In this document: positions 1 through 64,000 of the stretch, piece after piece
How the letters are laid out: each line of letters begins with the position of its first letter
Numbering within the stretch: the first letter of the stretch is position 1
Assembly: GCA_016211245.1 (NCBI GenBank)
Contig: JACQSQ010000013.1
Location: 796 to 64,795 of the forward strand
Source: Candidatus Woesearchaeota archaeon
GTDB taxonomy: Archaea > Nanobdellota > Nanobdellia > Woesearchaeales > GW2011-AR4
Direction of reading: 5' to 3'
Length of the DNA: 64,000 bases
Position numbers and translations under genes: made by a program
Notes under the pieces: generated by a model
Databases searched by the model: none
The model's input: the letters and a program-made list of their open reading frames with translations, nothing else
Told to the model about the DNA's origin: nothing

Positions 1-84
1 AGAGTTGATGATTCAGATGACGAAGATGAAGGTAACTAAGGTGATAGGAATAAATTTAAATAGAACCTTGTTTGATGATATGGT

Positions 85-354
85 ATGAACTTAAAAATAA
101 TTTTAGATGTGGCTTTCTCTCTATTTACATTGTTATTCACAGTTATATTCCCTTTGATTAATCTTATAAAGCTTGATGCTATTTTAAAAAAGCTTTATGA
201 AAAAGGAAAAAATGATTGGATGTTTAAACTTTATTCTAGGGGCGAATCAACTCAAGAGAAATATAGGTCTTACGCTAAATTATTTTATTCAATTTCTATT
301 ATTGGTGGAATTATACTTCTTATAGCTTGGTTTACTTATCCATGGAATTATTAA
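85..354 (+). CDS. small hydrophobic membrane protein (2 TM), possible immunity/cassette protein
   Basis: ORF track; two hydrophobic helices; followed 3 nt after its stop by a repeat element (357-414) shared with other cassettes. Confidence 0.35.
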   Translation: MNLKIILDVAFSLFTLLFTVIFPLINLIKLDAILKKLYEKGKNDWMFKLYSRGESTQEKYRSYAKLFYSISIIGGIILLIAWFTYPWNY

Positions 355-356
355 GA

Positions 357-414
357 GGCACGTAAAGTTCTTTTTTCCAAATAGCATACCCTCCGTCAGA
401 AAAGACTTATAAAC
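357..414. repeat. cassette-3' repeat copy A (core GGCACGTAAAGTTCTTTT + box CTCCGTCAGAAAAGACTTATAAAC)
   Basis: Direct sequence similarity to copies at 2303-2370 and 3691-3777; begins 3 nt after stop of ORF 85-354. Confidence 0.55.
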
Positions 415-497
415 TTTACAAATTCTGGAATTTATCCTTTAAGTTTCTTGGTTAATTCATCTTCTTATAATGATAATGTGACAGGGGTGGCTGTTTC

Positions 498-1823
498 ATG
501 AAGCCACTAAATTACATAAGGAACATTGCAATAATTTTAGCATTTTTGATAATTAGTTTGCCATTTATATATGCAGATGAATTAAATTTAGTTACAGATG
601 AGAATGGTAACTTAATAACTGGAGACTCTTTTTATAGAGAATATAATGAGTTAAATCAGTTAATCAGAATTAGAAGTGGAAATTTAAGTAACGGCCAAAT
701 ATTAGAGGAATTTATCTGGCATCCTACGGAAGAAAGGATTTTAGTAAAAGATGTATTTTCAAATGGAGTATTAAATTATAGTGTATATTACGTCAACAAA
801 AATTACGTACATATTGAAAATTCATCGGGAAATTACAGCGAAAAATATGTTTATCAAGACAACGCTTTAGTTGCACAAGTTACGACAGATGGTCAAAAGC
901 AGTTTATACATTCAGACCATCTTGGAAGTAATTCATTAATCACGAATGCATCTGGAAATATAATAGAAAATTCATTTTATTCCCCGTTTGGGGAGATATT
1001 AAATGGCGGCGGCTCTAGATATGATTATAACGGAAAAGAGCAAGATACACAAACCAAGGAATACGATTATGGGGCAAGAATGTATAAATCAGAATGGGGA
1101 AAATTTATTGCGCCAGATACATTAACTCAGTATATTTATGAACCTCAATTTTTTAATCATTATGCTTATACTAAGAACAATCCATACAAGTTTATAGACC
1201 CGAATGGTCATGTTGTAGTCTACTTTTACGGGTATAGCACAACTTCCAGTGGCGGTTCTAGTGATTTAGAAAAATTGCAAGCAAGAGAAACTTCATCTCA
1301 GACATCAATATTGGCATCATATAACAGATTAGATTCCGTTAAAGAATTAGTTAAATCCGAATTACAAAGAGATAAGAACCAGCCCGTTATAATTGTTGGT
1401 CATAGCTTAGGAGGCACTTCAGCTATAACCTTAAGTAATAGTCTAAAAGAAGACCATATAGAAGTGGATTTAGTAGTTACAATAGATAAAGTTGGTTTTA
1501 ATAATGTCAAACCAGATAACGTAAAGGAACTAATTAATATCAGACAAAAAGATGGTCTTGAGTTACATGGTGAGGAAATTGAGGGGACAGATGAAGAACA
1601 TATTTTATCTAAAATTAAGCACACCGATATTGATAATATTGACAAAAATCCATTATTAGGAATGATACCAAAAAAAGCTGACGAACTTTATGGTAAATCT
1701 GGAGGTAATGGCGGAGGTGGGGGCGGTTCTAACGTTGAATGTTATGATAGTTGTACTAAAAGCTGTGACTCACAAGGTCATTGCTCTGCCCAAACATGCA
1801 AAACTATATGCAAATTAAAGTAA
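498..1823 (+). CDS. secreted RHS repeat-associated core domain protein with C-terminal alpha/beta-hydrolase (lipase/esterase-like, GHSLGG) toxin tip and Cys-rich tail
   Basis: N-terminal signal peptide (MKPLNYIRNIAIILAFLIISLPFIYA); YD repeats; RHS core signature HSDHLGS...YSPFGE...RYDYNGKEQD...YDYGARMYKSEWGKFIAPD...NPYKFIDPNGH; downstream GxSxG nucleophile elbow VIIVGHSLGG; Gly-run then CxxxC-rich tail. Confidence 0.75.
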   Translation: MKPLNYIRNIAIILAFLIISLPFIYADELNLVTDENGNLITGDSFYREYNELNQLIRIRSGNLSNGQILEEFIWHPTEERILVKDVFSNGVLNYSVYYVNKNYVHIENSSGNYSEKYVYQDNALVAQVTTDGQKQFIHSDHLGSNSLITNASGNIIENSFYSPFGEILNGGGSRYDYNGKEQDTQTKEYDYGARMYKSEWGKFIAPDTLTQYIYEPQFFNHYAYTKNNPYKFIDPNGHVVVYFYGYSTTSSGGSSDLEKLQARETSSQTSILASYNRLDSVKELVKSELQRDKNQPVIIVGHSLGGTSAITLSNSLKEDHIEVDLVVTIDKVGFNNVKPDNVKELINIRQKDGLELHGEEIEGTDEEHILSKIKHTDIDNIDKNPLLGMIPKKADELYGKSGGNGGGGGGSNVECYDSCTKSCDSQGHCSAQTCKTICKLK

Positions 1824-1898
1824 TAGCCCATGAAACTAAAAAGCTAATTCCTTCCAATAATGATTAAATTTAAATAAAGATTAGCTTTTAACCATACA

Positions 1899-2294
1899 AT
1901 GAAAAACATATTAAAGTGGATATTATCAGCGTATTTTTTCATATTTATATTTCCAGTTATATTTTTTACTACTCTTGGTTACTCTGACTCTAATGAAAAT
2001 CCCATTATCATACTAATCGGGATAATTTTCTTAATAGTATTCTTAACAGGAACTTATAGTTCAATTCGAATTAAAAAGAAAGAGGATTTTACTAAATTTA
2101 AACTAATGTTGCCTTTATTTATTTCATTTGTATGCTTATTTTATGGTTGGGATTTATTATCTTTTCTTTTTGGTAGAAAATGCATATTTCGAGATTGTAA
2201 CACTTATTTACTTATTTTATTAGGTTCTGGAGTTAGTGTTATTTTTTTATATCTCTATGCAAAGATAATTAAAAGATATACAAAAGAAATTTAA
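1899..2294 (+). CDS. polytopic small membrane protein, candidate immunity protein for upstream RHS toxin
   Basis: Immediately downstream of the toxin gene, four predicted TM helices; position typical of immunity genes in polymorphic toxin loci. Confidence 0.4.
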   Translation: MKNILKWILSAYFFIFIFPVIFFTTLGYSDSNENPIIILIGIIFLIVFLTGTYSSIRIKKKEDFTKFKLMLPLFISFVCLFYGWDLLSFLFGRKCIFRDCNTYLLILLGSGVSVIFLYLYAKIIKRYTKEI

Positions 2295-2302
2295 CAATTT
2301 TT

Positions 2303-2370
2303 GGTACGTAAATCTTCTCCAACGTCAATAGATTTAAATACTACTTTCTGAGTAAAAACTTACTACGATA
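2303..2370. repeat. cassette-3' repeat copy B (core GGTACGTAAATCTTCTCC + box CTTTCTGAGTAAAAACTTACTACGATA)
   Basis: Shares the 18-nt core and downstream box with copies A and C; begins 9 nt after stop of ORF 1899-2294. Confidence 0.55.
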
Positions 2371-2427
2371 GTTTCCCATAAAAAATTAGCTAAACAGGGG
2401 GAATCCATCTTCTGGGGCAAACATGAG

Positions 2428-2830
2428 GTGAAAGGCACTATTTGCAGGATAACACTCCTGCCATCTCCGCCCTTTTCACATAGATTCAATATCGTTAATG
2501 AAACTTTATCGGATAAATCAATAATTTCACATTATTTCCATCAAGGCAAGCAATTAAAAGGCAAAGAGTTCAAGACAGAAATTTACGATAGCAATTCCAA
2601 TATCTATTCGAGAACTGAAAATAATTTTAACTTTACGCAAAGAAATGCAAGCTCTTTCATTATTAATTTGCTATCTACATCATCATACACATTTGACGGA
2701 AATTTCAAATGACGCAATCCCAGCAAATAAGACAAAATATAATTACGACGCATTATCGAGAATTACTTCAATAATTAATCCTGACGGAACTACAAAAAAT
2801 ACAATTTATCGTCGACAAAAATAGAAAAAT
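2428..2830 (+). pseudogene. degraded YD-repeat (RHS-family) gene fragments in two frames
   Basis: Frame 1 (2428-2712) has EIYDSNSNIYSRTE and YTFDGN. A second frame (about 2703-2823) has YNYDALSRITSIINPDGTTKNTIY. Both are YD-repeat signatures interrupted by stops and frameshifts. Confidence 0.5.
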
Positions 2831-2978
2831 ATAAATAACGGTGTTCACATAAGAAATTTGCTGACGAAATACAATAATTCGAGATTATAGTAGCTCGGCA
2901 GGGCTGTAGCGCAATCTCGGATTGGCAGGCTTTTTTTAAAGAAAATGTTTTTATATAGTATAGCTAAGCGAATTCGTA

Positions 2979-3320
2979 ATGAACACAACCAAAATAATAA
3001 AAGAAATTAGCTTAGGGGAATTCAAAGAAATAACCTCAAAATACAAAGATAACATCATTCTTAACCCCCATGCCCTTGACCATCTGAGCGATGCCCAAAG
3101 AAAGTTATTTAAAGAGCAGAGCTTAATTGATCTTTTGCTGAAGGAAAACCCCAGAGGCATTGGCCTTCAGCGAAACGGGAGATATGCGGCGTTTTACAGG
3201 AGAAATTGGGGCTTCCTTAGGGTAATACTGGAAATTAAAGATCCAAAATTGGAGATAATAACGTTTATAAACACAGAGACTATGCCTAATCTAAAGAGAC
3301 TAGAAAATGAGACATCTTAA
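2979..3320 (+). CDS. DUF4258-like small protein (putative toxin of a two-gene TA-like module)
   Basis: Size (~113 aa), His/Arg-containing N-terminal region (NPHALDHLSDAQRK), overlaps the downstream DUF2283-like gene by 14 nt (coupled). Confidence 0.35.
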   Translation: MNTTKIIKEISLGEFKEITSKYKDNIILNPHALDHLSDAQRKLFKEQSLIDLLLKENPRGIGLQRNGRYAAFYRRNWGFLRVILEIKDPKLEIITFINTETMPNLKRLENETS

Positions 3321-3684
3321 AGCACCGGGAAGAGGAGAATACCTCTATGATTACAGGAATGATATTTTGCTATTCAAAATTAGAGATAGGAACTATGCCA
3401 TATCTGTAGAATTTGATAATTTCATAGTTGACATTGATGAAGAGGGATTCATAACTGGATTGAGAATTTTTGATGCTTCTCAGATTTTTAAGCTGTCAAA
3501 AGTTGCCTTGAATAATTTAAAGAGTTTTGAATTTCATGCAAAGGCAGAAAATGGCGTAATATCCGTTCAACTAAGGTTTGACTGCATGGTTAGAAATGCC
3601 ATAATTAAACAAGGCCATGATTTTGTCAGGGAAGCAGCAGATTCGCACATAAAAAATTCTGAGGTAATCTGCACAGTTGCATAA
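3307..3684 (+). CDS. DUF2283-like small protein (partner of DUF4258 family)
   Basis: Pattern YLYDYRNDILLFKI...DIDEEGFITGLRIFDAS resembles the DUF2283 consensus (Y..D.L.I......D.D..G.i.GiEil.AS). Confidence 0.45.
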   Translation: MRHLKAPGRGEYLYDYRNDILLFKIRDRNYAISVEFDNFIVDIDEEGFITGLRIFDASQIFKLSKVALNNLKSFEFHAKAENGVISVQLRFDCMVRNAIIKQGHDFVREAADSHIKNSEVICTVA

Positions 3685-3690
3685 GAGTAT

Positions 3691-3777
3691 TACTACTACG
3701 ACGGCTTTGCTAACTTTGGTACGTAAAGTTCTTCTAACCAAAAATCTGCTTTCTCCTCAGAAAAGCTTTTATAATCT
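3691..3777. repeat. cassette-3' repeat copy C (TACTACTACGACGG + core GGTACGTAAAGTTCTTCT + hairpin GCTTTCTCCTCAGAAAAGC)
   Basis: Best-conserved copy; follows stop of ORF 3307-3684; contains a 7-bp stem hairpin. Confidence 0.55.
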
Positions 3778-3798
3778 CTAAAATTTGAGGTGATTTTT

Positions 3799-4568
3799 AT
3801 GTATTCCGTAAGACAGATACTGGAAGAGAATTGGGGAGATTATCTTAAAAAAGATAATCCAACAATCCACCAAAAACGAGAAATCCAAAAAATGATAGAT
3901 TGCTCAAAGAATAGCTGCAATTCAAGGATATGCAACTCACGTGGAAAGAGATATGCGGACAACTGGTCAGAAAATTTGAAAAGCAATCCGCGTCCAACTC
4001 CTAGAAAGCATATCGTCTTAACAGTCCCTTATTTGCTTAGGCCAATTTTGAGAAATTGGAACAATCTCAACACTTTACTGAGATCTTCAAAATATTTTTT
4101 CAAATGCTTCACTTAGATTCACATCGAAAAACAGGGCTTGTCGTCATTCTTCACACTTTTGGCAAAGATATGAAATTTCATCCGCATTTGCATATAATAA
4201 CAAACTCAAATATTGATTTCAATTTTAAGTTCAGTAAGTTATGGAGAAAAACAGTCCTCGATAGTCTGAAACTATCATCAAACGAATACTATTACGGGTA
4301 TTATGTATGGTCAAACAATATTGAATCAAAAAATATTGCTAAGTACATAGGAAGATATGTAAGGCACCCTGCAATTGCCAATGGCAGGATAATAAGATAC
4401 AACAAAAGAGATATAATATTCTTCTATAAAGATTCAAAAGGAAAAAGGATATTGGTAAGAAAATCAGTTTTGGATTTTATCACTTGCCTTATCCAGCACA
4501 TACCACCAAGACAATTCAAAATGATAAGATATTACGGAGCCTACAATAAAAATAGTAAGGGGATTTAA
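3799..4568 (+). mobile_element. IS91-family (HUH-Y2 rolling-circle) transposase, frameshifted and truncated remnant
   Basis: SD-like GAGGTGA at 3787-3793 then ATG 3799. N-terminal Cys-rich Zn-binding segment (CSKNSCNSRICNSRGKRYADNWSENLK). HUH motif HPHLHIIT. Tyrosine pair in YIGRYVRHPAIANGRI typical of Y2 transposases. Reading frame switches near 4056-4116. Total length is much shorter than intact IS91 transposases. Confidence 0.6.
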
Positions 4569-5054
4569 TCAGCACTCCTCCCCTTTCTCTCTCAGCTTCC
4601 TGCACAGCTCATTATTCCTTGCAATCAGCTTGCTAATGTCCTCATTGGCTTTTATGAGAGAATCCTGCACTTGCTTAAATTGAATCTGCAATTTATCAAA
4701 CATTGTTTTCTGGCTTTCAGACTCAGCCTTTAACAAGCCAACCTCATCATTCAACCTCTCATTTTCTGCTTTTAATGCGTCATTCCCGATTTTCAAATCA
4801 AAATAGCCCTTTTCCAAGTATTCCTTGTCTTTTTGGAAAGTATTTTTTAAACTGAGAGTATGATTTAAATCCTCAAGAACTGCATTCCCAGTATATTTCT
4901 CGCTCTTTTGAAGCTCATTATCATAACTCAAAGAGATATTGCTTAGCTTACTCTCATAATAAGCAGTTGACCATGAAAAAATTACCAGTAAAGCTATTAT
5001 GAAAACCAGCAATATTTTATTGACATCTTTTTTGATGTAAGTAATATACAACAC
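4569..5054 (-). CDS. N-terminally membrane-anchored coiled-coil protein
   Basis: Single N-terminal TM (ILLVFIIALLVIFSW) followed by heptad-rich Glu/Lys/Leu sequence; no catalytic motif recognised. Confidence 0.35.
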   Translation of the reverse strand: MLYITYIKKDVNKILLVFIIALLVIFSWSTAYYESKLSNISLSYDNELQKSEKYTGNAVLEDLNHTLSLKNTFQKDKEYLEKGYFDLKIGNDALKAENERLNDEVGLLKAESESQKTMFDKLQIQFKQVQDSLIKANEDISKLIARNNELCRKLREKGEEC

Positions 5055-5099
5055 CCCCGAAGTAAAGTATGCACAGTTATTGGATATAAATCTTTTTGT

Positions 5100-6518
5100 T
5101 CAGAAAAACGATTTTATCAAGCTTATTTCCTCTTTTCCAAGGCCCTTTATCATGAACAGCACAGAAAAATAGCAGGCTATGGCCAAAGGCACTACGAGCA
5201 AAAGATGGTATTTTCCAGCAGCCAATATCAATGCACCCATTATCAAAGACGCGATTAGGGGCTTAAAAAGCAGCTTTAGGGGGTTCAAAAAAAACCCGCT
5301 CTTTGAGCTGAAGTAAAACAGCATGAAGAAGTTGAACAGCTCTGCTGATACTGTTGCTATGGCAGCTCCCTTATAGCTGTACACCGGTATAATTATCAGG
5401 TTTAAAATTACATTAAATGCCGCTGTCAGCCCTGTGACCAAAGTAAAAGCCTTCTGCTTGTCGATTGAATTCAGCAGGAACCCCATCAAATAGTTCACGA
5501 ACATCAGAACCAAAGCCCATATCAGGATTTGCAGCGCAATTGCTGAATTTATAAAGCTTTTATCATAAATCAAAAGTATGATTCTTTCAGCCAATACAGT
5601 AACGCCAATGCCGAGCGGCAATGCAAGCAATGAAAGATAGTAAAATGATTTTTTATATACTGCTGACAGCATTACAGCATCTTTTTTATGGAACTTTGAC
5701 ATGACTGGGAAGGCAACAGTCACGACAACAAACGGGATAAAGGCCAAAGTATCTATTATCTTGTATGCCGCATTATACAATCCTGTAACAGCGTAATCCT
5801 GCATGAAGGAAAGCATGACTGTATCAATCTTGAAGTAAATTGTCATGAATATTGTGGTAAACCAGAAAGGGGAGGATTTCTTAAGGACTGATTTTATGAA
5901 GGCCCAATCAAGCTGCGGCTTGAAACCGACAAGATTTTTTGATACAAGCCTGCAGATGATAAGCCAGCTTGACGCGTTTGAGAAAACAAGCACTATAAGA
6001 AGCGCTGTCAGCCCATACCCTTTGAAGAGGACAAAAGTGCCAAGGGCAAATGCAATGAGCCTTTCTGCCAAAACGTACAAAGACTGGTAGCTCTGCACCT
6101 CGTATGCATTTACAACTGCCCTGAACGGGAATGCAATATAATACATAAACATTGCAGCTGCCGCAAGCATAACTCCTGCCTTTATCTCTGCAGCCTGGCC
6201 TGTGAGGAATATTATCAGAATCGGCACTAATGAAGATATTGCAGCGAGAATAAGCTTTGCAACAAAGACTTTGCCAAGGTACTCTTTTGCCAATGAATTG
6301 TTCCTTGCTATCTCTTTTGTTATGTACAGGGTTGAGCCCAAGTCTGAGAATATCGAGAATATGCCTACAAAGGCAAAGACAAATGAGTATTTGCCCAATC
6401 CTGATTCATTTAATGTTCTTGCGATAACTACTATAAGCACAAGAGAGAGCGCTCGGCTCAGCAACTCTCCCGCTACAAGTATGCCTGTATTTCTTACCAA
6501 AGATTTCGCTGTGGACAT
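5100..6518 (-). CDS. Wzx-like oligo/polysaccharide flippase (MOP superfamily polysaccharide biosynthesis protein)
   Basis: About 12 predicted TM helices, N-terminal MSTAKSLVRNTGILVAGELLSRALSLVLIVVIARTL typical of Wzx/PST family. Confidence 0.8.
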   Translation of the reverse strand: MSTAKSLVRNTGILVAGELLSRALSLVLIVVIARTLNESGLGKYSFVFAFVGIFSIFSDLGSTLYITKEIARNNSLAKEYLGKVFVAKLILAAISSLVPILIIFLTGQAAEIKAGVMLAAAAMFMYYIAFPFRAVVNAYEVQSYQSLYVLAERLIAFALGTFVLFKGYGLTALLIVLVFSNASSWLIICRLVSKNLVGFKPQLDWAFIKSVLKKSSPFWFTTIFMTIYFKIDTVMLSFMQDYAVTGLYNAAYKIIDTLAFIPFVVVTVAFPVMSKFHKKDAVMLSAVYKKSFYYLSLLALPLGIGVTVLAERIILLIYDKSFINSAIALQILIWALVLMFVNYLMGFLLNSIDKQKAFTLVTGLTAAFNVILNLIIIPVYSYKGAAIATVSAELFNFFMLFYFSSKSGFFLNPLKLLFKPLIASLIMGALILAAGKYHLLLVVPLAIACYFSVLFMIKGLGKEEISLIKSFF

Positions 6519-6607
6519 AATATCATAAAACTATATTTTGTATTTAAATATATACCCCAAAACAGCCAAACAGCAAGATTTTTAAGTTGTCGACTTATTC
6601 ATGAGTT

Positions 6608-7654
6608 ATGGCTGGTGAAACAAAAAACCGGATTAATCTGGGAAAAAAAGCAAGAATACTTCTCATATCACTAACCGGTATAGGCAACCTGATCATGCTC
6701 ACTCCAGCTTTTGCCAACATCAAAAAAAACCTGCCTGAATCCGAATTGTATGTAATGGTCTCTGAAAGGTCTGTGCATGCAGCAAGAAATAACCCGCATA
6801 TTGACAAGCTGATTTTGTACCCTTCCAAAAAGAATTTCATCCAAAAGATGATATTCTTGCTGAAGCTTAGGAAAAACAATTATGATCTGGCTTATTATTC
6901 ATTTCCAAATAGGAATATCCTGAGCGATATATTCCTGTTCCTGACAGGCGCAAAGGAAAAAATAAATTACTATTACCCATTATTCGGCATTGAAAATTTC
7001 TGCTTCAGCGATGCATGCATGGAGCCAGACTTAAAGCGGCATGATCTGGAAAAGGGCATGGACTTGCTGAGATTGTGCAATCTAAAGATTTATTCAAAAA
7101 AGCCCGTTATTAACCCTTCAATGGACGATTATAAGTTTATAGAGGGCTTATTAAAAAATAAGGCTTCAAAAAGCGACATACTGATAGGAATGCATGTGGG
7201 TACTATAGACAATGAGAAAATATGGCCGACTGAAAATTTTGCACATGTTGCAAAAGAGCTTGCTAAAAATAAAAATACCAAAATAATTTTGATAGGCAGC
7301 GAGATAGAAAAAAATTTAGTCAGGAATTTTGGCGAATTCAGGCACAGGAATGTAATAAACCTTATAGGCAAAACCTCGGTGCTTCAGACTGCCGCATTGC
7401 TCAAGAAATGCAGGCTTTTGGTAACAAATGACTCCGGGCCAATGCATATTGCGGTGGCTGTCGATACCAAGGTAGTTGCCATATTTCTTGCTTCTGACAT
7501 CAGAAGGACAGGGCCTTATGACAAAAAGCACATTGTCTTGTCAAAGAGGGGATATTATGATAAAAGCGATGGAAACAAAAACCACATCTACACAGACAAT
7601 ATAACTCCCGAGCTGGTGCTGTCGCAAATAAGGAAAATTTTGAAAGCAAAATGA
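6608..7654 (+). CDS. glycosyltransferase family 9 (heptosyltransferase-like)
   Basis: N-terminal ILLISLTGIGNLIMLTPAF and C-terminal LLVTNDSGPMHIAVAV (GT9 signature TNDSGPMH); stop overlaps next gene start (ATGA). Confidence 0.75.
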   Translation: MAGETKNRINLGKKARILLISLTGIGNLIMLTPAFANIKKNLPESELYVMVSERSVHAARNNPHIDKLILYPSKKNFIQKMIFLLKLRKNNYDLAYYSFPNRNILSDIFLFLTGAKEKINYYYPLFGIENFCFSDACMEPDLKRHDLEKGMDLLRLCNLKIYSKKPVINPSMDDYKFIEGLLKNKASKSDILIGMHVGTIDNEKIWPTENFAHVAKELAKNKNTKIILIGSEIEKNLVRNFGEFRHRNVINLIGKTSVLQTAALLKKCRLLVTNDSGPMHIAVAVDTKVVAIFLASDIRRTGPYDKKHIVLSKRGYYDKSDGNKNHIYTDNITPELVLSQIRKILKAK

Positions 7655-8700
7655 AGAAAAAGGAAATTCTTATTAAATTGATTATGCTGGCAGCAAGCAT
7701 ACTTGTTTTTCTTATTATGCTTGAGATTGCATTAAGGCTAGCCGGGATAGGACCTCAAAAATACCCGAAAATATTCATGAAATCGCAAAACCAGAAACTG
7801 ATTTACGAGCTGATGCCAAACGGATCAATAATAATGGACGGGATTAATATAACTATAAATTCCAAAGGCATGAGGGATTACGAGTACGGCTATAAGAAAA
7901 ATAAGGATACTGTTAGGATAGCTGTGATAGGGGATTCTGTGACAGCAGCATTCCAGGTTGAATTGGACGACTCGTACCCCAAGGCATTGGAAAGAAAGCT
8001 GAACAGTAAAAACAAAAATGGAAATTATGAAGTGTTGAATTTCGGGATTAATGGCTATGGCATAGAACAGGAAACAGAGCTGCTAAAAGCCAAAGCAATC
8101 CAGTTTGACCCTGATATTTTAGTGATAGGATATATCCTTAACGATCCCGAGCCATCGCCAGGATTGATAGGACAATTTAAAACGCTTGAGGATAGAAAGG
8201 GCAACAGATGCATGGTATATTCGCTTGAGCTTGCAATTCCATGCGGGTTAAAGGATTTTATCGATGGCCTGAGCATTACAGAGTTTGTTTATTCTAAAAT
8301 CATCAACATACGCTCAAGATTCAATGATGATGTGTATACTGCGTTTCACAAGGCTAACAGCTCTTGGGGAAATGTGGCAAGCAGCTTCAAAGAGATAAGG
8401 CTTATCGCAGGCAAGAATGATATCGATGTCATAATTGTAATATTCCCCCTATTTTATGAAGAATTTGAAAATTACAAGTGGGAATGGATACACGAAAAGG
8501 TAAAAGAGGAAGCAGAGATAAACGGGTTTTACGCAATAGACCTTTTAGAGCCGTATAAGGAGCAGGGGCTGCAAAAGCTTAAAATCAAGAGAAATGATGT
8601 TGTTCATCCGAACGTCCTTGGACATGAGATTGCTGCACAATATATTTATGACGCCACTAAAAATATTACTAACAGCCAAAATGAGAAACCCAAGCAATAG
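7651..8700 (+). CDS. membrane-anchored SGNH/GDSL hydrolase-type esterase or acyltransferase (paralog 1 of 4)
   Basis: N-terminal TM; block I IAVIGDSVTAA (catalytic Ser), block III GYILNDPE, C-terminal DVVHPNVLGHEIAA (DxxH). Confidence 0.7.
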   Translation: MKKKEILIKLIMLAASILVFLIMLEIALRLAGIGPQKYPKIFMKSQNQKLIYELMPNGSIIMDGINITINSKGMRDYEYGYKKNKDTVRIAVIGDSVTAAFQVELDDSYPKALERKLNSKNKNGNYEVLNFGINGYGIEQETELLKAKAIQFDPDILVIGYILNDPEPSPGLIGQFKTLEDRKGNRCMVYSLELAIPCGLKDFIDGLSITEFVYSKIINIRSRFNDDVYTAFHKANSSWGNVASSFKEIRLIAGKNDIDVIIVIFPLFYEEFENYKWEWIHEKVKEEAEINGFYAIDLLEPYKEQGLQKLKIKRNDVVHPNVLGHEIAAQYIYDATKNITNSQNEKPKQ

Positions 8701-9895
8701 AGGAAAGAAATTTTCAAACAATATGTTTCTTTTTATTATTATTGTTTTAACTCTTATTGCGTTATCATTCCTTATTGCTTCAGTTAAGTTGAACCACAAA
8801 TTTTTTGCCAAATTCACCATAGACAATCAATTGACAAATGAGGCTTTGCAGAAGATTAAAACATTTAGGATCTCTCTTGCAGTTCTTGGCATACTGTTCA
8901 TAGCCACTGTATTACTCGCGAAACATAGAAAATCAGGTATTATAGGGTTTTTAGAGGCTCATAAGACAGGAATTCAGAATCTGATGCTGCTGCTGGCTGT
9001 CATCTTAGCCTTGATATTGCTGACAGAATTGTCGCTTAGATTTATGCTTCCTGAGGAGTTCAAGCGGACATTGCCGGCAGGAGCGCTAAAGGCCAGCCAG
9101 AAAATAGAGCTTAATGATGAAGGCTACAGGGATTTAAATCACCAGTTAATGAAGAGAAATGTATATAGAATAGCAGTTTTAGGGGATTCTTTTACATTCG
9201 GCACAGGAATAGAAAATATGGAAAGCACTTATCCAAAGATACTGCAGACAAAACTAAACGCCAAGGCAAGAACAATAAAATATGGAGTCTTTAATTTCGG
9301 CAAAGAGGGAGTGGACACGGAATATGAGATAAAAATACTCCAACAGTACGCGCTTAAATACAATCCGGACATTATAATTGTCGGATATGTGCTGAATGAC
9401 TTCAGGGACGCAGCAAGCCAAAATAAGAGGAATTTCTACCTGTTCTGGGCTGACAAATATATAGAGAGAAAATCTTACCTCTACAGCCTAATCAAAAAAA
9501 GCGGTGTTAATCTGCTGGAATCTATAGGGGTAATAAAATCTTACCAGAAAGCTATTGCAGAAAGCTTTTACTCTGATAAGAACAAGGAAATAAACCGAGC
9601 ATATATATTGGAGATGGACAAAATAGCAAAAAACAACAATGCCACTTTAGTAGTTGTTGCCATTCCATTCATTTATAACCTTGATGATTATCCTTTCTCT
9701 CATGCGCATGAGTTTTTGAAGGATACTGCCGCTCAAAACAGAATATTATACTTAGACACGCTTCCCCAGCTGTCTAAATTCAATGAAAGCGATATTGTTG
9801 TCAGCAGGTATGACTGGCATCCAAATGAAATGGGGCATAAAATAATCGCGGAAAGCATATACAATTATATGCTGGAATCCGGATTGGTGAAGTAA
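8681..9895 (+). CDS. membrane-anchored SGNH/GDSL hydrolase-type protein (paralog 2 of 4)
   Basis: Likely start at ATG 8681 (MRNPSNRGKK) then TM; IAVLGDSFTFGTG, VGYVLNDF, DWHPNEMGHKII. Confidence 0.7.
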   Translation: MRNPSNRGKKFSNNMFLFIIIVLTLIALSFLIASVKLNHKFFAKFTIDNQLTNEALQKIKTFRISLAVLGILFIATVLLAKHRKSGIIGFLEAHKTGIQNLMLLLAVILALILLTELSLRFMLPEEFKRTLPAGALKASQKIELNDEGYRDLNHQLMKRNVYRIAVLGDSFTFGTGIENMESTYPKILQTKLNAKARTIKYGVFNFGKEGVDTEYEIKILQQYALKYNPDIIIVGYVLNDFRDAASQNKRNFYLFWADKYIERKSYLYSLIKKSGVNLLESIGVIKSYQKAIAESFYSDKNKEINRAYILEMDKIAKNNNATLVVVAIPFIYNLDDYPFSHAHEFLKDTAAQNRILYLDTLPQLSKFNESDIVVSRYDWHPNEMGHKIIAESIYNYMLESGLVK

Positions 9896-10612
9896 TTATT
9901 TTTCCACGAAAAAGTACCTCCTGGCCGTGCCTTTTGGAATTTTCAGCAGAGGCAGGAAAAACTTCAGCAAAGTCCTGCTAAGAAGCCTTGTAGCGGCATT
10001 CTGCTCAAGATAACTTAAATAATAAGCCAATAAAGGATGAATGCCATCCATTTTAATGAGCTTATATTTTTTTCCTTTCAAGGACTTTTCCACTTCATTG
10101 CCTTTTGCAGTTCCGCCGCGCAGGTGCTCCTTCAAAGATTCTGTCAAATGGCTTTTTTTCCATTTTTTTATTATCCTTTCCTGATATTTGTTGAATCCCA
10201 CAGGGTAAGTCAAAAGAATGTGTTTTTTTGCCACGCGATAGGCTTCCTGCACCATTTTCAGCTGGTCTTTTCTGCTTAAATGCTCTAAAGTGTCAACTGA
10301 AATGACAACATCAAAACTCCTGTCTTTAAATGGCAAATTTGTGGCAGAGGCTTTCATAAATTTCAATCTTGGATGCATGTAGCTTTCTGTTGCTATATCT
10401 ATGCCAACTACCTTTCCTTTATAGAACCTTGTTATGCCTATTGTGCCGGAGCCTATTTCAAGCACCTTGAGCTGTTTTTTTCCTGATCCTGCTATTTTGC
10501 CCAGCATTCTGGCAATAGGATCATACCTTAGTATGAGGTTTAGATTTCTTTCAAGAGGGGAGTTATAGGCAATCTTTAGCAATGCACCCCTAATATTTGA
10601 TTTTTTGCGCAT
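9896..10612 (-). CDS. class I SAM-dependent methyltransferase
   Basis: Motif I VLEIGSGTIGI, post-I acidic residue, DVVISVDTLEHL; probable start at internal Met (MRKKSN) avoiding overlap with upstream gene. Confidence 0.65.
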   Translation of the reverse strand: MRKKSNIRGALLKIAYNSPLERNLNLILRYDPIARMLGKIAGSGKKQLKVLEIGSGTIGITRFYKGKVVGIDIATESYMHPRLKFMKASATNLPFKDRSFDVVISVDTLEHLSRKDQLKMVQEAYRVAKKHILLTYPVGFNKYQERIIKKWKKSHLTESLKEHLRGGTAKGNEVEKSLKGKKYKLIKMDGIHPLLAYYLSYLEQNAATRLLSRTLLKFFLPLLKIPKGTARRYFFVEK

Positions 10613-10623
10613 TTTTATTAAGA

Positions 10624-12087
10624 TCAGGAAGCATAATAAACTATCATTTTTTTGTCCCCTTCCCCAAATGACCTTATCTCCTGCCAATTTTTCGGCATGT
10701 TGGAAATTTCATTCGGGAATTCTATGCCCTTATAGACTTCCCTCAACCCTTTAATCATGCCATGATTAACAGCTATGTACACATTGTGCTTATCCTTCAA
10801 ATCAATCAAAGCATTTTTTTCATTGCCTTTCGCATAATAATTAAATTCATTAAAGGCTAGAAAATTGTTTCGCTCAAATCCTGACAAATAATCCAATACA
10901 CTCTTCGTTCTTTCATCGGTGTATACTGGGCTATTAAGGGATTTTAAAAACCCATGAGACTGCTTAATTTCTGAAATTATTTGCCTGTCCTCGCTGATGT
11001 AAATAAATCCCAAGGAGCTTAAGAGCAAAAGCAATATAGCTGAAGGAAGCAGCACTTTTTGCAGTAGCTTGTCATTTTGGCAAAGGAAATTTGCAAGCAA
11101 CAGCAGGCTTGGGAAAGTTATGGTGCTCAAAAACTTCACTGTGATCGGTATGGGCACATACGGGACAAGGCTAAGAGGGCCAAAATTAAGATACAGCATC
11201 AATGCAACAAGCCATATCAATAGAACACTTGTTTCGTATTTCCTGTAAATTAAAGAATAAAACAAGGCTAGAAAGACAAAAGCAAAAAACAGCCCATAAT
11301 GGACATCATGCAGCATCAGAAAAGGCCAATGGAAAAATAATCTTGAGAGCATCCCTGAAACAGAGAAATAATTTGAATAAGTATCCTTTACAAAATCTAT
11401 TTCCTCATTCTGTATCTGGCTGTGCCTAAAAAACGGGTCTGATGTAAGGGCATAAGCATGCAAAAATTCTATAGCCGGAAATATAACAAATACAGCAAGA
11501 ATCAGCAGATGGTTCTTGCTTAATCTTCTTTTATACAATGCATAGCCGGCAAAAAACAATGCAAGCACTATCGCCATTTCCTTTATCAGATAGGCGATGC
11601 CCCAGCTTAATCCCGAGTACAAATAATGCCTTTTGCTGGAAAATTTCTCGGCCTTGAGGAAAAATAATACAGAAAGCGCCATGAAAAACGCTGATGGAAA
11701 GTCCGGCAACAGACGCGTGGAAAATATCACATCCAGAGGATAAAATGAAAGAAGCAATGCCGCAACTAATCCAGTTTTCTCATTGAACATAAACCTGCCT
11801 AGATAGAATATTAGGATAATTCCTGCCAAAGACACAATCAAAGACAGGATATTTGATGTAATCTCATTGATTCCAAAGAGCTTATAGACTATTGCCTGTG
11901 GATATATTAATCCTATTCTTGAGGAGAAATGGTTAGAGTCCAAATTAAAATTGCCCTTGGATGCTTGATATGCATATTCATAATATGCAAGCGTGTCAGA
12001 ATTGTCAGCGCCTGTGAAAAAAACCAGCCTGAGAGCAAGAGCAAACAGCAAAACAAAAAAAAGGTATTTTCTGTATTTATCTGCCAT
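10624..12087 (-). CDS. GT-C fold membrane glycosyltransferase (PMT/ArnT-like, family 39/83-like)
   Basis: Polytopic; N-terminal region with YEYAYQASKGNFNL...SRIGLIYPQAIVYKLFGINEITSNILSLIVSLAGIILIFYLGRFMF...LLLSFYPLDVIFSTRLLPD resembles ArnT/PMT_2 family loop-helix pattern. Confidence 0.6.
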   Translation of the reverse strand: MADKYRKYLFFVLLFALALRLVFFTGADNSDTLAYYEYAYQASKGNFNLDSNHFSSRIGLIYPQAIVYKLFGINEITSNILSLIVSLAGIILIFYLGRFMFNEKTGLVAALLLSFYPLDVIFSTRLLPDFPSAFFMALSVLFFLKAEKFSSKRHYLYSGLSWGIAYLIKEMAIVLALFFAGYALYKRRLSKNHLLILAVFVIFPAIEFLHAYALTSDPFFRHSQIQNEEIDFVKDTYSNYFSVSGMLSRLFFHWPFLMLHDVHYGLFFAFVFLALFYSLIYRKYETSVLLIWLVALMLYLNFGPLSLVPYVPIPITVKFLSTITFPSLLLLANFLCQNDKLLQKVLLPSAILLLLLSSLGFIYISEDRQIISEIKQSHGFLKSLNSPVYTDERTKSVLDYLSGFERNNFLAFNEFNYYAKGNEKNALIDLKDKHNVYIAVNHGMIKGLREVYKGIEFPNEISNMPKNWQEIRSFGEGDKKMIVYYAS

Positions 12088-12144
12088 ACACCAAGCTAAA
12101 TTATATATATTTATATACGTTTGCATAATCTCGTTTTAGAACTC

Positions 12145-13761
12145 ATGAAGAAAACAAGCCATAAAGCAATGCCGTTTTTGATATTCTTGATATTCCTATC
12201 CATCAGGATTTTTGTTGATTTTCCTGCTTACTTTATAGGAGGCGATGATGCAAAATACCTGACGCTTGCAAAGCATTTCCCGTACCATACGTTGGACAAT
12301 AAAGGGCTGTTCCTGCTTCATGGGCCTATGTACCCCTATCTGCTCCACTTCTTCGATTTATTTTTTGAGGATTACATGGGCGGCATAATCCTGTCGCTTT
12401 TCTCATCAATTGTCGCTTTTTTTGTCCTGTACAAGCTGATTTTATTGCTTACAAAAAGACCGAACATGGCTCTTGGAGTGGTTGCCTTTTACGCATTGTC
12501 TGTAGAGCACATAAGGTTTGCAACGGCAATACACAAGGAGTCATTCATGACCATGCTTTTTCTGCTTTCAATCTATTTTTATCTCAAGGGACTGATGGCT
12601 AATAAAAAGTATTTTCATTTTGCGTCTTTTTTTGGGGCAGTGACGGCATTGGCAACAGACCATGTGGTTTTTGTTATTGCAAGCTTTATTGTTGCTTATC
12701 TGATATTCAGAAAAAAAGAAACAAAGACGCTGCGTGCAGCAATCCCAATTATCATAGCAATCTTATTTTATTCAACGATTCTGCTGACAAGAGTCTATGT
12801 TTATACGCACAATGAATATTACTCGACTGGAGTTGACGGGGTTATAGAGAAAGTGAGCGATTTTGGCATAAGGCAGGTTTTTGCCCCTGCATTTTTCCCT
12901 GAGACAATGCAGATAGTATTTTCAAAGACAAGCTTGCTGATAAATATACTTTTCATTTTTGCTTATTTACTTAATATTGCCCCTTTTGCTGTTCCAGCAG
13001 CCTTGAATAGGCATACTATAGGAACTCTTTTTGCAAATCCCGCAACCTCATTTTTCAGCATCATTAAATTTATAGTTTATATTGTATTGTTTATCCTGTT
13101 TTTGCTTGGAATTTATGCCTTGATCAAAGAATTATTATCCAAAAAAACCAGAAACAACCACAACCTGTTCCTGTTTGCCGTATTCCTGCTCTTTTTCTTT
13201 CCCGTCACGCAAAGGATTACTACAATAAGGATGGTATTAACGGCTTCTATTCCATTGTTTTATTTCATTGTTTTGGGCTATAGTAAATTGAGAATAAATA
13301 ATTCACTAAGAAAATACTTGCCAGTTTTGACAGTGATTATATTGATATTAATGCCAATCTATTGGATTTCGGCACATAACCATTTTGTTTTTTCCATAGG
13401 AAAGTTTGTTGAAGCCGGGAACACCTCTATTTTCCTTAACTCGCTGCCAAAAGACGGCATTATGGCGCAGGTTGGATATTCCCCTGAGCTTAATTACCAG
13501 ACTAGTAAGAGGATAATCTCGATGCCTTCTGGGCCTGAAAATCTAAATTTTATATTGAAAAATTTTGGTGTTAATTATGTCTTGCATGGGGAAAGGTATT
13601 GGGAGAAATTTTCTGAAAACAACAGGAACAGGGTTTATAACTACGATATCATAAAGCACGTCAAAGAAAACCCGCAGAAATTCAAGTTGATAAAGGCTAT
13701 TGAGGAGAGAAATGAAGAGCTGGGCTATTCTGATACAATATATGTTTATGAGGTGATTTGA
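12145..13761 (+). CDS. polytopic membrane protein, GT-C-like glycosyltransferase candidate
   Basis: More than 10 TM helices, divergently adjacent to another GT-C gene; no specific catalytic motif verified. Confidence 0.4.
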   Translation: MKKTSHKAMPFLIFLIFLSIRIFVDFPAYFIGGDDAKYLTLAKHFPYHTLDNKGLFLLHGPMYPYLLHFFDLFFEDYMGGIILSLFSSIVAFFVLYKLILLLTKRPNMALGVVAFYALSVEHIRFATAIHKESFMTMLFLLSIYFYLKGLMANKKYFHFASFFGAVTALATDHVVFVIASFIVAYLIFRKKETKTLRAAIPIIIAILFYSTILLTRVYVYTHNEYYSTGVDGVIEKVSDFGIRQVFAPAFFPETMQIVFSKTSLLINILFIFAYLLNIAPFAVPAALNRHTIGTLFANPATSFFSIIKFIVYIVLFILFLLGIYALIKELLSKKTRNNHNLFLFAVFLLFFFPVTQRITTIRMVLTASIPLFYFIVLGYSKLRINNSLRKYLPVLTVIILILMPIYWISAHNHFVFSIGKFVEAGNTSIFLNSLPKDGIMAQVGYSPELNYQTSKRIISMPSGPENLNFILKNFGVNYVLHGERYWEKFSENNRNRVYNYDIIKHVKENPQKFKLIKAIEERNEELGYSDTIYVYEVI

Positions 13762-13816
13762 TTCTATTGAGTTTATTATAGAAAACTTTTTAACTGCTTA
13801 TATAGTTACTTAAAGC

Positions 13817-15043
13817 ATGAACATATCCATTTTCGGGGTTGGGAGGGTAGGCTTGCCTCTGGCTTTGTTCTTTGCAGAGCATGGCCAGAGAGTCATTGGA
13901 GTGGATGTTGATGAGAGCAGAGTTGAGACTTTAAGCAAAGGCATCATGCCGTTTTATGAGGAAGGCGCGAACAAGCTGCTAAAAAAGCACATAAACAAGC
14001 TTTTTACAGTCACAACCGATGCAAAGAATGCTGTAAAGCAAAGCGATGCTATCATATTGACTTTGGGAACGCCAGTTGATGAGCATGTCAATCCTGTTTT
14101 CAGCCAGATAGAGAAAGCCCTTGCTGATATTGCAGCTTACTTGAAAAAAGAGCAGATTCTGATACTGAGAAGCACTGTAACTCCAGGCACGACAGAATAC
14201 TTAAAAAGATTTATCGAAAAAAACACGAAATTCAAGGTTGGGAAGGATTTCTTTTTGGCATTTTGCCCTGAAAGGATAGCACAAGGATTTTCGCTTGAGG
14301 AACTGAAGGAGATTCCAACAATAATAGGCACTTTGGACAAGGAAAGCGCAAAAAGGGCCGAAAAAGTGTTCAGGACTTTCACGGAAAAAATAATCCATTC
14401 TGACGCAAGAAGCACCGAATTAGCAAAATTATTCACAAATATGTACCGTTATATCAATTTCGCTATAGCAAATGAGTTTATGATGCTCGCTGATGCGCAC
14501 GATAGGAACATTTACGAGATAATAGAACTTGTCAACAAAGACTATAAAAGAGGAGGATTAAGAGTTCCCGGGCTTACAGCAGGGCCATGCTTGTTTAAAG
14601 ACGGCTTTTTTTTGATCAACAAAATCCCATTTACTGAATTAATCATGAACAGCTGGAAACTTAATGAGTCAGTGCCGGCTTATCTGATAGAGAAAATAAA
14701 AGAAGCAAAAAATCTTGAAAATGCAAAAGTCGCAATTTTGGGATTGACGTTCAAGAAGAACTCTGACGACACAAGAAACTCATTGTCTTTCAAGGCAAGA
14801 AAGATTTTTGCCGCTGAAGGCGCCCAAGTCATGCTCCACGACCCTTATGTGAAGACTGAACCTTTGGAAAAAGTTTTGAAGAATGCTGACGTTGTATTCA
14901 TTGCCATGAACCACGACTATTACAGGGACATGGATAAGAATGTGCTGAAATCAAACATAAAGAGAGACGCATTGGTGTGCGATATATGGAATATGTCAGG
15001 CTTGAATAAGATATTATATTCAGCAGCTGAAATCAAAAAATGA
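13817..15043 (+). CDS. UDP-sugar 6-dehydrogenase family (UDP-glucose/UDP-ManNAc dehydrogenase-like)
   Basis: N-terminal Rossmann MNISIFGVGRVGLPLALFFAEHG, central and C-terminal UDPG/MGDP dehydrogenase domains, conserved Cys region LTAGPCLFKD. Confidence 0.85.
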   Translation: MNISIFGVGRVGLPLALFFAEHGQRVIGVDVDESRVETLSKGIMPFYEEGANKLLKKHINKLFTVTTDAKNAVKQSDAIILTLGTPVDEHVNPVFSQIEKALADIAAYLKKEQILILRSTVTPGTTEYLKRFIEKNTKFKVGKDFFLAFCPERIAQGFSLEELKEIPTIIGTLDKESAKRAEKVFRTFTEKIIHSDARSTELAKLFTNMYRYINFAIANEFMMLADAHDRNIYEIIELVNKDYKRGGLRVPGLTAGPCLFKDGFFLINKIPFTELIMNSWKLNESVPAYLIEKIKEAKNLENAKVAILGLTFKKNSDDTRNSLSFKARKIFAAEGAQVMLHDPYVKTEPLEKVLKNADVVFIAMNHDYYRDMDKNVLKSNIKRDALVCDIWNMSGLNKILYSAAEIKK

Positions 15044-16005
15044 AAGCTTTAATCACAGGTGGAGCCGGATTTGTCGGTTTTCATCTTGCAAAGCACTTGA
15101 TTTCTAAAGGCTATGAGATTCACATAGCTGACAATTTCCAAAGGGGAAGGAAAGACAAGGATTTTGGTAATCTGTTGAAGCAAAAGGGCGTAAAGCTTAT
15201 ACAATTGGATGTCACCCAGGAAAATCAATTCTCAAGACTTGACAAAAATTACGAGCATGTTTATCATTTTGCGGCCATAAACGGCACAGGGAATTTCTAC
15301 AGGATACCTGACCAAGTGCTTAAAGTTGGCGCTGTAGGAACTATAAACGTGCTTGAATGGTTTTCTTCTAAGAACAGAAATGGCAAGATAATGTTCAGCT
15401 CAAGCTCTGAAGCTTACAGCGGCTTATTGGGCATTCTGGGAAATAAATTCAAGATCCCCACTCCCGAGGAAGTGCCTCTTGTTGTTGAAAATCCAAAAAA
15501 TGCAAGATGGTCTTATGGCGCAAGCAAGATTTTGGGGGAAGTCGCTTTTTTCAGCTATGCCAAGGCCAGAAATTTCAAGAGATTTTGTGTCATCCGCTAT
15601 CATAACATCTACGGCCCAAGAATGGGATACGAGCACGTAATCCCCCAATTTTGCGAGAGAATACTTAGGAAAGAAAAAACATTCAGGATTTTTGGCGGAG
15701 AGCAGACAAGAAGCTTCTGCTATGTTGACGATGCAGTCGATGCCACTAAGCTTGTCATGGAAAGCGAGAAGACAAACGGCGAAATAGTCCATATAGGAAG
15801 GGATGATGCAGAAATCAAGATAATTAAACTTGCAGAAGAGCTTTTTGATGTTGCTAATTTTCATCCTAAAATAAAGCTAGAGAAAGAAGCCGAGGGGACA
15901 GCGCAAAGGAGATGCCCGGACATCACAAAGCTCAGGAAGCTCGGCTTTAAGCCAAAAATTAGTCTGAGGGAAGGCTTGAAAAAGACTTTTGAGTGGTATA
16001 AATAA
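15040..16005 (+). CDS. NAD-dependent epimerase/dehydratase (UDP-glucuronate decarboxylase/UXS-like SDR)
   Basis: ITGGAGFVGFHL, YGASKILGE (YxxxK), C-terminal RRCPDITKLRKLGFKPK shared with paralog at 18900; ATGA overlap with upstream dehydrogenase. Confidence 0.75.
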   Translation: MKALITGGAGFVGFHLAKHLISKGYEIHIADNFQRGRKDKDFGNLLKQKGVKLIQLDVTQENQFSRLDKNYEHVYHFAAINGTGNFYRIPDQVLKVGAVGTINVLEWFSSKNRNGKIMFSSSSEAYSGLLGILGNKFKIPTPEEVPLVVENPKNARWSYGASKILGEVAFFSYAKARNFKRFCVIRYHNIYGPRMGYEHVIPQFCERILRKEKTFRIFGGEQTRSFCYVDDAVDATKLVMESEKTNGEIVHIGRDDAEIKIIKLAEELFDVANFHPKIKLEKEAEGTAQRRCPDITKLRKLGFKPKISLREGLKKTFEWYK

Positions 16006-16019
16006 GATTTAGTGAAAAA

Positions 16020-17234
16020 ATGAAATGCCAGATTTGCTCTTCGGAAAAGCTTCATAAATTCCTTTCACTAGGCCATCAGCCGGTTCCGGACGTTTTTCTC
16101 ACAAAAGAGCAGCTTGATGAACCAGAAGCAACTTATCCGCTGGACGTCTATTTCTGCGAGGATTGCTGCCTGGTGCAACTTGGATATGCTGTTAATCCGG
16201 AACTGTTGTTCAAAGAGTATCATTACAATACCGGCACTAATGAAAGCCTGAAAAGAAATTTCAAGGCACTTGTTGATTTTGCTGTTAAGAGATTTAAGCT
16301 AGACAATAATACTTTAGCCATCGATATCGGATCAAATGACGGCACTTTATTGAGTTACTATAAAGAGCATGGCGTGAAGATTTTGGGCGTTGACCCCTCA
16401 AGCGTAGCAGACATAGCGATAAAAAATAACATTCCCACAATAAAGAATTTTTTTAATGAAAAGATTTCAGAGGAGATTGCAAATAAGCATGGAAAAGCAA
16501 AGATAATCACAGCAACAAATGTTTTTGCGCATGTTAACAGACTTGACTCTTTCATGAATGGCGTTTCAGGTTTATTATCAGATGACGGAGTTTTCATAAC
16601 AGAATCGCACTATCTTCTTGACATGATAACAAAAATGCAGTACGACTCAATATACCACGAGCATCTGAGATATTACTCATTAAAGCCTTTAATGAAGCTG
16701 TTTGAGCGGCATGGGATGGAAGTGTTTGATGCTGAAAGGATAGCAACACATGGCGGCTCGATTAGGGTTTATGCATGCAAAAAGAGCACTTACAAGATTT
16801 CAAAAAATGTGGAAAGAATAACGAAACTGGAAGGAAAAAATGGATTATATAATAGAAAAACTTATGAAACTTACAAATCAAAAGTCTTCAGCAATAAACT
16901 GAAGCTTCAGTCAATGTTGCTGAAATTAAAAAAACAAAACAAAAGGATTGCTGGAATTGGAGCGCCTGCAAAAGGGAACACCTTGCTCAACTATTGCAAC
17001 ATAACCCCGGACATAATGGAATACATTGTTGAAACTAGCAATCTTAAAATCAATAAATTCACTCCTGGGATGCACATCCCTGTTGTCGGTGAATCAAAAT
17101 TGCTCAAGGACAATCCCGACTATGCCATGATACTTTCATGGAACATAAAAGACATGTTAATTCCAAAACTAAAGCAAGCAGGGTACAAGGGAAAGTTTAT
17201 AGTTCCCAATCCGAATCCAAAAATAGTCGAGTAA
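16020..17234 (+). CDS. NDP-hexose C-methyltransferase-like (TylCIII/Methyltransf_13-14 architecture), paralog 1
   Basis: N-terminal Zn-ribbon CQICSS...CEDCCLVQL, central class I MTase (DIGSNDGTLL), C-terminal C-methyltransferase domain; 406-aa paralog at 20142-21362. Confidence 0.65.
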   Translation: MKCQICSSEKLHKFLSLGHQPVPDVFLTKEQLDEPEATYPLDVYFCEDCCLVQLGYAVNPELLFKEYHYNTGTNESLKRNFKALVDFAVKRFKLDNNTLAIDIGSNDGTLLSYYKEHGVKILGVDPSSVADIAIKNNIPTIKNFFNEKISEEIANKHGKAKIITATNVFAHVNRLDSFMNGVSGLLSDDGVFITESHYLLDMITKMQYDSIYHEHLRYYSLKPLMKLFERHGMEVFDAERIATHGGSIRVYACKKSTYKISKNVERITKLEGKNGLYNRKTYETYKSKVFSNKLKLQSMLLKLKKQNKRIAGIGAPAKGNTLLNYCNITPDIMEYIVETSNLKINKFTPGMHIPVVGESKLLKDNPDYAMILSWNIKDMLIPKLKQAGYKGKFIVPNPNPKIVE

Positions 17235-17235
17235 A

Positions 17236-18093
17236 ATGGAATACAAGAATATAGGAAGCATCAAACTGCCTGCCCTTGGGCTGGGAACATGGGAGATTGG
17301 AGGGAGATTTGAAGCAAATTATTCAAGGAAACAGCAGGAAATCAACCTGATAAAAACTGCAATCGAGCTTGGCTTTACCCATATTGACACTTCTGAAGTT
17401 TATGGAAATGGATTAACAGAGGAAATAGTCGGAGAGGCTATAAGTTCGTTTGACAGGAAAAAATTGTTTATAACAAGCAAGCTGTGGCACACCCATTTGA
17501 ATTATGAAGATGCAATTCATTCTTTGACTAAAAGCCTGAAAAGACTGAAGACAGATTATCTTGACCTTTATTTTGTTCACAAGCCGGGAACAAGCATGAA
17601 CTTAAAGCAAACAATGAATGCATTTGAGCATTTAATGGAAAAGAAACTTATAAGGAATATAGGCTTGAGCAATTTCACCAAAAAACAGATTGAGGAGGCG
17701 CAAAGGTATCTTTCAAAATCAAAGATAACAGCATTGCAGAACGAATATAACTTATTGAGCAGGGACGAGAATGCATTGGATATCTGCAACAAGCAAAACA
17801 TGGTGTTCATAGCCTACAGGCCGCTTATGAAAGGCAGGCTTGCAAAGCCAGGAATAAGGATTCTCGACGAGCTGGCAGAAAAATACAGCAAGACACAGGC
17901 CCAAATAGCATTGAACTGGGTTGTATCAAAGCCAAACATCATTGCAATCCCCAAAGCGTCTACAAAAGAGCATTTGGCTGAGAATCTTGGAGCAGTAGGA
18001 TGGGAGATGGAAAGGCAAGATTACGAAGCATTGGATAGAATAAGGCAGCCCTTTGCCAGCTCCATGAAAAGATTTTTAAAAAGATATGTTTGA
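17236..18093 (+). CDS. aldo/keto reductase family oxidoreductase
   Basis: GLGTWEIGG, IDTSEVYGNG, catalytic tetrad context (Y, K in LWHTH region), IGLSNF. Confidence 0.8.
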   Translation: MEYKNIGSIKLPALGLGTWEIGGRFEANYSRKQQEINLIKTAIELGFTHIDTSEVYGNGLTEEIVGEAISSFDRKKLFITSKLWHTHLNYEDAIHSLTKSLKRLKTDYLDLYFVHKPGTSMNLKQTMNAFEHLMEKKLIRNIGLSNFTKKQIEEAQRYLSKSKITALQNEYNLLSRDENALDICNKQNMVFIAYRPLMKGRLAKPGIRILDELAEKYSKTQAQIALNWVVSKPNIIAIPKASTKEHLAENLGAVGWEMERQDYEALDRIRQPFASSMKRFLKRYV

Positions 18094-18104
18094 CTTTTCT
18101 ATAA

Positions 18105-18866
18105 ATGAAAAAAAATTTAAAAATCACTATAGCAATTCCTGCCAGAAATTCCGAGAAAACTATAAAGCAAGTCTATAGCGATTTGGCTCCGAGTTTTAGG
18201 AATAATGCCATTCTGTCTGATGACAAAAGCACAGACAAGACAAGGGAGACGGCTAAAAAGCTCGGCATCAAGGTTTTTCAGAATCCCCGCGAGCCGGGAT
18301 ACGGCAGCAATGTAAAGAACTGCTTTAACATGGCCATCAAGGAAAAGGCTGATGTTGTTGTTATACTGCATTCCGACAACCAATATGATCCAAAAAAAGT
18401 TCCTGAGCTTGTAAAGCCAATTCTGGATGGAGAAGCAGATTTCACAATAGGCTCAAGGATTTTAGGGGACAAAGCAAGCGGAATGTCTACATTCAGGTTT
18501 ACAGGAAATAGATTGCTTGGATTTTTTGAGAACCTTGCAATGGGAACAAATTTGACTGACCTGCATTCAGGAATGGTCGCAATCAAGGCGGATTTGCTCA
18601 GGAAAATACCGTTTAACTCAAATTCAGATGATTACGGGTTTCATACGGACATTGTTTTGCAGTCGCATTATATTGGAGCAAGGTTCAAGGAAATAGGAAT
18701 ACCAACAAGATACGAGGACATAAGCACTTCAATAAGCGTTTATAGGTCAATAATCTACGGGTTTAGGACAATGCAGATGGTGATGAAGTATTTATTGCAT
18801 AAATACGGGTTGATGAAGTTTAAGGAATTCAGAATAAAAATGAATGAGCCTAACAGAAACCTTTAA
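18105..18866 (+). CDS. glycosyltransferase family 2 (Dpm1/GtrB-like)
   Basis: ITIAIPARNSEKTI, SDDKSTDKT (DxD-like), GSR segment. Confidence 0.7.
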   Translation: MKKNLKITIAIPARNSEKTIKQVYSDLAPSFRNNAILSDDKSTDKTRETAKKLGIKVFQNPREPGYGSNVKNCFNMAIKEKADVVVILHSDNQYDPKKVPELVKPILDGEADFTIGSRILGDKASGMSTFRFTGNRLLGFFENLAMGTNLTDLHSGMVAIKADLLRKIPFNSNSDDYGFHTDIVLQSHYIGARFKEIGIPTRYEDISTSISVYRSIIYGFRTMQMVMKYLLHKYGLMKFKEFRIKMNEPNRNL

Positions 18867-18899
18867 TAATCTATATTAAATCCGATTTCTTGTCATAAA

Positions 18900-19991
18900 A
18901 TGTACAATCAAGTTGTTGAAGAAGACATAAGGAGCATAGGCGAAGACCTAAAGCCAATAGCCAATAAGTTAAGCGGCAAGACATTGCTGATTACTGGAGG
19001 CGCAGGCTTCCTAGGCAATTATTTTCTTCTTACAATCGAGCATCTCAACAAGAATGTTTTAACAGAGCCGTGCAAAGTCATTTCTGTCGATAATTTCATA
19101 ACAGGCATGAAATACCAGATTGGGGAAAGCGGCAATTTCAAGGCGATAAAGCATGACATTGTAAAGCCATTGAAAATTGATGAAAAGATTGATTACATAA
19201 TCCATGCAGCAGGCATCGGAAGCCCAAAATTCTACAGGATTTACAAGATAGAGACAATTGACGTAGGCGTTTTGGGAACAAGGAACGTGCTGGAGATGGC
19301 AAAGGAAAAAAAGGTGAAAAGCTTCATGTTTTTTTCATCAAGCGAGGTTTACGGAGACCCTGACCCAAGGTTTGTGCCGACTCCGGAAACCTATTATGGA
19401 AATGTCTCATGCACGGGCCCAAGGTCGAACTATGACGAATCAAAAAGATTGGGGGAGACTTTGTGCGTAGCATACAATGAGATGCATAATATTCCTGTGA
19501 AGATGGTGAGGCCGTTCAATGTATATGGCCCGGGCATGAGGGAAGACGACTACAGAGTCATACCGAACTTTGTCGCAAATGCATTCAAAGGAAATCCATT
19601 GCCTATTTACGGGGAAGGCCATCAGACAAGGACTTTCTGCTATATAACGGATGCAATGATCGGTTTTTTCAAGATGCTGCTTTCCGAGCATAACAAGGAA
19701 AGCTTCAATGTTGGAACTCAAGAAGGAGAGACAAGCATGGAAGAGCTTGCGGGCATGATTGCAGAAATTTTCGGCAACAAAGTTCAGGTCAGGAAGGCTC
19801 CAGGCTTGAATGACGCATATGGAAAATCAGAACCAAAAAGAAGATGCCCCGACATTACAAAGATAAGGACTTTGCTCGATTATCATCCAAAAGTTGATTT
19901 AAGGACAGGGTTAAAGAGATTCATAAAATGGGCGGCAGAAGAGTACTCAATAAAGTCAGAGATTGTGACTGAGGTAAAGAATTCTTTTTGA
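18900..19991 (+). CDS. UDP-glucuronate decarboxylase-like SDR (UXS/ArnA-decarboxylase family)
   Basis: LLITGGAGFLGNYF, YDESKRLGE (UXS-type YDEGKR), RRCPDITKIR C-terminal motif. Confidence 0.7.
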   Translation: MYNQVVEEDIRSIGEDLKPIANKLSGKTLLITGGAGFLGNYFLLTIEHLNKNVLTEPCKVISVDNFITGMKYQIGESGNFKAIKHDIVKPLKIDEKIDYIIHAAGIGSPKFYRIYKIETIDVGVLGTRNVLEMAKEKKVKSFMFFSSSEVYGDPDPRFVPTPETYYGNVSCTGPRSNYDESKRLGETLCVAYNEMHNIPVKMVRPFNVYGPGMREDDYRVIPNFVANAFKGNPLPIYGEGHQTRTFCYITDAMIGFFKMLLSEHNKESFNVGTQEGETSMEELAGMIAEIFGNKVQVRKAPGLNDAYGKSEPKRRCPDITKIRTLLDYHPKVDLRTGLKRFIKWAAEEYSIKSEIVTEVKNSF

Positions 19992-20141
19992 TTTTGTTAA
20001 TTTAAATACATAACCTAAAATTCAAAAAGCCATTAAGACTAAAAATTAAAAATCCCTAGAGCGACTTTTATAAGCAACCGTGATTAAAGTAATCCGCTTG
20101 TGCTAGTTTGCTTGCTTACCTGTCGATAAATGCTTCGTAAA

Positions 20142-21362
20142 CTAAACAATCCTCGGCTCAGGCAGCGGAATAATAAACTTCACACCTTTTTCCGCATATC
20201 TCTTTGTCTTGGAAAGAATCTCATCTGCAAAGTTCCATGCCAAAATTAATATGTAATCCGGAGTTTTTTCATCCAGCATGCTTGAGCTGACAACAGGAAT
20301 ATGCGTGCCTGGGGCGAATAAACCCTGCTTTAGTGGATTGTCTTCAACAATGTACTCAATATAATCCTTTCCTATATTGCAGAAATTAAGAAGAGTGTTG
20401 CCCTTTGCTGGGGCTCCATAACCGGCTATTGTCTTGTTCTGCCTCTTGATATTCTTAATATAATCAACTAATTTGTCCCTTACGCCATAAACTTTCTCGC
20501 CAAATTTCTTGTAGGTTTCAAAGTCGTCAATGCATATGTTTTTTTCATAATCCAATAACTCTTTTACAGAGGACTGGGCTTTATGCCTGCTGCCTTCTTT
20601 TGCTGTAAAAACCCTTAGAGAGCCGCCGTGTGTCGGAACCCTTTCCACCCTGAAAATTTTCATATTATGCTTCCTAAAGAAATAATCAAGTGATGCAAGC
20701 GTGTAATAAGACATATGCTCATGATAGACATTGTCAAAAGTCATCGTCTTAAGGGTATCGACAAAATATTGTATTTCTATGACATAAATCCCATCATCTT
20801 TCAGCAAGCCCTTAACATTCCCAATGACAGAATCAATGTCATCTATATGGGCAAAAACATTTGTTGCTGTAACGACATCCGCTTTGCCTTTTCTTTTGAT
20901 TATCTCCTTTACAACCTTTTCATTGAAGAAGTCATTTATAGTCTCAACGCCATTTTCTTCCGCTATTTTAGCAACATTTGCTGCCGGCTCAACTCCAATC
21001 ACATGGACATTGAATTTTCGGAAGCCTTTTAATAAAATGCCGTCATTGGAGCCAATGTCCACAGCAAGGGATTTATTGCTTAAATTGAAGTTCTTGGTTA
21101 TATGCTCAGCCATCTCAGCAAAGTGCTTCTGGAATGTTTTTGTGGTAGAGCTTAGGTAGACATAATTGCTGAACATATCTTCTGATGGAACTATATATGT
21201 AAGCTGCACAAGCTTGCAATCATCGCAGAAGCACAATTCAAGAGGAAATTTTTTTTCTGGTTTTTTCAAATCTTCTTTTGAAAGAAAACTGTTGGCTAAT
21301 GGTGTTGTTCCTAATGATAAGAAAGTCTTTAATTTTTCATTTTTGCACATTCTGCATTTCAT
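20142..21362 (-). CDS. NDP-hexose C-methyltransferase-like, paralog 2
   Basis: Same architecture as 16020-17234: CRMCKN...CDDCKLVQL Zn-ribbon, DIGSNDGILL, C-terminal domain; convergent with the other paralog. Confidence 0.65.
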   Translation of the reverse strand: MKCRMCKNEKLKTFLSLGTTPLANSFLSKEDLKKPEKKFPLELCFCDDCKLVQLTYIVPSEDMFSNYVYLSSTTKTFQKHFAEMAEHITKNFNLSNKSLAVDIGSNDGILLKGFRKFNVHVIGVEPAANVAKIAEENGVETINDFFNEKVVKEIIKRKGKADVVTATNVFAHIDDIDSVIGNVKGLLKDDGIYVIEIQYFVDTLKTMTFDNVYHEHMSYYTLASLDYFFRKHNMKIFRVERVPTHGGSLRVFTAKEGSRHKAQSSVKELLDYEKNICIDDFETYKKFGEKVYGVRDKLVDYIKNIKRQNKTIAGYGAPAKGNTLLNFCNIGKDYIEYIVEDNPLKQGLFAPGTHIPVVSSSMLDEKTPDYILILAWNFADEILSKTKRYAEKGVKFIIPLPEPRIV

Positions 21363-21366
21363 TATA

Positions 21367-22080
21367 TCACCAGTAAGTAAAAAATATTTTTACAATCCTC
21401 TTTGCATATGCAGGAGCCTGCTTTGACAATCTAAGCTTGCTCTTTCCTGCCTCCCTTTCTTTCCAGTTGACAGGCACTTCCGCTATTTTATAGTTTTTTC
21501 GTATTGCCTTCAATGCAATTTCGAGCCCAATGTCAAATTCATTAGCTTCAAGCCCCAGCTCTTTGATTTTATCTATTCTGAAGCCCTTGAACAGGCTGGT
21601 GAAGTCCTTTAAGTCCAATCTCAAAAACGCGAACCTGACAGAGTAGTTTGCCAGCCTGTTTGCCAAAGTTTTTATGAAAGGGTAACCTTCAATCTTCGAG
21701 CCTTTCATGAACCTTGATGTGTGCACAAAGTCGCAGCCATCTCTTATTTTTTCAAGAATTGAGGGGACATATCTTATGTCATCAGGCGCATCGGACATGA
21801 AGATTATACCGTATTTGCCTGAAGCCCGGCTTATCCCTTCTCTTATGGCAGAGCCCACCCCTCTTGATTTTTGCCGGTGGATAAATCTCAGATTTTTATA
21901 TGATTTTGACAATTTCTTTAGAATTTTTTCGGTTCCGTCCCTGCTATCGTCTACTATAACAACTTCAACATCCTTGATTTTATACCTATCAAAATTTCTG
22001 AAAATCCTTGTTATGGAATCCGCAATTATCTCTTTTTCATTATAGGTTGGTATTATTATTGACAATTCACGCTTTGGCAT
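21367..22080 (-). CDS. glycosyltransferase family 2, dolichyl/polyprenyl-phosphate sugar synthase-like (Dpm1-like)
   Basis: LSIIIPTYNEKEII, VIVDDSRDGT, DAPDD-like motif (SDAPDD). Confidence 0.75.
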   Translation of the reverse strand: MPKRELSIIIPTYNEKEIIADSITRIFRNFDRYKIKDVEVVIVDDSRDGTEKILKKLSKSYKNLRFIHRQKSRGVGSAIREGISRASGKYGIIFMSDAPDDIRYVPSILEKIRDGCDFVHTSRFMKGSKIEGYPFIKTLANRLANYSVRFAFLRLDLKDFTSLFKGFRIDKIKELGLEANEFDIGLEIALKAIRKNYKIAEVPVNWKEREAGKSKLRLSKQAPAYAKRIVKIFFTYW

Positions 22081-22271
22081 GGGGCATTGTTTAAACAGCC
22101 CCTTAATAATTGTTGTGTTTTGACATGTCGGAAATATACCTCAGTCTAATTAACTGATGGATGAAGCCCAATAAACAAAAGTAATTGTGGTATATTTCCG
22201 AGCATGCTCAAAAACCGCTATGAATAATTGTAAAATTGCGGTTTTTGACATAGAAAAGTATAAATAACGCG

Positions 22272-23750
22272 ATGCAAGCATGCAAATCAAGAATGATAGC
22301 CAAAATATCCGGATTTATTGAGAAAAATTCCGACATAATCAGAAAATCCATAACCAATAATAAATTTAAGTTAGCTATATTTTCTGTCATACTCGTAACT
22401 TTAGCCACTTTTATTTTATCTTACTTCAGCAAAGATGGATTGGAAATGACGCATGTAATTGCGATACCTTTGCTATATTCCTTAGTTATTTGCAGCCTGC
22501 TTACTGCCAGGAAAAACTACAAAAGGGCAATTCTGTCAGTTTTCATAATCTCGGCATTATTCCAAATGTACTTGGCTGCGCAATTCATCGGGGTTGAGCA
22601 TGACATCAATGTCCAGTATAATGCCGCTGTAGCCTTTGAAGAAGGAAAGGACACCTACAAAGTCGTCAATCCGTACTATGCAAAGCCCATCCATAGGGAG
22701 ATAACAAGATTTTACAGGCCGAATTATGAGGAAGTCGCCAATATCATAGACTTTTATGGCCACCCTTCCAGGATATATTTATCGTATGCAGTCTACAAGA
22801 TTTCCCAATGGATGTCTGTTTATTTTAGCACCCTGATAAAATACCCTATGATAATTGCGTCACTGGTAATTGCATTTTTGATGCGCAAAATTCTGAGAAT
22901 TCATAAAAGAAATGACAAGAAAATATACAACTCAATTGCATTGTATTTGTTTAACCCCTTGACAATAATGGTTTCTGGCTACCATGGCCAGGTTGATAAC
23001 CTTGGCATAATCTTCCTCATGCTGTTTTTGTACCTTATGCTGAAGCGGCAAAAAGTCAGCATACTAAATGACCTGATTTTTGGATTTTCGCTCGTCATAA
23101 AGCCAGTCACTGCAGCAATTGTGCCTTATTTAATGCTGAGAAGGAGAAAAATATTCAAAATGGGGCTGTTCCTGTTTACAATATCCATACCTTTTGCAGC
23201 ATTGCTATTTACTTATAAATTTTTAACTGCACAAATAGCGCTAAAATATGTGCTTCTGTACGGTGGAGTGAGGTATTTGTGGAGCTACAGCAGGATTGAG
23301 CAGTACCTTACAACAACATTTAATCTTCCAGAGGTGCACGAGGCTTTTGTTTACATATATATAGCCATAACAGTGCTGATGTTCCTGTTTATGCTCTATT
23401 ACTTCTACAAGAATAAGAATATAGGATACATTGATGGAATTATCATATCCTACTTTATATTTTATGCAATCCATTCCGGCTTTGGAATCCAGTACCTTTT
23501 ATGGTCATTGCCGTTCATGGCTTTGAAATCCATTGAAAATGTCCAATTCAGAAATCTAGTGTACATATTCTCTATCATTGGGCTGTTTTTCGGATTAACT
23601 TTCTATTATGGAAACGCAAACGCTTATTACATAATCAGGGATTTGATAGGCTATTCTTTGATAGGATTTGCATACTGGATATTTATAGTTTTTATGCTGT
23701 TGTGGTATATTAAAATAGGAATTAAGAATCAGCCTGTAAAAGCCTTGTAG
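22272..23750 (+). CDS. polytopic membrane protein, DUF2029/GT87-like mannosyltransferase candidate
   Basis: About 12 TM; loop motif GYHGQVDNLGIIFLML reminiscent of DUF2029/PimE-like GT-C; possible later start at Met9 given TATA-like GTATAAATAA at 22258-22267. Confidence 0.4.
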   Translation: MQACKSRMIAKISGFIEKNSDIIRKSITNNKFKLAIFSVILVTLATFILSYFSKDGLEMTHVIAIPLLYSLVICSLLTARKNYKRAILSVFIISALFQMYLAAQFIGVEHDINVQYNAAVAFEEGKDTYKVVNPYYAKPIHREITRFYRPNYEEVANIIDFYGHPSRIYLSYAVYKISQWMSVYFSTLIKYPMIIASLVIAFLMRKILRIHKRNDKKIYNSIALYLFNPLTIMVSGYHGQVDNLGIIFLMLFLYLMLKRQKVSILNDLIFGFSLVIKPVTAAIVPYLMLRRRKIFKMGLFLFTISIPFAALLFTYKFLTAQIALKYVLLYGGVRYLWSYSRIEQYLTTTFNLPEVHEAFVYIYIAITVLMFLFMLYYFYKNKNIGYIDGIIISYFIFYAIHSGFGIQYLLWSLPFMALKSIENVQFRNLVYIFSIIGLFFGLTFYYGNANAYYIIRDLIGYSLIGFAYWIFIVFMLLWYIKIGIKNQPVKAL

Positions 23751-24859
23751 AATTTTTCAGCAACTTTTTCTATAGAAAATTTGTCAAGGGTCCTTTTTCT
23801 TCCGTTCTTGGCAATTTTTTCTGCTAATCCTTTATTTTTAATTAGGCTGATTATTTTTTCAGCCATATCATCAGAATCAAATTTTTTTGATACCAACCCG
23901 CAGCTTTCATTTGGAATTACAAATTCCCTCCCGCCGCATTCCATCACGACAACAGGAATGCTGCAGGCCAAAGCCTCATTCACTGCAGGGGTAATCTCCT
24001 GGTAGTTTGCCAGCACAAAAATATCAGCTTTGTTGTAGATATTTGCCAGCTCATCATGCTCTTTAGAGCCAAGAAATTTTACATTATTCTCCAAGCCTAG
24101 ATTTTTTGCCAGCCTGACAAGCTCATTCTTGTAATATCCGTCCCCAACAATCCACAGCTCCGTATTATTTCTCTTGTCTATCACTTTTCTCAATGCCCTT
24201 ATTATCAGATGATGGCCTTTTATTTCATATAACCCGCCTACAGAAAGCAATATTGCCTTATTTTTTTGTTTTTTAAGATTTAATGGCCTGAAAGTATTTG
24301 TGTCAGTTGCATGGCCAATTACGACAATTTTTTTAGAATTTTTTTCAGCCAATCCCAATCTTATGCACCTATCCGCAGCTTCCGGATTTGTGAATAAAAG
24401 ATATCTTGCATGTTTATAGGCTTTTTTCACGATATTTATTGGAATGAATTTTGTAAATCTGAATAAATAAAATCCTTCAACAGTCTGCGAAGTTCTTAGG
24501 ATTAGTCTGGAATTATACTTCTTTGCTGCAAGATAAGACTGGTATGCGAACCAATAAAATTCAGGGTTGCTTGTCTCTATTATGTCATAGCCTTTTAGCT
24601 TGCCTATTAAATCTAAATAATAATCCCTTTGCAGGCCCAGAACTAAAAATAATTTCTCCAGCATATTGCCATGGTCCAGGCTACTTATCTTCTGGATTTT
24701 GAAATTCTTGTAGGAAAAATCATGCTTTTTGTCGATGAAAATCGTGACTTCAAAGCCAAATTTTTTTATCAAATATTCATATACCTTCAGGAGATTATGC
24801 AGTGACGATTTCAAATTTGCATGAGTTGGGATTACGACAGCGACTTTTAGTTTTGGCAT
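23729..24859 (-). CDS. glycosyltransferase family 4 (GT-B, retaining)
   Basis: C-terminal GT1/GT4 domain: VGGLYEIKGHHLIIRAL...LANYQEITPAVNEALACSIPVVV (E-x7-E region). Confidence 0.8.
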   Translation of the reverse strand: MPKLKVAVVIPTHANLKSSLHNLLKVYEYLIKKFGFEVTIFIDKKHDFSYKNFKIQKISSLDHGNMLEKLFLVLGLQRDYYLDLIGKLKGYDIIETSNPEFYWFAYQSYLAAKKYNSRLILRTSQTVEGFYLFRFTKFIPINIVKKAYKHARYLLFTNPEAADRCIRLGLAEKNSKKIVVIGHATDTNTFRPLNLKKQKNKAILLSVGGLYEIKGHHLIIRALRKVIDKRNNTELWIVGDGYYKNELVRLAKNLGLENNVKFLGSKEHDELANIYNKADIFVLANYQEITPAVNEALACSIPVVVMECGGREFVIPNESCGLVSKKFDSDDMAEKIISLIKNKGLAEKIAKNGRKRTLDKFSIEKVAEKFYKAFTG

Positions 24860-24863
24860 TTTA

Positions 24864-25559
24864 CTAGAATGCGTACCTCAGCATTATTTTAGCGGCAATT
24901 ACCCCATCCTTCCAGTTTATTTTTTTTCCTTCCTCAAAAGACCTTGGCGAGAACCTTATAGGCAGCTGGACTATCTTATGGCCATTTTTAACCAGCTTGC
25001 ACATAAGCTCTATATCATATTCGAACCTGTTGGACTTGACATCAACGCTTTTCAGCACATCGCTTGTGAAAAGCTTGTAGCACGGCTCCACGTCAGTAAG
25101 ATTTGTATGGTACAAGACGTTGAAGATAAAAGTAAGCCCCTTGTTGCCTATCCAGTGCAAAGGGTGCATTGTGTGCTTTTTTGGCAGGAATTTTGAATTT
25201 TTTGAAAACCTGGAGCCAAAGACTATGCTGGACTCCTTCTTCAAAATCGGCTTCAGCAATCTTTTGTAGTCATTTGGGTCATATTCAAGGTCAGCGTCCT
25301 GGAATATTATGAAATCGCCTGTTGCAGCCTTTATGCCAGTCTTCAGCGCTGCCCCTTTGCCAGCATTTTTCTTATGGAAAAGCCTTACATAACTGCCTTT
25401 CAGGCCTTTCAGCACTTCTCTTGAGCCGTCCTTGGAGCAATCGTCGACAAGAATTATCTCTTTCTTTATATTCCCAAGATTGACAGATTCTACCCTTTTG
25501 ACTACCTCTTTTAAGGTGCCCTTTTCGTTATATACCGGAATTATAATTGAGAGCTTCAT
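24864..25559 (-). CDS. glycosyltransferase family 2, Dpm1-like polyprenyl-phosphate glycosyltransferase
   Basis: [34 protein letters not shown]. Confidence 0.8.
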
Positions 25560-25568
25560 TTTTATGAG

Positions 25569-26561
25569 TCATAGCTTATTGATTTTTATTGCTGCTCCAG
25601 TTTTCAATGAGTTCTGCGCCAATTCCAGAATTTTTGTTACTCTCAACCCAGATTTCAAGTTATTTTGCGGATCATTTTTAGTCTTGATTAAATTTAAAAA
25701 ATATTTTACCTGCTCCGTCAACGGCTTTGAATCCCCGATTGGAATGCCCTTATAGCCTTTGTCATCTATCATTATTTTTCCATTAACAATCCTAGGCCTG
25801 CTGTCGAAATACCTCAGCTTATCAATTGCATAATCGTCAAAGACTGCATAAAGATTTTCCCCAGCAATAATAATATCCATTTTTTTCAATGGATAAAGCC
25901 ATGTGCCTATTGAGACTGCAGAGACATTATTTGGAAATTTCATATCCATTGTTACTATGTCCTCATTTCCTTTCTTTATGAAAGACGCTCCATTAACGCT
26001 TAATTCGACTGGATTCGCTTCCAGAAGATAAAGCAAAATTGAAACGCTATGCGGGAAAAAATCCCATAATGCGCTAATATCGGTCCTTATTGGCCCATTT
26101 CCCGAATGGAATATGCTTATATAATTAATTCTGCCAAAAAGCCCTCTTTTTATGTCCTCTCTAAGTTTTTGGATTCCTGGATTAAAAAGATGCAGATGGC
26201 CAGCCATCACAACTTTATTATTTTTCTTCGCAGTTTTAGACAAATCTTCCGCTTCCCTAGAGCTCAAGCACATGGGCTTTTCAACAAGAGCATGCTTTCC
26301 CGCGTTAAGGGAGTCTTTAGCGATTTTATAATGGGTGCTTCCAGGGCTTGAGACTATCACAGCATCAACGCTTCTATCATTTAGCATAATCTTATAATCG
26401 GTTGTTTTCTTTATCTCCTGCCCGGGATTGCATTTTTGAAGCGCCGAATCAATTGATTTCATGCTTCTTGAGCAAACCCATTTTACAGATGCATTAAGCT
26501 CGCACAAAGTCCTCAGGTAGTTTGTGCCGAATCTCCCAACACCAATTATTCCAAAATTCAT
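25569..26561 (-). CDS. Gfo/Idh/MocA family NAD(P)-dependent sugar oxidoreductase
   Basis: MNFGIIGVGRFGTNYL Rossmann, AVIVSSPGSTHY, EKP motif (ALVEKPM). Confidence 0.8.
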   Translation of the reverse strand: MNFGIIGVGRFGTNYLRTLCELNASVKWVCSRSMKSIDSALQKCNPGQEIKKTTDYKIMLNDRSVDAVIVSSPGSTHYKIAKDSLNAGKHALVEKPMCLSSREAEDLSKTAKKNNKVVMAGHLHLFNPGIQKLREDIKRGLFGRINYISIFHSGNGPIRTDISALWDFFPHSVSILLYLLEANPVELSVNGASFIKKGNEDIVTMDMKFPNNVSAVSIGTWLYPLKKMDIIIAGENLYAVFDDYAIDKLRYFDSRPRIVNGKIMIDDKGYKGIPIGDSKPLTEQVKYFLNLIKTKNDPQNNLKSGLRVTKILELAQNSLKTGAAIKINKL

Positions 26562-26642
26562 TATATAGGAATTTTCAATCCCACATATAAAAATCTATCT
26601 CAATCCGAAAGCTTAATAAAACAAGCTTTAATCCAAGACCAT

Positions 26643-27026
26643 ATGCCGAATGAGACAGCAATAAGAATCGAGCCCGCTTTTGCGGATGAGCGAGGCGCCA
26701 TATCCAACATACTTGAGAAGGACATCTGCCATGTCGCTATAATCACGTCAAAGAAAGGCGCAGTCAGGGCCAACCACTACCATCCAGAGCAGATGCAGTA
26801 TGTGTATCTGATAAGCGGAAAGTACAGGACAGTTTCAAAGGATTTGAAAAAGAAAGACGCAAAAATTGAGGAATTTATCGTTGAGCCTGGCACGCTTGTA
26901 ATAACTCCTCCAATGATTGCGCATGCAATGGAATTTCTAGAAGATTCTGTTTTCATCAACATGACTGACGGCAGCAGGGACAGCGACAAGTTTGCAGAGC
27001 ATACCATAAAATACAAGCTGATTTGA
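26643..27026 (+). CDS. cupin-fold protein, WxcM/FdtA-like sugar 3,4-ketoisomerase candidate
   Basis: Size about 127 aa; HYHPEQMQYVYLISGKY two-His cupin motif; located between oxidoreductase and WecB. Confidence 0.45.
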   Translation: MPNETAIRIEPAFADERGAISNILEKDICHVAIITSKKGAVRANHYHPEQMQYVYLISGKYRTVSKDLKKKDAKIEEFIVEPGTLVITPPMIAHAMEFLEDSVFINMTDGSRDSDKFAEHTIKYKLI

Positions 27027-27078
27027 GCTTTGATTTTTGATAGTAACTTATTTAAATTGAGTTTTAAACTTCTTTTCT

Positions 27079-28176
27079 ATGAAAATTGTAAGTATTGTAG
27101 GCACAAGGCCAAATTTTATGAAGATTGCTCCTTTGATTGAGGAAATCAAGAAGCACAAAAATATACGGCATGTTCTGATTCATACAGGGCAGCACTATGA
27201 TCTCAGAATGAGTAAACTTTTTTTTGATGACTTAGGGCTGCCTAAACCTGACGAGCATTTAGTCTGTCAAACTGATGTTGGAGTAGATGAACAAAGGGAA
27301 TTTCTTAGGAATACAATCAGAGCTGCGCTTGAAAGACAAAAACCAGATTTGGTGATAGTTGTGGGAGATGTAAACTCTACAGTTGCCGGAGCGCAAGCAG
27401 CTCATGAGCTGGGCATCAAAGTTGCTCACGTAGAAGGAGGATTAAGAAGCTTTGACATGACAATGCCTGAAGAGGTAAATAGGATAGAGACAGACAAAAT
27501 AAGCGATTTTCTGTTTACCACAGAGGAAAGCGGAAACAGGAATTTAAAAAGCGAGGGAATCGACAAAAGCAAGATTTTTTTTGTCGGAAACGTGATGATA
27601 GACTCCTTGCTGAAACACAAGGAAAAAGCGAAAAAATCAGAAATACTTGGCAAATTGAATCTAACAAAAAATAATTATGCATTATTAACGCTGCACAGGC
27701 CAAGCAATGTCGACAGCAAAGGATCTTTGGGATATGTCATTGGCATATTAAGCGAAATACAGAAGAAGATAAAAATTGCTTTTCCGGTGCATCCTAGAAC
27801 AGTGAAAAATCTAAAGAATTTTGGGTTATATGGAAAAGTAAAAAATCAAAAAAACATAATATTGACAGAGCCGCTGGGCTACCTTGATTTCATCAACCTA
27901 ATGATTAATTCAAAGTTTGTAATTACAGACTCCGGCGGCATACAGGAGGAAACTACGGTTCTTGGGATTCCTTGCATTACGATGAGAAACAATACAGAAA
28001 GGCCGGTCACAGCAAGCCAAGGCACTAATATATTAGTAAGCACGGATAAAGCCAATATTATAGAAGCGGCTGACAAGCTAGTCAAAGGAGCCTCTTTTAA
28101 GCCTAAAATGCCCCAATTCTGGGATGGCAAAGCAGCCAAAAGGATTGTTGAAGTTATTCTCAAGAATTTTAGTTAA
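27079..28176 (+). CDS. wecB: UDP-N-acetylglucosamine 2-epimerase (non-hydrolysing), WecB family
   Basis: MKIVSIVGTRPNFMKIAPLIEE...HTGQHYD N-terminal signature, full-length Epimerase_2 architecture. Confidence 0.85.
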   Translation: MKIVSIVGTRPNFMKIAPLIEEIKKHKNIRHVLIHTGQHYDLRMSKLFFDDLGLPKPDEHLVCQTDVGVDEQREFLRNTIRAALERQKPDLVIVVGDVNSTVAGAQAAHELGIKVAHVEGGLRSFDMTMPEEVNRIETDKISDFLFTTEESGNRNLKSEGIDKSKIFFVGNVMIDSLLKHKEKAKKSEILGKLNLTKNNYALLTLHRPSNVDSKGSLGYVIGILSEIQKKIKIAFPVHPRTVKNLKNFGLYGKVKNQKNIILTEPLGYLDFINLMINSKFVITDSGGIQEETTVLGIPCITMRNNTERPVTASQGTNILVSTDKANIIEAADKLVKGASFKPKMPQFWDGKAAKRIVEVILKNFS

Positions 28177-28256
28177 TTTCAGTATGGAAAAAAAATCACT
28201 TCTTTATATTATCTTTGGTCATAATTTGATATATGGAAGATAAATTGTATATCAAA

Positions 28257-28991
28257 CTATTTTTTTCTTGCCACCGCAAAATACAACAGCTCAATTGGTC
28301 TTAATTCTATTAATTTGGCGCCAGACTTTCTAACCAACTCCTTAATTTCCTCTGCTGTATAACTTCGGGAAACTAGTCCTTTAATCCAATCATCCTGAAA
28401 ACAATACTGAGTTCCATCAAAGGAAAAATTGGTATGCCCTCTAGCTTCGTACATTGTCCTTCTTTGTTCATCAAATTGTCTGTTGTACAAACTGAATACA
28501 AAATAATCTGCATGATTAACAATTTTTCTGAATACCTCTGGATCATTAATATTGCCAAATGTATTCATCAAACAGACAGCCATATCATAATTTCCGCCAT
28601 TCGACAAATAATCTGAAATATCTGTTTGTACTACCCTTAACCTTCCATCTCCAGAAAATCTGTTTTTAACAAACTGGAAAGTACGTTCATTTTTTTCTGT
28701 CCCGACAATATTTACGTCTGGTAAAACATCTAAGACAGTCCTAATAACTCGTCCGCTCCCAGAGCCGACTTCAATAATCCTTTTAGGAGTATATGCTCTA
28801 AGAACTCTTTCTAACTCCTCTATCTCTGCCTTGTAAGTTTTATACCAAATCTTATCTCCAGTACCAACACTATCAAAATCGTCTGCACGGATTCTTTCTT
28901 CTGTTTCAAGCAAACAGTTTATACATGGATGGTTTGTTGTCCTTTCAGGGCCTAATCTTCTAAGATATTCTGGTTTAATCATTTTTACCAC
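28257..28991 (-). CDS. class I SAM-dependent methyltransferase
   Basis: IIEVGSGSGRV motif I; DMAVCLMNTFGNI. Confidence 0.6.
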   Translation of the reverse strand: MVKMIKPEYLRRLGPERTTNHPCINCLLETEERIRADDFDSVGTGDKIWYKTYKAEIEELERVLRAYTPKRIIEVGSGSGRVIRTVLDVLPDVNIVGTEKNERTFQFVKNRFSGDGRLRVVQTDISDYLSNGGNYDMAVCLMNTFGNINDPEVFRKIVNHADYFVFSLYNRQFDEQRRTMYEARGHTNFSFDGTQYCFQDDWIKGLVSRSYTAEEIKELVRKSGAKLIELRPIELLYFAVARKK

Positions 28992-29052
28992 TAACCAGTA
29001 AATTTATTATAATATATCAAATTATTGCTAATAATTTTTGACAAAAAGGGAA

Positions 29053-29070
29053 TATTTAAATATAAAAAGT
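29053..29070 (+). promoter_or_regulatory. archaeal-type TATA box/BRE candidate (ATATTTAAATATAAAAAG) about 21 nt upstream of ATG 29086
   Basis: A/T-rich TATA-like octamer at the spacing expected for a leaderless archaeal transcript. Confidence 0.35.
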
Positions 29071-29085
29071 AAAAAAGTATGCAAA

Positions 29086-30057
29086 ATGAGCAATTTTGAA
29101 ACTACTAAGAAAGATTTGGATATACTGTTTGAACTAAGCCTGAATGCAAGAGCCACTATCACACAGATTGCCAAAAAAGTAAAATTGTCAAAACAAGTGG
29201 TAAGTTACAGGCTTAGTTTGCTGGAGAAGAATAAAGTTATCTTGGGATACTATGCGATAACCAATATCTATATGCTTGGAAAAACACATTATCGTGTATT
29301 TGTCAAATACCAAAATATGAGTTCTGAAACTGAAGAGGAGTTTATGAATTATTTAATCAAAAATCCTAAAATCGTGTGGATTGCTTATTTTGACGGTGAT
29401 TGGGATGCGGCATTTTTAGTGTGGGCCGATAATGTCAGAGAATTTGAAGGAATATTTGATGAGATCAATGAAAAATTTGGTATTTATTTTCAACAAAAAT
29501 ATTTTTCCATTGCTACTAAGATAGAATATCTAAAGTTTAAATTTCTTAACAATAACATAAATACTTCTTCCATAATTTTTGGAAATTGTTATTCTAATCA
29601 CAAACTGGATAAACTTGACAGTAATCTAGTCAATGAATTAAATTTAAACGGGAGAGCCACTCTTGTCAGTTTGGCCAATAAATACAATTCTTCAGCCAAA
29701 GTTATCAAAGAAAGAATAGATAAGCTTCAGAGAAACAGAATTATTGTCGGATACAACATTAAACTAAATCATAATCTTTTGGGGTATACGCACAGAAAAG
29801 TACTATTAAAATTGAGTAACACGTCAAAAGAAAAAATTGACCAATTGTCAACTTACCTAAAAAATCACAAAAACTTTATTTACTTGGTAAAGCCAATAGG
29901 AGATTATGATTATGAGTTTGAATTAATGACAAAATCTAATGAAGAATTTCACGAGATAATCAAAGACATAAGGTCTAAATTTGCAGAAGAAATTAAGAGC
30001 TACAACACAGTTATCCATTATAAAGAACCGAAGTCTGGACAATCTTACAATTTTTGA
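29086..30057 (+). CDS. tandem (duplicated) Lrp/AsnC-family transcriptional regulator
   Basis: Two successive units each with HTH_AsnC-type N-terminus (LDILFELSLNARATITQIAKKVKLSKQVV; LDSNLVNELNLNGRATLVSLANKYNSS) followed by RAM-like domain; ORF track start 29038 is TTG, ATG 29086 more likely. Confidence 0.55.
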   Translation: MSNFETTKKDLDILFELSLNARATITQIAKKVKLSKQVVSYRLSLLEKNKVILGYYAITNIYMLGKTHYRVFVKYQNMSSETEEEFMNYLIKNPKIVWIAYFDGDWDAAFLVWADNVREFEGIFDEINEKFGIYFQQKYFSIATKIEYLKFKFLNNNINTSSIIFGNCYSNHKLDKLDSNLVNELNLNGRATLVSLANKYNSSAKVIKERIDKLQRNRIIVGYNIKLNHNLLGYTHRKVLLKLSNTSKEKIDQLSTYLKNHKNFIYLVKPIGDYDYEFELMTKSNEEFHEIIKDIRSKFAEEIKSYNTVIHYKEPKSGQSYNF

Positions 30058-30062
30058 GTTTT

Positions 30063-31124
30063 TTATTCCTTTCTCTCAACAGCCTTCATCAGGAAATTTA
30101 CCTTAATCCAAGGCGGATACTCGGGCATATCATTTTTGCCCAGTCCAAACTCATAGAAAGTGCTTTTGCCCTCACTTGATGCTTTCCTGAATCCCCGGTT
30201 TTCATACAAAGGCTTTATTCTCCAGTTGCTTTCTGTCTCAACAAGCTTGCCAACAACTTTATTGACAGAATTCTCTTTTGCGTAATGCAAAATCGCGACA
30301 ACCAAGGCAGAGCCAATGCCCCTCCCCATAGTTCTGCATGAAACAGTCAAGTCCCTTATGAACCATCCATAATCCTTTTGCTCAATTATGGTTTCTGCGA
30401 TCAGCCCATATTCGCCAAATTTGTCATTTAATTCAACAACCATCACAATGTCATGATTTTTTTCGAATGATTCTTTTAGCTGCTCCAGGCTATACCTATT
30501 TGTCGTTGCATTGAGCTCATTGGTCCTGTTAAGCAATTGAGTGACTCTTGGCCAATCTTCTTCCTCAACAGGCCTTACAGTCATCACCATATCGCATTGC
30601 ATCAGGAATTCCTTGAAATCGCCTTTGTGGCTTTTCTCTGCTTCTTCGCGATTTCTCTGCTCTTTCAACAACCGAACTCTTTTTTTGTCCTCTTCTGTGG
30701 CATTCAATGGCATCACACTTTCAAGCCCCAGGACATCCAATGGATCCAACGCGTCAAAAATATTTATTTCGGGAATCTGGGATTTCACCTCAGCCCTTTG
30801 GAAAGGATCATCATCCACAAAAAGCATTTCATCATAAGAAACATTAAATAAGCCTGCAAGCTTTTTGATCGCATCTGACTTCAAGCCCCATCCGATCTCG
30901 GGCTTTTCAAAATATTTTTCTATTTCAAATTTTTTAAGGATATTCTCAACATCCTCATAATAGTTCTTGCTGCAGATTGTGTTTTTTATGCCCCTTTTGC
31001 CCAGTTCTTTAAGAGCTTCTTTTGTGCCGGGCTTTATCTTGACATTTTCCTTGTCTTTATAGAAAACTGTGCCATCCCAGAGAGTGTTGTCGCCGTCCCA
31101 AATCACCAGCCTGATCCTTTTCAT
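30063..31124 (-). CDS. FkbH-like HAD-IIIC phosphatase domain fused to GNAT acetyltransferase
   Basis: RLVIWDGDNTLWDGT (HAD-IIIC DxDxT), central linker, C-terminal GNAT fold (TVSCRTMGRGIGSALVVAILHYAKE). Confidence 0.6.
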   Translation of the reverse strand: MKRIRLVIWDGDNTLWDGTVFYKDKENVKIKPGTKEALKELGKRGIKNTICSKNYYEDVENILKKFEIEKYFEKPEIGWGLKSDAIKKLAGLFNVSYDEMLFVDDDPFQRAEVKSQIPEINIFDALDPLDVLGLESVMPLNATEEDKKRVRLLKEQRNREEAEKSHKGDFKEFLMQCDMVMTVRPVEEEDWPRVTQLLNRTNELNATTNRYSLEQLKESFEKNHDIVMVVELNDKFGEYGLIAETIIEQKDYGWFIRDLTVSCRTMGRGIGSALVVAILHYAKENSVNKVVGKLVETESNWRIKPLYENRGFRKASSEGKSTFYEFGLGKNDMPEYPPWIKVNFLMKAVERKE

Positions 31125-31151
31125 ATTGAGAAATAAAGATTTGGAATATAT

Positions 31152-34100
31152 TTAAACCTTTGGTTCACTCATCTTGCGCAGTATCTGATAAACGACCAAC
31201 AAAACAACAACCACAATAATCGCAGTCCAGATTATCGCAGCAAGGTTATTTTTCTTTTTCCCCGTATCCTCCATTTTATTTTCTTGTTCTGCTGGCTGTT
31301 CAGTTATGGCATCTGCTTGAATCTGGGTTTCTTCTATTGGAGCTATTGGCTCTGGTACAGGCTCAGGAGCTTTTTCTTTTGCGCCTATTGCAAATACGCT
31401 AAAACCAGGAGTTGAAGACTGGTAAAACGCATTGTTGGCATCGCTTGAAACTTTTGCCGTAGCCAATTCATTCCATTTGTCTTGGGCATATCTAAATAAT
31501 ATGACATCATCTTCATTAACCGAGTTGCTCAAAAGCCAAGCTTTTGGGACTTTAAAGCTGATGGTTATCGTTAATGCGTCGGAATCAGCAATATTTGCTT
31601 TCGTGATTTTCAAATACTGGTAAATACTCGATGCAGCATTCATGGCCAAAGGGTTTGACTCTAGGGCTTCAACAGAAAGATCAACGTTTGTCAGTGTGTT
31701 CTGGACATCGGCTTTTATCTCTGTTATTGCTATATTGTCGTTTTTTACAGCCAAAATCGCAGTTGTTCCGGCTTTAATTATATCCCACCTGCTTGATGCG
31801 GATTTGGTCACATCAACCTTAACATCTCCTCCTCCACCGCCTCCTCCCCCCCCTCCGCCTCCGCCAGAGCTGCTGCTTGAGCTGCTGCTACTGCTGCTAG
31901 ACGATGTTCCGGGAACTCCGCCGGCATAAGTTGAGAAGAGGCATGGCATTTTCCATATGCAGTAATCCGAGCCTGTTTCATTCAAACTCACGCCAGCTTG
32001 GGTGTCTCTTCTTACGCAATTTGCAAGGTTGTCATCGCAATGGTATAGCCTATCGCATGAGCCAGTTCCTTTATCTATTTGTATCATGCAGGACTTCGGA
32101 TGGAATTTGTCAACCAGTTTATTCGAAACTTCTTTGCTTAGGCCTGTATATCCGACAGTAGTGCCTGATGTGGTTGAGGTGGTGCCATTTTTGACGCCGC
32201 CAGCTGTATTCACGTTTCTGATTTCTTCGTTATGCGCAAAGCTTCTTGTTAGCCTGACATCAAGGAAGAATAAGGTTGTATTAGAAGAATTATCTCTAAG
32301 CCGTAAATTTACATTTCTAGCGGTTGTGTAGTTTATTAGTATTCCGGCGTTTGCTCCGCACTGCCTATGCAATTGTGTTTCATAAGTTCCATTGTTGTCC
32401 AAATCAAGATCCAAAATCCAGCCTGATGGCAGGCTCATATCAAATATAAAGCTGCACTTCTTGCATTTTGCCGCAGAGATTGCTGTGGTGAAATTTGAGC
32501 ATGCACTTTGCGCGCAATTACCTGCATGGTCACATATCTTTAATTTATAGTAATAAGTCTTGTTTCCGCTTAGAGTGTAATTCAATGAATTTGTGCCTGT
32601 GTCATTATACAATTCAACCTCATGCCAATTCTTGTATTTTTGGGTATTATTGTTAAAAATGCCAACATCATATAAAGTTTTGTTTAAAGTTACACAATTA
32701 GTTGAGTTATAATAGAAATCCACGCTGCCATTTGTAGGCTCATCTGTGTCGAAGCCTAATAGCGCAGCATCTGGGTATTTTTCAACATTCAAATAAACAA
32801 TTTTTGGAGCAAATGTATCTACAAATCCAGAAGCTTCAACTCCAAGACTGTTTTCCACGCAATATTGATTGCCTTTGCAGTCATAATCGTTGCAATCAGT
32901 TAGGGTGTCAAAATCCTCATCTACACCATTTCCGAAGCAGTCCTCAAATGGAATATACCCTTTATTTATCATAAAGAAGCATTCAGGATCATTTTGAGGA
33001 GACAAGCCATCACCATCACAATCAAGACTTTGATCACCGGTGCCCCAGCAGCATTCTGGTGTAAAGTCTATTGTGCCTGGTGTAAAGAATGAAGGCCCTA
33101 CAGTATCTAAAGGCGAGCTTTCATTTGTTGATTCGTTTGCTGTGGCTGAATAAAGCCTCAAATTAGCTGATAAATTCAGCAAGCCGCTGATTTTTGTGAT
33201 GTCATCCTTGTTAACACTAACCATGCCGCCTTGGATTTCGTTGCACATTTTTTGTTTCCAAGCGCTGAGTTGTATGTCTGTTGCTTTCCACTCGCTGCTA
33301 ATGCACCTATGCGCTTTTTTGAGTTCAGTTACAGAGCCATTGACGTAACTAGCCTCGTATCTGAAATATAGATCCCAGCCAACGCTGCTGCTATTTGAGT
33401 TCAAAGCGCATCCTCCTGTTGTTTTTCCATCAGAGTCCATATACCAATAGAATTTAGCAGTGTTATTTCCTGAGCCAACTCCTTGCCATGTGGTAACGCC
33501 ATTGCACATAGCGGCATCTTTAATGTTGATTACTCCAGTTCCCAAACCAAAATTGTCTTTGCTGTCTTTCATTCCGAAGTAGCATACATCACTGAATGCA
33601 GAAATACCAGTTTCCGGGCAGGGATCATTGCCTAAGGGTATTGGAGGGCTTTCCATATCCATTCCAGTGAACATCTGCATAGTGGCTGCCGAATCACACC
33701 AGCCGCTGCGCCAAGTGCCATTCAAGCTTGTGCATTGGGATTCTGTAGTTGAGTTGAACACTTTCGGCTCACACGAAGAGTAATTTGATGAGACTGTACC
33801 TGTGCTCGCTATACTCCAATTTTTCCAGAAGCATAGAGGATCAGCGTTGCATTGTGTTTGGTCAGATGCAAGTGTATAATTCCACCAGCACCTATTCCCT
33901 TTTTGGTCGCACCAACCATTATTCGCGTCAAAGCCTGTCCAGGAGCAATTTATATTTGTATTACAAGAAGATTGAAGCTTATAGTTGAAACAGTCAGTGT
34001 TATAGCTTATATCGCACATCGGATTTGGGTCTGGCAGCCACTTGCAGTTTGTCTGGTTGCTGCAAACAGTTTGTGTTTCGTACTGGAAACAGCTGAACAC

Positions 34101-37100
34101 TTGCGTTCCGTTGCCTCCAAATCCCGTAGGGTCGCACCAGCCGTTATTGCTTTTGCACATGCCATTTGTGCTGCAATCGCTGCCTAAATTAAAACATCCA
34201 GATTCACAATAGCCTCCTGTTGGAGACCAAGGGTCAAAGCGCCATGAGCAGCTTAAATTACCCCCAATTGTGGAATTTGCATTATTACAAGCAGTTTGAT
34301 TTGACATTAAAGTTTGGTTGAAATGGCATATCTCATGCCTATGGCCGCACCATCCTGTAGTGCCGCCAATGCTTCCCATATGGGCGTCAACAAACCAATA
34401 ACACCTGCTATTGCCATTACAATCGCTTTGGCTTAAAGGTGCGCATTCGTCCCATACTGAAGAATTTAAGTTGCACGTATTTGAGCCAGATGCATGCCAC
34501 TCGCAAGAAGCATTTTCCCTGGCGCAACTAGTTTGATCGCCATCATTTTGCCAGCAAACTGCAGATTTTTGGTCGCACCAGCTGCCATATGTGTCATTGA
34601 ACCATCTGCAATCATTGTCAACACAGCTTGCATTATTTGAGTACTGCCAGCAATCTTTAATGGAAGTTCCTCCGCAAAATGGATCTGTAAAGCAGCCACC
34701 GTCAGCACAATCTACTTTTGCGTCTCCATCATTATCACTACCATCAAAGCAAATTTCAGTAGCGCCTGTATCCTCTGCTGTGGATGATTTTTTGCATAGC
34801 CCAAGAGTAGCATCCCATGTGCATGAGCCATTAACTCCTCTTCCCCTTTCTACACAGGATTTCTGGTCATTACAATTTCCACATCTGTCAAGGCATGTTG
34901 TTGTGCCGGCAGAAGCGCAAGAGCCCTTTGTAGAGTCCAAAGGATCTATTTTCCAATCGCATTTGGCGTCCAAGCATTTTGTTTTTGCATTTACTTCATT
35001 ATAAACGTTGCAAGCATCACAATTATTTGAGTCACATTTGCTTACACTTCCATCTTTAAACTCCTTGCTTGCCTCGCAATAGCCAAAACCATTAGGCGCT
35101 ATGCCATCAGTGCGCCACACGCAAAACCCTAATGCTGAAGACTCGCAGGCTGTTCTTGCAGCTTCTACGTTTGTGTAATTTGTGCCATCCGTCTTGAATT
35201 CGCATCTAAAGCATCCTATATCACAGTTGCCTCCTTGAGAGCCTAACTTTGGCGCGCATCTTCCAGATGTTATAGAGGCATTTGTCAGATTGCCAGTGCC
35301 GCAATAGCTTTCTGTAACCCATAAACCACCCACACCCTTTTCACACATGTCCCTATTATCCACTAAATCGATGTCGCCTTCTTCGCCTTGGGCAAAGAAT
35401 GAATCACCCTTAAACTCGCAATGCTTTGTTGCGTTATTCCACTTGCAAGGCATATACCATGGGTTATTAGCTATTTCCTTGCATTTGCTTTCTGAGTCAT
35501 AAGCATTGTAGTCATCACAATAAGTGGCTCCTTCAGGAGGCTTTTTTAGGTTGTCCCAGCATTTTGTTGAAAATTTATTTTCAGAGCAACTACCGGCCTG
35601 CCATTCACAGCAATGAGGCAAAAATGTAGCACTATTGCATAGATTAGAATTATTAAGTAATGTACAATTTAATCCATTTGCATATATACCATTTGCTATA
35701 TCAACTGCGACAAGGGTGCTTACATTGCATTGGTTTAATGTGGTATCATACCTGCAGCCAGTTGTATTTGAGCATGAGCTTTGGTTTTGGTCGAAAATCC
35801 AGCAGCCTGGAGCAACAAAAGTGCCTCCAATTGCGCCTCCTTCAGTGCCTGCTGTAGGATCGTTGCATTTGGATCCTAGGGAATCCCACCAGCACCATGC
35901 AGAGTCAAAGCATTTTTTCTCATCTGTTATATTAGTGCAGCTAAAGACAGAAGTAAAGTTTTGATAACATGAGCCACCCCAAGTAAGGTTTTCATATACA
36001 CAACTTAATCCGTACCCATTATTTTCACAAGTGCTTTTATTGCCTTGGTGCCATTCGTCAAAACTCCAGCAGCCAACGCTTTCACACCATCCAGTTGTTG
36101 CGTAAGTAGATATTTGCCAGGTGCAGTTTTTGTTAGCATATCCTAGGGATCCTTTGCAGCTAGTTTCATCTACATTTTGCCAGCATGACCTTGTCTCGCA
36201 CCAAGGATTGTTCCAAGCGCATGTAAGGCCTGCAATTCCGGTACTCTGGCAGCCGGATTGGTTATTGTTGAATGTATAACAGTTAAATTCCTGGCAATAA
36301 TTGTACTTTGAATCCCATTTGCAATTTAATGTGTCGGTTGTGTTCGTGCATGAGGCTTGTGATTGATGCTTTGTGTCCCAGCATCCAATATCAGAACAAT
36401 AACCATAATTAGTCCAGTAACAATCAACATCTGAATTGCATGCAGCTTGTGATGTATAGTCCCAGCAGCCTCTTTGCCAGCAAGCGCCCCACTTGCAGCC
36501 TGTTGTGTTTCTGCACTTTGCCTCATTTGTTGAGATATTGACTCCACTACATTGCCAGTTTCCAAAGCAATGAGATGCACTGCCGTTAGTTGTCGTGTTC
36601 ACAGGAACTAAAGCCGGACCATATATGCAATCTAGTCCATAAGCATCAGTATCATCTTCGCAAGCCGTTTCGTTTGTGCCGTCATAATTCCAGCATTGTA
36701 TTTCTGTGCACCATGTATAGGTTTGAACTTTAGAGCCTTGCCATAAGCATGTGCCATTCAAATGACCAGAAGCATTTGCATTTTTACACCCGCTTTCTGT
36801 GTAAAAACTCCAGCAGCCAAGCTCTTCGCACCATCCTGTGCCCCAAGCATCATTTCGCCAAGTGCATTGTGAGTTATTTTGGCAGTTTGTCTTGTCAGAA
36901 TATGTCCAGCAGGTTGTTACTCCAAATGCAAAGTTGGCAAATACAAAAAATAAGAGGATAACCGCTACTAGAAAAAATAAGAATATAGATAATTGAAGCC
37001 CTCTTTTTCCTAACATTAATGCACCATTAGTTAATGTTATTTTATCATGAAAGCGCTTATATTTAAACATTCCGAAATTCAGGTTTGAGGCCCTAAAGTT

Positions 37101-37130
37101 AAGAAAACCATTAAACAATTCGAGACCCAT
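31152..37130 (-). CDS. giant (1992 aa) secreted Cys/Trp-repeat surface (glyco)protein with C-terminal TM anchor; S-layer/cell-surface protein candidate
   Basis: Signal peptide likely from Met39 (MLGKRGLQLSIFLFFLVAVILLFFVFANFAFG, start about 37016). About 1000 aa of CxW-type Cys-rich repeats. Dozens of N-X-S/T sequons. Beta-rich central region. Ser14-Gly13 linker (31827-31907). PGF-containing domain (PGF at 31401-31409). PEPVPEPIAP linker. Terminal TM helix (31179-31244) followed by RKMSEPKV. Confidence 0.8.
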   Translation of the reverse strand: MGLELFNGFLNFRASNLNFGMFKYKRFHDKITLTNGALMLGKRGLQLSIFLFFLVAVILLFFVFANFAFGVTTCWTYSDKTNCQNNSQCTWRNDAWGTGWCEELGCWSFYTESGCKNANASGHLNGTCLWQGSKVQTYTWCTEIQCWNYDGTNETACEDDTDAYGLDCIYGPALVPVNTTTNGSASHCFGNWQCSGVNISTNEAKCRNTTGCKWGACWQRGCWDYTSQAACNSDVDCYWTNYGYCSDIGCWDTKHQSQASCTNTTDTLNCKWDSKYNYCQEFNCYTFNNNQSGCQSTGIAGLTCAWNNPWCETRSCWQNVDETSCKGSLGYANKNCTWQISTYATTGWCESVGCWSFDEWHQGNKSTCENNGYGLSCVYENLTWGGSCYQNFTSVFSCTNITDEKKCFDSAWCWWDSLGSKCNDPTAGTEGGAIGGTFVAPGCWIFDQNQSSCSNTTGCRYDTTLNQCNVSTLVAVDIANGIYANGLNCTLLNNSNLCNSATFLPHCCEWQAGSCSENKFSTKCWDNLKKPPEGATYCDDYNAYDSESKCKEIANNPWYMPCKWNNATKHCEFKGDSFFAQGEEGDIDLVDNRDMCEKGVGGLWVTESYCGTGNLTNASITSGRCAPKLGSQGGNCDIGCFRCEFKTDGTNYTNVEAARTACESSALGFCVWRTDGIAPNGFGYCEASKEFKDGSVSKCDSNNCDACNVYNEVNAKTKCLDAKCDWKIDPLDSTKGSCASAGTTTCLDRCGNCNDQKSCVERGRGVNGSCTWDATLGLCKKSSTAEDTGATEICFDGSDNDGDAKVDCADGGCFTDPFCGGTSIKDCWQYSNNASCVDNDCRWFNDTYGSWCDQKSAVCWQNDGDQTSCARENASCEWHASGSNTCNLNSSVWDECAPLSQSDCNGNSRCYWFVDAHMGSIGGTTGWCGHRHEICHFNQTLMSNQTACNNANSTIGGNLSCSWRFDPWSPTGGYCESGCFNLGSDCSTNGMCKSNNGWCDPTGFGGNGTQVFSCFQYETQTVCSNQTNCKWLPDPNPMCDISYNTDCFNYKLQSSCNTNINCSWTGFDANNGWCDQKGNRCWWNYTLASDQTQCNADPLCFWKNWSIASTGTVSSNYSSCEPKVFNSTTESQCTSLNGTWRSGWCDSAATMQMFTGMDMESPPIPLGNDPCPETGISAFSDVCYFGMKDSKDNFGLGTGVINIKDAAMCNGVTTWQGVGSGNNTAKFYWYMDSDGKTTGGCALNSNSSSVGWDLYFRYEASYVNGSVTELKKAHRCISSEWKATDIQLSAWKQKMCNEIQGGMVSVNKDDITKISGLLNLSANLRLYSATANESTNESSPLDTVGPSFFTPGTIDFTPECCWGTGDQSLDCDGDGLSPQNDPECFFMINKGYIPFEDCFGNGVDEDFDTLTDCNDYDCKGNQYCVENSLGVEASGFVDTFAPKIVYLNVEKYPDAALLGFDTDEPTNGSVDFYYNSTNCVTLNKTLYDVGIFNNNTQKYKNWHEVELYNDTGTNSLNYTLSGNKTYYYKLKICDHAGNCAQSACSNFTTAISAAKCKKCSFIFDMSLPSGWILDLDLDNNGTYETQLHRQCGANAGILINYTTARNVNLRLRDNSSNTTLFFLDVRLTRSFAHNEEIRNVNTAGGVKNGTTSTTSGTTVGYTGLSKEVSNKLVDKFHPKSCMIQIDKGTGSCDRLYHCDDNLANCVRRDTQAGVSLNETGSDYCIWKMPCLFSTYAGGVPGTSSSSSSSSSSSSSGGGGGGGGGGGGGDVKVDVTKSASSRWDIIKAGTTAILAVKNDNIAITEIKADVQNTLTNVDLSVEALESNPLAMNAASSIYQYLKITKANIADSDALTITISFKVPKAWLLSNSVNEDDVILFRYAQDKWNELATAKVSSDANNAFYQSSTPGFSVFAIGAKEKAPEPVPEPIAPIEETQIQADAITEQPAEQENKMEDTGKKKNNLAAIIWTAIIVVVVLLVVYQILRKMSEPKV

Positions 37131-37231
37131 GCGTTCTCCTGACTATAATGGGTGCCCATCTTCATATTTATATCCTAAAAGCACAGTTTAATGGGACAGA
37201 ATAGACGAAGGTGCTTAAGTTAAGAGTCTCT

Positions 37232-37666
37232 TCAATTTTTACTGCTTTTTGAATTGCAAGACGCATAAAGCAAATACCCGGCAACACCCCCTGCAATTCC
37301 CAAAAGCAAGTCCTGCATTGTGTTAAAAAGGCTAGGCTGCCGCATTGCATTGTCAATCAAGTCAAGGATGAATTCCAAAAATTCCCAGACCATGGCAGTA
37401 AAAGCCACCAAAGTAACAACAAAAGCAAAAAACACCAGCTTATGGGCTTTGAAGTGCCCCTTTTTCTCCAGCTTTTTAAGAAGCAAAGAATAACTGGCGC
37501 CTATGGCAACCCCTCCGATAAAATGCATCGGTATGTCAACCCATTCAATTTTCCTGTACAGGTCAGGATAAGCCAAGAAAGCATGCACTATTAAAACAGC
37601 GATTGGAAATGCGAATATCCTGAGCAACTCAACAAGACTGATGCCAAAGAATTCGGGCCTTTTCAT
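37232..37666 (-). CDS. small 4-TM membrane protein of unknown function
   Basis: Hydrophobicity pattern only. Confidence 0.3.
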   Translation of the reverse strand: MKRPEFFGISLVELLRIFAFPIAVLIVHAFLAYPDLYRKIEWVDIPMHFIGGVAIGASYSLLLKKLEKKGHFKAHKLVFFAFVVTLVAFTAMVWEFLEFILDLIDNAMRQPSLFNTMQDLLLGIAGGVAGYLLYASCNSKSSKN

Positions 37667-37673
37667 TTAACTG

Positions 37674-38624
37674 ATGAAAAACACTACTTTTATAAATTTA
37701 TTCCAAACCAATAATATTATGGGAAGTAAGGTGAGGGAAAGCAGGCTAAAGGCGGCAGTCAAAAAAATGATGCCATTCGGAATGCAGAAGTTTATCTATA
37801 AAAACATTGTAAGAAAGGCAAGAAATTTGAAATTGAAATCACAGAAGAAAATCATAAAGGAAAGCATAAAAAAAGAATTGATTAAAATAGGATTAAAAAA
37901 AGGAGATGCAGTTATTGTGCACTCTTCCTTGAGCAGGATAGGGTTTATAGAGGACGGAGCTGACTCATTAATTGACGCTTTTCTTGAAGTGGTTGGAGAA
38001 GACGGCTTATTGGTGATGCCTGCGTTCTCTGCATTAAATTACGATGAATCAAAGAAAATATATATTTTTGACGTCAAAAACACCCCTGCTTACGCAGGGG
38101 CTGTGCCGGAAACTTTCAGAAAAAGAAAATGGGTTTTTAGAAGCATTTCACCGACACACTCTCTAATAGCCTATGGGAAAAAAGCAAAGTGGTTCACAGA
38201 AGGGCAGGAGAAATGCGACAATCCTTACGGAAAAGAAGGGCCTTTCTACAAATTGCTTGAGCTTGATGCAAAAATATTCTTAATTGGAGTAGACCAACTG
38301 GCAAATTCTTCAATACATATTGTCGAGGACAAATACAAAGATTTTCCAATTAAAGTCTGGACTGAAAAAAGCAAAGTGCTTGTCATTTACCCGGACGGGA
38401 GCCGAAAGATAATTTATGCAAGGTGGCATATTCCAAACTTGTACAAGAAGAGGGACAACAATATGCTGGAGAAGCCATTCCTTGAAGAAAAGCTGATGAG
38501 GATTTATCCTTTTTTCAATACAGAGGTAAGGGTTATAAGGGTAAAAGATGTTGCTGACTGCATGGAAAGGCTGGCTAAAAAGAAGATTACAATCTACAAT
38601 CCCGAAGCTTACAAATCAACCTAG
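37674..38624 (+). CDS. AAC(3)-family (Antibiotic_NAT) aminoglycoside/aminosugar N-acetyltransferase-like
   Basis: DAVIVHSSLSRIGFIEDGADSLIDAFLEVVGEDGLLVMPAFS matches AAC(3) N-terminal signature; true start may be a downstream Met. Confidence 0.6.
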   Translation: MKNTTFINLFQTNNIMGSKVRESRLKAAVKKMMPFGMQKFIYKNIVRKARNLKLKSQKKIIKESIKKELIKIGLKKGDAVIVHSSLSRIGFIEDGADSLIDAFLEVVGEDGLLVMPAFSALNYDESKKIYIFDVKNTPAYAGAVPETFRKRKWVFRSISPTHSLIAYGKKAKWFTEGQEKCDNPYGKEGPFYKLLELDAKIFLIGVDQLANSSIHIVEDKYKDFPIKVWTEKSKVLVIYPDGSRKIIYARWHIPNLYKKRDNNMLEKPFLEEKLMRIYPFFNTEVRVIRVKDVADCMERLAKKKITIYNPEAYKST

Positions 38625-39782
38625 TTTGTTGGCAAATTCCTTATTCTCTTCAATCATCAAGGCATCAATAAAAAATTTTGCCGCCCAATTAGGATAAGCG
38701 AAAGGAGCATACCATCCATAAACAGGATAAGCTCCCGGAATTCCGCCTCTTATGCCGGGATTTGATGAAGAAAGGTTTTGCATTGATTTCATGAAATTGT
38801 TGCTTTTTGCCTCAGCATTCTTGAATTTTCTATCTTTTGTTATCATATAAAGCTTTTGCCATATAATTGACATTTGCGCATTTCCTGTCAGGCAGCTCCA
38901 ATTGATGCTGCTTTTCCATTCCTTATTGAAAGAGCCTGCTAATGAGCCATCTTCCCTTTGAGCTTCAGCCAAAGGAGTTGCTGCCTTTATAGCAGCTTCA
39001 AGATATTTTTTCTTTCTCATATAAATTGCCGCTTCCAAAATGCCCCTTATTGAATATGCTATTGTATGCACCAAAGGCTCCTGCTCTGGATAGAATCCAT
39101 TATTTTCAAACCATCCATTAGCCAATTGCTGGGTCAAAGCCCAATCAATATTTTTTGCTACAGCAGTCCTGTATTTTTCATCTCCTGTTATCTTGTGCAC
39201 ATGAAGCAAAGACCATGCAGTCCTTGTGTTGTAAGTATGGATATGATTTAAATAATCATACTTTCTCAAGCAGCCGTCCTCATCCATCACGGACAAAAGC
39301 CAGTCTGCTGCCTTTATTGATGCGGCTTTGTATTTTGCATCTTTCGTTTCCTCATATGTCCTGCATAATCCGAAAATGACCTGGCCAGTGTTAAAGACTA
39401 TAGGCAAATCTTTCTTTCCTCCACCATGAAATGCTCCTGATCCAAGCTGATTATTTAATTCAAAATCCGCCATCTCTATCGCTCTTTTCCTGTAGAAATC
39501 TTTTTTTGAGTATTCTGCATAGTTGAAGATTGTTGGAATAATATATCCTGTTGTTTCTACATACGATTCGTGCCAGCCGTCAAAGAGAGAAAACATAGCT
39601 GGTACACCGCCGTCATTGTTTGCTCTCTGGGCACCCATAATCCATTCGATTGCTGCTGCAATGTGAATCTGGTTGGATAAGATAGGATGTTTTTTGTTTA
39701 AGGAATCTTTAAGAGAAATTGAGGTGATGTAGTAGAATTTTCTTGGATTCAATGCCTTTAGCGCATAATTAAGATATCCCAT
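38616..39782 (-). CDS. alpha/alpha-toroid repeat protein (prenyltransferase/terpene-cyclase-like DGG repeats), function unknown
   Basis: Recurrent NDGG/EDGS/DEDGC/NGWF motifs spaced about 45-50 aa, Trp-rich; no signal peptide seen. Confidence 0.3.
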   Translation of the reverse strand: MGYLNYALKALNPRKFYYITSISLKDSLNKKHPILSNQIHIAAAIEWIMGAQRANNDGGVPAMFSLFDGWHESYVETTGYIIPTIFNYAEYSKKDFYRKRAIEMADFELNNQLGSGAFHGGGKKDLPIVFNTGQVIFGLCRTYEETKDAKYKAASIKAADWLLSVMDEDGCLRKYDYLNHIHTYNTRTAWSLLHVHKITGDEKYRTAVAKNIDWALTQQLANGWFENNGFYPEQEPLVHTIAYSIRGILEAAIYMRKKKYLEAAIKAATPLAEAQREDGSLAGSFNKEWKSSINWSCLTGNAQMSIIWQKLYMITKDRKFKNAEAKSNNFMKSMQNLSSSNPGIRGGIPGAYPVYGWYAPFAYPNWAAKFFIDALMIEENKEFANKLG

Positions 39783-39891
39783 TTATGGCGATGAATTCTG
39801 TTGATTTTATAAATTTAATTGAGAATTTGGTATACAAATTTAGGTTTATGGATAAATTTAAATATACTGATAGGACATAATTATCATTAAA

Positions 39892-40347
39892 ATGGATTTG
39901 ATTAAAATACCAGTTATCAGAGAAACTAAAAACATCCTTATTTACGGAGCGATATTATTTTTCATAATTTCTTTTATCTTATCATTAGTTATTATTGATT
40001 TGGATTTTAGCGGTAAGATAATTCTTGCTTTGTTCATCGCCATAACAGTTACAATCATGTCCATAATTTTTTTGTATCTTGTAGGCATTTACTCATTATT
40101 AAGAATGTCTTTGTGGGCTGCAAAATACGGCAAAAATAAAATGAACGCGTATATAGTCATTTTTGTTCCAGTTATTTTATTCGCTACAAATTTATTTAGA
40201 ATAAACTATCTGTATTCTTTAATCCAAGAGAATAAAAATTTTGGTTTTTTGATAATTTTTGGATTTCTATTTGAAGTTGTTTGCCCAATAATTAACTATT
40301 TTCTATTTGAAAAAATATCACAAAAATATAAACTAAATTTTGGATAA
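39892..40347 (+). CDS. small polytopic membrane protein
   Basis: Four hydrophobic segments; preceded by A/T-rich promoter-like region. Confidence 0.3.
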   Translation: MDLIKIPVIRETKNILIYGAILFFIISFILSLVIIDLDFSGKIILALFIAITVTIMSIIFLYLVGIYSLLRMSLWAAKYGKNKMNAYIVIFVPVILFATNLFRINYLYSLIQENKNFGFLIIFGFLFEVVCPIINYFLFEKISQKYKLNFG

Positions 40348-40402
40348 TCGAACCTATTTAAAGCTCGATTTGTTATTTAATAAGTTTGAATTATAATTAA
40401 GT

Positions 40403-40412
40403 TTAAAAATAG
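40403..40412 (+). promoter_or_regulatory. archaeal-type TATA box candidate (TTTAAAAATA) 22 nt upstream of ATG 40434
   Basis: Sequence and spacing. Confidence 0.35.
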
Positions 40413-40433
40413 ACATTAAACACATAATCTAAA

Positions 40434-41336
40434 ATGAAAATACTAGTAACTGGCGGAGCGGGATTCATAGGAAGTTATATCGTAAAACACCTCCTGGATA
40501 ATAATCATAATGTGAAGATACTTGACATAAAAGAGCCGAAAATAAGGCACAAAAACCTTGAATTCGTCAAGAAATCAATTCTGGATGACATAAAAAAAGA
40601 TATCATGGGCTCTGATGCTGTTTTCCATTTTGCCGCATTATTGGGCGTTGACAACTCCGACAAAAAGCCATTGGAAACAATGAAAATCAATCTCGAGGGC
40701 TCTGTGAACGTCTTCAAGTCAGCGATTGATGCAGGCGTTAAAAATATGATATATTCTTCTTCATCTGAGGTTTACGGGGAGCCAAGGGAATTGCCTATAA
40801 AAGAGGATAGCGTGAAAGGTCCAGTCTCAACTTATGGTGTTTCCAAATTGGCTGCTGAGATTTATGCGAAAGCCTATAACCAAGAATTTGGAACTGATAT
40901 CAGAATTGTAAGATTTTTTAATGTCTATGGCCCGGGGCAGGAAAGCAATTGGGTTGTTCCTATATTTTTGAACAAGGCTTTGAGAAATGAGCCGATAACT
41001 GTATTTGGAAATGGCAACCAGACAAGATGCTTTACATATGTCGAGGATGTTGCAGAAGGCGTCTTGACTGTTTTTGAGAAAGGAAAATCTGGAGAGGCTT
41101 ATAATATCGGCAATAATCAGCCAACCACAATACTTGAGCTTGCGCAGATTGCAAAGGAAATGACAAAAAGCAAATCTGAAATTATCAAATTGGGTTTTGG
41201 CAAGGAGACAAGATTGAAAGAAAGAGAAATCGAATACAGGATTCCGGACATTTCCAAGATGAAAGCATTGGGATGGCAGCCAAAGGTAATGATTAAGGAT
41301 GGTGTTAAGAGGATATTGGAGAGTATGAAAAACTAA
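40434..41336 (+). CDS. NAD-dependent epimerase/dehydratase (UDP-glucose 4-epimerase/UXS-like SDR)
   Basis: MKILVTGGAGFIGSYIVKHL, YGVSKLAAE, C-terminal RIPDISKMKALGWQPK. Confidence 0.8.
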   Translation: MKILVTGGAGFIGSYIVKHLLDNNHNVKILDIKEPKIRHKNLEFVKKSILDDIKKDIMGSDAVFHFAALLGVDNSDKKPLETMKINLEGSVNVFKSAIDAGVKNMIYSSSSEVYGEPRELPIKEDSVKGPVSTYGVSKLAAEIYAKAYNQEFGTDIRIVRFFNVYGPGQESNWVVPIFLNKALRNEPITVFGNGNQTRCFTYVEDVAEGVLTVFEKGKSGEAYNIGNNQPTTILELAQIAKEMTKSKSEIIKLGFGKETRLKEREIEYRIPDISKMKALGWQPKVMIKDGVKRILESMKN

Positions 41337-41408
41337 AATCATTGGAAAAATATGGCAGATATGGCTATGATATAATAAAAGACGCTAAAAACAGGATAGG
41401 TGCATAAA

Positions 41409-41702
41409 ATGGCAAAGGTTGTGACTTTAAGGCTAAAGGAAAAAGAGCTTGGTTTTATAGAAGAGTTATCTAGGAAAGAAAATGGCGACAGGTCTCATGC
41501 AGCCAGGAAACTAATAGATTACGGCTGGATTTACTTCATTTTAAAAAACTATAAAGAAGGGAAGATGAGCATAGGCAAGGCTGCAAAAGAGCTAAATTTG
41601 ACAATAACTGAAACAATAGAGCTTTTAGCTGATTTAGGAATAAACTCCCCTATAACTTATGAAGAATACTTGGAAGGTTATAGGAATTTAAAAGATATTT
41701 GA
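41409..41702 (+). CDS. UPF0175-like small protein (antitoxin-like, HTH/RHH)
   Basis: About 98 aa, KAAKELNLTITETIELLADLGI resembles UPF0175 C-terminal helix; SD-like AGGTG upstream. Confidence 0.35.
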   Translation: MAKVVTLRLKEKELGFIEELSRKENGDRSHAARKLIDYGWIYFILKNYKEGKMSIGKAAKELNLTITETIELLADLGINSPITYEEYLEGYRNLKDI

Positions 41703-41716
41703 TAATTATTTTTCAT

Positions 41717-43000
41717 TCAGCTCCTCCCAATCCCGTGATAAGCTATTCCCATTGACTTTATCTTTTCCTTGTCCAAACAATTCCTGCCGTCAATTACAAC
41801 CAAAATCTTATGCTTCTTTAATTTCTCCAAATCCATTGACTTAAACTCTTTGTGGTCAGTAACCAAAACCAAATAATCAGATTTGTTCAATAACTCATCC
41901 AAATCCCTGACATTGCTTTCTTTCTGAACATGGGGGTCAAAGACAAAAACATCTGCTCCTCTTGTTTTCAGGATGTTAATCACTTCATAAGCTGGACTTT
42001 CGCGGACATCATCGACATTTGCTTTGTACGCTATTCCCAAAACACCGACTTTTGCGCCTTTGATCGCTTTTTTTAATTTTTTCAATTCATTTTCCAATAA
42101 TTCGACTGTATAATGGGGCATGTTATTGTTGATTTCACGAGCCAATTTTAAGAACTCATGATTAAATCCAAATTGTCTGCCTTTTTCTATCATATAATAA
42201 GGGTCTTGACTAATGCAGTGTCCCCCCACCCCGCTGCCAGGATAATGCGGCATGAACGCAAACGGTTTTGTTGAGGCGCCTTTAATAACTTCAAGAATAT
42301 CAATCCCTGCCTTGTCAAAGCTTTGCGCCATCTCATTCACAAATGCAATGTTAATATCCCTAAAAGTGTTTTCCATTATTTTCGTGGCTTCTGCTGCTTT
42401 AACACTACTAAGTTCTAAAACATTCGCATTTAGAATTCCTCGATAGAAATCTGCAGCCGCCTGAGTAGCCTCTTTTGTAATCCCTCCGACAACCCTTGGC
42501 AGCATTTCAATAGTCCATTTTTTGTTGCCTGGGTCAATCCTTTCAGGGCAATGCGCCACAAGCAAATCATTTTTTTGAATGTTAAATTTCTCTTTTTGCA
42601 ATATGGGCAAAACAACTTCCTCAATCGTTCCAGGATAAATTGTTGATTCTATTACAAGCAAAGCGCCTTGCCTTATGAATTTTGAAACGGTCGATACAGA
42701 ATTCATTACTGCAGTCAAATCAGGGGAATTATTCCTGTCAACAGGAGTTGGAACGCAGACAATAACAACATCAGAAACAGGAATGCATTCTTTCGGGTCT
42801 GTTGTTGCCCTGATTTTATTCTTCAATGATCTTAATTTGCCTGCAACATACTCATCTTCAATCGGGCTTTCATTTTTATTTACGCTGTCAATCTTGCTTT
42901 TGTCAACATCAAAACCATACACTTTATGGCCTTTTTCAGCGCATAAACAGGCGAGAGGCAGGCCGACATAGCCTAATCCAACAATGGTAATTGTTTTCAT
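41717..43000 (-). CDS. UDP-N-acetyl-D-hexosamine/UDP-glucose 6-dehydrogenase family
   Basis: MKTITIVGLGYVGLPLACLCAEKGH, catalytic Cys in GVGGHCISQDPYY, C-terminal UDP-binding domain. Confidence 0.85.
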   Translation of the reverse strand: MKTITIVGLGYVGLPLACLCAEKGHKVYGFDVDKSKIDSVNKNESPIEDEYVAGKLRSLKNKIRATTDPKECIPVSDVVIVCVPTPVDRNNSPDLTAVMNSVSTVSKFIRQGALLVIESTIYPGTIEEVVLPILQKEKFNIQKNDLLVAHCPERIDPGNKKWTIEMLPRVVGGITKEATQAAADFYRGILNANVLELSSVKAAEATKIMENTFRDINIAFVNEMAQSFDKAGIDILEVIKGASTKPFAFMPHYPGSGVGGHCISQDPYYMIEKGRQFGFNHEFLKLAREINNNMPHYTVELLENELKKLKKAIKGAKVGVLGIAYKANVDDVRESPAYEVINILKTRGADVFVFDPHVQKESNVRDLDELLNKSDYLVLVTDHKEFKSMDLEKLKKHKILVVIDGRNCLDKEKIKSMGIAYHGIGRS

Positions 43001-43081
43001 ACTTTAGACGCAACTGATGTTGATTTATAAAGTTTTCTTAGTCATAAAAATCAAATAATAACCTTTATAAACAAAATTATT

Positions 43082-43309
43082 TTGCTTTCGCCTATGTCTA
43101 ATTATAATCATGATTTCAAGAGCGACAAACTGTACACTATAGGAATAAATACGGGTTTTTTTGTTGCCTTTCTGCTTTTCGCTTCACTATTTTATCTTAT
43201 ACTTAGCTTTCTTAATAAGGTTCCCCAGGCAATCAGATATTACCATATCTTATTGTTTGTGGCGCTAACTTATTTTATAAGGCTTTTGGCATTGAAATTT
43301 AAAAAATGA
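43082..43309 (+). CDS. small membrane protein
   Basis: Two TM; ATGA-coupled to next ORF. Confidence 0.3.
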   Translation: MLSPMSNYNHDFKSDKLYTIGINTGFFVAFLLFASLFYLILSFLNKVPQAIRYYHILLFVALTYFIRLLALKFKK

Positions 43310-43554
43310 GCAATATACAAATATTTTTTAAAGGAGTAAAACGGGGTTTTGGGGATTTTTCCCATCTCATAAACAACATCATTAATTTTTTCCTTCTTTT
43401 GATAGTTTACATCGTTGGAATTGGCCCGGTTTCAGCTATAAGCAAATTATTCGGAAAGCATTTTCTTGACATTAAAAGACAAAACAAAGCATCCAACTGG
43501 CATGAGCATAAGGTCACAAAACAACCGATAGAAAAATATTACAGGACTTTTTGA
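43306..43554 (+). CDS. SxtJ-like small membrane protein (carbamoyltransferase-associated)
   Basis: About 82 aa, single TM, position directly upstream and coupled (ATGA) to NodU/CmcH carbamoyltransferase as in many sugar-carbamoylation loci. Confidence 0.35.
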   Translation: MSNIQIFFKGVKRGFGDFSHLINNIINFFLLLIVYIVGIGPVSAISKLFGKHFLDIKRQNKASNWHEHKVTKQPIEKYYRTF

Positions 43555-43559
43555 TTAAA

Positions 43560-45296
43560 ATGACAGCAATTCTCGGAATTTCATGTTTTTATCATGATGC
43601 GGCAGCGTGCCTTATCAAAGACGGCATTGTTGTAGCGGCAGCAGAAGAGGAAAGGTTCACAAGAAAGAAGCACGACATTAGTTTTCCCATCAACGCTATA
43701 AGTTACTGCCTTAAAGAGGGGGAAATAACCGGACAGCAGCTAAATTATGTAGCTTTCTACGAGAAGCCGCTGCTGAAATTCGAGAGGCTATTGAGCATGC
43801 ATTTGGAAATGTTCCCGAGGTCGTTTTGGTCTTTCTACAAGGCATTGCCTGCATGGATAAATGAGAAATTGAGGGTGCCGGGAATTATACGAAAAAAACT
43901 GCATTACAAGGGAGATATCATGTTCATTGAACATCATCTTGCGCATGCAGCATCATCATTTTTGGTAAGCCCGTTTGAAGAAGCCGCTATTCTAACAGTT
44001 GACGGCGTTGGGGAATGGGCGACTGCATCATACGGCTATGGCAAAGGAAATGATATAACCCTCTTGAAAGAATTGAGGTTTCCACATTCCATTGGGCTTT
44101 TATACAGCACAGTTACCGCGCACCTCGGATTTTCTGTAAATAACTCGGAGTACAAGGTCATGGGTCTTTCACCCTATGGAAAGCCGGTGTATTATGACGA
44201 CTTCAAGAGGGTTGTTGATATAAAGGAAGATGGGAGCATAGAGTTTGACATGTCCTATTTTGATTTCCATTACAAGCTTACGATGCCCAGCAAAAAGTTT
44301 GAAGAAGAGTTTGGAAAAATAAGAAAGCCTCATGAAGAGGTCACGCAAAAACACAAGGATATTGCAGCCTCGCTGCAGAAAATAACAGAAGAAATGATAT
44401 TTAAGATGCTGAATCACCTGCACAAGGAAACAAAGATGGATAACCTTTGCATGGCAGGGGGAGTTGCATTGAACTCGGTTGCTAACGGAAAAATAACAAG
44501 AAACACGCCATTCAAGAAAGTCTGGATACAGCCTGCTGCAAGCGACGCTGGCACTTCCTTGGGGGCGGCTGCTTATGCTTATAACACAATTCTGGGCAAT
44601 AAAAGAAAATATACAATGAAATCCGCTTATCTTGGGCCTTCTTACTCAGCTGAATACCTGCAGAAATTTCTGGATGATGATGGGGTTATATATAAAAAAT
44701 TCAAAGATGACACAGCTTTGGTAAAATTAGCTGCCAAACTGCTTTTCGAAAGCAATGTCATCGGATGGTATCAGGGCAGGATGGAGTGGGGGCCAAGGGC
44801 ATTAGGGGCAAGAAGCATTTTGTCAAATGCAACAAACCCCAAGATGAAGGACATCCTGAACCTAAAGGTCAAGCACAGGGAGCATTTCAGACCTTTTGCG
44901 CCGGTTATAAGCAAAGAGGACGTTCATGATTATTTTGAGATTGACAAGGATGAAGAGCCATTCATGCTTTTTGTCTATCCTTTCAAGGAAAAAGTGAGGC
45001 ATCTTGTGCCAAGCGTTGTCCATGTTGACGGAAGCGGCAGGCTGCAAACCACTTCAAAAGAAGAAAACCCTCTGTATTATGGAGTTATAAAAGAGTTTGA
45101 AAAGCTCAGCAAGATACCAATACTTGTCAATACCTCATTCAACATAAGGGGCGAGCCGATCGTATGCACTCCTGAGGATGCCTACAGGTGCATGATGGGC
45201 ACAGGGATTGATTATCTTGTCATGGATAAATTCCTGATAAAAAGAGCCGATAATCCGAAAGATATGTGGGACAGTGAGAAAATTGCCACGGACTAG
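43560..45296 (+). CDS. carbamoyltransferase, NodU/CmcH family (sugar O-carbamoyltransferase)
   Basis: N-terminal ILGISCFYHDAAACLIKDGIVVAAAEEERFTRKKHD (Carbam_trans_N), HLAHAASSF, C-terminal Carbam_trans_C. Confidence 0.85.
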   Translation: MTAILGISCFYHDAAACLIKDGIVVAAAEEERFTRKKHDISFPINAISYCLKEGEITGQQLNYVAFYEKPLLKFERLLSMHLEMFPRSFWSFYKALPAWINEKLRVPGIIRKKLHYKGDIMFIEHHLAHAASSFLVSPFEEAAILTVDGVGEWATASYGYGKGNDITLLKELRFPHSIGLLYSTVTAHLGFSVNNSEYKVMGLSPYGKPVYYDDFKRVVDIKEDGSIEFDMSYFDFHYKLTMPSKKFEEEFGKIRKPHEEVTQKHKDIAASLQKITEEMIFKMLNHLHKETKMDNLCMAGGVALNSVANGKITRNTPFKKVWIQPAASDAGTSLGAAAYAYNTILGNKRKYTMKSAYLGPSYSAEYLQKFLDDDGVIYKKFKDDTALVKLAAKLLFESNVIGWYQGRMEWGPRALGARSILSNATNPKMKDILNLKVKHREHFRPFAPVISKEDVHDYFEIDKDEEPFMLFVYPFKEKVRHLVPSVVHVDGSGRLQTTSKEENPLYYGVIKEFEKLSKIPILVNTSFNIRGEPIVCTPEDAYRCMMGTGIDYLVMDKFLIKRADNPKDMWDSEKIATD

Positions 45297-46413
45297 CAAG
45301 CTAAAGAATATTGCCGTGAACCTGATTTTGCTTCTTTTCTCATTGGCTGCAGCTTTTCTTGCGGCAGAGCTTATAGTTTCCATATTCTTTCCGCAGGATT
45401 TGCAGAAATATAACCTAGACCAGGATATTGTCCACAGCCCAAGGCCCAATACCGTAACAAGGCTCAGCGGGCCGGAATTTACAGTTGTCAGGGCCACAAA
45501 CTCAAAAGGGCTTGTGGACTATGAATATAATTATGAATTTGACGGCTTTACCATTGTGGCGCTGGGAGATTCCTTTACAGAAGCATCCCAAGTCAGTCTG
45601 GAGGAGGGATTCCCAAAAATTTTGGAGAAGAAACTTAAGGCGGGATATGAACAAATAAGGGTTGTCAATTGCGGAATTGGCAATACGGGAACAGACCAGC
45701 AGATGATATTCCTGCAAAAGGAGTGCATCAAGTATCATCCAAATATTGTCATGCTGAATTTTTATATAGGCAATGACTTTGCCAATAATTATGCATCTCT
45801 TGTGACCGGCTATGAAAAAGGAAAGCTCACTGACAAAAGGCCGGTGAAGTTCTCAAGATTCCAGAGATTTTTTCATTTCCTTAATACAAGGTCCCATTTT
45901 GTAAAGCTTGCCGAGAACATATTCCTCAACAGCGATTTTACAAGGAAATTCCTGTTCAAAATAGGCCTGTATAAAACTACAGGCGAGCCTTACGACAATC
46001 CAATAAGCCTGCAGCATGTATTCTTCATGAAAAATGAGATAAGTGATATTGGATACAACAAGACGCTGCTCATCATGGACAAGCTGATTAATTACACAAA
46101 ATCTCAGAATGCGCAGCTGATAGTTACAATCATCCCCACAAGAGAGCAGGTTGATAATAGCAAATTCAAAGAGCATTTTGAGATTTATAAAAAAATAAAC
46201 ATCTCTGTCAATATGACTTACCCAAATGCAATCTTGGCTGATTACCTAAAGAGGAATAAGATTATAGCTATAGACTTGCTGCCTGATTTCAAAGCTGAGA
46301 ACATAAACAACACATTTTACTTCAACGAAGATGAGCATTTTAATAAAATAGGGCACCAGATGGCTGCTGATGTCATCTTCGAAAGATTAATAAAGTCCAA
46401 TTTAATTTCTTAA
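45274..46413 (+). CDS. membrane-anchored SGNH/GDSL hydrolase-type protein (paralog 3 of 4)
   Basis: N-terminal TM; IVALGDSFTEAS, MLNFYIGNDF, DEHFNKIGHQMAA. Confidence 0.7.
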   Translation: MRKLPRTSKLKNIAVNLILLLFSLAAAFLAAELIVSIFFPQDLQKYNLDQDIVHSPRPNTVTRLSGPEFTVVRATNSKGLVDYEYNYEFDGFTIVALGDSFTEASQVSLEEGFPKILEKKLKAGYEQIRVVNCGIGNTGTDQQMIFLQKECIKYHPNIVMLNFYIGNDFANNYASLVTGYEKGKLTDKRPVKFSRFQRFFHFLNTRSHFVKLAENIFLNSDFTRKFLFKIGLYKTTGEPYDNPISLQHVFFMKNEISDIGYNKTLLIMDKLINYTKSQNAQLIVTIIPTREQVDNSKFKEHFEIYKKINISVNMTYPNAILADYLKRNKIIAIDLLPDFKAENINNTFYFNEDEHFNKIGHQMAADVIFERLIKSNLIS

Positions 46414-46427
46414 ATTCATGGCGAGCA

Positions 46428-46571
46428 GGTTTTATTTGCTAAGCGACATCTGGAGCTTCATGAAGGAAAGAAAGAAATGGTGGCTTTTGCCGATAGTCAT
46501 AATGCTGCTTTTGGTTGGAATTTTGATTGTGGTGGGGCAAAGCTCCGCATTAAGCCCGTTTATTTATGCTT
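46428..46571 (+). CDS. unlisted 47-aa small membrane protein, DUF5989-like (commonly partnered with carbamoyltransferase/SGNH genes)
   Basis: ATG 46428; MASRFYLLSDIWSFMKERKKWWLLPIVIMLLLVGILIVVGQSSALSPFIYALF; pattern KERKKWWLLP...G.L......S.L.PFIY.LF matches what I recall of that family. Confidence 0.45.
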
Positions 46572-46617
46572 TGTTCTAGGCTAAAATTTAAATAGTGTTA
46601 TCTTTTTTTAAATAGCT

Positions 46618-47340
46618 ATGAGAATTTTAATAACAGGAGGAGCGGGAGCATTGGGCAGTTCTTTAAAAAAAGTTTTCAAGAATGCATACTGCCCAACTCG
46701 CAAGGAGATGGATGTGACAAGTGCCCGCTCTGTAAACAAAGCTGTTCTGAAGTATAATCCTGATGTATTAATTCATGCAGCCGCCTTAGTCGGCATAAGG
46801 GAGTGCGAAGAAAATAAAGAGAAAGCATGGCTTACAAATGTAGAAGGAACGCAAAATATTGTCAATGCCTTGAGGAAATTAAACAATAACTGCTATTTGA
46901 TTTATATGTCAACTGCATGCGTTTTTGCAGGCGAACAGGAAAAATATTATGCAGAAGACGACATTCCTGGCCCAAAGAATTATTATTCCTTAACAAAGCT
47001 CTGCGGCGAGCTTGTTGCAAGGCAATACACAAACACATGCATTATAAGGACAAATTTCGCGCCAAAATCACAATGGAAATATCCAAAGGCATTTGTTGAC
47101 AGATATGGCACGTATCTTTTCAGCGATAATGTTGCCGAAGGCATTCTTGATGTTGTGAAGAAAAAGCCAAGAGGGATAATACACATTGTTGGCAGCAAAC
47201 GAATGAGCATGTATGAATTGGCGCTGTTGGTAGGCTCTAAAAATACAGGCAAGATGACTTTGCAGGAATATCAAGGTCCGCCTTTGACAGTAGACATGAG
47301 CTTATCAACAAAGGAATGGAAGAAATATCAAATAAAGTAA
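46618..47340 (+). CDS. short NAD(P)-dependent sugar-nucleotide reductase/epimerase (RmlD-like)
   Basis: MRILITGGAGALGSSL, YSLTKLCGE (YxxxK); 240 aa. Confidence 0.55.
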   Translation: MRILITGGAGALGSSLKKVFKNAYCPTRKEMDVTSARSVNKAVLKYNPDVLIHAAALVGIRECEENKEKAWLTNVEGTQNIVNALRKLNNNCYLIYMSTACVFAGEQEKYYAEDDIPGPKNYYSLTKLCGELVARQYTNTCIIRTNFAPKSQWKYPKAFVDRYGTYLFSDNVAEGILDVVKKKPRGIIHIVGSKRMSMYELALLVGSKNTGKMTLQEYQGPPLTVDMSLSTKEWKKYQIK

Positions 47341-47357
47341 TAGTATGAATAACTAAT

Positions 47358-47933
47358 ATGAAGAACCCAAGAAAATTGCATTTAGGATGCGGTACAGACA
47401 TAAAGAAGGGCTATTTGAATCTCGACAAAGCAAAAATAAAGGGAGCTGATGTAGTGCATGATCTGGACAAGTATCCATGGCCCTTCAAAGACAATTATTT
47501 TGACGAGGTTTACGGGCAGGATGTTATAGAGCATGTCAAGGACTTGTTCAAGTCAATGCAGGAAATCCACAGGATATGCAGCAACGGGGCAACTGTGAGA
47601 TTGGTTGTGCCATACTGGCATTCATCCGCGGCATTTTACCCAAACCACCATTATTTCTTCAATGTAGACAGCATGAAATTCTTTACAGAGCCAAACAGGA
47701 CTTATGACTCCTATCCGGGATTCAAGATGGAAAAAATAAGGTTAATCCCCTCAAGAATAGGGTGGATTATCCCCCCAATCCCGATGCCAAAATCATTATT
47801 CCCCAATGTGATAGACTTAAGGCATTTGGCCAGCTACCTTCTGGGAGAAATAATCTTGAAAATAGATTTTACCATGAAAGTCGTCAAGAACAAGAAAAAT
47901 GAGAAAAAGCTTCGTTTCAATTATAATTGTTAA
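47358..47933 (+). CDS. class I SAM-dependent methyltransferase
   Basis: LHLGCGTDIKKGYLNLD glycine-rich motif I, VIEHV acidic post-II. Confidence 0.55.
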   Translation: MKNPRKLHLGCGTDIKKGYLNLDKAKIKGADVVHDLDKYPWPFKDNYFDEVYGQDVIEHVKDLFKSMQEIHRICSNGATVRLVVPYWHSSAAFYPNHHYFFNVDSMKFFTEPNRTYDSYPGFKMEKIRLIPSRIGWIIPPIPMPKSLFPNVIDLRHLASYLLGEIILKIDFTMKVVKNKKNEKKLRFNYNC

Positions 47934-48858
47934 CTACAACGGCAAGAATTTGCTTGAAAACATGTTAAGATCGATTTCTAAATTAAGATATAGGGATTGC
48001 GAGATTATTGTTCTTGACAACAAATCAACAGATGGGAGCCAGGAATTTGTTAGAAAGCTTAGGAATGTAAAACTGGTGGAGAATCCATCCAACATGGGCT
48101 ATTCCGGCATAAATTCTGCAATCAAATATTGCAAGGGAGAGCTTATATTATTCTTGAACAATGACATGGAATTGGATTCCAATTGCCTGAAAGAGCTTGT
48201 AAAAACAATAAACTCAGACAAGAATGCTTCTATGGCTGTCCCAAGATTAGTGAATTTTTATGATAAAAACCTGAAATCAGGAGGAACATGGCTGTCTAGG
48301 GCATTTTATAATGGACATTTAAAAGCGACTGGAAACGAAAAAATAAGTGAAGTGCCTTATCTTGGAGTTGGGCTGATAAGAAAGGATTTTGTAGATTTAT
48401 TCGGTTATCTATTTGACCCTGATTACTTTATCTATGGCGAGGATGTGGATTTGGGGCTTAGGATACGATTAACAGGAAAGAAAGTGCTGTTTGACCCGAA
48501 AGCTATAATGTACCATCTGCATTCTGTAACAATGCAGAAGCAAAGCAGATCGTTTTCTACGTATTTAATGGAAAGAAATCTTCTTATAACTGCTTTCAAG
48601 AATCTTGAAATCAAGAATCTTGCTTTATTCCTCCCTTATATTAAACTGATGAGGTTTGTTGCCTTTGTCAAAGATATTCTTACCTTAAGATTTGATTTGG
48701 CATTTTCAAGATTAAGGGCAATGTTTTGGATATTATTAAATTTCAACAAGGTTTTGAGAAAAAGGAATGAGACGCAGAAATTCAGGAAATCTGACGATTC
48801 TTATATTCTGAAAGTGTTTAGCGAGAAATACATATTTAAGGAAAAGTTCAATGTTTGA
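47899..48858 (+). CDS. glycosyltransferase family 2
   Basis: VSIIIVNYNGKNLLENMLRSI, VLDNKSTDGS, NNDME, YGEDVDL. Confidence 0.75.
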   Translation: MRKSFVSIIIVNYNGKNLLENMLRSISKLRYRDCEIIVLDNKSTDGSQEFVRKLRNVKLVENPSNMGYSGINSAIKYCKGELILFLNNDMELDSNCLKELVKTINSDKNASMAVPRLVNFYDKNLKSGGTWLSRAFYNGHLKATGNEKISEVPYLGVGLIRKDFVDLFGYLFDPDYFIYGEDVDLGLRIRLTGKKVLFDPKAIMYHLHSVTMQKQSRSFSTYLMERNLLITAFKNLEIKNLALFLPYIKLMRFVAFVKDILTLRFDLAFSRLRAMFWILLNFNKVLRKRNETQKFRKSDDSYILKVFSEKYIFKEKFNV

Positions 48859-50344
48859 TTTCGTACACTATGGTGCCGGTTTCTTTGTTGGAGTAAGCAA
48901 TATTATACCCTTTTGTTTGTATGGCTTTTAATGAGTTATCGTCTAAAATGGCCCTTCTATCAAGCCAGAAATCCTGGTTTGTGAACATATACTTCGCTTT
49001 TCCCAAGTTTTCTTCGTCAAAATACAAGGAAATCCTTTCGATGTTGTAGGGAATGCACTGCCCGTTTGCTATAAACACATCATCATGATTTGTGTTTTCC
49101 TTTACCCATTTAAAGTCTTCTTTATAGAAATTCCAGTAATTTGAGGCCAGATAAGTTTTTGCGAAAGAGGTGAAGACAAAGCCCGCAGAAACCAATACTA
49201 TCAAGACTATGAAAATTTTTTTCAGAGAAACATTACTTAAAACCTTATCATACCCAAAAGCCCAGAAAACAGCCAAGGCCGGAAACCCAGGCAGAATTAT
49301 TCTTGAAACTCCGAAGCCGACATTCGGGACATAGAGCAGGAATAAGATGAAGTAAGAAAAAATCCACACGCCAAGCTTGCCTTTTTCATCAAATTTCCTG
49401 AAAAACCCAACGAACAAGGGAATGAGGAATACAAAAGTGCCGAACAGCCATATTGGGAGCAGCATTTTCATGTATTTTATGTCCAACAATGACAATAAGG
49501 TGTAGTTTCCGTCAGGCACGCCAAAAATCCCGAAATAAGTCGATATTATGAGATTCGGGCTTGCCAGCCTCTCAAACTCGAAAATACTGTATGACTTTAA
49601 TTCATAGCCCTTAAATGCAAAATTAAGGAAAGGCCAGATTGGGTTGCCCAGCAACAGCCAGTTTCTTATGAACCATGGAGAAGGTATAAGCAAAGATATT
49701 ACAATTAATATTATCGATTTTTTAAAAAATAATTTGTTGTTGGAAGTCTTTTTGTATAGGATAAACAGCAGCACAGGAATGACAAATAATCCATTGTATT
49801 TGGTTAAAATGGACAATCCAGCAGCGATTCCAGAGAGATATATCTTATCATTCATCAAGAAATATATACTCAAAACCACAAAAAACACAAGCATGCTCTC
49901 TACATAACTTAATACGCTGTAGTCGATAAAAATCGGGATGAATGCGAGGAAAATTGCCGAATAAAATGCAATTTTTGAATTTATTAATTTCTTAATAATT
50001 AAAAATGAAAATGCTAAAGACAAAATGCCGAATATCGGCGATATGAATTTGACCGCAAAGTTTGCGGCATTATGGCTAAACGAATTAAAAATGAAATAAA
50101 CGATTGCAGCAAAAATATGGTATAAAGGGGGACTCCAGAACGGCTCGTCCCTGCCTAAAGGCTCGAATAAAGGAATTTTTTTGTTCTCCGCCATGAACCT
50201 TGAGATTGACATGTACCAGCAGCCATCTCCAGAGATATGGTAGGGTGAGGTTAAAGACAGAACAATTAACGAGAAAAGAATAATTAAGTATATTGAATAT
50301 TTGGTGTATTTGTCATAGCTTTGGAATTCCTTAATCCTGCTCAT
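48848..50344 (-). CDS. GT-C fold membrane glycosyltransferase (PMT/ArnT-like)
   Basis: N-terminal DGCWYMSISRFMAENKKIPLFEPLGRDEPFWSPPLYHIFAA loop typical of family 39/83 GT-C; about 12 TM. Confidence 0.55.
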   Translation of the reverse strand: MSRIKEFQSYDKYTKYSIYLIILFSLIVLSLTSPYHISGDGCWYMSISRFMAENKKIPLFEPLGRDEPFWSPPLYHIFAAIVYFIFNSFSHNAANFAVKFISPIFGILSLAFSFLIIKKLINSKIAFYSAIFLAFIPIFIDYSVLSYVESMLVFFVVLSIYFLMNDKIYLSGIAAGLSILTKYNGLFVIPVLLFILYKKTSNNKLFFKKSIILIVISLLIPSPWFIRNWLLLGNPIWPFLNFAFKGYELKSYSIFEFERLASPNLIISTYFGIFGVPDGNYTLLSLLDIKYMKMLLPIWLFGTFVFLIPLFVGFFRKFDEKGKLGVWIFSYFILFLLYVPNVGFGVSRIILPGFPALAVFWAFGYDKVLSNVSLKKIFIVLIVLVSAGFVFTSFAKTYLASNYWNFYKEDFKWVKENTNHDDVFIANGQCIPYNIERISLYFDEENLGKAKYMFTNQDFWLDRRAILDDNSLKAIQTKGYNIAYSNKETGTIVYEIKH

Positions 50345-51348
50345 TTCAACAACCTTATTATCGCATCTGCAAATCCGTCAATATCATCTTTTTTTACCAA
50401 AATCCCATTCTTTACAATCTCAGGGTGAGAGCCTATGCCGAATGCAACAACTTTTTTGCCGCAGGCTTGTGCCTCTGCTACCGGCAGGTCAAACCCTTCC
50501 CATAATGAAGCTGTAACATACAAATTACACGCAGCATAATAGTTTGGAAGCTCTTTGTCATTTATTGATTCCTTAAATATAACGTTCTTATTTGCCGCTT
50601 CCTTCAATTCTTTATAATATCTTTTGAATGTTGGCTTTCCAGCTATTAACAGCTTTGTATTCTGCATTTCCTCATTAACGATGTCAAAGATTTTCAACAG
50701 GGTATGGATGTTTTTATGTGGCGATAATCTGCCTATGAAGAATAGCAATTTCTCTTTATCCTCAACTCTAAGCTTTTTCCTGACTGCCTTTCCGCTTAAT
50801 CCCTTTCTGTATCTTGGATCAATTTTGTTGTAGACGACCTCACTATCAATTCCCGTCTCTTTTTTTAACTCGTCTTTCAGGAATTTGCTGACTGAAACAG
50901 CTTCATCAACACTGTTTAATGACAATTTAGTGAAATAACCAAATAATTTCATGTAAATTTTTTCTAATGGATTGCTAAAAAGCTCACTATAACCAACCCC
51001 ATGATTATAATAGATATATTTTATCCCGTAATGCCTTTTCGCTTCGGAAGCAATACTATTCATTGGGTACTGATGCGAAATAATCAAATTATAATCTTTT
51101 AATTTATTGACTGCCTTGCTCATTTTTAAAAAATCTAAAAAGAAAAATAACCTGTATACTCTCTGCAGAAACAATGATTTTGGCATTCCCAGTATCTCTA
51201 ACTTGTAGCCATCGGGCTTGATATTTCCTTCAAGTGCGAAAACAGTAACTTCATTACCCTTACTACTGTACTCCTTAGCCTGCTGCTCTGCAACCCTGTC
51301 AGGGCCGCTATAGTGGGAAAATGTGGATGTAAGGATAGCCGTTTTCAT
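50341..51348 (-). CDS. glycosyltransferase family 4
   Basis: FIGRLSPHKNIHTLLKIF, EGFDLPVAEAQACGKKVVAF (EX7E). Confidence 0.8.
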   Translation of the reverse strand: MKTAILTSTFSHYSGPDRVAEQQAKEYSSKGNEVTVFALEGNIKPDGYKLEILGMPKSLFLQRVYRLFFFLDFLKMSKAVNKLKDYNLIISHQYPMNSIASEAKRHYGIKYIYYNHGVGYSELFSNPLEKIYMKLFGYFTKLSLNSVDEAVSVSKFLKDELKKETGIDSEVVYNKIDPRYRKGLSGKAVRKKLRVEDKEKLLFFIGRLSPHKNIHTLLKIFDIVNEEMQNTKLLIAGKPTFKRYYKELKEAANKNVIFKESINDKELPNYYAACNLYVTASLWEGFDLPVAEAQACGKKVVAFGIGSHPEIVKNGILVKKDDIDGFADAIIRLLK

Positions 51349-51495
51349 TATTATAGAATTTAATTGACTGGTTTAAAAATGTTGTTAAGAACAGAATGCT
51401 GCCAGTTTATCGTTAGATTTGTTTGTGACAATTTTTAATCAAAAGCTTTAAAAACATACTTCCGATTTTGCATACCAATGATTCAGCCAGATACC

Positions 51496-52701
51496 ATGAG
51501 GAAAGTCGATTACTGGTTAGGGATACCTATCTGTTTTGCGCTCACAATATGGTACAAGCTGCAAAGATTACTGGGATTGAAAAATCCAAAATATAATGAA
51601 AAGCCAAAGAATGTACTGTTTATAGAATTAGCGGAAATGGGAAGCACCGTTTTAGCTTATCCTACGATTAAAAAGCTGAAGTCAACATATCCAAATGCCA
51701 ATGCGCATTTTTTGCTGTTCAAGCACATTGATGCGAGCATGGAAATCTTGAACGTAATACCAAAAGAAAATGTTTTGACAATTGAGGTTAAGAATATTTT
51801 TACCTTGACAAGGGATACTTTAAAGCTCATGTATACCTGCAGGAAAAAGAAGGTTGATACTGTCATAAATCTTGAGATGTTTGCGAGGTACAGCACGATA
51901 TTAGGGTATATAAGCGGTGCAAGAAAAAGAGTTGGGTTTTACGGGTATGAGATGGAAGGCTTGTATATTGGAAACTTTTTAACTCATAAAGTAATTTACA
52001 ATCCGCACATCCATACGGCGCATTCCTTCATCGCATTAGTAAGGGCATTGCAGTCTCCATTAAATGAAGCCCCAATGGCCAAATACTCAATCTTGGAAGA
52101 CAAACTGGGAGTGCCAAAGATAAAATCGGATAATAAGGCAAAGGAAAACATATGGAAGAAACTAAAAGAAATAAATCCCGATGTCAATGAGAAGAAGAAA
52201 TTGATTTTGGTTAATCCAAATGCAAGCAAGCTGATAGCCATAAGGAAATGGCCGTTGGAGAATTATGCCAAATTAGTAAAAAAACTGATTGAAGATAAGG
52301 ATATTTATGTTGTTATTATCGGAGTTGTCAATGAAAAACCTGATGCAGAATTTATTGTTGATTATGTTAAAAATAAAAGAGTTCTGGATTTAACCGGAAA
52401 GACTACTTTGAAAGAACTGATTGATTTATTTAATATTGGAAAAGTTTTGGTGACAAACGATTCAGGACCTGCTCATTTTGCTTCATTGACAAACATCCAC
52501 ATAATTGTCTTTTTTGGGCCTGAAACGCCTGAATTGTACAAGCCGATGAGCGCCAATGTGACTGTCATGTACTCCCATTTTGCATGCAGCCCCTGCGTTT
52601 CTGCATACAACCAGAGATTGAGCCCGTGCAATAATAATTTGTGCCTTAAGAGCATTGATGTGGAGAGGGCTTATGGGACCGTGAGGAAGGTTGTTAAATA
52701 A
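51496..52701 (+). CDS. glycosyltransferase family 9 (heptosyltransferase-like), paralog 2
   Basis: NVLFIELAEMGSTVLAYPTIKKLK, VLVTNDSGPAHFASL. Confidence 0.75.
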   Translation: MRKVDYWLGIPICFALTIWYKLQRLLGLKNPKYNEKPKNVLFIELAEMGSTVLAYPTIKKLKSTYPNANAHFLLFKHIDASMEILNVIPKENVLTIEVKNIFTLTRDTLKLMYTCRKKKVDTVINLEMFARYSTILGYISGARKRVGFYGYEMEGLYIGNFLTHKVIYNPHIHTAHSFIALVRALQSPLNEAPMAKYSILEDKLGVPKIKSDNKAKENIWKKLKEINPDVNEKKKLILVNPNASKLIAIRKWPLENYAKLVKKLIEDKDIYVVIIGVVNEKPDAEFIVDYVKNKRVLDLTGKTTLKELIDLFNIGKVLVTNDSGPAHFASLTNIHIIVFFGPETPELYKPMSANVTVMYSHFACSPCVSAYNQRLSPCNNNLCLKSIDVERAYGTVRKVVK

Positions 52702-52773
52702 TTCTTTTGACGTCTTTAAATATAGGAAGGTTTTTAAACAGCATTCTATATTGAAAGTAATCTGGGGGTAAAA

Positions 52774-53793
52774 GTGAAGTTTAGTGCTATCGCAACTAAA
52801 GCGTCTATTGTAATTGCTGTCCTATTCCTAGCCATATCAATTTTTCTTATATTATCCAATGCGCAGCTTAAGAAGGAAATTTTCGAAGCCAAGGAAGGCT
52901 CGCAGAAGATTGAGCAGAACTTCAAGGCTCTCAAGACCAGCTACGAGCGGGTCAAGAAAGAGAGCGAAGCCCTCAAAGAGCTTAATGACATGCTTAAGAA
53001 AGAGTCCTCATCATTAAGTGCCGAGATGAAGGAAACGGAGATAGAGCTACAGAAGACGCTCGACAGGCTAAGTGATTTTCAGAGCACTGTCCAAAAATCC
53101 ATACAATGGTTTAAGGCTAATGTAAATATAGAAAACCTTTCCAAGTACGAGAAAGTCAGGAACGACCTTGCCAAATGCATCAAGACAAAAAATGAATGCG
53201 AGATTGACTTGTTATGCATAAACGAGGTAAACAAGGAAAACCATTTCAGATACAGGTATGATGGGGACACCACAGGCAAAGCGGACTTCCTGAAGGACCT
53301 GGAGCTTGTTTACAAGCAGAATGGCGGAGACTGCGAGGACTTTTCCCTGCTATTCAGGGCAGAGTATAATTACCTGCTGAACAAGTGCATGATTAATTAT
53401 ACGAGAGACAGGATATATTCTGTCACTGAAGACACGAGGATTGATGAAGACTATATGTACATAATCTGCGGCACATTTGACCCATGGCTTGGCCACTGCC
53501 TTGTTGGGCTGACAAAAAACCCTGTCGAAAGCTCGGCAGATATCTATCAAAATATCAAAGAAAGCGTGATGGTTGAGCCCCAGAACGGGCAGTTTGTCGG
53601 CTACATGAACGACACCAAGCTGGTTAAAATATTCGATGACGGAATGCCTCCGGATACGCTGCATTACCTGGACTTTGTCATAACAGATGATGATCTGAAT
53701 ATATTTTACCCATACGGGGAAACAGTCGCATGGGTCGGCTACCACGATTTTCTTGAAATATCAGAATCGCTCAAGGAAGGTGTGGAAAAATGA
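52774..53793 (+). CDS. membrane-anchored coiled-coil protein with C-terminal transglutaminase-like cysteine-protease core
   Basis: GTG start, TM, about 100 aa coiled coil, then GGDCEDFSLLFRAEY (Cys), DPWLGHC (His), downstream Asp; ATGA-coupled to next gene. Confidence 0.45.
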   Translation: MKFSAIATKASIVIAVLFLAISIFLILSNAQLKKEIFEAKEGSQKIEQNFKALKTSYERVKKESEALKELNDMLKKESSSLSAEMKETEIELQKTLDRLSDFQSTVQKSIQWFKANVNIENLSKYEKVRNDLAKCIKTKNECEIDLLCINEVNKENHFRYRYDGDTTGKADFLKDLELVYKQNGGDCEDFSLLFRAEYNYLLNKCMINYTRDRIYSVTEDTRIDEDYMYIICGTFDPWLGHCLVGLTKNPVESSADIYQNIKESVMVEPQNGQFVGYMNDTKLVKIFDDGMPPDTLHYLDFVITDDDLNIFYPYGETVAWVGYHDFLEISESLKEGVEK

Positions 53794-54926
53794 AACTGAA
53801 ACTATCCATTTTTGTAATATTTCTTTTTATTATATCATGCACCCAATCCGCAAATCAGGATGCATGCGTCCAAGGCAAGATAAAGATTGCAGGAGAATGC
53901 TGCTTTGATTCCAACAGCAATTCAATATGCGATGATCTGGAGCCAAAAAGCAATGAAGCAAAGCCAAAATCCGAGATGACAAAAGTAACAGGCGAGGTTT
54001 CCAAGCCACTCAGGCAACAATACATCAGCCTGAAAGAACTGGAAGACGGAATCAACAAGAGCTATTTTCCGATAAAAAGATACAAGTTTAAAGACGAGGA
54101 AAACAGAAATGCAACCGGAATAGAAAACACTTTTGACCTCAGAATATCAACATTGACTTACGAAATTGTCAGGTTTGGAATCCTTAAAATCAAAAAAGAT
54201 TATAACTTTCTCACAAGAGAAGAAAATTTCACAAATTTTGTCCAAAGAAGATACGATTTGAAGGTTAAAAACAACGATATTGACGCCAAATCTTATATAG
54301 ATTACAAGCAGATTGACAATGATGATTGGAATGAGGCTGATTATCTTTATGACCATAAACTAGGAGGCATAAATGTTGCCGGTAAAAAGGTGTTTCTTGA
54401 GAAGCATTTTATTCTTTGGTACGTAGATAATGGATTAAAAGACATCTCTATAGAATACAAGATTAATTTATGGTGCACTCCTGAGCTTGTTGTCGAAGTC
54501 CATGAAACTGAGACATTTGATTTCCTGCTGACATATGGAGATGCCTTCAAGGAAAACCATGTTTACATAAATGGCTTGCTTGAACAGCAAAAAAAGCCTA
54601 TGATGAAGGATGCCGAAAAAATCCTGAATGTGTGTTCAGGAAATGCACAAGCGTTGAAGTTAAAACCAGAAGAAGTCGTATTTTACGGAAAAGACGGGTT
54701 CTATCCGTCAGAAGTGAAAATGAAGGCAGGAAACAAGCTGATAATCCATAATGAAAATGACTACACCAAAGCAGAGTTCTTTACTTTTATTGGAGATAAA
54801 ACCGGCGCTTTCCTTAGCCCTCTTGTAAATTACACAACATCCGAGGAAGTGCAGATAAAACAGCCAGACACTTACACATTGCTTGTTCCCGAGTATGCAG
54901 GAAGGGTAAAAATAATTGCAGAGTAA
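53790..54926 (+). CDS. secreted lipoprotein of unknown function
   Basis: Signal peptide with lipobox-like IISC; SD-like GAAGGTG upstream. Confidence 0.45.
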   Translation: MKLKLSIFVIFLFIISCTQSANQDACVQGKIKIAGECCFDSNSNSICDDLEPKSNEAKPKSEMTKVTGEVSKPLRQQYISLKELEDGINKSYFPIKRYKFKDEENRNATGIENTFDLRISTLTYEIVRFGILKIKKDYNFLTREENFTNFVQRRYDLKVKNNDIDAKSYIDYKQIDNDDWNEADYLYDHKLGGINVAGKKVFLEKHFILWYVDNGLKDISIEYKINLWCTPELVVEVHETETFDFLLTYGDAFKENHVYINGLLEQQKKPMMKDAEKILNVCSGNAQALKLKPEEVVFYGKDGFYPSEVKMKAGNKLIIHNENDYTKAEFFTFIGDKTGAFLSPLVNYTTSEEVQIKQPDTYTLLVPEYAGRVKIIAE

Positions 54927-54990
54927 ATGGCTCGTTTTTATCTATTTCATTCAGCAAATCTTTATAAACAGATTTATTTGACTATGCTAT

Positions 54991-56598
54991 ATGAAATTAA
55001 ATAAGAAATATCTGCAGACTTTCATCTTTATACTTGTATATCTCTATGCCATTTACTTCTGGTCGCAGCCCCTGCAGGAAAGAAAACTGCCTTATGGGGA
55101 ATATGACGCGATGTCTCATTTTGAAGTGGCAGACTATATTGCCTATCATGACAAGTCATTCATGAAGCTGCCGCCCTACATTGACTTGAGGTACGGGAAT
55201 GACAACCAATTCAGGCCGCATACCTTGTGGTATCCGCCGGCATTCCACAGCTCCTTGGCAGCTGCGGAAGCGATTGGAGGGGAAAGGGTAGTGCCTGTGT
55301 TTTTGATGAATGCAATACTCTCAACTTTTATTATTATAACCGTTTATTTTGTCATAAGCTCTTTATTCGGCTTTCTGCCTGCGATTCTCTCAGCAATCTT
55401 ATTAATTTTCTCGCCAAGAGACTTCATGCCCCACTTATGGGGGCAATGGCCCGAGAGGTTTGCCTATGCCCTTATACCAATAATATTGTACTGCTTTTAC
55501 AAATATCTGGCAAGCTTTCAGCAGGAAAAGAAAGACCAAAAATACATATATTTTGCAGCGCTATTTCTTGGAATAGACATTTTAGTGCATCCATTGGCAT
55601 TCTTTCATTCTGCAGCCGGATTGCTTGTGCTTTATATATTCATGGCAATAAAGCATAGAAAAGCATTCTTTAATCTAAAACATTTGGCGATTGCAGCACT
55701 AATCTTTATTGTGTTATTCATGATGTTTCCCTACCAAACACTTGATATTTTCTCGACATTCAAGTCTAAACCAAACAGCCAAGCCCCAGCCATGGACTTC
55801 TCAAGGATGTTCAAATGGAGCCTAAACCCTGCTGATTACTCGGGAAGCGTTCCTTCAAATTATTTTTCATTTGGAGAAATGCATGGGTTATGGACAATGC
55901 CTTTTTTGTTGCTGGGCATATTATTCCTGGCTTTGAGGAGGGAAGACAAGGACATGCTGCTTTTGGCATGGCTTGTGAGCCTTTACCTTGTCTTGCACAG
56001 GGACTTTGTTGGCAAAGCAACTTTTTTGCACAGGTCCCTGTCGGCGACAGCCCATATATTCGCCCCTCTGACAGCAATCGGGGCCGTTTCCATTGCCTCT
56101 TTTGTGAGGCTTCCGGCAAACTATAAAATATATTTAAAATACGGAATAGCGGCTTTATTTGCGGCACTAGCCATTTATTTTAATTTTGCATACGCTTCCA
56201 GGGTGCTGAATAAAGACACCTATAATGATTTTTTAGGAACCTTAAACCAGCAGGAATTTGACGCAGGAAATTGGATTTTGAAGAATGCTCCTGAGCAATA
56301 CACAGTTTCTGTTTTGGGGATTCCGCACCAGGATAATTTAATAGGCGGAACAGCAAAGAAAATACGATGGTTGGCTGCTGTTTCGCAGCATGTAAGCAGG
56401 TTTTATTACCTTTATCCGGCAAATGAAACACAAAATCACCTGAAAAATGACTATTTCCTTGTTGACTACACTATGGCTTTAGCCATGAGTGATGCTGAAA
56501 CTTCCAGCAAGCTGCAGGCTTTTGAAAAAAACGAGCTTTCAGGGCATACTTTGCTTTATGATAAGGGAAACATAAAGGTGTATAAGCTTGAACCTTAA
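54991..56598 (+). CDS. polytopic membrane protein (GT-C-like candidate)
   Basis: More than 10 TM with a large extracytoplasmic C-terminal region; no motif verified. Confidence 0.35.
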   Translation: MKLNKKYLQTFIFILVYLYAIYFWSQPLQERKLPYGEYDAMSHFEVADYIAYHDKSFMKLPPYIDLRYGNDNQFRPHTLWYPPAFHSSLAAAEAIGGERVVPVFLMNAILSTFIIITVYFVISSLFGFLPAILSAILLIFSPRDFMPHLWGQWPERFAYALIPIILYCFYKYLASFQQEKKDQKYIYFAALFLGIDILVHPLAFFHSAAGLLVLYIFMAIKHRKAFFNLKHLAIAALIFIVLFMMFPYQTLDIFSTFKSKPNSQAPAMDFSRMFKWSLNPADYSGSVPSNYFSFGEMHGLWTMPFLLLGILFLALRREDKDMLLLAWLVSLYLVLHRDFVGKATFLHRSLSATAHIFAPLTAIGAVSIASFVRLPANYKIYLKYGIAALFAALAIYFNFAYASRVLNKDTYNDFLGTLNQQEFDAGNWILKNAPEQYTVSVLGIPHQDNLIGGTAKKIRWLAAVSQHVSRFYYLYPANETQNHLKNDYFLVDYTMALAMSDAETSSKLQAFEKNELSGHTLLYDKGNIKVYKLEP

Positions 56599-56917
56599 AA
56601 ACGAATCAAAGGAAATATTGATTTTTGCATCAATTGCGCTATTAACAGCTTTAGCCTTCTCATTTTGGCTTTTCAGCTTGACAGGACTTAAAGTTGCATT
56701 GGCGATTATTATAGGATTTTTGCCATTTTACATATTCCTCAATGCATTAAGCCTGGAAGAAGGCGAGAAGATAGTCTTTTCATTATTGCTTGGGATTACA
56801 TTGTTCCCGTCTATTGCATTTCTTTTAGGATTTTTAATGCCTTTCAGGCTTTCAATGGCAGTTGCTTTTGCAGCCTTGGCAGCAGCGGCATTTGCGGCTG
56901 CAAAATTCAGGAAATAG
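56588..56917 (+). CDS. small 3-TM membrane protein
   Basis: Hydrophobicity only. Confidence 0.25.
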   Translation: MNLKNESKEILIFASIALLTALAFSFWLFSLTGLKVALAIIIGFLPFYIFLNALSLEEGEKIVFSLLLGITLFPSIAFLLGFLMPFRLSMAVAFAALAAAAFAAAKFRK

Positions 56918-56921
56918 GAAG

Positions 56922-58061
56922 ATGACATACCATCAAAAATCAGGGATTTTAAGCAATATGCTCCTGTTATTTGCCTCAATGGCGGTTTTTCTTGTATTAC
57001 TGGAAATATTTGTCAGGGTTTTTGGAATAGCCCCCCAATACGGTCCCTTAAAGATGTTCGAGAAAGACGAGCAGCTTGATTTCAGGATGATCCCGAATTT
57101 CAAGGGAAAATTTGTGAAGCAGGAGTTCGAGATAGAGATACACACAAATTCCTATGGATTGAGGGATGAGGAATATTCCGGCAAAAAGCCGAATGACTAC
57201 AACATACTTGCTTTGGGGGACTCATTTACATGGGGGGCATATGGCACGGAATTAAACCAGACATTTGCCAAGATTCTTGAGAAAAAGCTGAACGACAACT
57301 CAAAAAGCATTGATTACCGCGTCATAAATGCAGGCGTGCCAAGCTACGGCACGGACCAGCAACTGGCATACCTTAAAACTCACGGCAAAAAATTTGAGCC
57401 GGACATGGTTTTGCTGAATTTTTTTGTGGGGAATGATTTTTTCGACAATGCCCAAAAAAACGAGCTGACAGTGAAGAGCAATCTATTGGTTACAAACAAG
57501 CTTGAGCTCGGAAAGACGGAGAAATTAAGAAACTTCCTGCTGCTGAATTTTCATTCTTACAGGATAATCGAGAAAGGGACGACAAGCCTTTTTGCCAATT
57601 TCATCCAGAAAAACATAAAGGGAAAAATACAATACTGGGAAAAAGAAGCGGAATTGTTTATCAAGCCTTTAAATGAGGATGCAAAAAAACAATTTGAAAT
57701 GACAAGAGAAATTCTGGACGAGATGAACTCTTACCTCAAACCAAGGAATATAAAATTTGTCATTGCTGTAATACCCCTGAATTACCAGGTTAACGACGAT
57801 TTAAAGCAGTCATTTATAAAAAATAACCTTGGTGATAAGGAATTTGACATTGAGCAGCCGCAGAAAGTCATAACAGAATGGGCAAAGGAAAACAATATTT
57901 TTGTTATTGACTTGCTGCCTTATTTGGCAGAACTGGAAAAAGACCACGACTTATACTGGAAATTAAATGCTCACTTTAACGTTGAAGGGAATGAAGCTGT
58001 TGCAAACATAATATTTGAGAATTTATCCAATAACAAAGCGTTAGTAACGAGAGCAAAATAG
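56922..58061 (+). CDS. membrane-anchored SGNH/GDSL hydrolase-type protein (paralog 4 of 4)
   Basis: Start at ATG 56922 (MTYHQKSG); ILALGDSFTWGAYG, MVLLNFFVGNDFF, NAHFNVEGNEAVA. Confidence 0.7.
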   Translation: MTYHQKSGILSNMLLLFASMAVFLVLLEIFVRVFGIAPQYGPLKMFEKDEQLDFRMIPNFKGKFVKQEFEIEIHTNSYGLRDEEYSGKKPNDYNILALGDSFTWGAYGTELNQTFAKILEKKLNDNSKSIDYRVINAGVPSYGTDQQLAYLKTHGKKFEPDMVLLNFFVGNDFFDNAQKNELTVKSNLLVTNKLELGKTEKLRNFLLLNFHSYRIIEKGTTSLFANFIQKNIKGKIQYWEKEAELFIKPLNEDAKKQFEMTREILDEMNSYLKPRNIKFVIAVIPLNYQVNDDLKQSFIKNNLGDKEFDIEQPQKVITEWAKENNIFVIDLLPYLAELEKDHDLYWKLNAHFNVEGNEAVANIIFENLSNNKALVTRAK

Positions 58062-58436
58062 CTATTTTCTTAAATTAAATGCAATTCCTGCCAAAACCAG
58101 TGCTGCCGGCAACAAAATTCCATGGTATTTGATATTTAGCCCAATCAAGCCAAGATAATAGCTCAAAATTCCTATGACTGCAGCTGACAAAGCAATTCCA
58201 ATCACGAATCTTTCAAGGAAATCCAGCTTTTCTTCCCAATAAATCATTATACAATAGCCCGGAAGAACAAAAAGCCAGAATAACGATAAGGCAAATCTTA
58301 ACGAGACAATGAAGCTATCTTTATAATATATGATTTTTAGTATAATCAAACCTATCAAAAACAATATTCCAATGTACACTGATTCTTTCTTGACTACTTC
58401 AAAAATTTCTTTGCTCAATGCAATCAGCTCCAACAT
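58062..58436 (-). CDS. small 4-TM membrane protein
   Basis: Hydrophobicity only; overlaps start region of upstream gene. Confidence 0.3.
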   Translation of the reverse strand: MLELIALSKEIFEVVKKESVYIGILFLIGLIILKIIYYKDSFIVSLRFALSLFWLFVLPGYCIMIYWEEKLDFLERFVIGIALSAAVIGILSYYLGLIGLNIKYHGILLPAALVLAGIAFNLRK

Positions 58437-60078
58437 TGCTGTTTTTCAATACAATTATATTATTATTCTCAAAAACTATTTTGATATAGTCTTTCTTCAA
58501 CAACTCATTTGCAATTAATAGGTTATATTGTGCAAAGACAGGCTGTGCAGTTCTTCTGTCAAATACAAGGTAATTGAAATTGCAAATGTCCTTTGTTCCA
58601 AATCTGATTTCTTCCGGCAGTTCGTCAATGCCGAACTTAAATGAAAATAATGATTCTCTTATTGGAGCGCCGCCGCCTGCATCTCCTGGCAATTCTGAGT
58701 CATAATTTCTTCTAACTTCCCTTTTGTTTATAGCGTCTATGAAACCTTCAGGAGTAACCTGGTAATGGGCTCTTTTTGCGTTTCTCAATAATGCATCTTG
58801 ACTATATATGTCGCCGTAAAAGAAATATACTTTTACATCGTCTTCAGCGTTTTTCGCAATCCAGTTGAACATGTCCCAATGCTCTTTGCCCATCAAACCA
58901 TTACTTTGTATCTTTTGATAATGCGGAATTAAAGGGATATTTGGAATTATCACCAAAATAATCAGAATTATAGATAATGATATTGAATGCCATACCTTCC
59001 ATTCTTTGATTATCAATTTCAAAATCCAGTAAATTCCAAATCCAACAAGAAATGACAAAAATATCGGCCAGAAAAATCTTAATTGGAAAGCCTTTTCCCT
59101 AAATCCAATATAGTTTGAAAGCCCGACGAGAAGCATGCTTAGCGAAGCAATTGTTGGAACAAGGCTTTTTTTAATGAAAAGTAATGATGCAATAAATCCA
59201 ATTACCATAAAAACAAGAAGCAGCTTGAAATCCATCAAATAGATTGTTGGATTGTCCCATCTTAATGACGCAGCAAACTCAAATGGTTGTCGAGGAATCC
59301 AGACTCCTTTAAAAATAATAAAGTAATAAAGCGTCAATGCCAGCGTAATGATAGCTCCAAAAGCGAAATTCTTTATTATACCAAAATCAATTTTTTTATT
59401 GGTTAATAAATATCCAATTAAAAATATAATCAAGTATATCGCAGCAAACAATGTCTCAGAAGTATGGGTCATAAATGTTGCAGCCATAACAATTCCAAGA
59501 AAGATGTAAGACTTGTGCAGATTATTCCTAGAAGTGTACCAAAAAATGCAAATGAGGAAAAATTGAGACAATAAAGTCGGCCAATGTCCGAATAGGAATC
59601 CTGTGTACAACCCAGAGGAGAAAACAAGCAACGATATTGGAAGAGAGATTAATGCAACATTTTTGTTGAACTGCCTAATTACGAGATACATAACTAAAGA
59701 TGCCAAGGCAGCAAAAAAGAATACACTAAAGTAAATTGTGTCATAAACCTCCAAACCGCTTAGATGAGATAAGATTACGCTTAAATGGTATAGTACTGGC
59801 GGATAGTAGCCTGTCGCGCCTTCAACGCCCATCACAATGTAGCTTGCCTCATCCCTGTAATTGCCTGCGTCCTTAATGCTTTGCGCTCTTGTCTGGTGCT
59901 GAAATGCATCAGAAGCCATGTATGCGTAAGGGTAATCGTGCTGCAATTGATGGTCGAACAAAAATCCTGTGCCTAGATAAAGAAAGACACCAAAAAAAAT
60001 TACAAGCACAATCTTTTCTAAGTCAAGCCTGATTTTGAACACCTTTCCCAAATTTTTTTGCATAGATAAAATAACCAA
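58399..60078 (-). CDS. polytopic membrane protein with C-terminal soluble domain (GT-C-like candidate)
   Basis: About 11 TM then 170-aa hydrophilic tail; no WWDYG or DxD OST motif found. Confidence 0.4.
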   Translation of the reverse strand: MVILSMQKNLGKVFKIRLDLEKIVLVIFFGVFLYLGTGFLFDHQLQHDYPYAYMASDAFQHQTRAQSIKDAGNYRDEASYIVMGVEGATGYYPPVLYHLSVILSHLSGLEVYDTIYFSVFFFAALASLVMYLVIRQFNKNVALISLPISLLVFSSGLYTGFLFGHWPTLLSQFFLICIFWYTSRNNLHKSYIFLGIVMAATFMTHTSETLFAAIYLIIFLIGYLLTNKKIDFGIIKNFAFGAIITLALTLYYFIIFKGVWIPRQPFEFAASLRWDNPTIYLMDFKLLLVFMVIGFIASLLFIKKSLVPTIASLSMLLVGLSNYIGFREKAFQLRFFWPIFLSFLVGFGIYWILKLIIKEWKVWHSISLSIILIILVIIPNIPLIPHYQKIQSNGLMGKEHWDMFNWIAKNAEDDVKVYFFYGDIYSQDALLRNAKRAHYQVTPEGFIDAINKREVRRNYDSELPGDAGGGAPIRESLFSFKFGIDELPEEIRFGTKDICNFNYLVFDRRTAQPVFAQYNLLIANELLKKDYIKIVFENNNIIVLKNSNVGADCIEQRNF

Positions 60079-62287
60079 AGTATAATAAGATTAATACAAA
60101 TGATATAACACTTATCATTTTTCCCCTAGCATACGATTTTGGCTTGTATTCAAATTTAACCTCGCTTTTTTCACCATTTAGATAAACAGCTGTTACTATC
60201 CCATTTGCTTTATGCATTTTAACTTCATTTCCATTTATGCTTGCCTTCCATCCGGGAAAATCAACAAATCTTTCTGAAGCAACAAGCCATCTTTTTTGGC
60301 CGCTCAATTCCAAAATGACTTTGTTGTTTTTGTATTCTTTGACCGGAGCCTCAACATAACTTCCTTTTGAAATATTGAATATTTTATTCACATCCTCTTC
60401 TGTGACTGTATTTTGGCCTGAGAAAAGATCTGGCACTATCACTCCTCCATAATCCACATACTGCCTTAGCAATCCTATGCTGTTGTCATCGACAGAATCC
60501 CGAACTAAGAAGATAACATCAAACGTTTTCAGGAAATCCAAGCTGTAATCATTTATTTTTGCGCCCTCAATCAGGACGCTTTCATTGGGCTTCCAGCTCT
60601 GGGACATTATGGTGTATGTAAGCTGCCTTACAAGCTCTTGATTTCCAGCAATCAAAATGCTTTTGGGCGCCATGTAGTATCTTGGAAGCTGATAGGTATT
60701 ATTGTAAAGATAAGGCCCCCATGCTTCCCAGATTGAGCATTCCCTGCAATTATTGTACCTGCCTATGAGCTTGAATCCTTCAATATCTTCCTTTTCGCTT
60801 AATATAGCATATTTGCTGTTAAGCACAGCATAGAATTTGGCTGGTGAACTTTGCGCTACACTCAGGTAAATTATATAATCATTAAACCAGATTCCAGAGC
60901 CGCCTTTTAACTCTGAAATCCCTTTTTGGGCATAATAATTGTAGCCTGCAGCTCCAATCAAGTCCTTTAATGCAAGGTTTATGACCCTGAATTGCGAATT
61001 GTCTTGCGACATTTTCTCTACTATCGGGATTTCGCCAGGATTTACCACTTTTATTGATTGAGGTGCTGCTTGAATTAGAAATAATTCAAAAAAAATAATA
61101 CTAAAAATAACCCTGAAAATCCATTTCTTGTCAAGCTTTTGATACCTCTCAAGCAAAGAGTTCAATGCCAATAACCCAAATCCTGCAAGAATTGATGCTG
61201 CAAATGCAAACAAAACCAAGGCTCTTTCTATATGCCTTGTTTGGCTGAATACCGGAACATTGAACAATAATTTTGACAAAAAGGATTCTGTCGACAGCAA
61301 TAATGACAATAACACAATAATTGCGGCAAAAATGACTGCTTTGTTCTTATAATTTTTTAACCCCAATATTAAAAGGATTATCCCTGCAAGCCCTACTGCT
61401 GCCGACAAGCCCTGGCCATTAAAGAAGATATTTGACACAAATGCAAAAAGGAAATTGCTTAGCTTGACCGGCTCGCCAAGATATTGCTCATATGAGATGC
61501 CTGCTCCCCTGTTGGACAGCTTCATGAACTCCAAACCGGGAAGCAATTTTATTGCGGAAAGGCCAAAGAAGACGGCAATAATAATTATGCCTGCAACTGA
61601 GAGTTTTATCAACCTGTTTAATATGTTTTTATCAATCAAGTAAGTTGTTGAATAAGCCAAGATTAAGATGAACAGGTATGGAAGATAAATGACGCCGCCG
61701 ACAGAAACAAGCAATGCGGCAAAGATTCCTGCAAGCATTGAATATAATATATATTCTTTTGTTTTTAATGATCTTATTGTAAAAAATAATATAAAAGGCA
61801 ATAAGGAATATCCTTCTATTATCATTATGTTGCCCGGGATAATAAAAGAATGCATGAAACCGTTGAACATGTAAAGCAAAGCTGCAATGAATCCTGCTCT
61901 CTTGTCTTCGCTTAAGTAATAAACTAATAAGTACATTCCCAATCCGGCAAGAAAAAGGTGGACTATAACAGTGAAGTTCATTGCCAGATAAATATTTCCG
62001 GTCAGCAAAATAAAAAATAAATTCAGGTCAATGAAATAGTACTCAGGCTGCGCAAACAAAGGCCTTCCGGAATAGTAATAAGGGGTCCATAAAGGCAAAG
62101 AGCCTTCTGACAATGACTTTTTCATGTTGTAAGAGTAGAAAGTAACATCATTGATGTAATGCACATTGTTGAGGATTTTTGAAGCGCTTATTATGCCGTG
62201 GAAGAAAAATAAGGATAGAAATAACAGTATAATTGCAAGATAGTGCTCTTTAATGAAGCTCTTGATTTTATTTAGATACTCTTTCAA
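60023..62287 (-). CDS. YfhO-like GT-C membrane glycosyltransferase (754 aa)
   Basis: TTG start; about 13 N-terminal TM, large extracytoplasmic domain, final C-terminal TM helix (MISVISFVLILLYFGYFIY) as in YfhO family. Confidence 0.45.
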   Translation of the reverse strand: MKEYLNKIKSFIKEHYLAIILLFLSLFFFHGIISASKILNNVHYINDVTFYSYNMKKSLSEGSLPLWTPYYYSGRPLFAQPEYYFIDLNLFFILLTGNIYLAMNFTVIVHLFLAGLGMYLLVYYLSEDKRAGFIAALLYMFNGFMHSFIIPGNIMIIEGYSLLPFILFFTIRSLKTKEYILYSMLAGIFAALLVSVGGVIYLPYLFILILAYSTTYLIDKNILNRLIKLSVAGIIIIAVFFGLSAIKLLPGLEFMKLSNRGAGISYEQYLGEPVKLSNFLFAFVSNIFFNGQGLSAAVGLAGIILLILGLKNYKNKAVIFAAIIVLLSLLLSTESFLSKLLFNVPVFSQTRHIERALVLFAFAASILAGFGLLALNSLLERYQKLDKKWIFRVIFSIIFFELFLIQAAPQSIKVVNPGEIPIVEKMSQDNSQFRVINLALKDLIGAAGYNYYAQKGISELKGGSGIWFNDYIIYLSVAQSSPAKFYAVLNSKYAILSEKEDIEGFKLIGRYNNCRECSIWEAWGPYLYNNTYQLPRYYMAPKSILIAGNQELVRQLTYTIMSQSWKPNESVLIEGAKINDYSLDFLKTFDVIFLVRDSVDDNSIGLLRQYVDYGGVIVPDLFSGQNTVTEEDVNKIFNISKGSYVEAPVKEYKNNKVILELSGQKRWLVASERFVDFPGWKASINGNEVKMHKANGIVTAVYLNGEKSEVKFEYKPKSYARGKMISVISFVLILLYFGYFIYAKKFGKGVQNQA

Positions 62288-62561
62288 GCCAAATCCCCTG
62301 TAGAAGATATTAAGAAGCTATTTAAAAGGTTTATTATTGGGATTTTGAGAATTTAACTGGACATTACAATTTTAACTAGATTAATAATGTATTAGGCGAC
62401 CTATTTCAAAGCACGCATGATAATAGGTGACCCGCACACTAATGTTTTGCTATTTATCTTATCAATAAAGCACTATTGTTGTACGAGGGGCACCCATTCT
62501 GTTCAGGAGAGCGCATGGGTCTCGTAATTATAAAATATAAATTGAATTTTATAGTGAAGGA

Positions 62562-63260
62562 CTAATCAACAAACCTGTACTTAACCAGATAATAAACTGC
62601 TTTTATTCCATCAACCCATGTTATCTTCTTGCCTTCTGCAAACTTCCTTCCGTAGAAATTGATTGGAACTTCATGAATTTTATAGCCTTTCTTCAGTATT
62701 TTGGCTGTTATCTCAGGCTCAAAGTCAAACCTTGCGGCCTTTAAATTGATTCCATTAAGAACTTCTTTCCTGAATGCCTTGTAGCAGGTTTCCATGTCAG
62801 TTATCTTTACGCCGTAAAGCATATTCGTAAGCAAAGTTAAAAATAAATTTCCGGCATAATGCAGCTTGTACATCTTGCTCAGGTTTTTAGTTATCATCTC
62901 AAACCTTGAGCCGTAAACGACTTTTGTTTTGTTCTCAACTATGGGCTTTAATAATTTTTCATAGTCATTCGGGTCATACTCTAAATCAGCATCTTGGATT
63001 AGGATTATATCGCCTGTTGCCTGCTTTAGCCCAGTTCTTATCGCAGAGCCCTTTCCCTTGTTCTTTTCATGATAGACTATTTTTATGCTCTTGTCTTTTA
63101 GTTTTTTTAGGATGTCTCTTGTGCCGTCTTTTGAGAAATCATCTACCACAATTATTTCTTTGGCAAAATTTAATGTTTTTGCTTTCTTTACTTTGCCTAT
63201 AATCTTCAGTATAGTGGCTTTTTCATTGTAAACTGGCATTATGATTGAAAGTTTTGGCAT
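62562..63260 (-). CDS. glycosyltransferase family 2, Dpm1-like polyprenyl-phosphate glycosyltransferase
   Basis: [34 protein letters not shown]; nearly collinear paralog of 24864-25559. Confidence 0.8.
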   Translation of the reverse strand: MPKLSIIMPVYNEKATILKIIGKVKKAKTLNFAKEIIVVDDFSKDGTRDILKKLKDKSIKIVYHEKNKGKGSAIRTGLKQATGDIILIQDADLEYDPNDYEKLLKPIVENKTKVVYGSRFEMITKNLSKMYKLHYAGNLFLTLLTNMLYGVKITDMETCYKAFRKEVLNGINLKAARFDFEPEITAKILKKGYKIHEVPINFYGRKFAEGKKITWVDGIKAVYYLVKYRFVD

Positions 63261-63291
63261 AGAAAATAAGACTTATTGGACGTTTAAAAAA

Positions 63292-63780
63292 TTATTGTTT
63301 TTTATAAGTTGATAGAATTTTATTGATTATCCTGCTTGTTGAATGCTTCTTTTCTGCTTTAGCAATTACTATCCTTCCGCCATTTTTTTCAACAATCTCT
63401 TTTTCTATTATTTGGCTTAATTTATAATCGCCGGCTTTGACATGAACATTTGGTTTTATTTTATTCAACCAATCTCTCGGGTCTTTTTCATCAAACAGAA
63501 AAACATAATCTACAGATTCAAATGCAGCTATTACAGACGTTCTTGATTTCTCATCATTAATCGGCCTTTTGTCGCCTTTGTTTAGTTTTACTGATTTGTC
63601 CGTGTTTACGCCGACTACCAAGACATCCCCTAACTTCTTTGCCTCTTCCAGATACTGCACATGCCCTGCATGAATGATGTCAAAGACGCCGTTTGTTGTT
63701 ACTATTTTTTTATTTTTGTTTTTGGGTTTTTCAACTATTTTGATGATTTCGTTTAATGTTTTGATTTTGGAGTTGATCAT
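63292..63780 (-). CDS. D-glycero-D-manno-heptose 1-phosphate adenylyltransferase-like (HldE domain II/RfaE-II, cytidylyltransferase fold)
   Basis: TNGVFDIIHAGHVQYLEEAKKLGDVLVVGVNTD...KGDKRPINDEKSRTSVIAAFESVDYVFLFDEKDP...VKAGDYK...NGGRIVI...HSTSRII matches RfaE domain II. The archaeal FMN adenylyltransferase RibL is an alternative. Confidence 0.65.
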   Translation of the reverse strand: MINSKIKTLNEIIKIVEKPKNKNKKIVTTNGVFDIIHAGHVQYLEEAKKLGDVLVVGVNTDKSVKLNKGDKRPINDEKSRTSVIAAFESVDYVFLFDEKDPRDWLNKIKPNVHVKAGDYKLSQIIEKEIVEKNGGRIVIAKAEKKHSTSRIINKILSTYKKQ

Positions 63781-64000
63781 TTTAATTATACTTGATATAT
63801 AGGTAAAATGAAACTATTATTATGCTAATTATACAACCTAATAATACCATACACATATCTTCTTAAAGATTTCTTACGTTTACTAATAATCATATTTTCT
63901 GCCTTATTATCTTTAAATACCCAAATCCAATATGTTAAATTGTCATAAAGTTTAAAGCCGAAAATAGGATCAGAAACAATACCATGAATTTTTTCATATT

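What the first reader, a model, noticed from the sequence alone, without database searches (positions are those of the whole stretch)
63292..63780. ADP-heptose-type module (HldE-II-like adenylyltransferase plus two GT9 heptosyltransferase paralogs) in an apparently archaeal glycan locus
A stand-alone 162-aa RfaE-domain-II-like nucleotidyltransferase lies at the right edge of the window. Two GT9-family genes carry the TNDSGP(M/A)H signature (6608-7654 and 51496-52701). GT9 and ADP-heptose are hallmarks of bacterial LPS cores and some S-layer glycans, and are unusual in archaea. The heptose isomerase GmhA, the kinase and the phosphatase GmhB are not in this window. This raises three possibilities: horizontal acquisition, pathway genes encoded elsewhere, or use of a different activated sugar.
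Basis: partly seen in the sequence, partly recalled or inferred. Interest (0 to 1): 0.6.

Follow-up and report, generated by a model that had tools for sequence, protein, structure and literature searches.

The report
Archaeal ADP-heptose enzyme, operon cut off
The small gene at the window's edge is a genuine heptose-activating enzyme (HldC type) of a tiny DPANN archaeon; the rest of its pathway lies just beyond the window edge, so the gene is ordinary for this lineage, although its setting hints that these archaea put a bacterial-style sugar, heptose, on their surface.

Summary
All three ORFs exist as described. The 162-aa protein (63292-63780, minus strand) passes the NCBIfam equivalog model for heptose-1-phosphate adenylyltransferase (187.2 bits, cutoff 181.5). 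Its best solved relative is Burkholderia HldC (E 2.6e-32). It is identical to NCBI MBI4452011.1 from a Candidatus Woesearchaeota MAG.

The "missing" genes are not missing. In all but one related DPANN locus with enough upstream sequence, an HldA kinase and a GmhB-like phosphatase lie directly upstream of HldC, on the side the window cuts off. A kinase (MBI4452494.1) and a cupin (MBI4452496.1) sit on a 49-kb contig that is probably from the same MAG.

The second GT9 (51478-52701) belongs to the conserved block downstream of HldC. The first GT9 (6608-7654) is an isolated paralog. Both fall below all heptosyltransferase equivalog cutoffs and lack the acidic residue at the WaaC Asp13 position.

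Heptose-nucleotide enzymes in archaea were reported in 2024, so the enzyme is a new member of a known kind. The unexpected results lie outside the window. In orthologous operons the GmhA slot holds either GmhA or a PMI-like cupin. The next slot holds either HldD or the uncharacterised GSU2086 family. The operon also sits a few kb from AglB (STT3).

The parts
63292..63780 (-). [quoted passage not shown] It is the last enzyme of the NDP-heptose operon.
   Evidence: TIGR02199 scores 187.2 bits against a cutoff of 181.5. The best PDB match is 5x9q, Burkholderia HldC, at 2.6e-32. The protein is identical to MBI4452011.1. It is 67-83% identical to orthologs that follow HldA and GmhB. The nucleotidyltransferase core NGVFDIIHAGH and the C-terminal HSTS are present.
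63781..64000 (.). AT-rich region upstream of HldC, running to the window edge. It shows that HldC is not translationally coupled to GmhB in this genome.
   Evidence: Sequence read. It shows no similarity to the upstream regions of relatives. In L001, L004 and L010 a spacer of 0.6-2 kb with small ORFs also separates GmhB from HldC.
62562..63260 (-). GT2 glycosyltransferase of 232 aa, resembling polyprenyl/dolichyl-phosphate-sugar synthases. It starts 31 bp after the HldC stop codon and is a conserved downstream partner.
   Evidence: Best NCBIfam match is AglJ (TIGR04182) at 123.5 bits, below its cutoff, followed by Dol-P-hexose transferase. It is 78% identical to the gene at the same position in L008.
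60023..62287 (-). Polytopic membrane protein of 754 aa resembling YfhO/PTPS_related proteins (GT-C-like). Syntenic.
   Evidence: Pfam PTPS_related at 1.3e-6 and YfhO at 5.8e-5. It is 60% identical to the L008 ortholog at the same position.
58399..60078 (-). Membrane protein of 559 aa with no family match. It overlaps the previous gene and is syntenic.
   Evidence: No Pfam or NCBIfam hit. It is 70% identical to the L008 546-aa ortholog.
58062..58436 (-). Small membrane protein of 124 aa. Syntenic.
   Evidence: 74% identical to the L008 118-aa ortholog.
54991..56598 (+). GT-C-type membrane glycosyltransferase-like protein of 535 aa (DUF6541/PMT_2). Syntenic.
   Evidence: Pfam DUF6541 at 1.6e-10 and PMT_2 at 1.6e-6. 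It is 65% identical to the L010 ortholog.
51478..52701 (+). GT9 #2, 407 aa. It is a conserved member of the block downstream of HldC and a candidate ADP-heptose-dependent transferase.
   Evidence: PF01075 at 2.6e-24. It is 81% identical to the L010 408-aa GT9 in the same relative position. The donor-side motifs RKWP and TNDSGPAH are conserved, but EMGS stands where WaaF/3TOV have GD. It falls below all heptosyltransferase equivalog cutoffs.
50341..51348 (-). GT4 glycosyltransferase of 335 aa. Syntenic neighbour of GT9 #2.
   Evidence: 75% identical to the L010 338-aa Glycos_transf_1 protein.
48848..50344 (-). GT-C-type membrane protein of 498 aa (PMT_2). Same relative position and Pfam family as the L010 506-aa PMT_2 protein; direct homology not tested.
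   Evidence: Pfam PMT_2 at 1.8e-12. Gene order in L010; the L010 protein was not used as a tblastn query.
6608..7654 (+). GT9 #1, 348 aa. It is a paralog 55 kb from HldC and is not part of the conserved block.
   Evidence: PF01075 at 6.3e-30. Best PDB match is 3tov at 8e-25. It has GIGN where the solved enzymes have GD. Only three 50%-identity clusters exceed 40% identity; the one of these that carries organism labels is from Woesearchaeota. The next tier is bacterial at about 30%, including Omnitrophota.

Best explanation
The 162-aa protein is the stand-alone HldC-type nucleotidyltransferase of a Woesearchaeota (DPANN) genome. [quoted passage not shown] It is the last gene of a conserved operon: [S7P isomerase: GmhA or a PMI-like cupin] - [GSU2086-family protein or HldD] - HldA kinase - GmhB phosphatase - HldC. 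The contig and window edge cut this operon just upstream of HldC. The missing part of this genome's copy is most likely the cupin-type version on a separate 49-kb contig. ADP-heptose is then used by cytoplasmic GT9 enzymes encoded in the same surface-glycan island. That island also holds GT2 Dol-P-sugar-synthase-like genes and GT-C membrane transferases, and in relatives AglB/STT3 lies 6-10 kb upstream. The product is a heptose-containing glycan on lipid carriers and surface proteins.

What is shown: family membership, gene order across about 20 loci, and strong sequence conservation. What is inferred: the substrate and nucleotide of this particular enzyme, the joining of the two contigs, the use of ADP-heptose by the GT9 proteins, and the N-glycan destination.
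For: Enzyme identity: TIGR02199 equivalog passed; best solved relative is HldC 5x9q at 2.6e-32 and 115 bits; the nucleotidyltransferase core and C-terminal STT/STS motif align with bacterial HldC and HldE domain II.

Linkage: every DPANN locus with at least 1.5 kb of upstream sequence has HldA and GmhB directly upstream, except L027. The L001 kinase passes TIGR02198 (379 bits, cutoff 345), and its HAD scores 173.2 against the GmhB cutoff of 178. The L012 SIS protein scores 207.3 against the gmhA cutoff of 209.45. L026 carries an HldD that passes its equivalog model (285 bits, cutoff 274.6).

Same genome: HldC is MBI4452011.1; kinase P0257 is MBI4452494.1 and passes TIGR02198 (378.5 bits); cupin P0178 is MBI4452496.1. 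The kinase and cupin are both on a 49,106-bp Woesearchaeota contig, and none of the top 120 HldC homologs sits on a contig of that length.

Selection: HldC is 69-81% identical across the top 120 of 1406 homologs, whereas neighbouring GTs are 25-35% identical between the window and L001.

Glycan context: the block HldC-GT2-YfhO-like-546-118 ... DUF6541-GT9(408)-GT4 is conserved between the window and L008/L010. STT3 and a 379-aa GT9 lie upstream in 10 distinct loci.

Precedent: archaeal heptose-nucleotide enzymes make ADP-heptose in vitro (PMC11573728, PMC11461863), and the T. acidophilum N-glycan contains a heptose (PMC11407970, PMC12448462).
Against: The equivalog score clears its cutoff by only 5.7 bits. 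The HENase consensus (F/L)XXGXSTT reads AEKKHSTS here, so three specified positions differ. The kinase, phosphatase and isomerase are not in the window. Assigning them to the same genome rests on accession proximity and contig lengths, not on sequence; neither contig could be fetched. L027 shows that HldC can occur without adjacent HldA and GmhB. Both window GT9 proteins fall below all heptosyltransferase equivalog cutoffs and carry Asn or Ser where WaaC has the proposed catalytic Asp13. No STT3 is in the window. No biochemical or glycan-composition data exist for any Woesearchaeote.
Confidence: 0.8

Rival explanations
1. The enzyme activates the same heptose with a different nucleotide, giving CDP- or UDP-heptose, as some HldC/HldE enzymes do.
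For: Some archaeal, bacterial and eukaryotic heptose nucleotidyltransferases make CDP- or UDP-heptose, and the STTR5 arginine is not strictly required for this (PMC11461863).
Against: The promiscuity hallmark, Arg at motif position 5, is absent. The window protein has His there, and the DPANN clade has Tyr, His, Phe or Asn. Every enzyme tested in that study also made ADP-heptose.
Confidence: 0.1
2. The pathway in this lineage activates a different sugar. With a PMI-like cupin in place of GmhA, it could run fructose-6-P to mannose-6-P to beta-mannose-1,6-bisphosphate to beta-mannose-1-P to ADP-mannose. HldC would then be an ADP-hexose synthase.
For: The cupin's nearest outgroup carries the PMI domain PF01050. 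The L041 cupin's best NCBIfam match is the PMI part of GMP_PMI. From general knowledge, untested here, many DPANN genomes have a reduced pentose-phosphate pathway, which would make sedoheptulose-7-P scarce.
Against: The cupin and GmhA occupy the same slot in operons whose HldA, GmhB and HldC are 60-80% identical, and cupin-type loci are interspersed with SIS-type loci in the tree. This argues for the same intermediate in both. L041 pairs the cupin with an HldD-like ADP-heptose 6-epimerase (260 bits), and that enzyme has no substrate in ADP-mannose.
Confidence: 0.07
3. It is an archaeal RibL-type FMN adenylyltransferase or another small cytidylyltransferase-fold enzyme (TagD-like or CoaD-like), unrelated to heptose.
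For: It has the same fold and a similar size. Pfam assigns only the generic CTP_transf_like family, with a weak FAD_syn hit at E 0.002. JGI annotates some orthologs as glycerol-3-phosphate cytidylyltransferase.
Against: TagD scores 43.5 bits against a cutoff of 165, CoaD models score 37 bits or less, and RibF-type models 25 bits or less. HldC scores 115 bits, against 64 bits for the Thermoplasma 3glv protein. The gene is conserved in an operon with the HldA kinase and GmhB.
Confidence: 0.03
4. HldC in this genome is an orphan. The upstream genes have been lost or separated, as in L027, so the enzyme depends on heptose-1-P from elsewhere, for example the host of this likely symbiont, or is a relic.
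For: At least 220 bp of non-coding sequence precede the gene instead of an overlapping GmhB. L027 has HldC-GT2-...-GT9 with no kinase or phosphatase within 2.9 kb upstream.
Against: A kinase and a cupin have accession numbers 483-485 away from HldC, on a contig that lacks an HldC among the listed hits. A second MAG from the same accession series shows the same assembly break. The ORF is intact and highly conserved.
Confidence: 0.05

Closest known systems
HldC (stand-alone) of Burkholderia pseudomallei, PDB 5X9Q, and domain II of E. coli HldE/RfaE
   Same: Same fold and family. The alignment covers residues 25-156 at E 2.6e-32. The NGVFDIxHxGH core, GDKRPIN loop and C-terminal STT-type motif are shared, and the monodomain architecture and size of about 160 aa match.
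   Different: The host is archaeal (DPANN). The C-terminal motif is AEKKHSTS, not FEHDRSTT, so it lacks Arg5. The gene sits in an N-glycosylation-type island rather than an LPS-core locus.
Archaeal NDP-heptose biosynthetic enzymes (HBEs) of Tang et al., Science 2024, as summarised in PMC11573728 and PMC11461863
   Same: Same four-step pathway (isomerase, kinase, phosphatase, nucleotidyltransferase) occurring in archaea, and the same monodomain class of nucleotidyltransferase.
   Different: Those summaries name Methanococcus maripaludis and state that the role of heptose in archaea 'remains elusive'. Here the operon is in Woesearchaeota and lies beside GT9 genes, with AglB nearby in relatives. 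The isomerase is often a cupin rather than GmhA. I could not read the primary paper, so I cannot say whether DPANN sequences were in its survey.
GT9 LPS heptosyltransferases WaaC, WaaF and WaaQ, and the GT9 structure 3TOV
   Same: The GT-B C-terminal donor domain aligns well, with xK/RxWP and TNDSGPxH. Pfam GT9 scores are above the gathering threshold.
   Different: All equivalog scores are below cutoff. The acidic residue at WaaC Asp13 is replaced by Asn in GT9 #1 and by a conserved Ser in GT9 #2, while the operon-core 379-aa clade of relatives has Glu. The acceptor cannot be Kdo-lipid A.
Geobacter sulfurreducens gmhA (GSU2087) - GSU2086 - hldE (GSU2085) operon
   Same: Same gene order (isomerase, GSU2086-family protein, kinase) as in the Woesearchaeota operon. 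The L001 297-aa protein scores 414 bits on NF052581. All three Geobacter genes show similar Tn-seq defects.
   Different: Geobacter has a fused HldE and an LPS context. In the archaea, HldA, GmhB and HldC are separate genes.
Heptose-containing N-glycan of Thermoplasma acidophilum
   Same: It shows that a heptose can be part of an archaeal N-linked glycan (PMC11407970, PMC12448462).
   Different: That sugar is D-glycero-D-galacto-heptose, in a euryarchaeote, and its biosynthetic genes are not described in the texts I read. No glycan structure exists for any Woesearchaeote.

Membership tests
HldC / HldE domain II (heptose-1-phosphate adenylyltransferase, HENase) | Score at or above the curated equivalog cutoff of TIGR02199 (rfaE_dom_II) | tested here: met
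   187.2 bits against a cutoff of 181.5, covering profile positions 2-143 of 144. The margin is narrow.
HldC / HldE domain II (heptose-1-phosphate adenylyltransferase, HENase) | Cytidylyltransferase-fold core with the HxGH nucleotide-binding signature | tested here: met
   NGVFDIIHAGHVQYL aligns with NGVFDILHRGHVSYL of 5x9q. The motif is invariant in the clade alignment.
HldC / HldE domain II (heptose-1-phosphate adenylyltransferase, HENase) | C-terminal HENase consensus (F/L)XXGXSTT (PMC11461863) | tested here: inconclusive
   The window has AEKKHSTS. Ser and the first Thr are kept, but F/L is Ala, Gly is Lys, and the last Thr is Ser. Most DPANN orthologs read [AMV]EKG[YHF]STT, and STS also occurs in L018 and in a gammaproteobacterial HldE, L039.
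HldC / HldE domain II (heptose-1-phosphate adenylyltransferase, HENase) | STTR5 arginine, the hallmark of CTP/UTP promiscuity (a subclass marker, not required for membership) | tested here: not met
   Position 5 is His in the window protein and Tyr, His, Phe or Asn in relatives.
HldC / HldE domain II (heptose-1-phosphate adenylyltransferase, HENase) | Genomic association with HldA kinase, GmhB phosphatase and an S7P isomerase | tested here: met
   Met in about 20 orthologous loci. For the window's own genome it is inferred from accession numbers MBI4452011, MBI4452494 and MBI4452496. None of these genes is in the window.
HldC / HldE domain II (heptose-1-phosphate adenylyltransferase, HENase) | Catalysis of ATP + beta-heptose-1-P to ADP-heptose + PPi | not testable with these tools
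   Needs an enzyme assay.
GT9 ADP-heptose-dependent heptosyltransferases (WaaC/WaaF/WaaQ type) | Pfam PF01075 above the gathering score | tested here: met
   104.7 and 86.3 bits against a cutoff of 22.
GT9 ADP-heptose-dependent heptosyltransferases (WaaC/WaaF/WaaQ type) | Equivalog-level match to a characterised heptosyltransferase | tested here: not met
   The best scores are 94.9 and 107.9 bits against the 134.6 cutoff of TIGR02195. All other models score lower relative to their cutoffs.
GT9 ADP-heptose-dependent heptosyltransferases (WaaC/WaaF/WaaQ type) | Donor-domain motifs (K/R-x-W-P and T/G-N-D-S/A-G-P-x-H) | tested here: met
   EKIWP and TNDSGPMH in GT9 #1; RKWP and TNDSGPAH in GT9 #2. 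Both align with WaaF 1psw and with 3tov.
GT9 ADP-heptose-dependent heptosyltransferases (WaaC/WaaF/WaaQ type) | Acidic residue in the N-terminal 'GD' motif. That WaaC Asp13 is the proposed catalytic base is recalled from the literature and was not checked here. | tested here: not met
   GIGN in GT9 #1. EMGS in GT9 #2, conserved in its L010/L011 ortholog. WaaF has VGDMM and 3tov has LGDVI at the aligned position. N-domain alignments are weak, so this is a caveat, not a disproof.
GT9 ADP-heptose-dependent heptosyltransferases (WaaC/WaaF/WaaQ type) | Conserved linkage to ADP-heptose synthesis genes | tested here: met
   GT9 #2 has its ortholog in the same block downstream of HldC in L010, L011 and L016. 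GT9 #1 shows no such linkage; it is 55 kb away and has no syntenic ortholog.
RibL (archaeal FMN adenylyltransferase) | Closer to RibL-type or FAD-synthetase models than to HldC, and no heptose-gene linkage | tested here: not met
   FAD_syn scores 18.3 bits, below its cutoff, and RibF-type models score 25 bits or less. The Thermoplasma 143-aa protein 3glv scores 63.7 bits against 115.3 for HldC. No dedicated RibL model was seen among the hits, so this test is indirect.
Canonical four-enzyme ADP-heptose pathway (GmhA, HldA, GmhB, HldC) | A SIS-fold GmhA isomerase | tested here: inconclusive
   Absent from the window. Present in the operon slot in 10 related loci. In 5 others, and on the 49-kb contig probably from the window's own MAG (P0178), a cupin takes its place. 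Whether a GmhA exists elsewhere in those genomes could not be searched.

The most novel reading that the evidence does not exclude
In Woesearchaeota the ADP-heptose operon is modular, with two slots that accept non-homologous genes. In slot 1, a small metal-binding cupin related to PMI and D-lyxose isomerase has repeatedly replaced GmhA and would be a new, non-orthologous sedoheptulose-7-phosphate isomerase. The window's own genome appears to carry this version. In slot 2, the uncharacterised GSU2086 family, which also sits between gmhA and hldE in Geobacter, alternates with HldD and could be a new ADP-heptose 6-epimerase or another heptose-tailoring enzyme. The operon's position beside AglB and GT9 genes would make heptose a building block of DPANN N-linked or surface glycans. 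That would supply a physiological role for archaeal heptose, which the discoverers of archaeal HBEs call elusive.
Probability: 0.45. Interest if true: 0.65.

Novelty: new member of a known kind. Interest (0 to 1): 0.4.

Why it matters
ADP-heptose is best known as an LPS-core precursor and as an innate-immune agonist sensed by ALPK1. Its enzymes were found in archaea only in 2024, and nobody knows what archaea use heptose for (PMC11573728). This locus and about 20 relatives place a complete, strongly conserved heptose operon next to GT9 transferases, Dol-P-sugar-type GT2 and GT-C enzymes and, in relatives, the oligosaccharyltransferase AglB. This gives a concrete and testable answer: heptose goes into surface or N-linked glycans of DPANN archaea. 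The comparison also brings up two candidate enzymes with no assigned function. One is the cupin in the GmhA slot. The other is the GSU2086 family in the HldD slot, which also occurs in bacteria. Both could be tested by simple complementation of E. coli gmhA and hldD mutants. The flagged gene itself is ordinary, and NCBI already annotates it correctly.

Tried and rejected
1. I tried to extend the window. The look-up of encoding contigs has neither the window's HldC nor the putative same-MAG kinase P0257 on record. The single genome-contig scan showed the source genome is not a GTDB representative; the best hit was 80% identical. So the two contigs could not be joined by sequence.
2. I aligned the 220 bp upstream of HldC with the upstream regions of five relatives. 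There was no similarity, so nothing could be said about what lies beyond the edge.
3. A tRNA scan of the window for taxonomic or integration clues found none.
4. I tested whether cupin-type loci form one clade, which would mean a single displacement. This was rejected: monophyly had 0 of 100 bootstrap support in an NJ tree of HldA+GmhB+HldC. The tree is a quick distance tree on 679 columns, so only the coarse result should be trusted.
5. A PDB sequence search for the GSU2086-family protein found no hit at E up to 1.
7. I looked for an HldD among the window's four SDR proteins. None qualifies; the best score is 123.9 bits against a cutoff of 274.6.
8. I considered the FkbH-like HAD protein (30063-31124) as a GmhB substitute and rejected it. 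It is HAD-IIIC/FkbH with a GNAT domain, not HAD-IIIA GmhB.
9. Literature searches for Woesearchaeota or DPANN with heptose or heptosyltransferase, and for a cupin-type S7P isomerase, found nothing relevant in the open-access library. The primary Science paper is not in the library.
Full report
OBSERVATION. The three ORFs exist as described. ORF 63292..63780 on the minus strand encodes 162 aa from an ATG. It matches Pfam CTP_transf_like at 1.2e-18. [quoted passage not shown] The two GT9 genes are real: 6608..7654 (+) matches PF01075 at 6.3e-30, and 51478..52701 (+) matches at 2.6e-24. Both carry the TNDSGP(M/A)H signature. The window holds no tRNA. It also holds no homolog of GmhA, the HldA kinase, GmhB or STT3.

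WHOSE GENE IT IS. The family is large, with 1406 proteins at E <= 1e-10. The best 120 are 69-81% identical to the query, and all that carry organism labels are Woesearchaeota or Nanoarchaeota. This conservation is much higher than that of neighbouring glycosyltransferases, which are 25-35% identical between the window and locus L001. HldC is thus a conserved anchor in a fast-evolving glycan island.

HldC OR RibL. Among solved structures the best match is Burkholderia HldC (5x9q), at E 2.6e-32 and 115 bits over residues 25-156. A 143-aa Thermoplasma protein (3glv) scores 64 bits, and TagD-type enzymes score 39 bits or less. TagD, CoaD and RibF-type NCBIfam models all score far below their cutoffs. 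An alignment with 18 further DPANN HldC sequences and 11 bacterial HldC/HldE sequences shows a shared core, NGVFDI(I/L)HxGH ... GDKRPIN ... VDY ... HVKAGDY, and a shared C-terminal motif. The published consensus for heptose nucleotidyltransferases is (F/L)XXGXSTT, and Arg at position 5 confers CTP/UTP promiscuity (PMC11461863, PMC11573728). Most DPANN orthologs read [AMV]EKG[YHF]STT. The window protein reads AEKKHSTS. The motif is recognisable but degenerate, and Arg5 is absent. This mildly favours an ATP-specific enzyme, though that is an inference.

WHERE THE REST OF THE PATHWAY IS. The gene lies 220 bp from the window's right edge, and its upstream side faces that edge. I fetched orthologous loci by exact-protein look-up and by one scan of GTDB representative genomes, then mapped components by tblastn. 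In every DPANN locus with at least 1.5 kb of upstream sequence, a PfkB kinase and a small HAD phosphatase lie directly upstream of HldC. The one exception is L027. The L001 kinase passes the HldA equivalog model (TIGR02198, 379 bits against 345). The L001 HAD scores just under the GmhB cutoffs (173.2 against 178, and 147.3 against 149.6).

The conserved order is: STT3(AglB) - GT2 - DUF2304 - GT9(379 aa) - NTP_transferase(-) - [slot 1] - [slot 2] - HldA - GmhB - HldC - GT2(232) - YfhO-like(~754) - ~546 aa - ~120 aa ... DUF6541/PMT_2(-) - GT9(408)(-) - GT4 - PMT_2. From HldC onwards the window has the same order: 62562-63260, 60023-62287, 58399-60078, 58062-58436, 54991-56598, 51478-52701 and 50341-51348, each matched at 60-81% identity, followed by a PMT_2 gene at 48848-50344 in the same relative position as the L010 PMT_2 protein. 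The window therefore begins in the middle of this operon. GT9 #2 is a conserved member of the island. GT9 #1 is not. Its only close relatives are three small clusters at 41-50% identity, of which the one carrying organism labels is from Woesearchaeota. After those come bacterial GT9 proteins at about 30%, including Omnitrophota proteins annotated 'heptosyltransferase II'.

THE WINDOW'S OWN GENOME. The source assembly is not a GTDB representative and is not in the contig index. I therefore used accession numbers, on the assumption that proteins deposited from one MAG are numbered consecutively. HldC is MBI4452011.1. Among the kinase homologs, P0257 is MBI4452494.1, and it passes TIGR02198 at 378.5 bits. 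Among the cupins, P0178 is MBI4452496.1. Both sit on a 49,106-bp Woesearchaeota contig. The spacing of two matches the order cupin-GSU2086-kinase, and another MAG shows the same spacing (MBI1935323 and MBI1935321). None of the 120 best HldC homologs sits on a 49,106-bp contig. The two contigs are thus complementary. A second MAG from the same accession series shows the same split: its HldC contig starts at GmhB (L007), and its cupin is 449 accession numbers away on an 8.4-kb contig. I conclude, as an inference and not a demonstration, that this genome has the full operon in its cupin version, broken by the assembly just upstream of HldC.

TWO INTERCHANGEABLE SLOTS (outside the window). Slot 1 holds a GmhA-like SIS protein in 10 distinct loci. 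The L012 copy scores 207.3 bits on TIGR00441 against a cutoff of 209.45. In 5 other loci the slot holds a cupin of about 135 aa. No locus has both.

The cupin family is a tight clade of 115 proteins, and every hit that carries an organism label is from Woesearchaeota or Nanoarchaeota. It matches Pfam Lyx_isomer above the gathering score. Its nearest outgroup carries the type II PMI domain, and the divergent L041 copy best matches the PMI part of GMP_PMI. The family keeps a site of three His and one Glu, plus invariant Lys and Arg residues. A high-confidence model (pLDDT 92.9) is most similar to D-lyxose/D-mannose-type sugar isomerases, although other cupins score similarly. PMI converts fructose-6-P to mannose-6-P, which is the C6 counterpart of the GmhA reaction.

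Slot 2 holds the uncharacterised GSU2086 family in most loci (NF052581, 414 bits; no PDB relative). In L026 it holds an HldD that passes its equivalog model (285 bits against 274.6), and in L041 an HldD-like protein (260 bits). All four combinations occur. Cupin-type loci are not monophyletic in a HldA+GmhB+HldC tree (0 of 100 bootstraps). In Geobacter sulfurreducens, GSU2086 lies between gmhA and hldE and shares their Tn-seq phenotype (PMC5585712).

Repeated in-place swapping is the classical signature of non-orthologous displacement. It suggests that the cupin is an S7P isomerase and that GSU2086 is an HldD analogue or another heptose-tailoring enzyme. The pairing of the cupin with HldD in L041 argues against an ADP-mannose pathway. 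I found no paper describing either idea.

THE GT9 PROTEINS. The donor-binding halves of the window's GT9 proteins align well with WaaF (1psw) and with 3TOV. However, both proteins fall below every heptosyltransferase equivalog cutoff. At the position of WaaC Asp13 they carry Asn (GT9 #1) or a conserved Ser (GT9 #2). The role of Asp13 as the proposed catalytic base is recalled from the literature and was not checked here. The operon-core 379-aa clade of relatives has a conserved Glu at that position. They are best described as GT9 enzymes that probably use ADP-heptose on a non-LPS acceptor. GT9 #2 has synteny support for this, and GT9 #1 has none.

MECHANISM AND CONTEXT. Best-supported model: S7P is converted to heptose-7-P by the isomerase, to the beta-1,7-bisphosphate by HldA, to beta-heptose-1-P by GmhB, and to ADP-heptose by HldC, possibly tailored by the slot-2 enzyme. 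Cytoplasmic GT9 enzymes then add heptose to a lipid-linked glycan. The island's GT2 Dol-P-sugar-synthase-like and GT-C (PMT_2, YfhO-like, DUF6541) proteins and AglB in relatives then complete and transfer the glycan. The window also encodes a WecB that passes its equivalog model and two NDP-sugar dehydrogenases, so the glycan is complex. A heptose is already known in the N-glycan of Thermoplasma acidophilum (PMC11407970, PMC12448462). The tight HldC-GT2 pairing (31-bp gap, conserved in most loci) followed by a YfhO-like protein raises an untested alternative: a Dol-P-heptose intermediate used outside the membrane.

ORIGIN. The nearest non-DPANN HldC sequences retrieved are bacterial, at 41-55% identity (Leptotrichia, Omnitrophota, Nitrospirae and others). 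The next relatives of GT9 #1 are bacterial, including Omnitrophota. The operon order is shared with Geobacter. An ancient acquisition from bacteria followed by vertical inheritance in Woesearchaeota is plausible, but I did not test the direction of transfer.

VERDICT. The flagged gene is an ordinary, already correctly annotated member of the HldC family in a lineage where it is common. The apparent absence of the other pathway genes is an edge effect. The points of interest lie in the wider comparison: the heptose operon beside AglB and GT9 genes in DPANN archaea, and the cupin/GmhA and GSU2086/HldD alternations.

Noticed in passing
L001:6433-6879, L004:5023-5433, L008:7188-7595, L010:6438-6845, L041:6964-7323, compared with L012:7052-7618 and 9 other SIS-type loci: The slot between the divergent NTP_transferase gene and the next operon gene holds either a GmhA-like SIS protein or a PMI/D-lyxose-isomerase-like cupin, never both. 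Cupin-type loci are not monophyletic. The cupin is a candidate non-orthologous sedoheptulose-7-P isomerase.
   Followed up: yes
L008:7614-8510 and orthologs, compared with L026:7529-8479 and L041:7320-8228: The uncharacterised GSU2086 family (NF052581, weakly resembling deoxyhypusine synthase, no PDB relative) alternates in the same slot with HldD, the ADP-heptose 6-epimerase. In Geobacter, GSU2086 lies between gmhA and hldE and has the same Tn-seq phenotype. It may be an HldD analogue or a heptose-tailoring enzyme.
   Followed up: partly
L041:11302-14481: A second, divergent module lies just downstream of the first. It comprises a 355-aa fusion of an HldC-like domain and a GmhB-like HAD domain, a divergent PfkB kinase on the opposite strand (rfaE_dom_I at 120 bits, far below its cutoff) and another SDR. 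It may be a pathway for a different NDP-sugar.
   Followed up: partly
window right edge (63781-64000), L007:1-661, and NCBI accessions MBI2655243/MBI2655692 and MBI4452011/MBI4452494: Two independent MAGs, whose protein accessions fall in the same MBI series, have their assemblies broken at the same place, between the kinase/phosphatase part and HldC. In other loci this spacer varies from 0 to 2 kb and holds small ORFs or a 459-aa ORF. This suggests a strain-variable or repeat-bearing spot.
   Followed up: partly
window 6608-7654 and 51478-52701; L008:3880-5016 and orthologs: At the WaaC Asp13 position, three DPANN GT9 clades carry Asn, a conserved Ser and a conserved Glu respectively, while the L027 GT9 keeps Asp. 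This may reflect different acceptors or a relocated catalytic base.
   Followed up: partly
window 31152-37130 (-): An ORF of 1992 aa has no Pfam match at E <= 1e-3, in the middle of the glycan island. It may be a giant surface protein, and so a possible glycosylation target.
   Followed up: no
window 7651-8700, 8594-9895, 45274-46413, 56862-58061: Four paralogous ORFs of about 350-430 aa have an N-terminal hydrophobic segment and a GDS(V/F)T motif, seen by eye in the translations. They resemble SGNH/GDSL hydrolases or acyl-esterases and are scattered through the island. They were not tested against any library.
   Followed up: no
window 30063-31124 (-) and 43551-45296 (+): An FkbH-domain protein (HAD-IIIC plus GNAT; TIGR01686 at 238 bits, above its cutoff) and a two-domain carbamoyltransferase (Carbam_trans_N/C) are present. 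They suggest acylated or carbamoylated sugars in the glycan.
   Followed up: partly
window 10624-12126, 12121-13761, 48848-50344, 54991-56598, 60023-62287: The window holds at least five GT-C-type polytopic membrane proteins (PMT_2, DUF6541, YfhO/PTPS_related). This is an unusually high density of candidate extracytoplasmic glycosyltransferases for one locus.
   Followed up: partly
window 4056-4568 (+): A 170-aa ORF looks by eye like the C-terminal part of a transposase (HPHLHIIT..., RYVRHPAI...), near the left boundary of the glycan genes. It was not tested.
   Followed up: no
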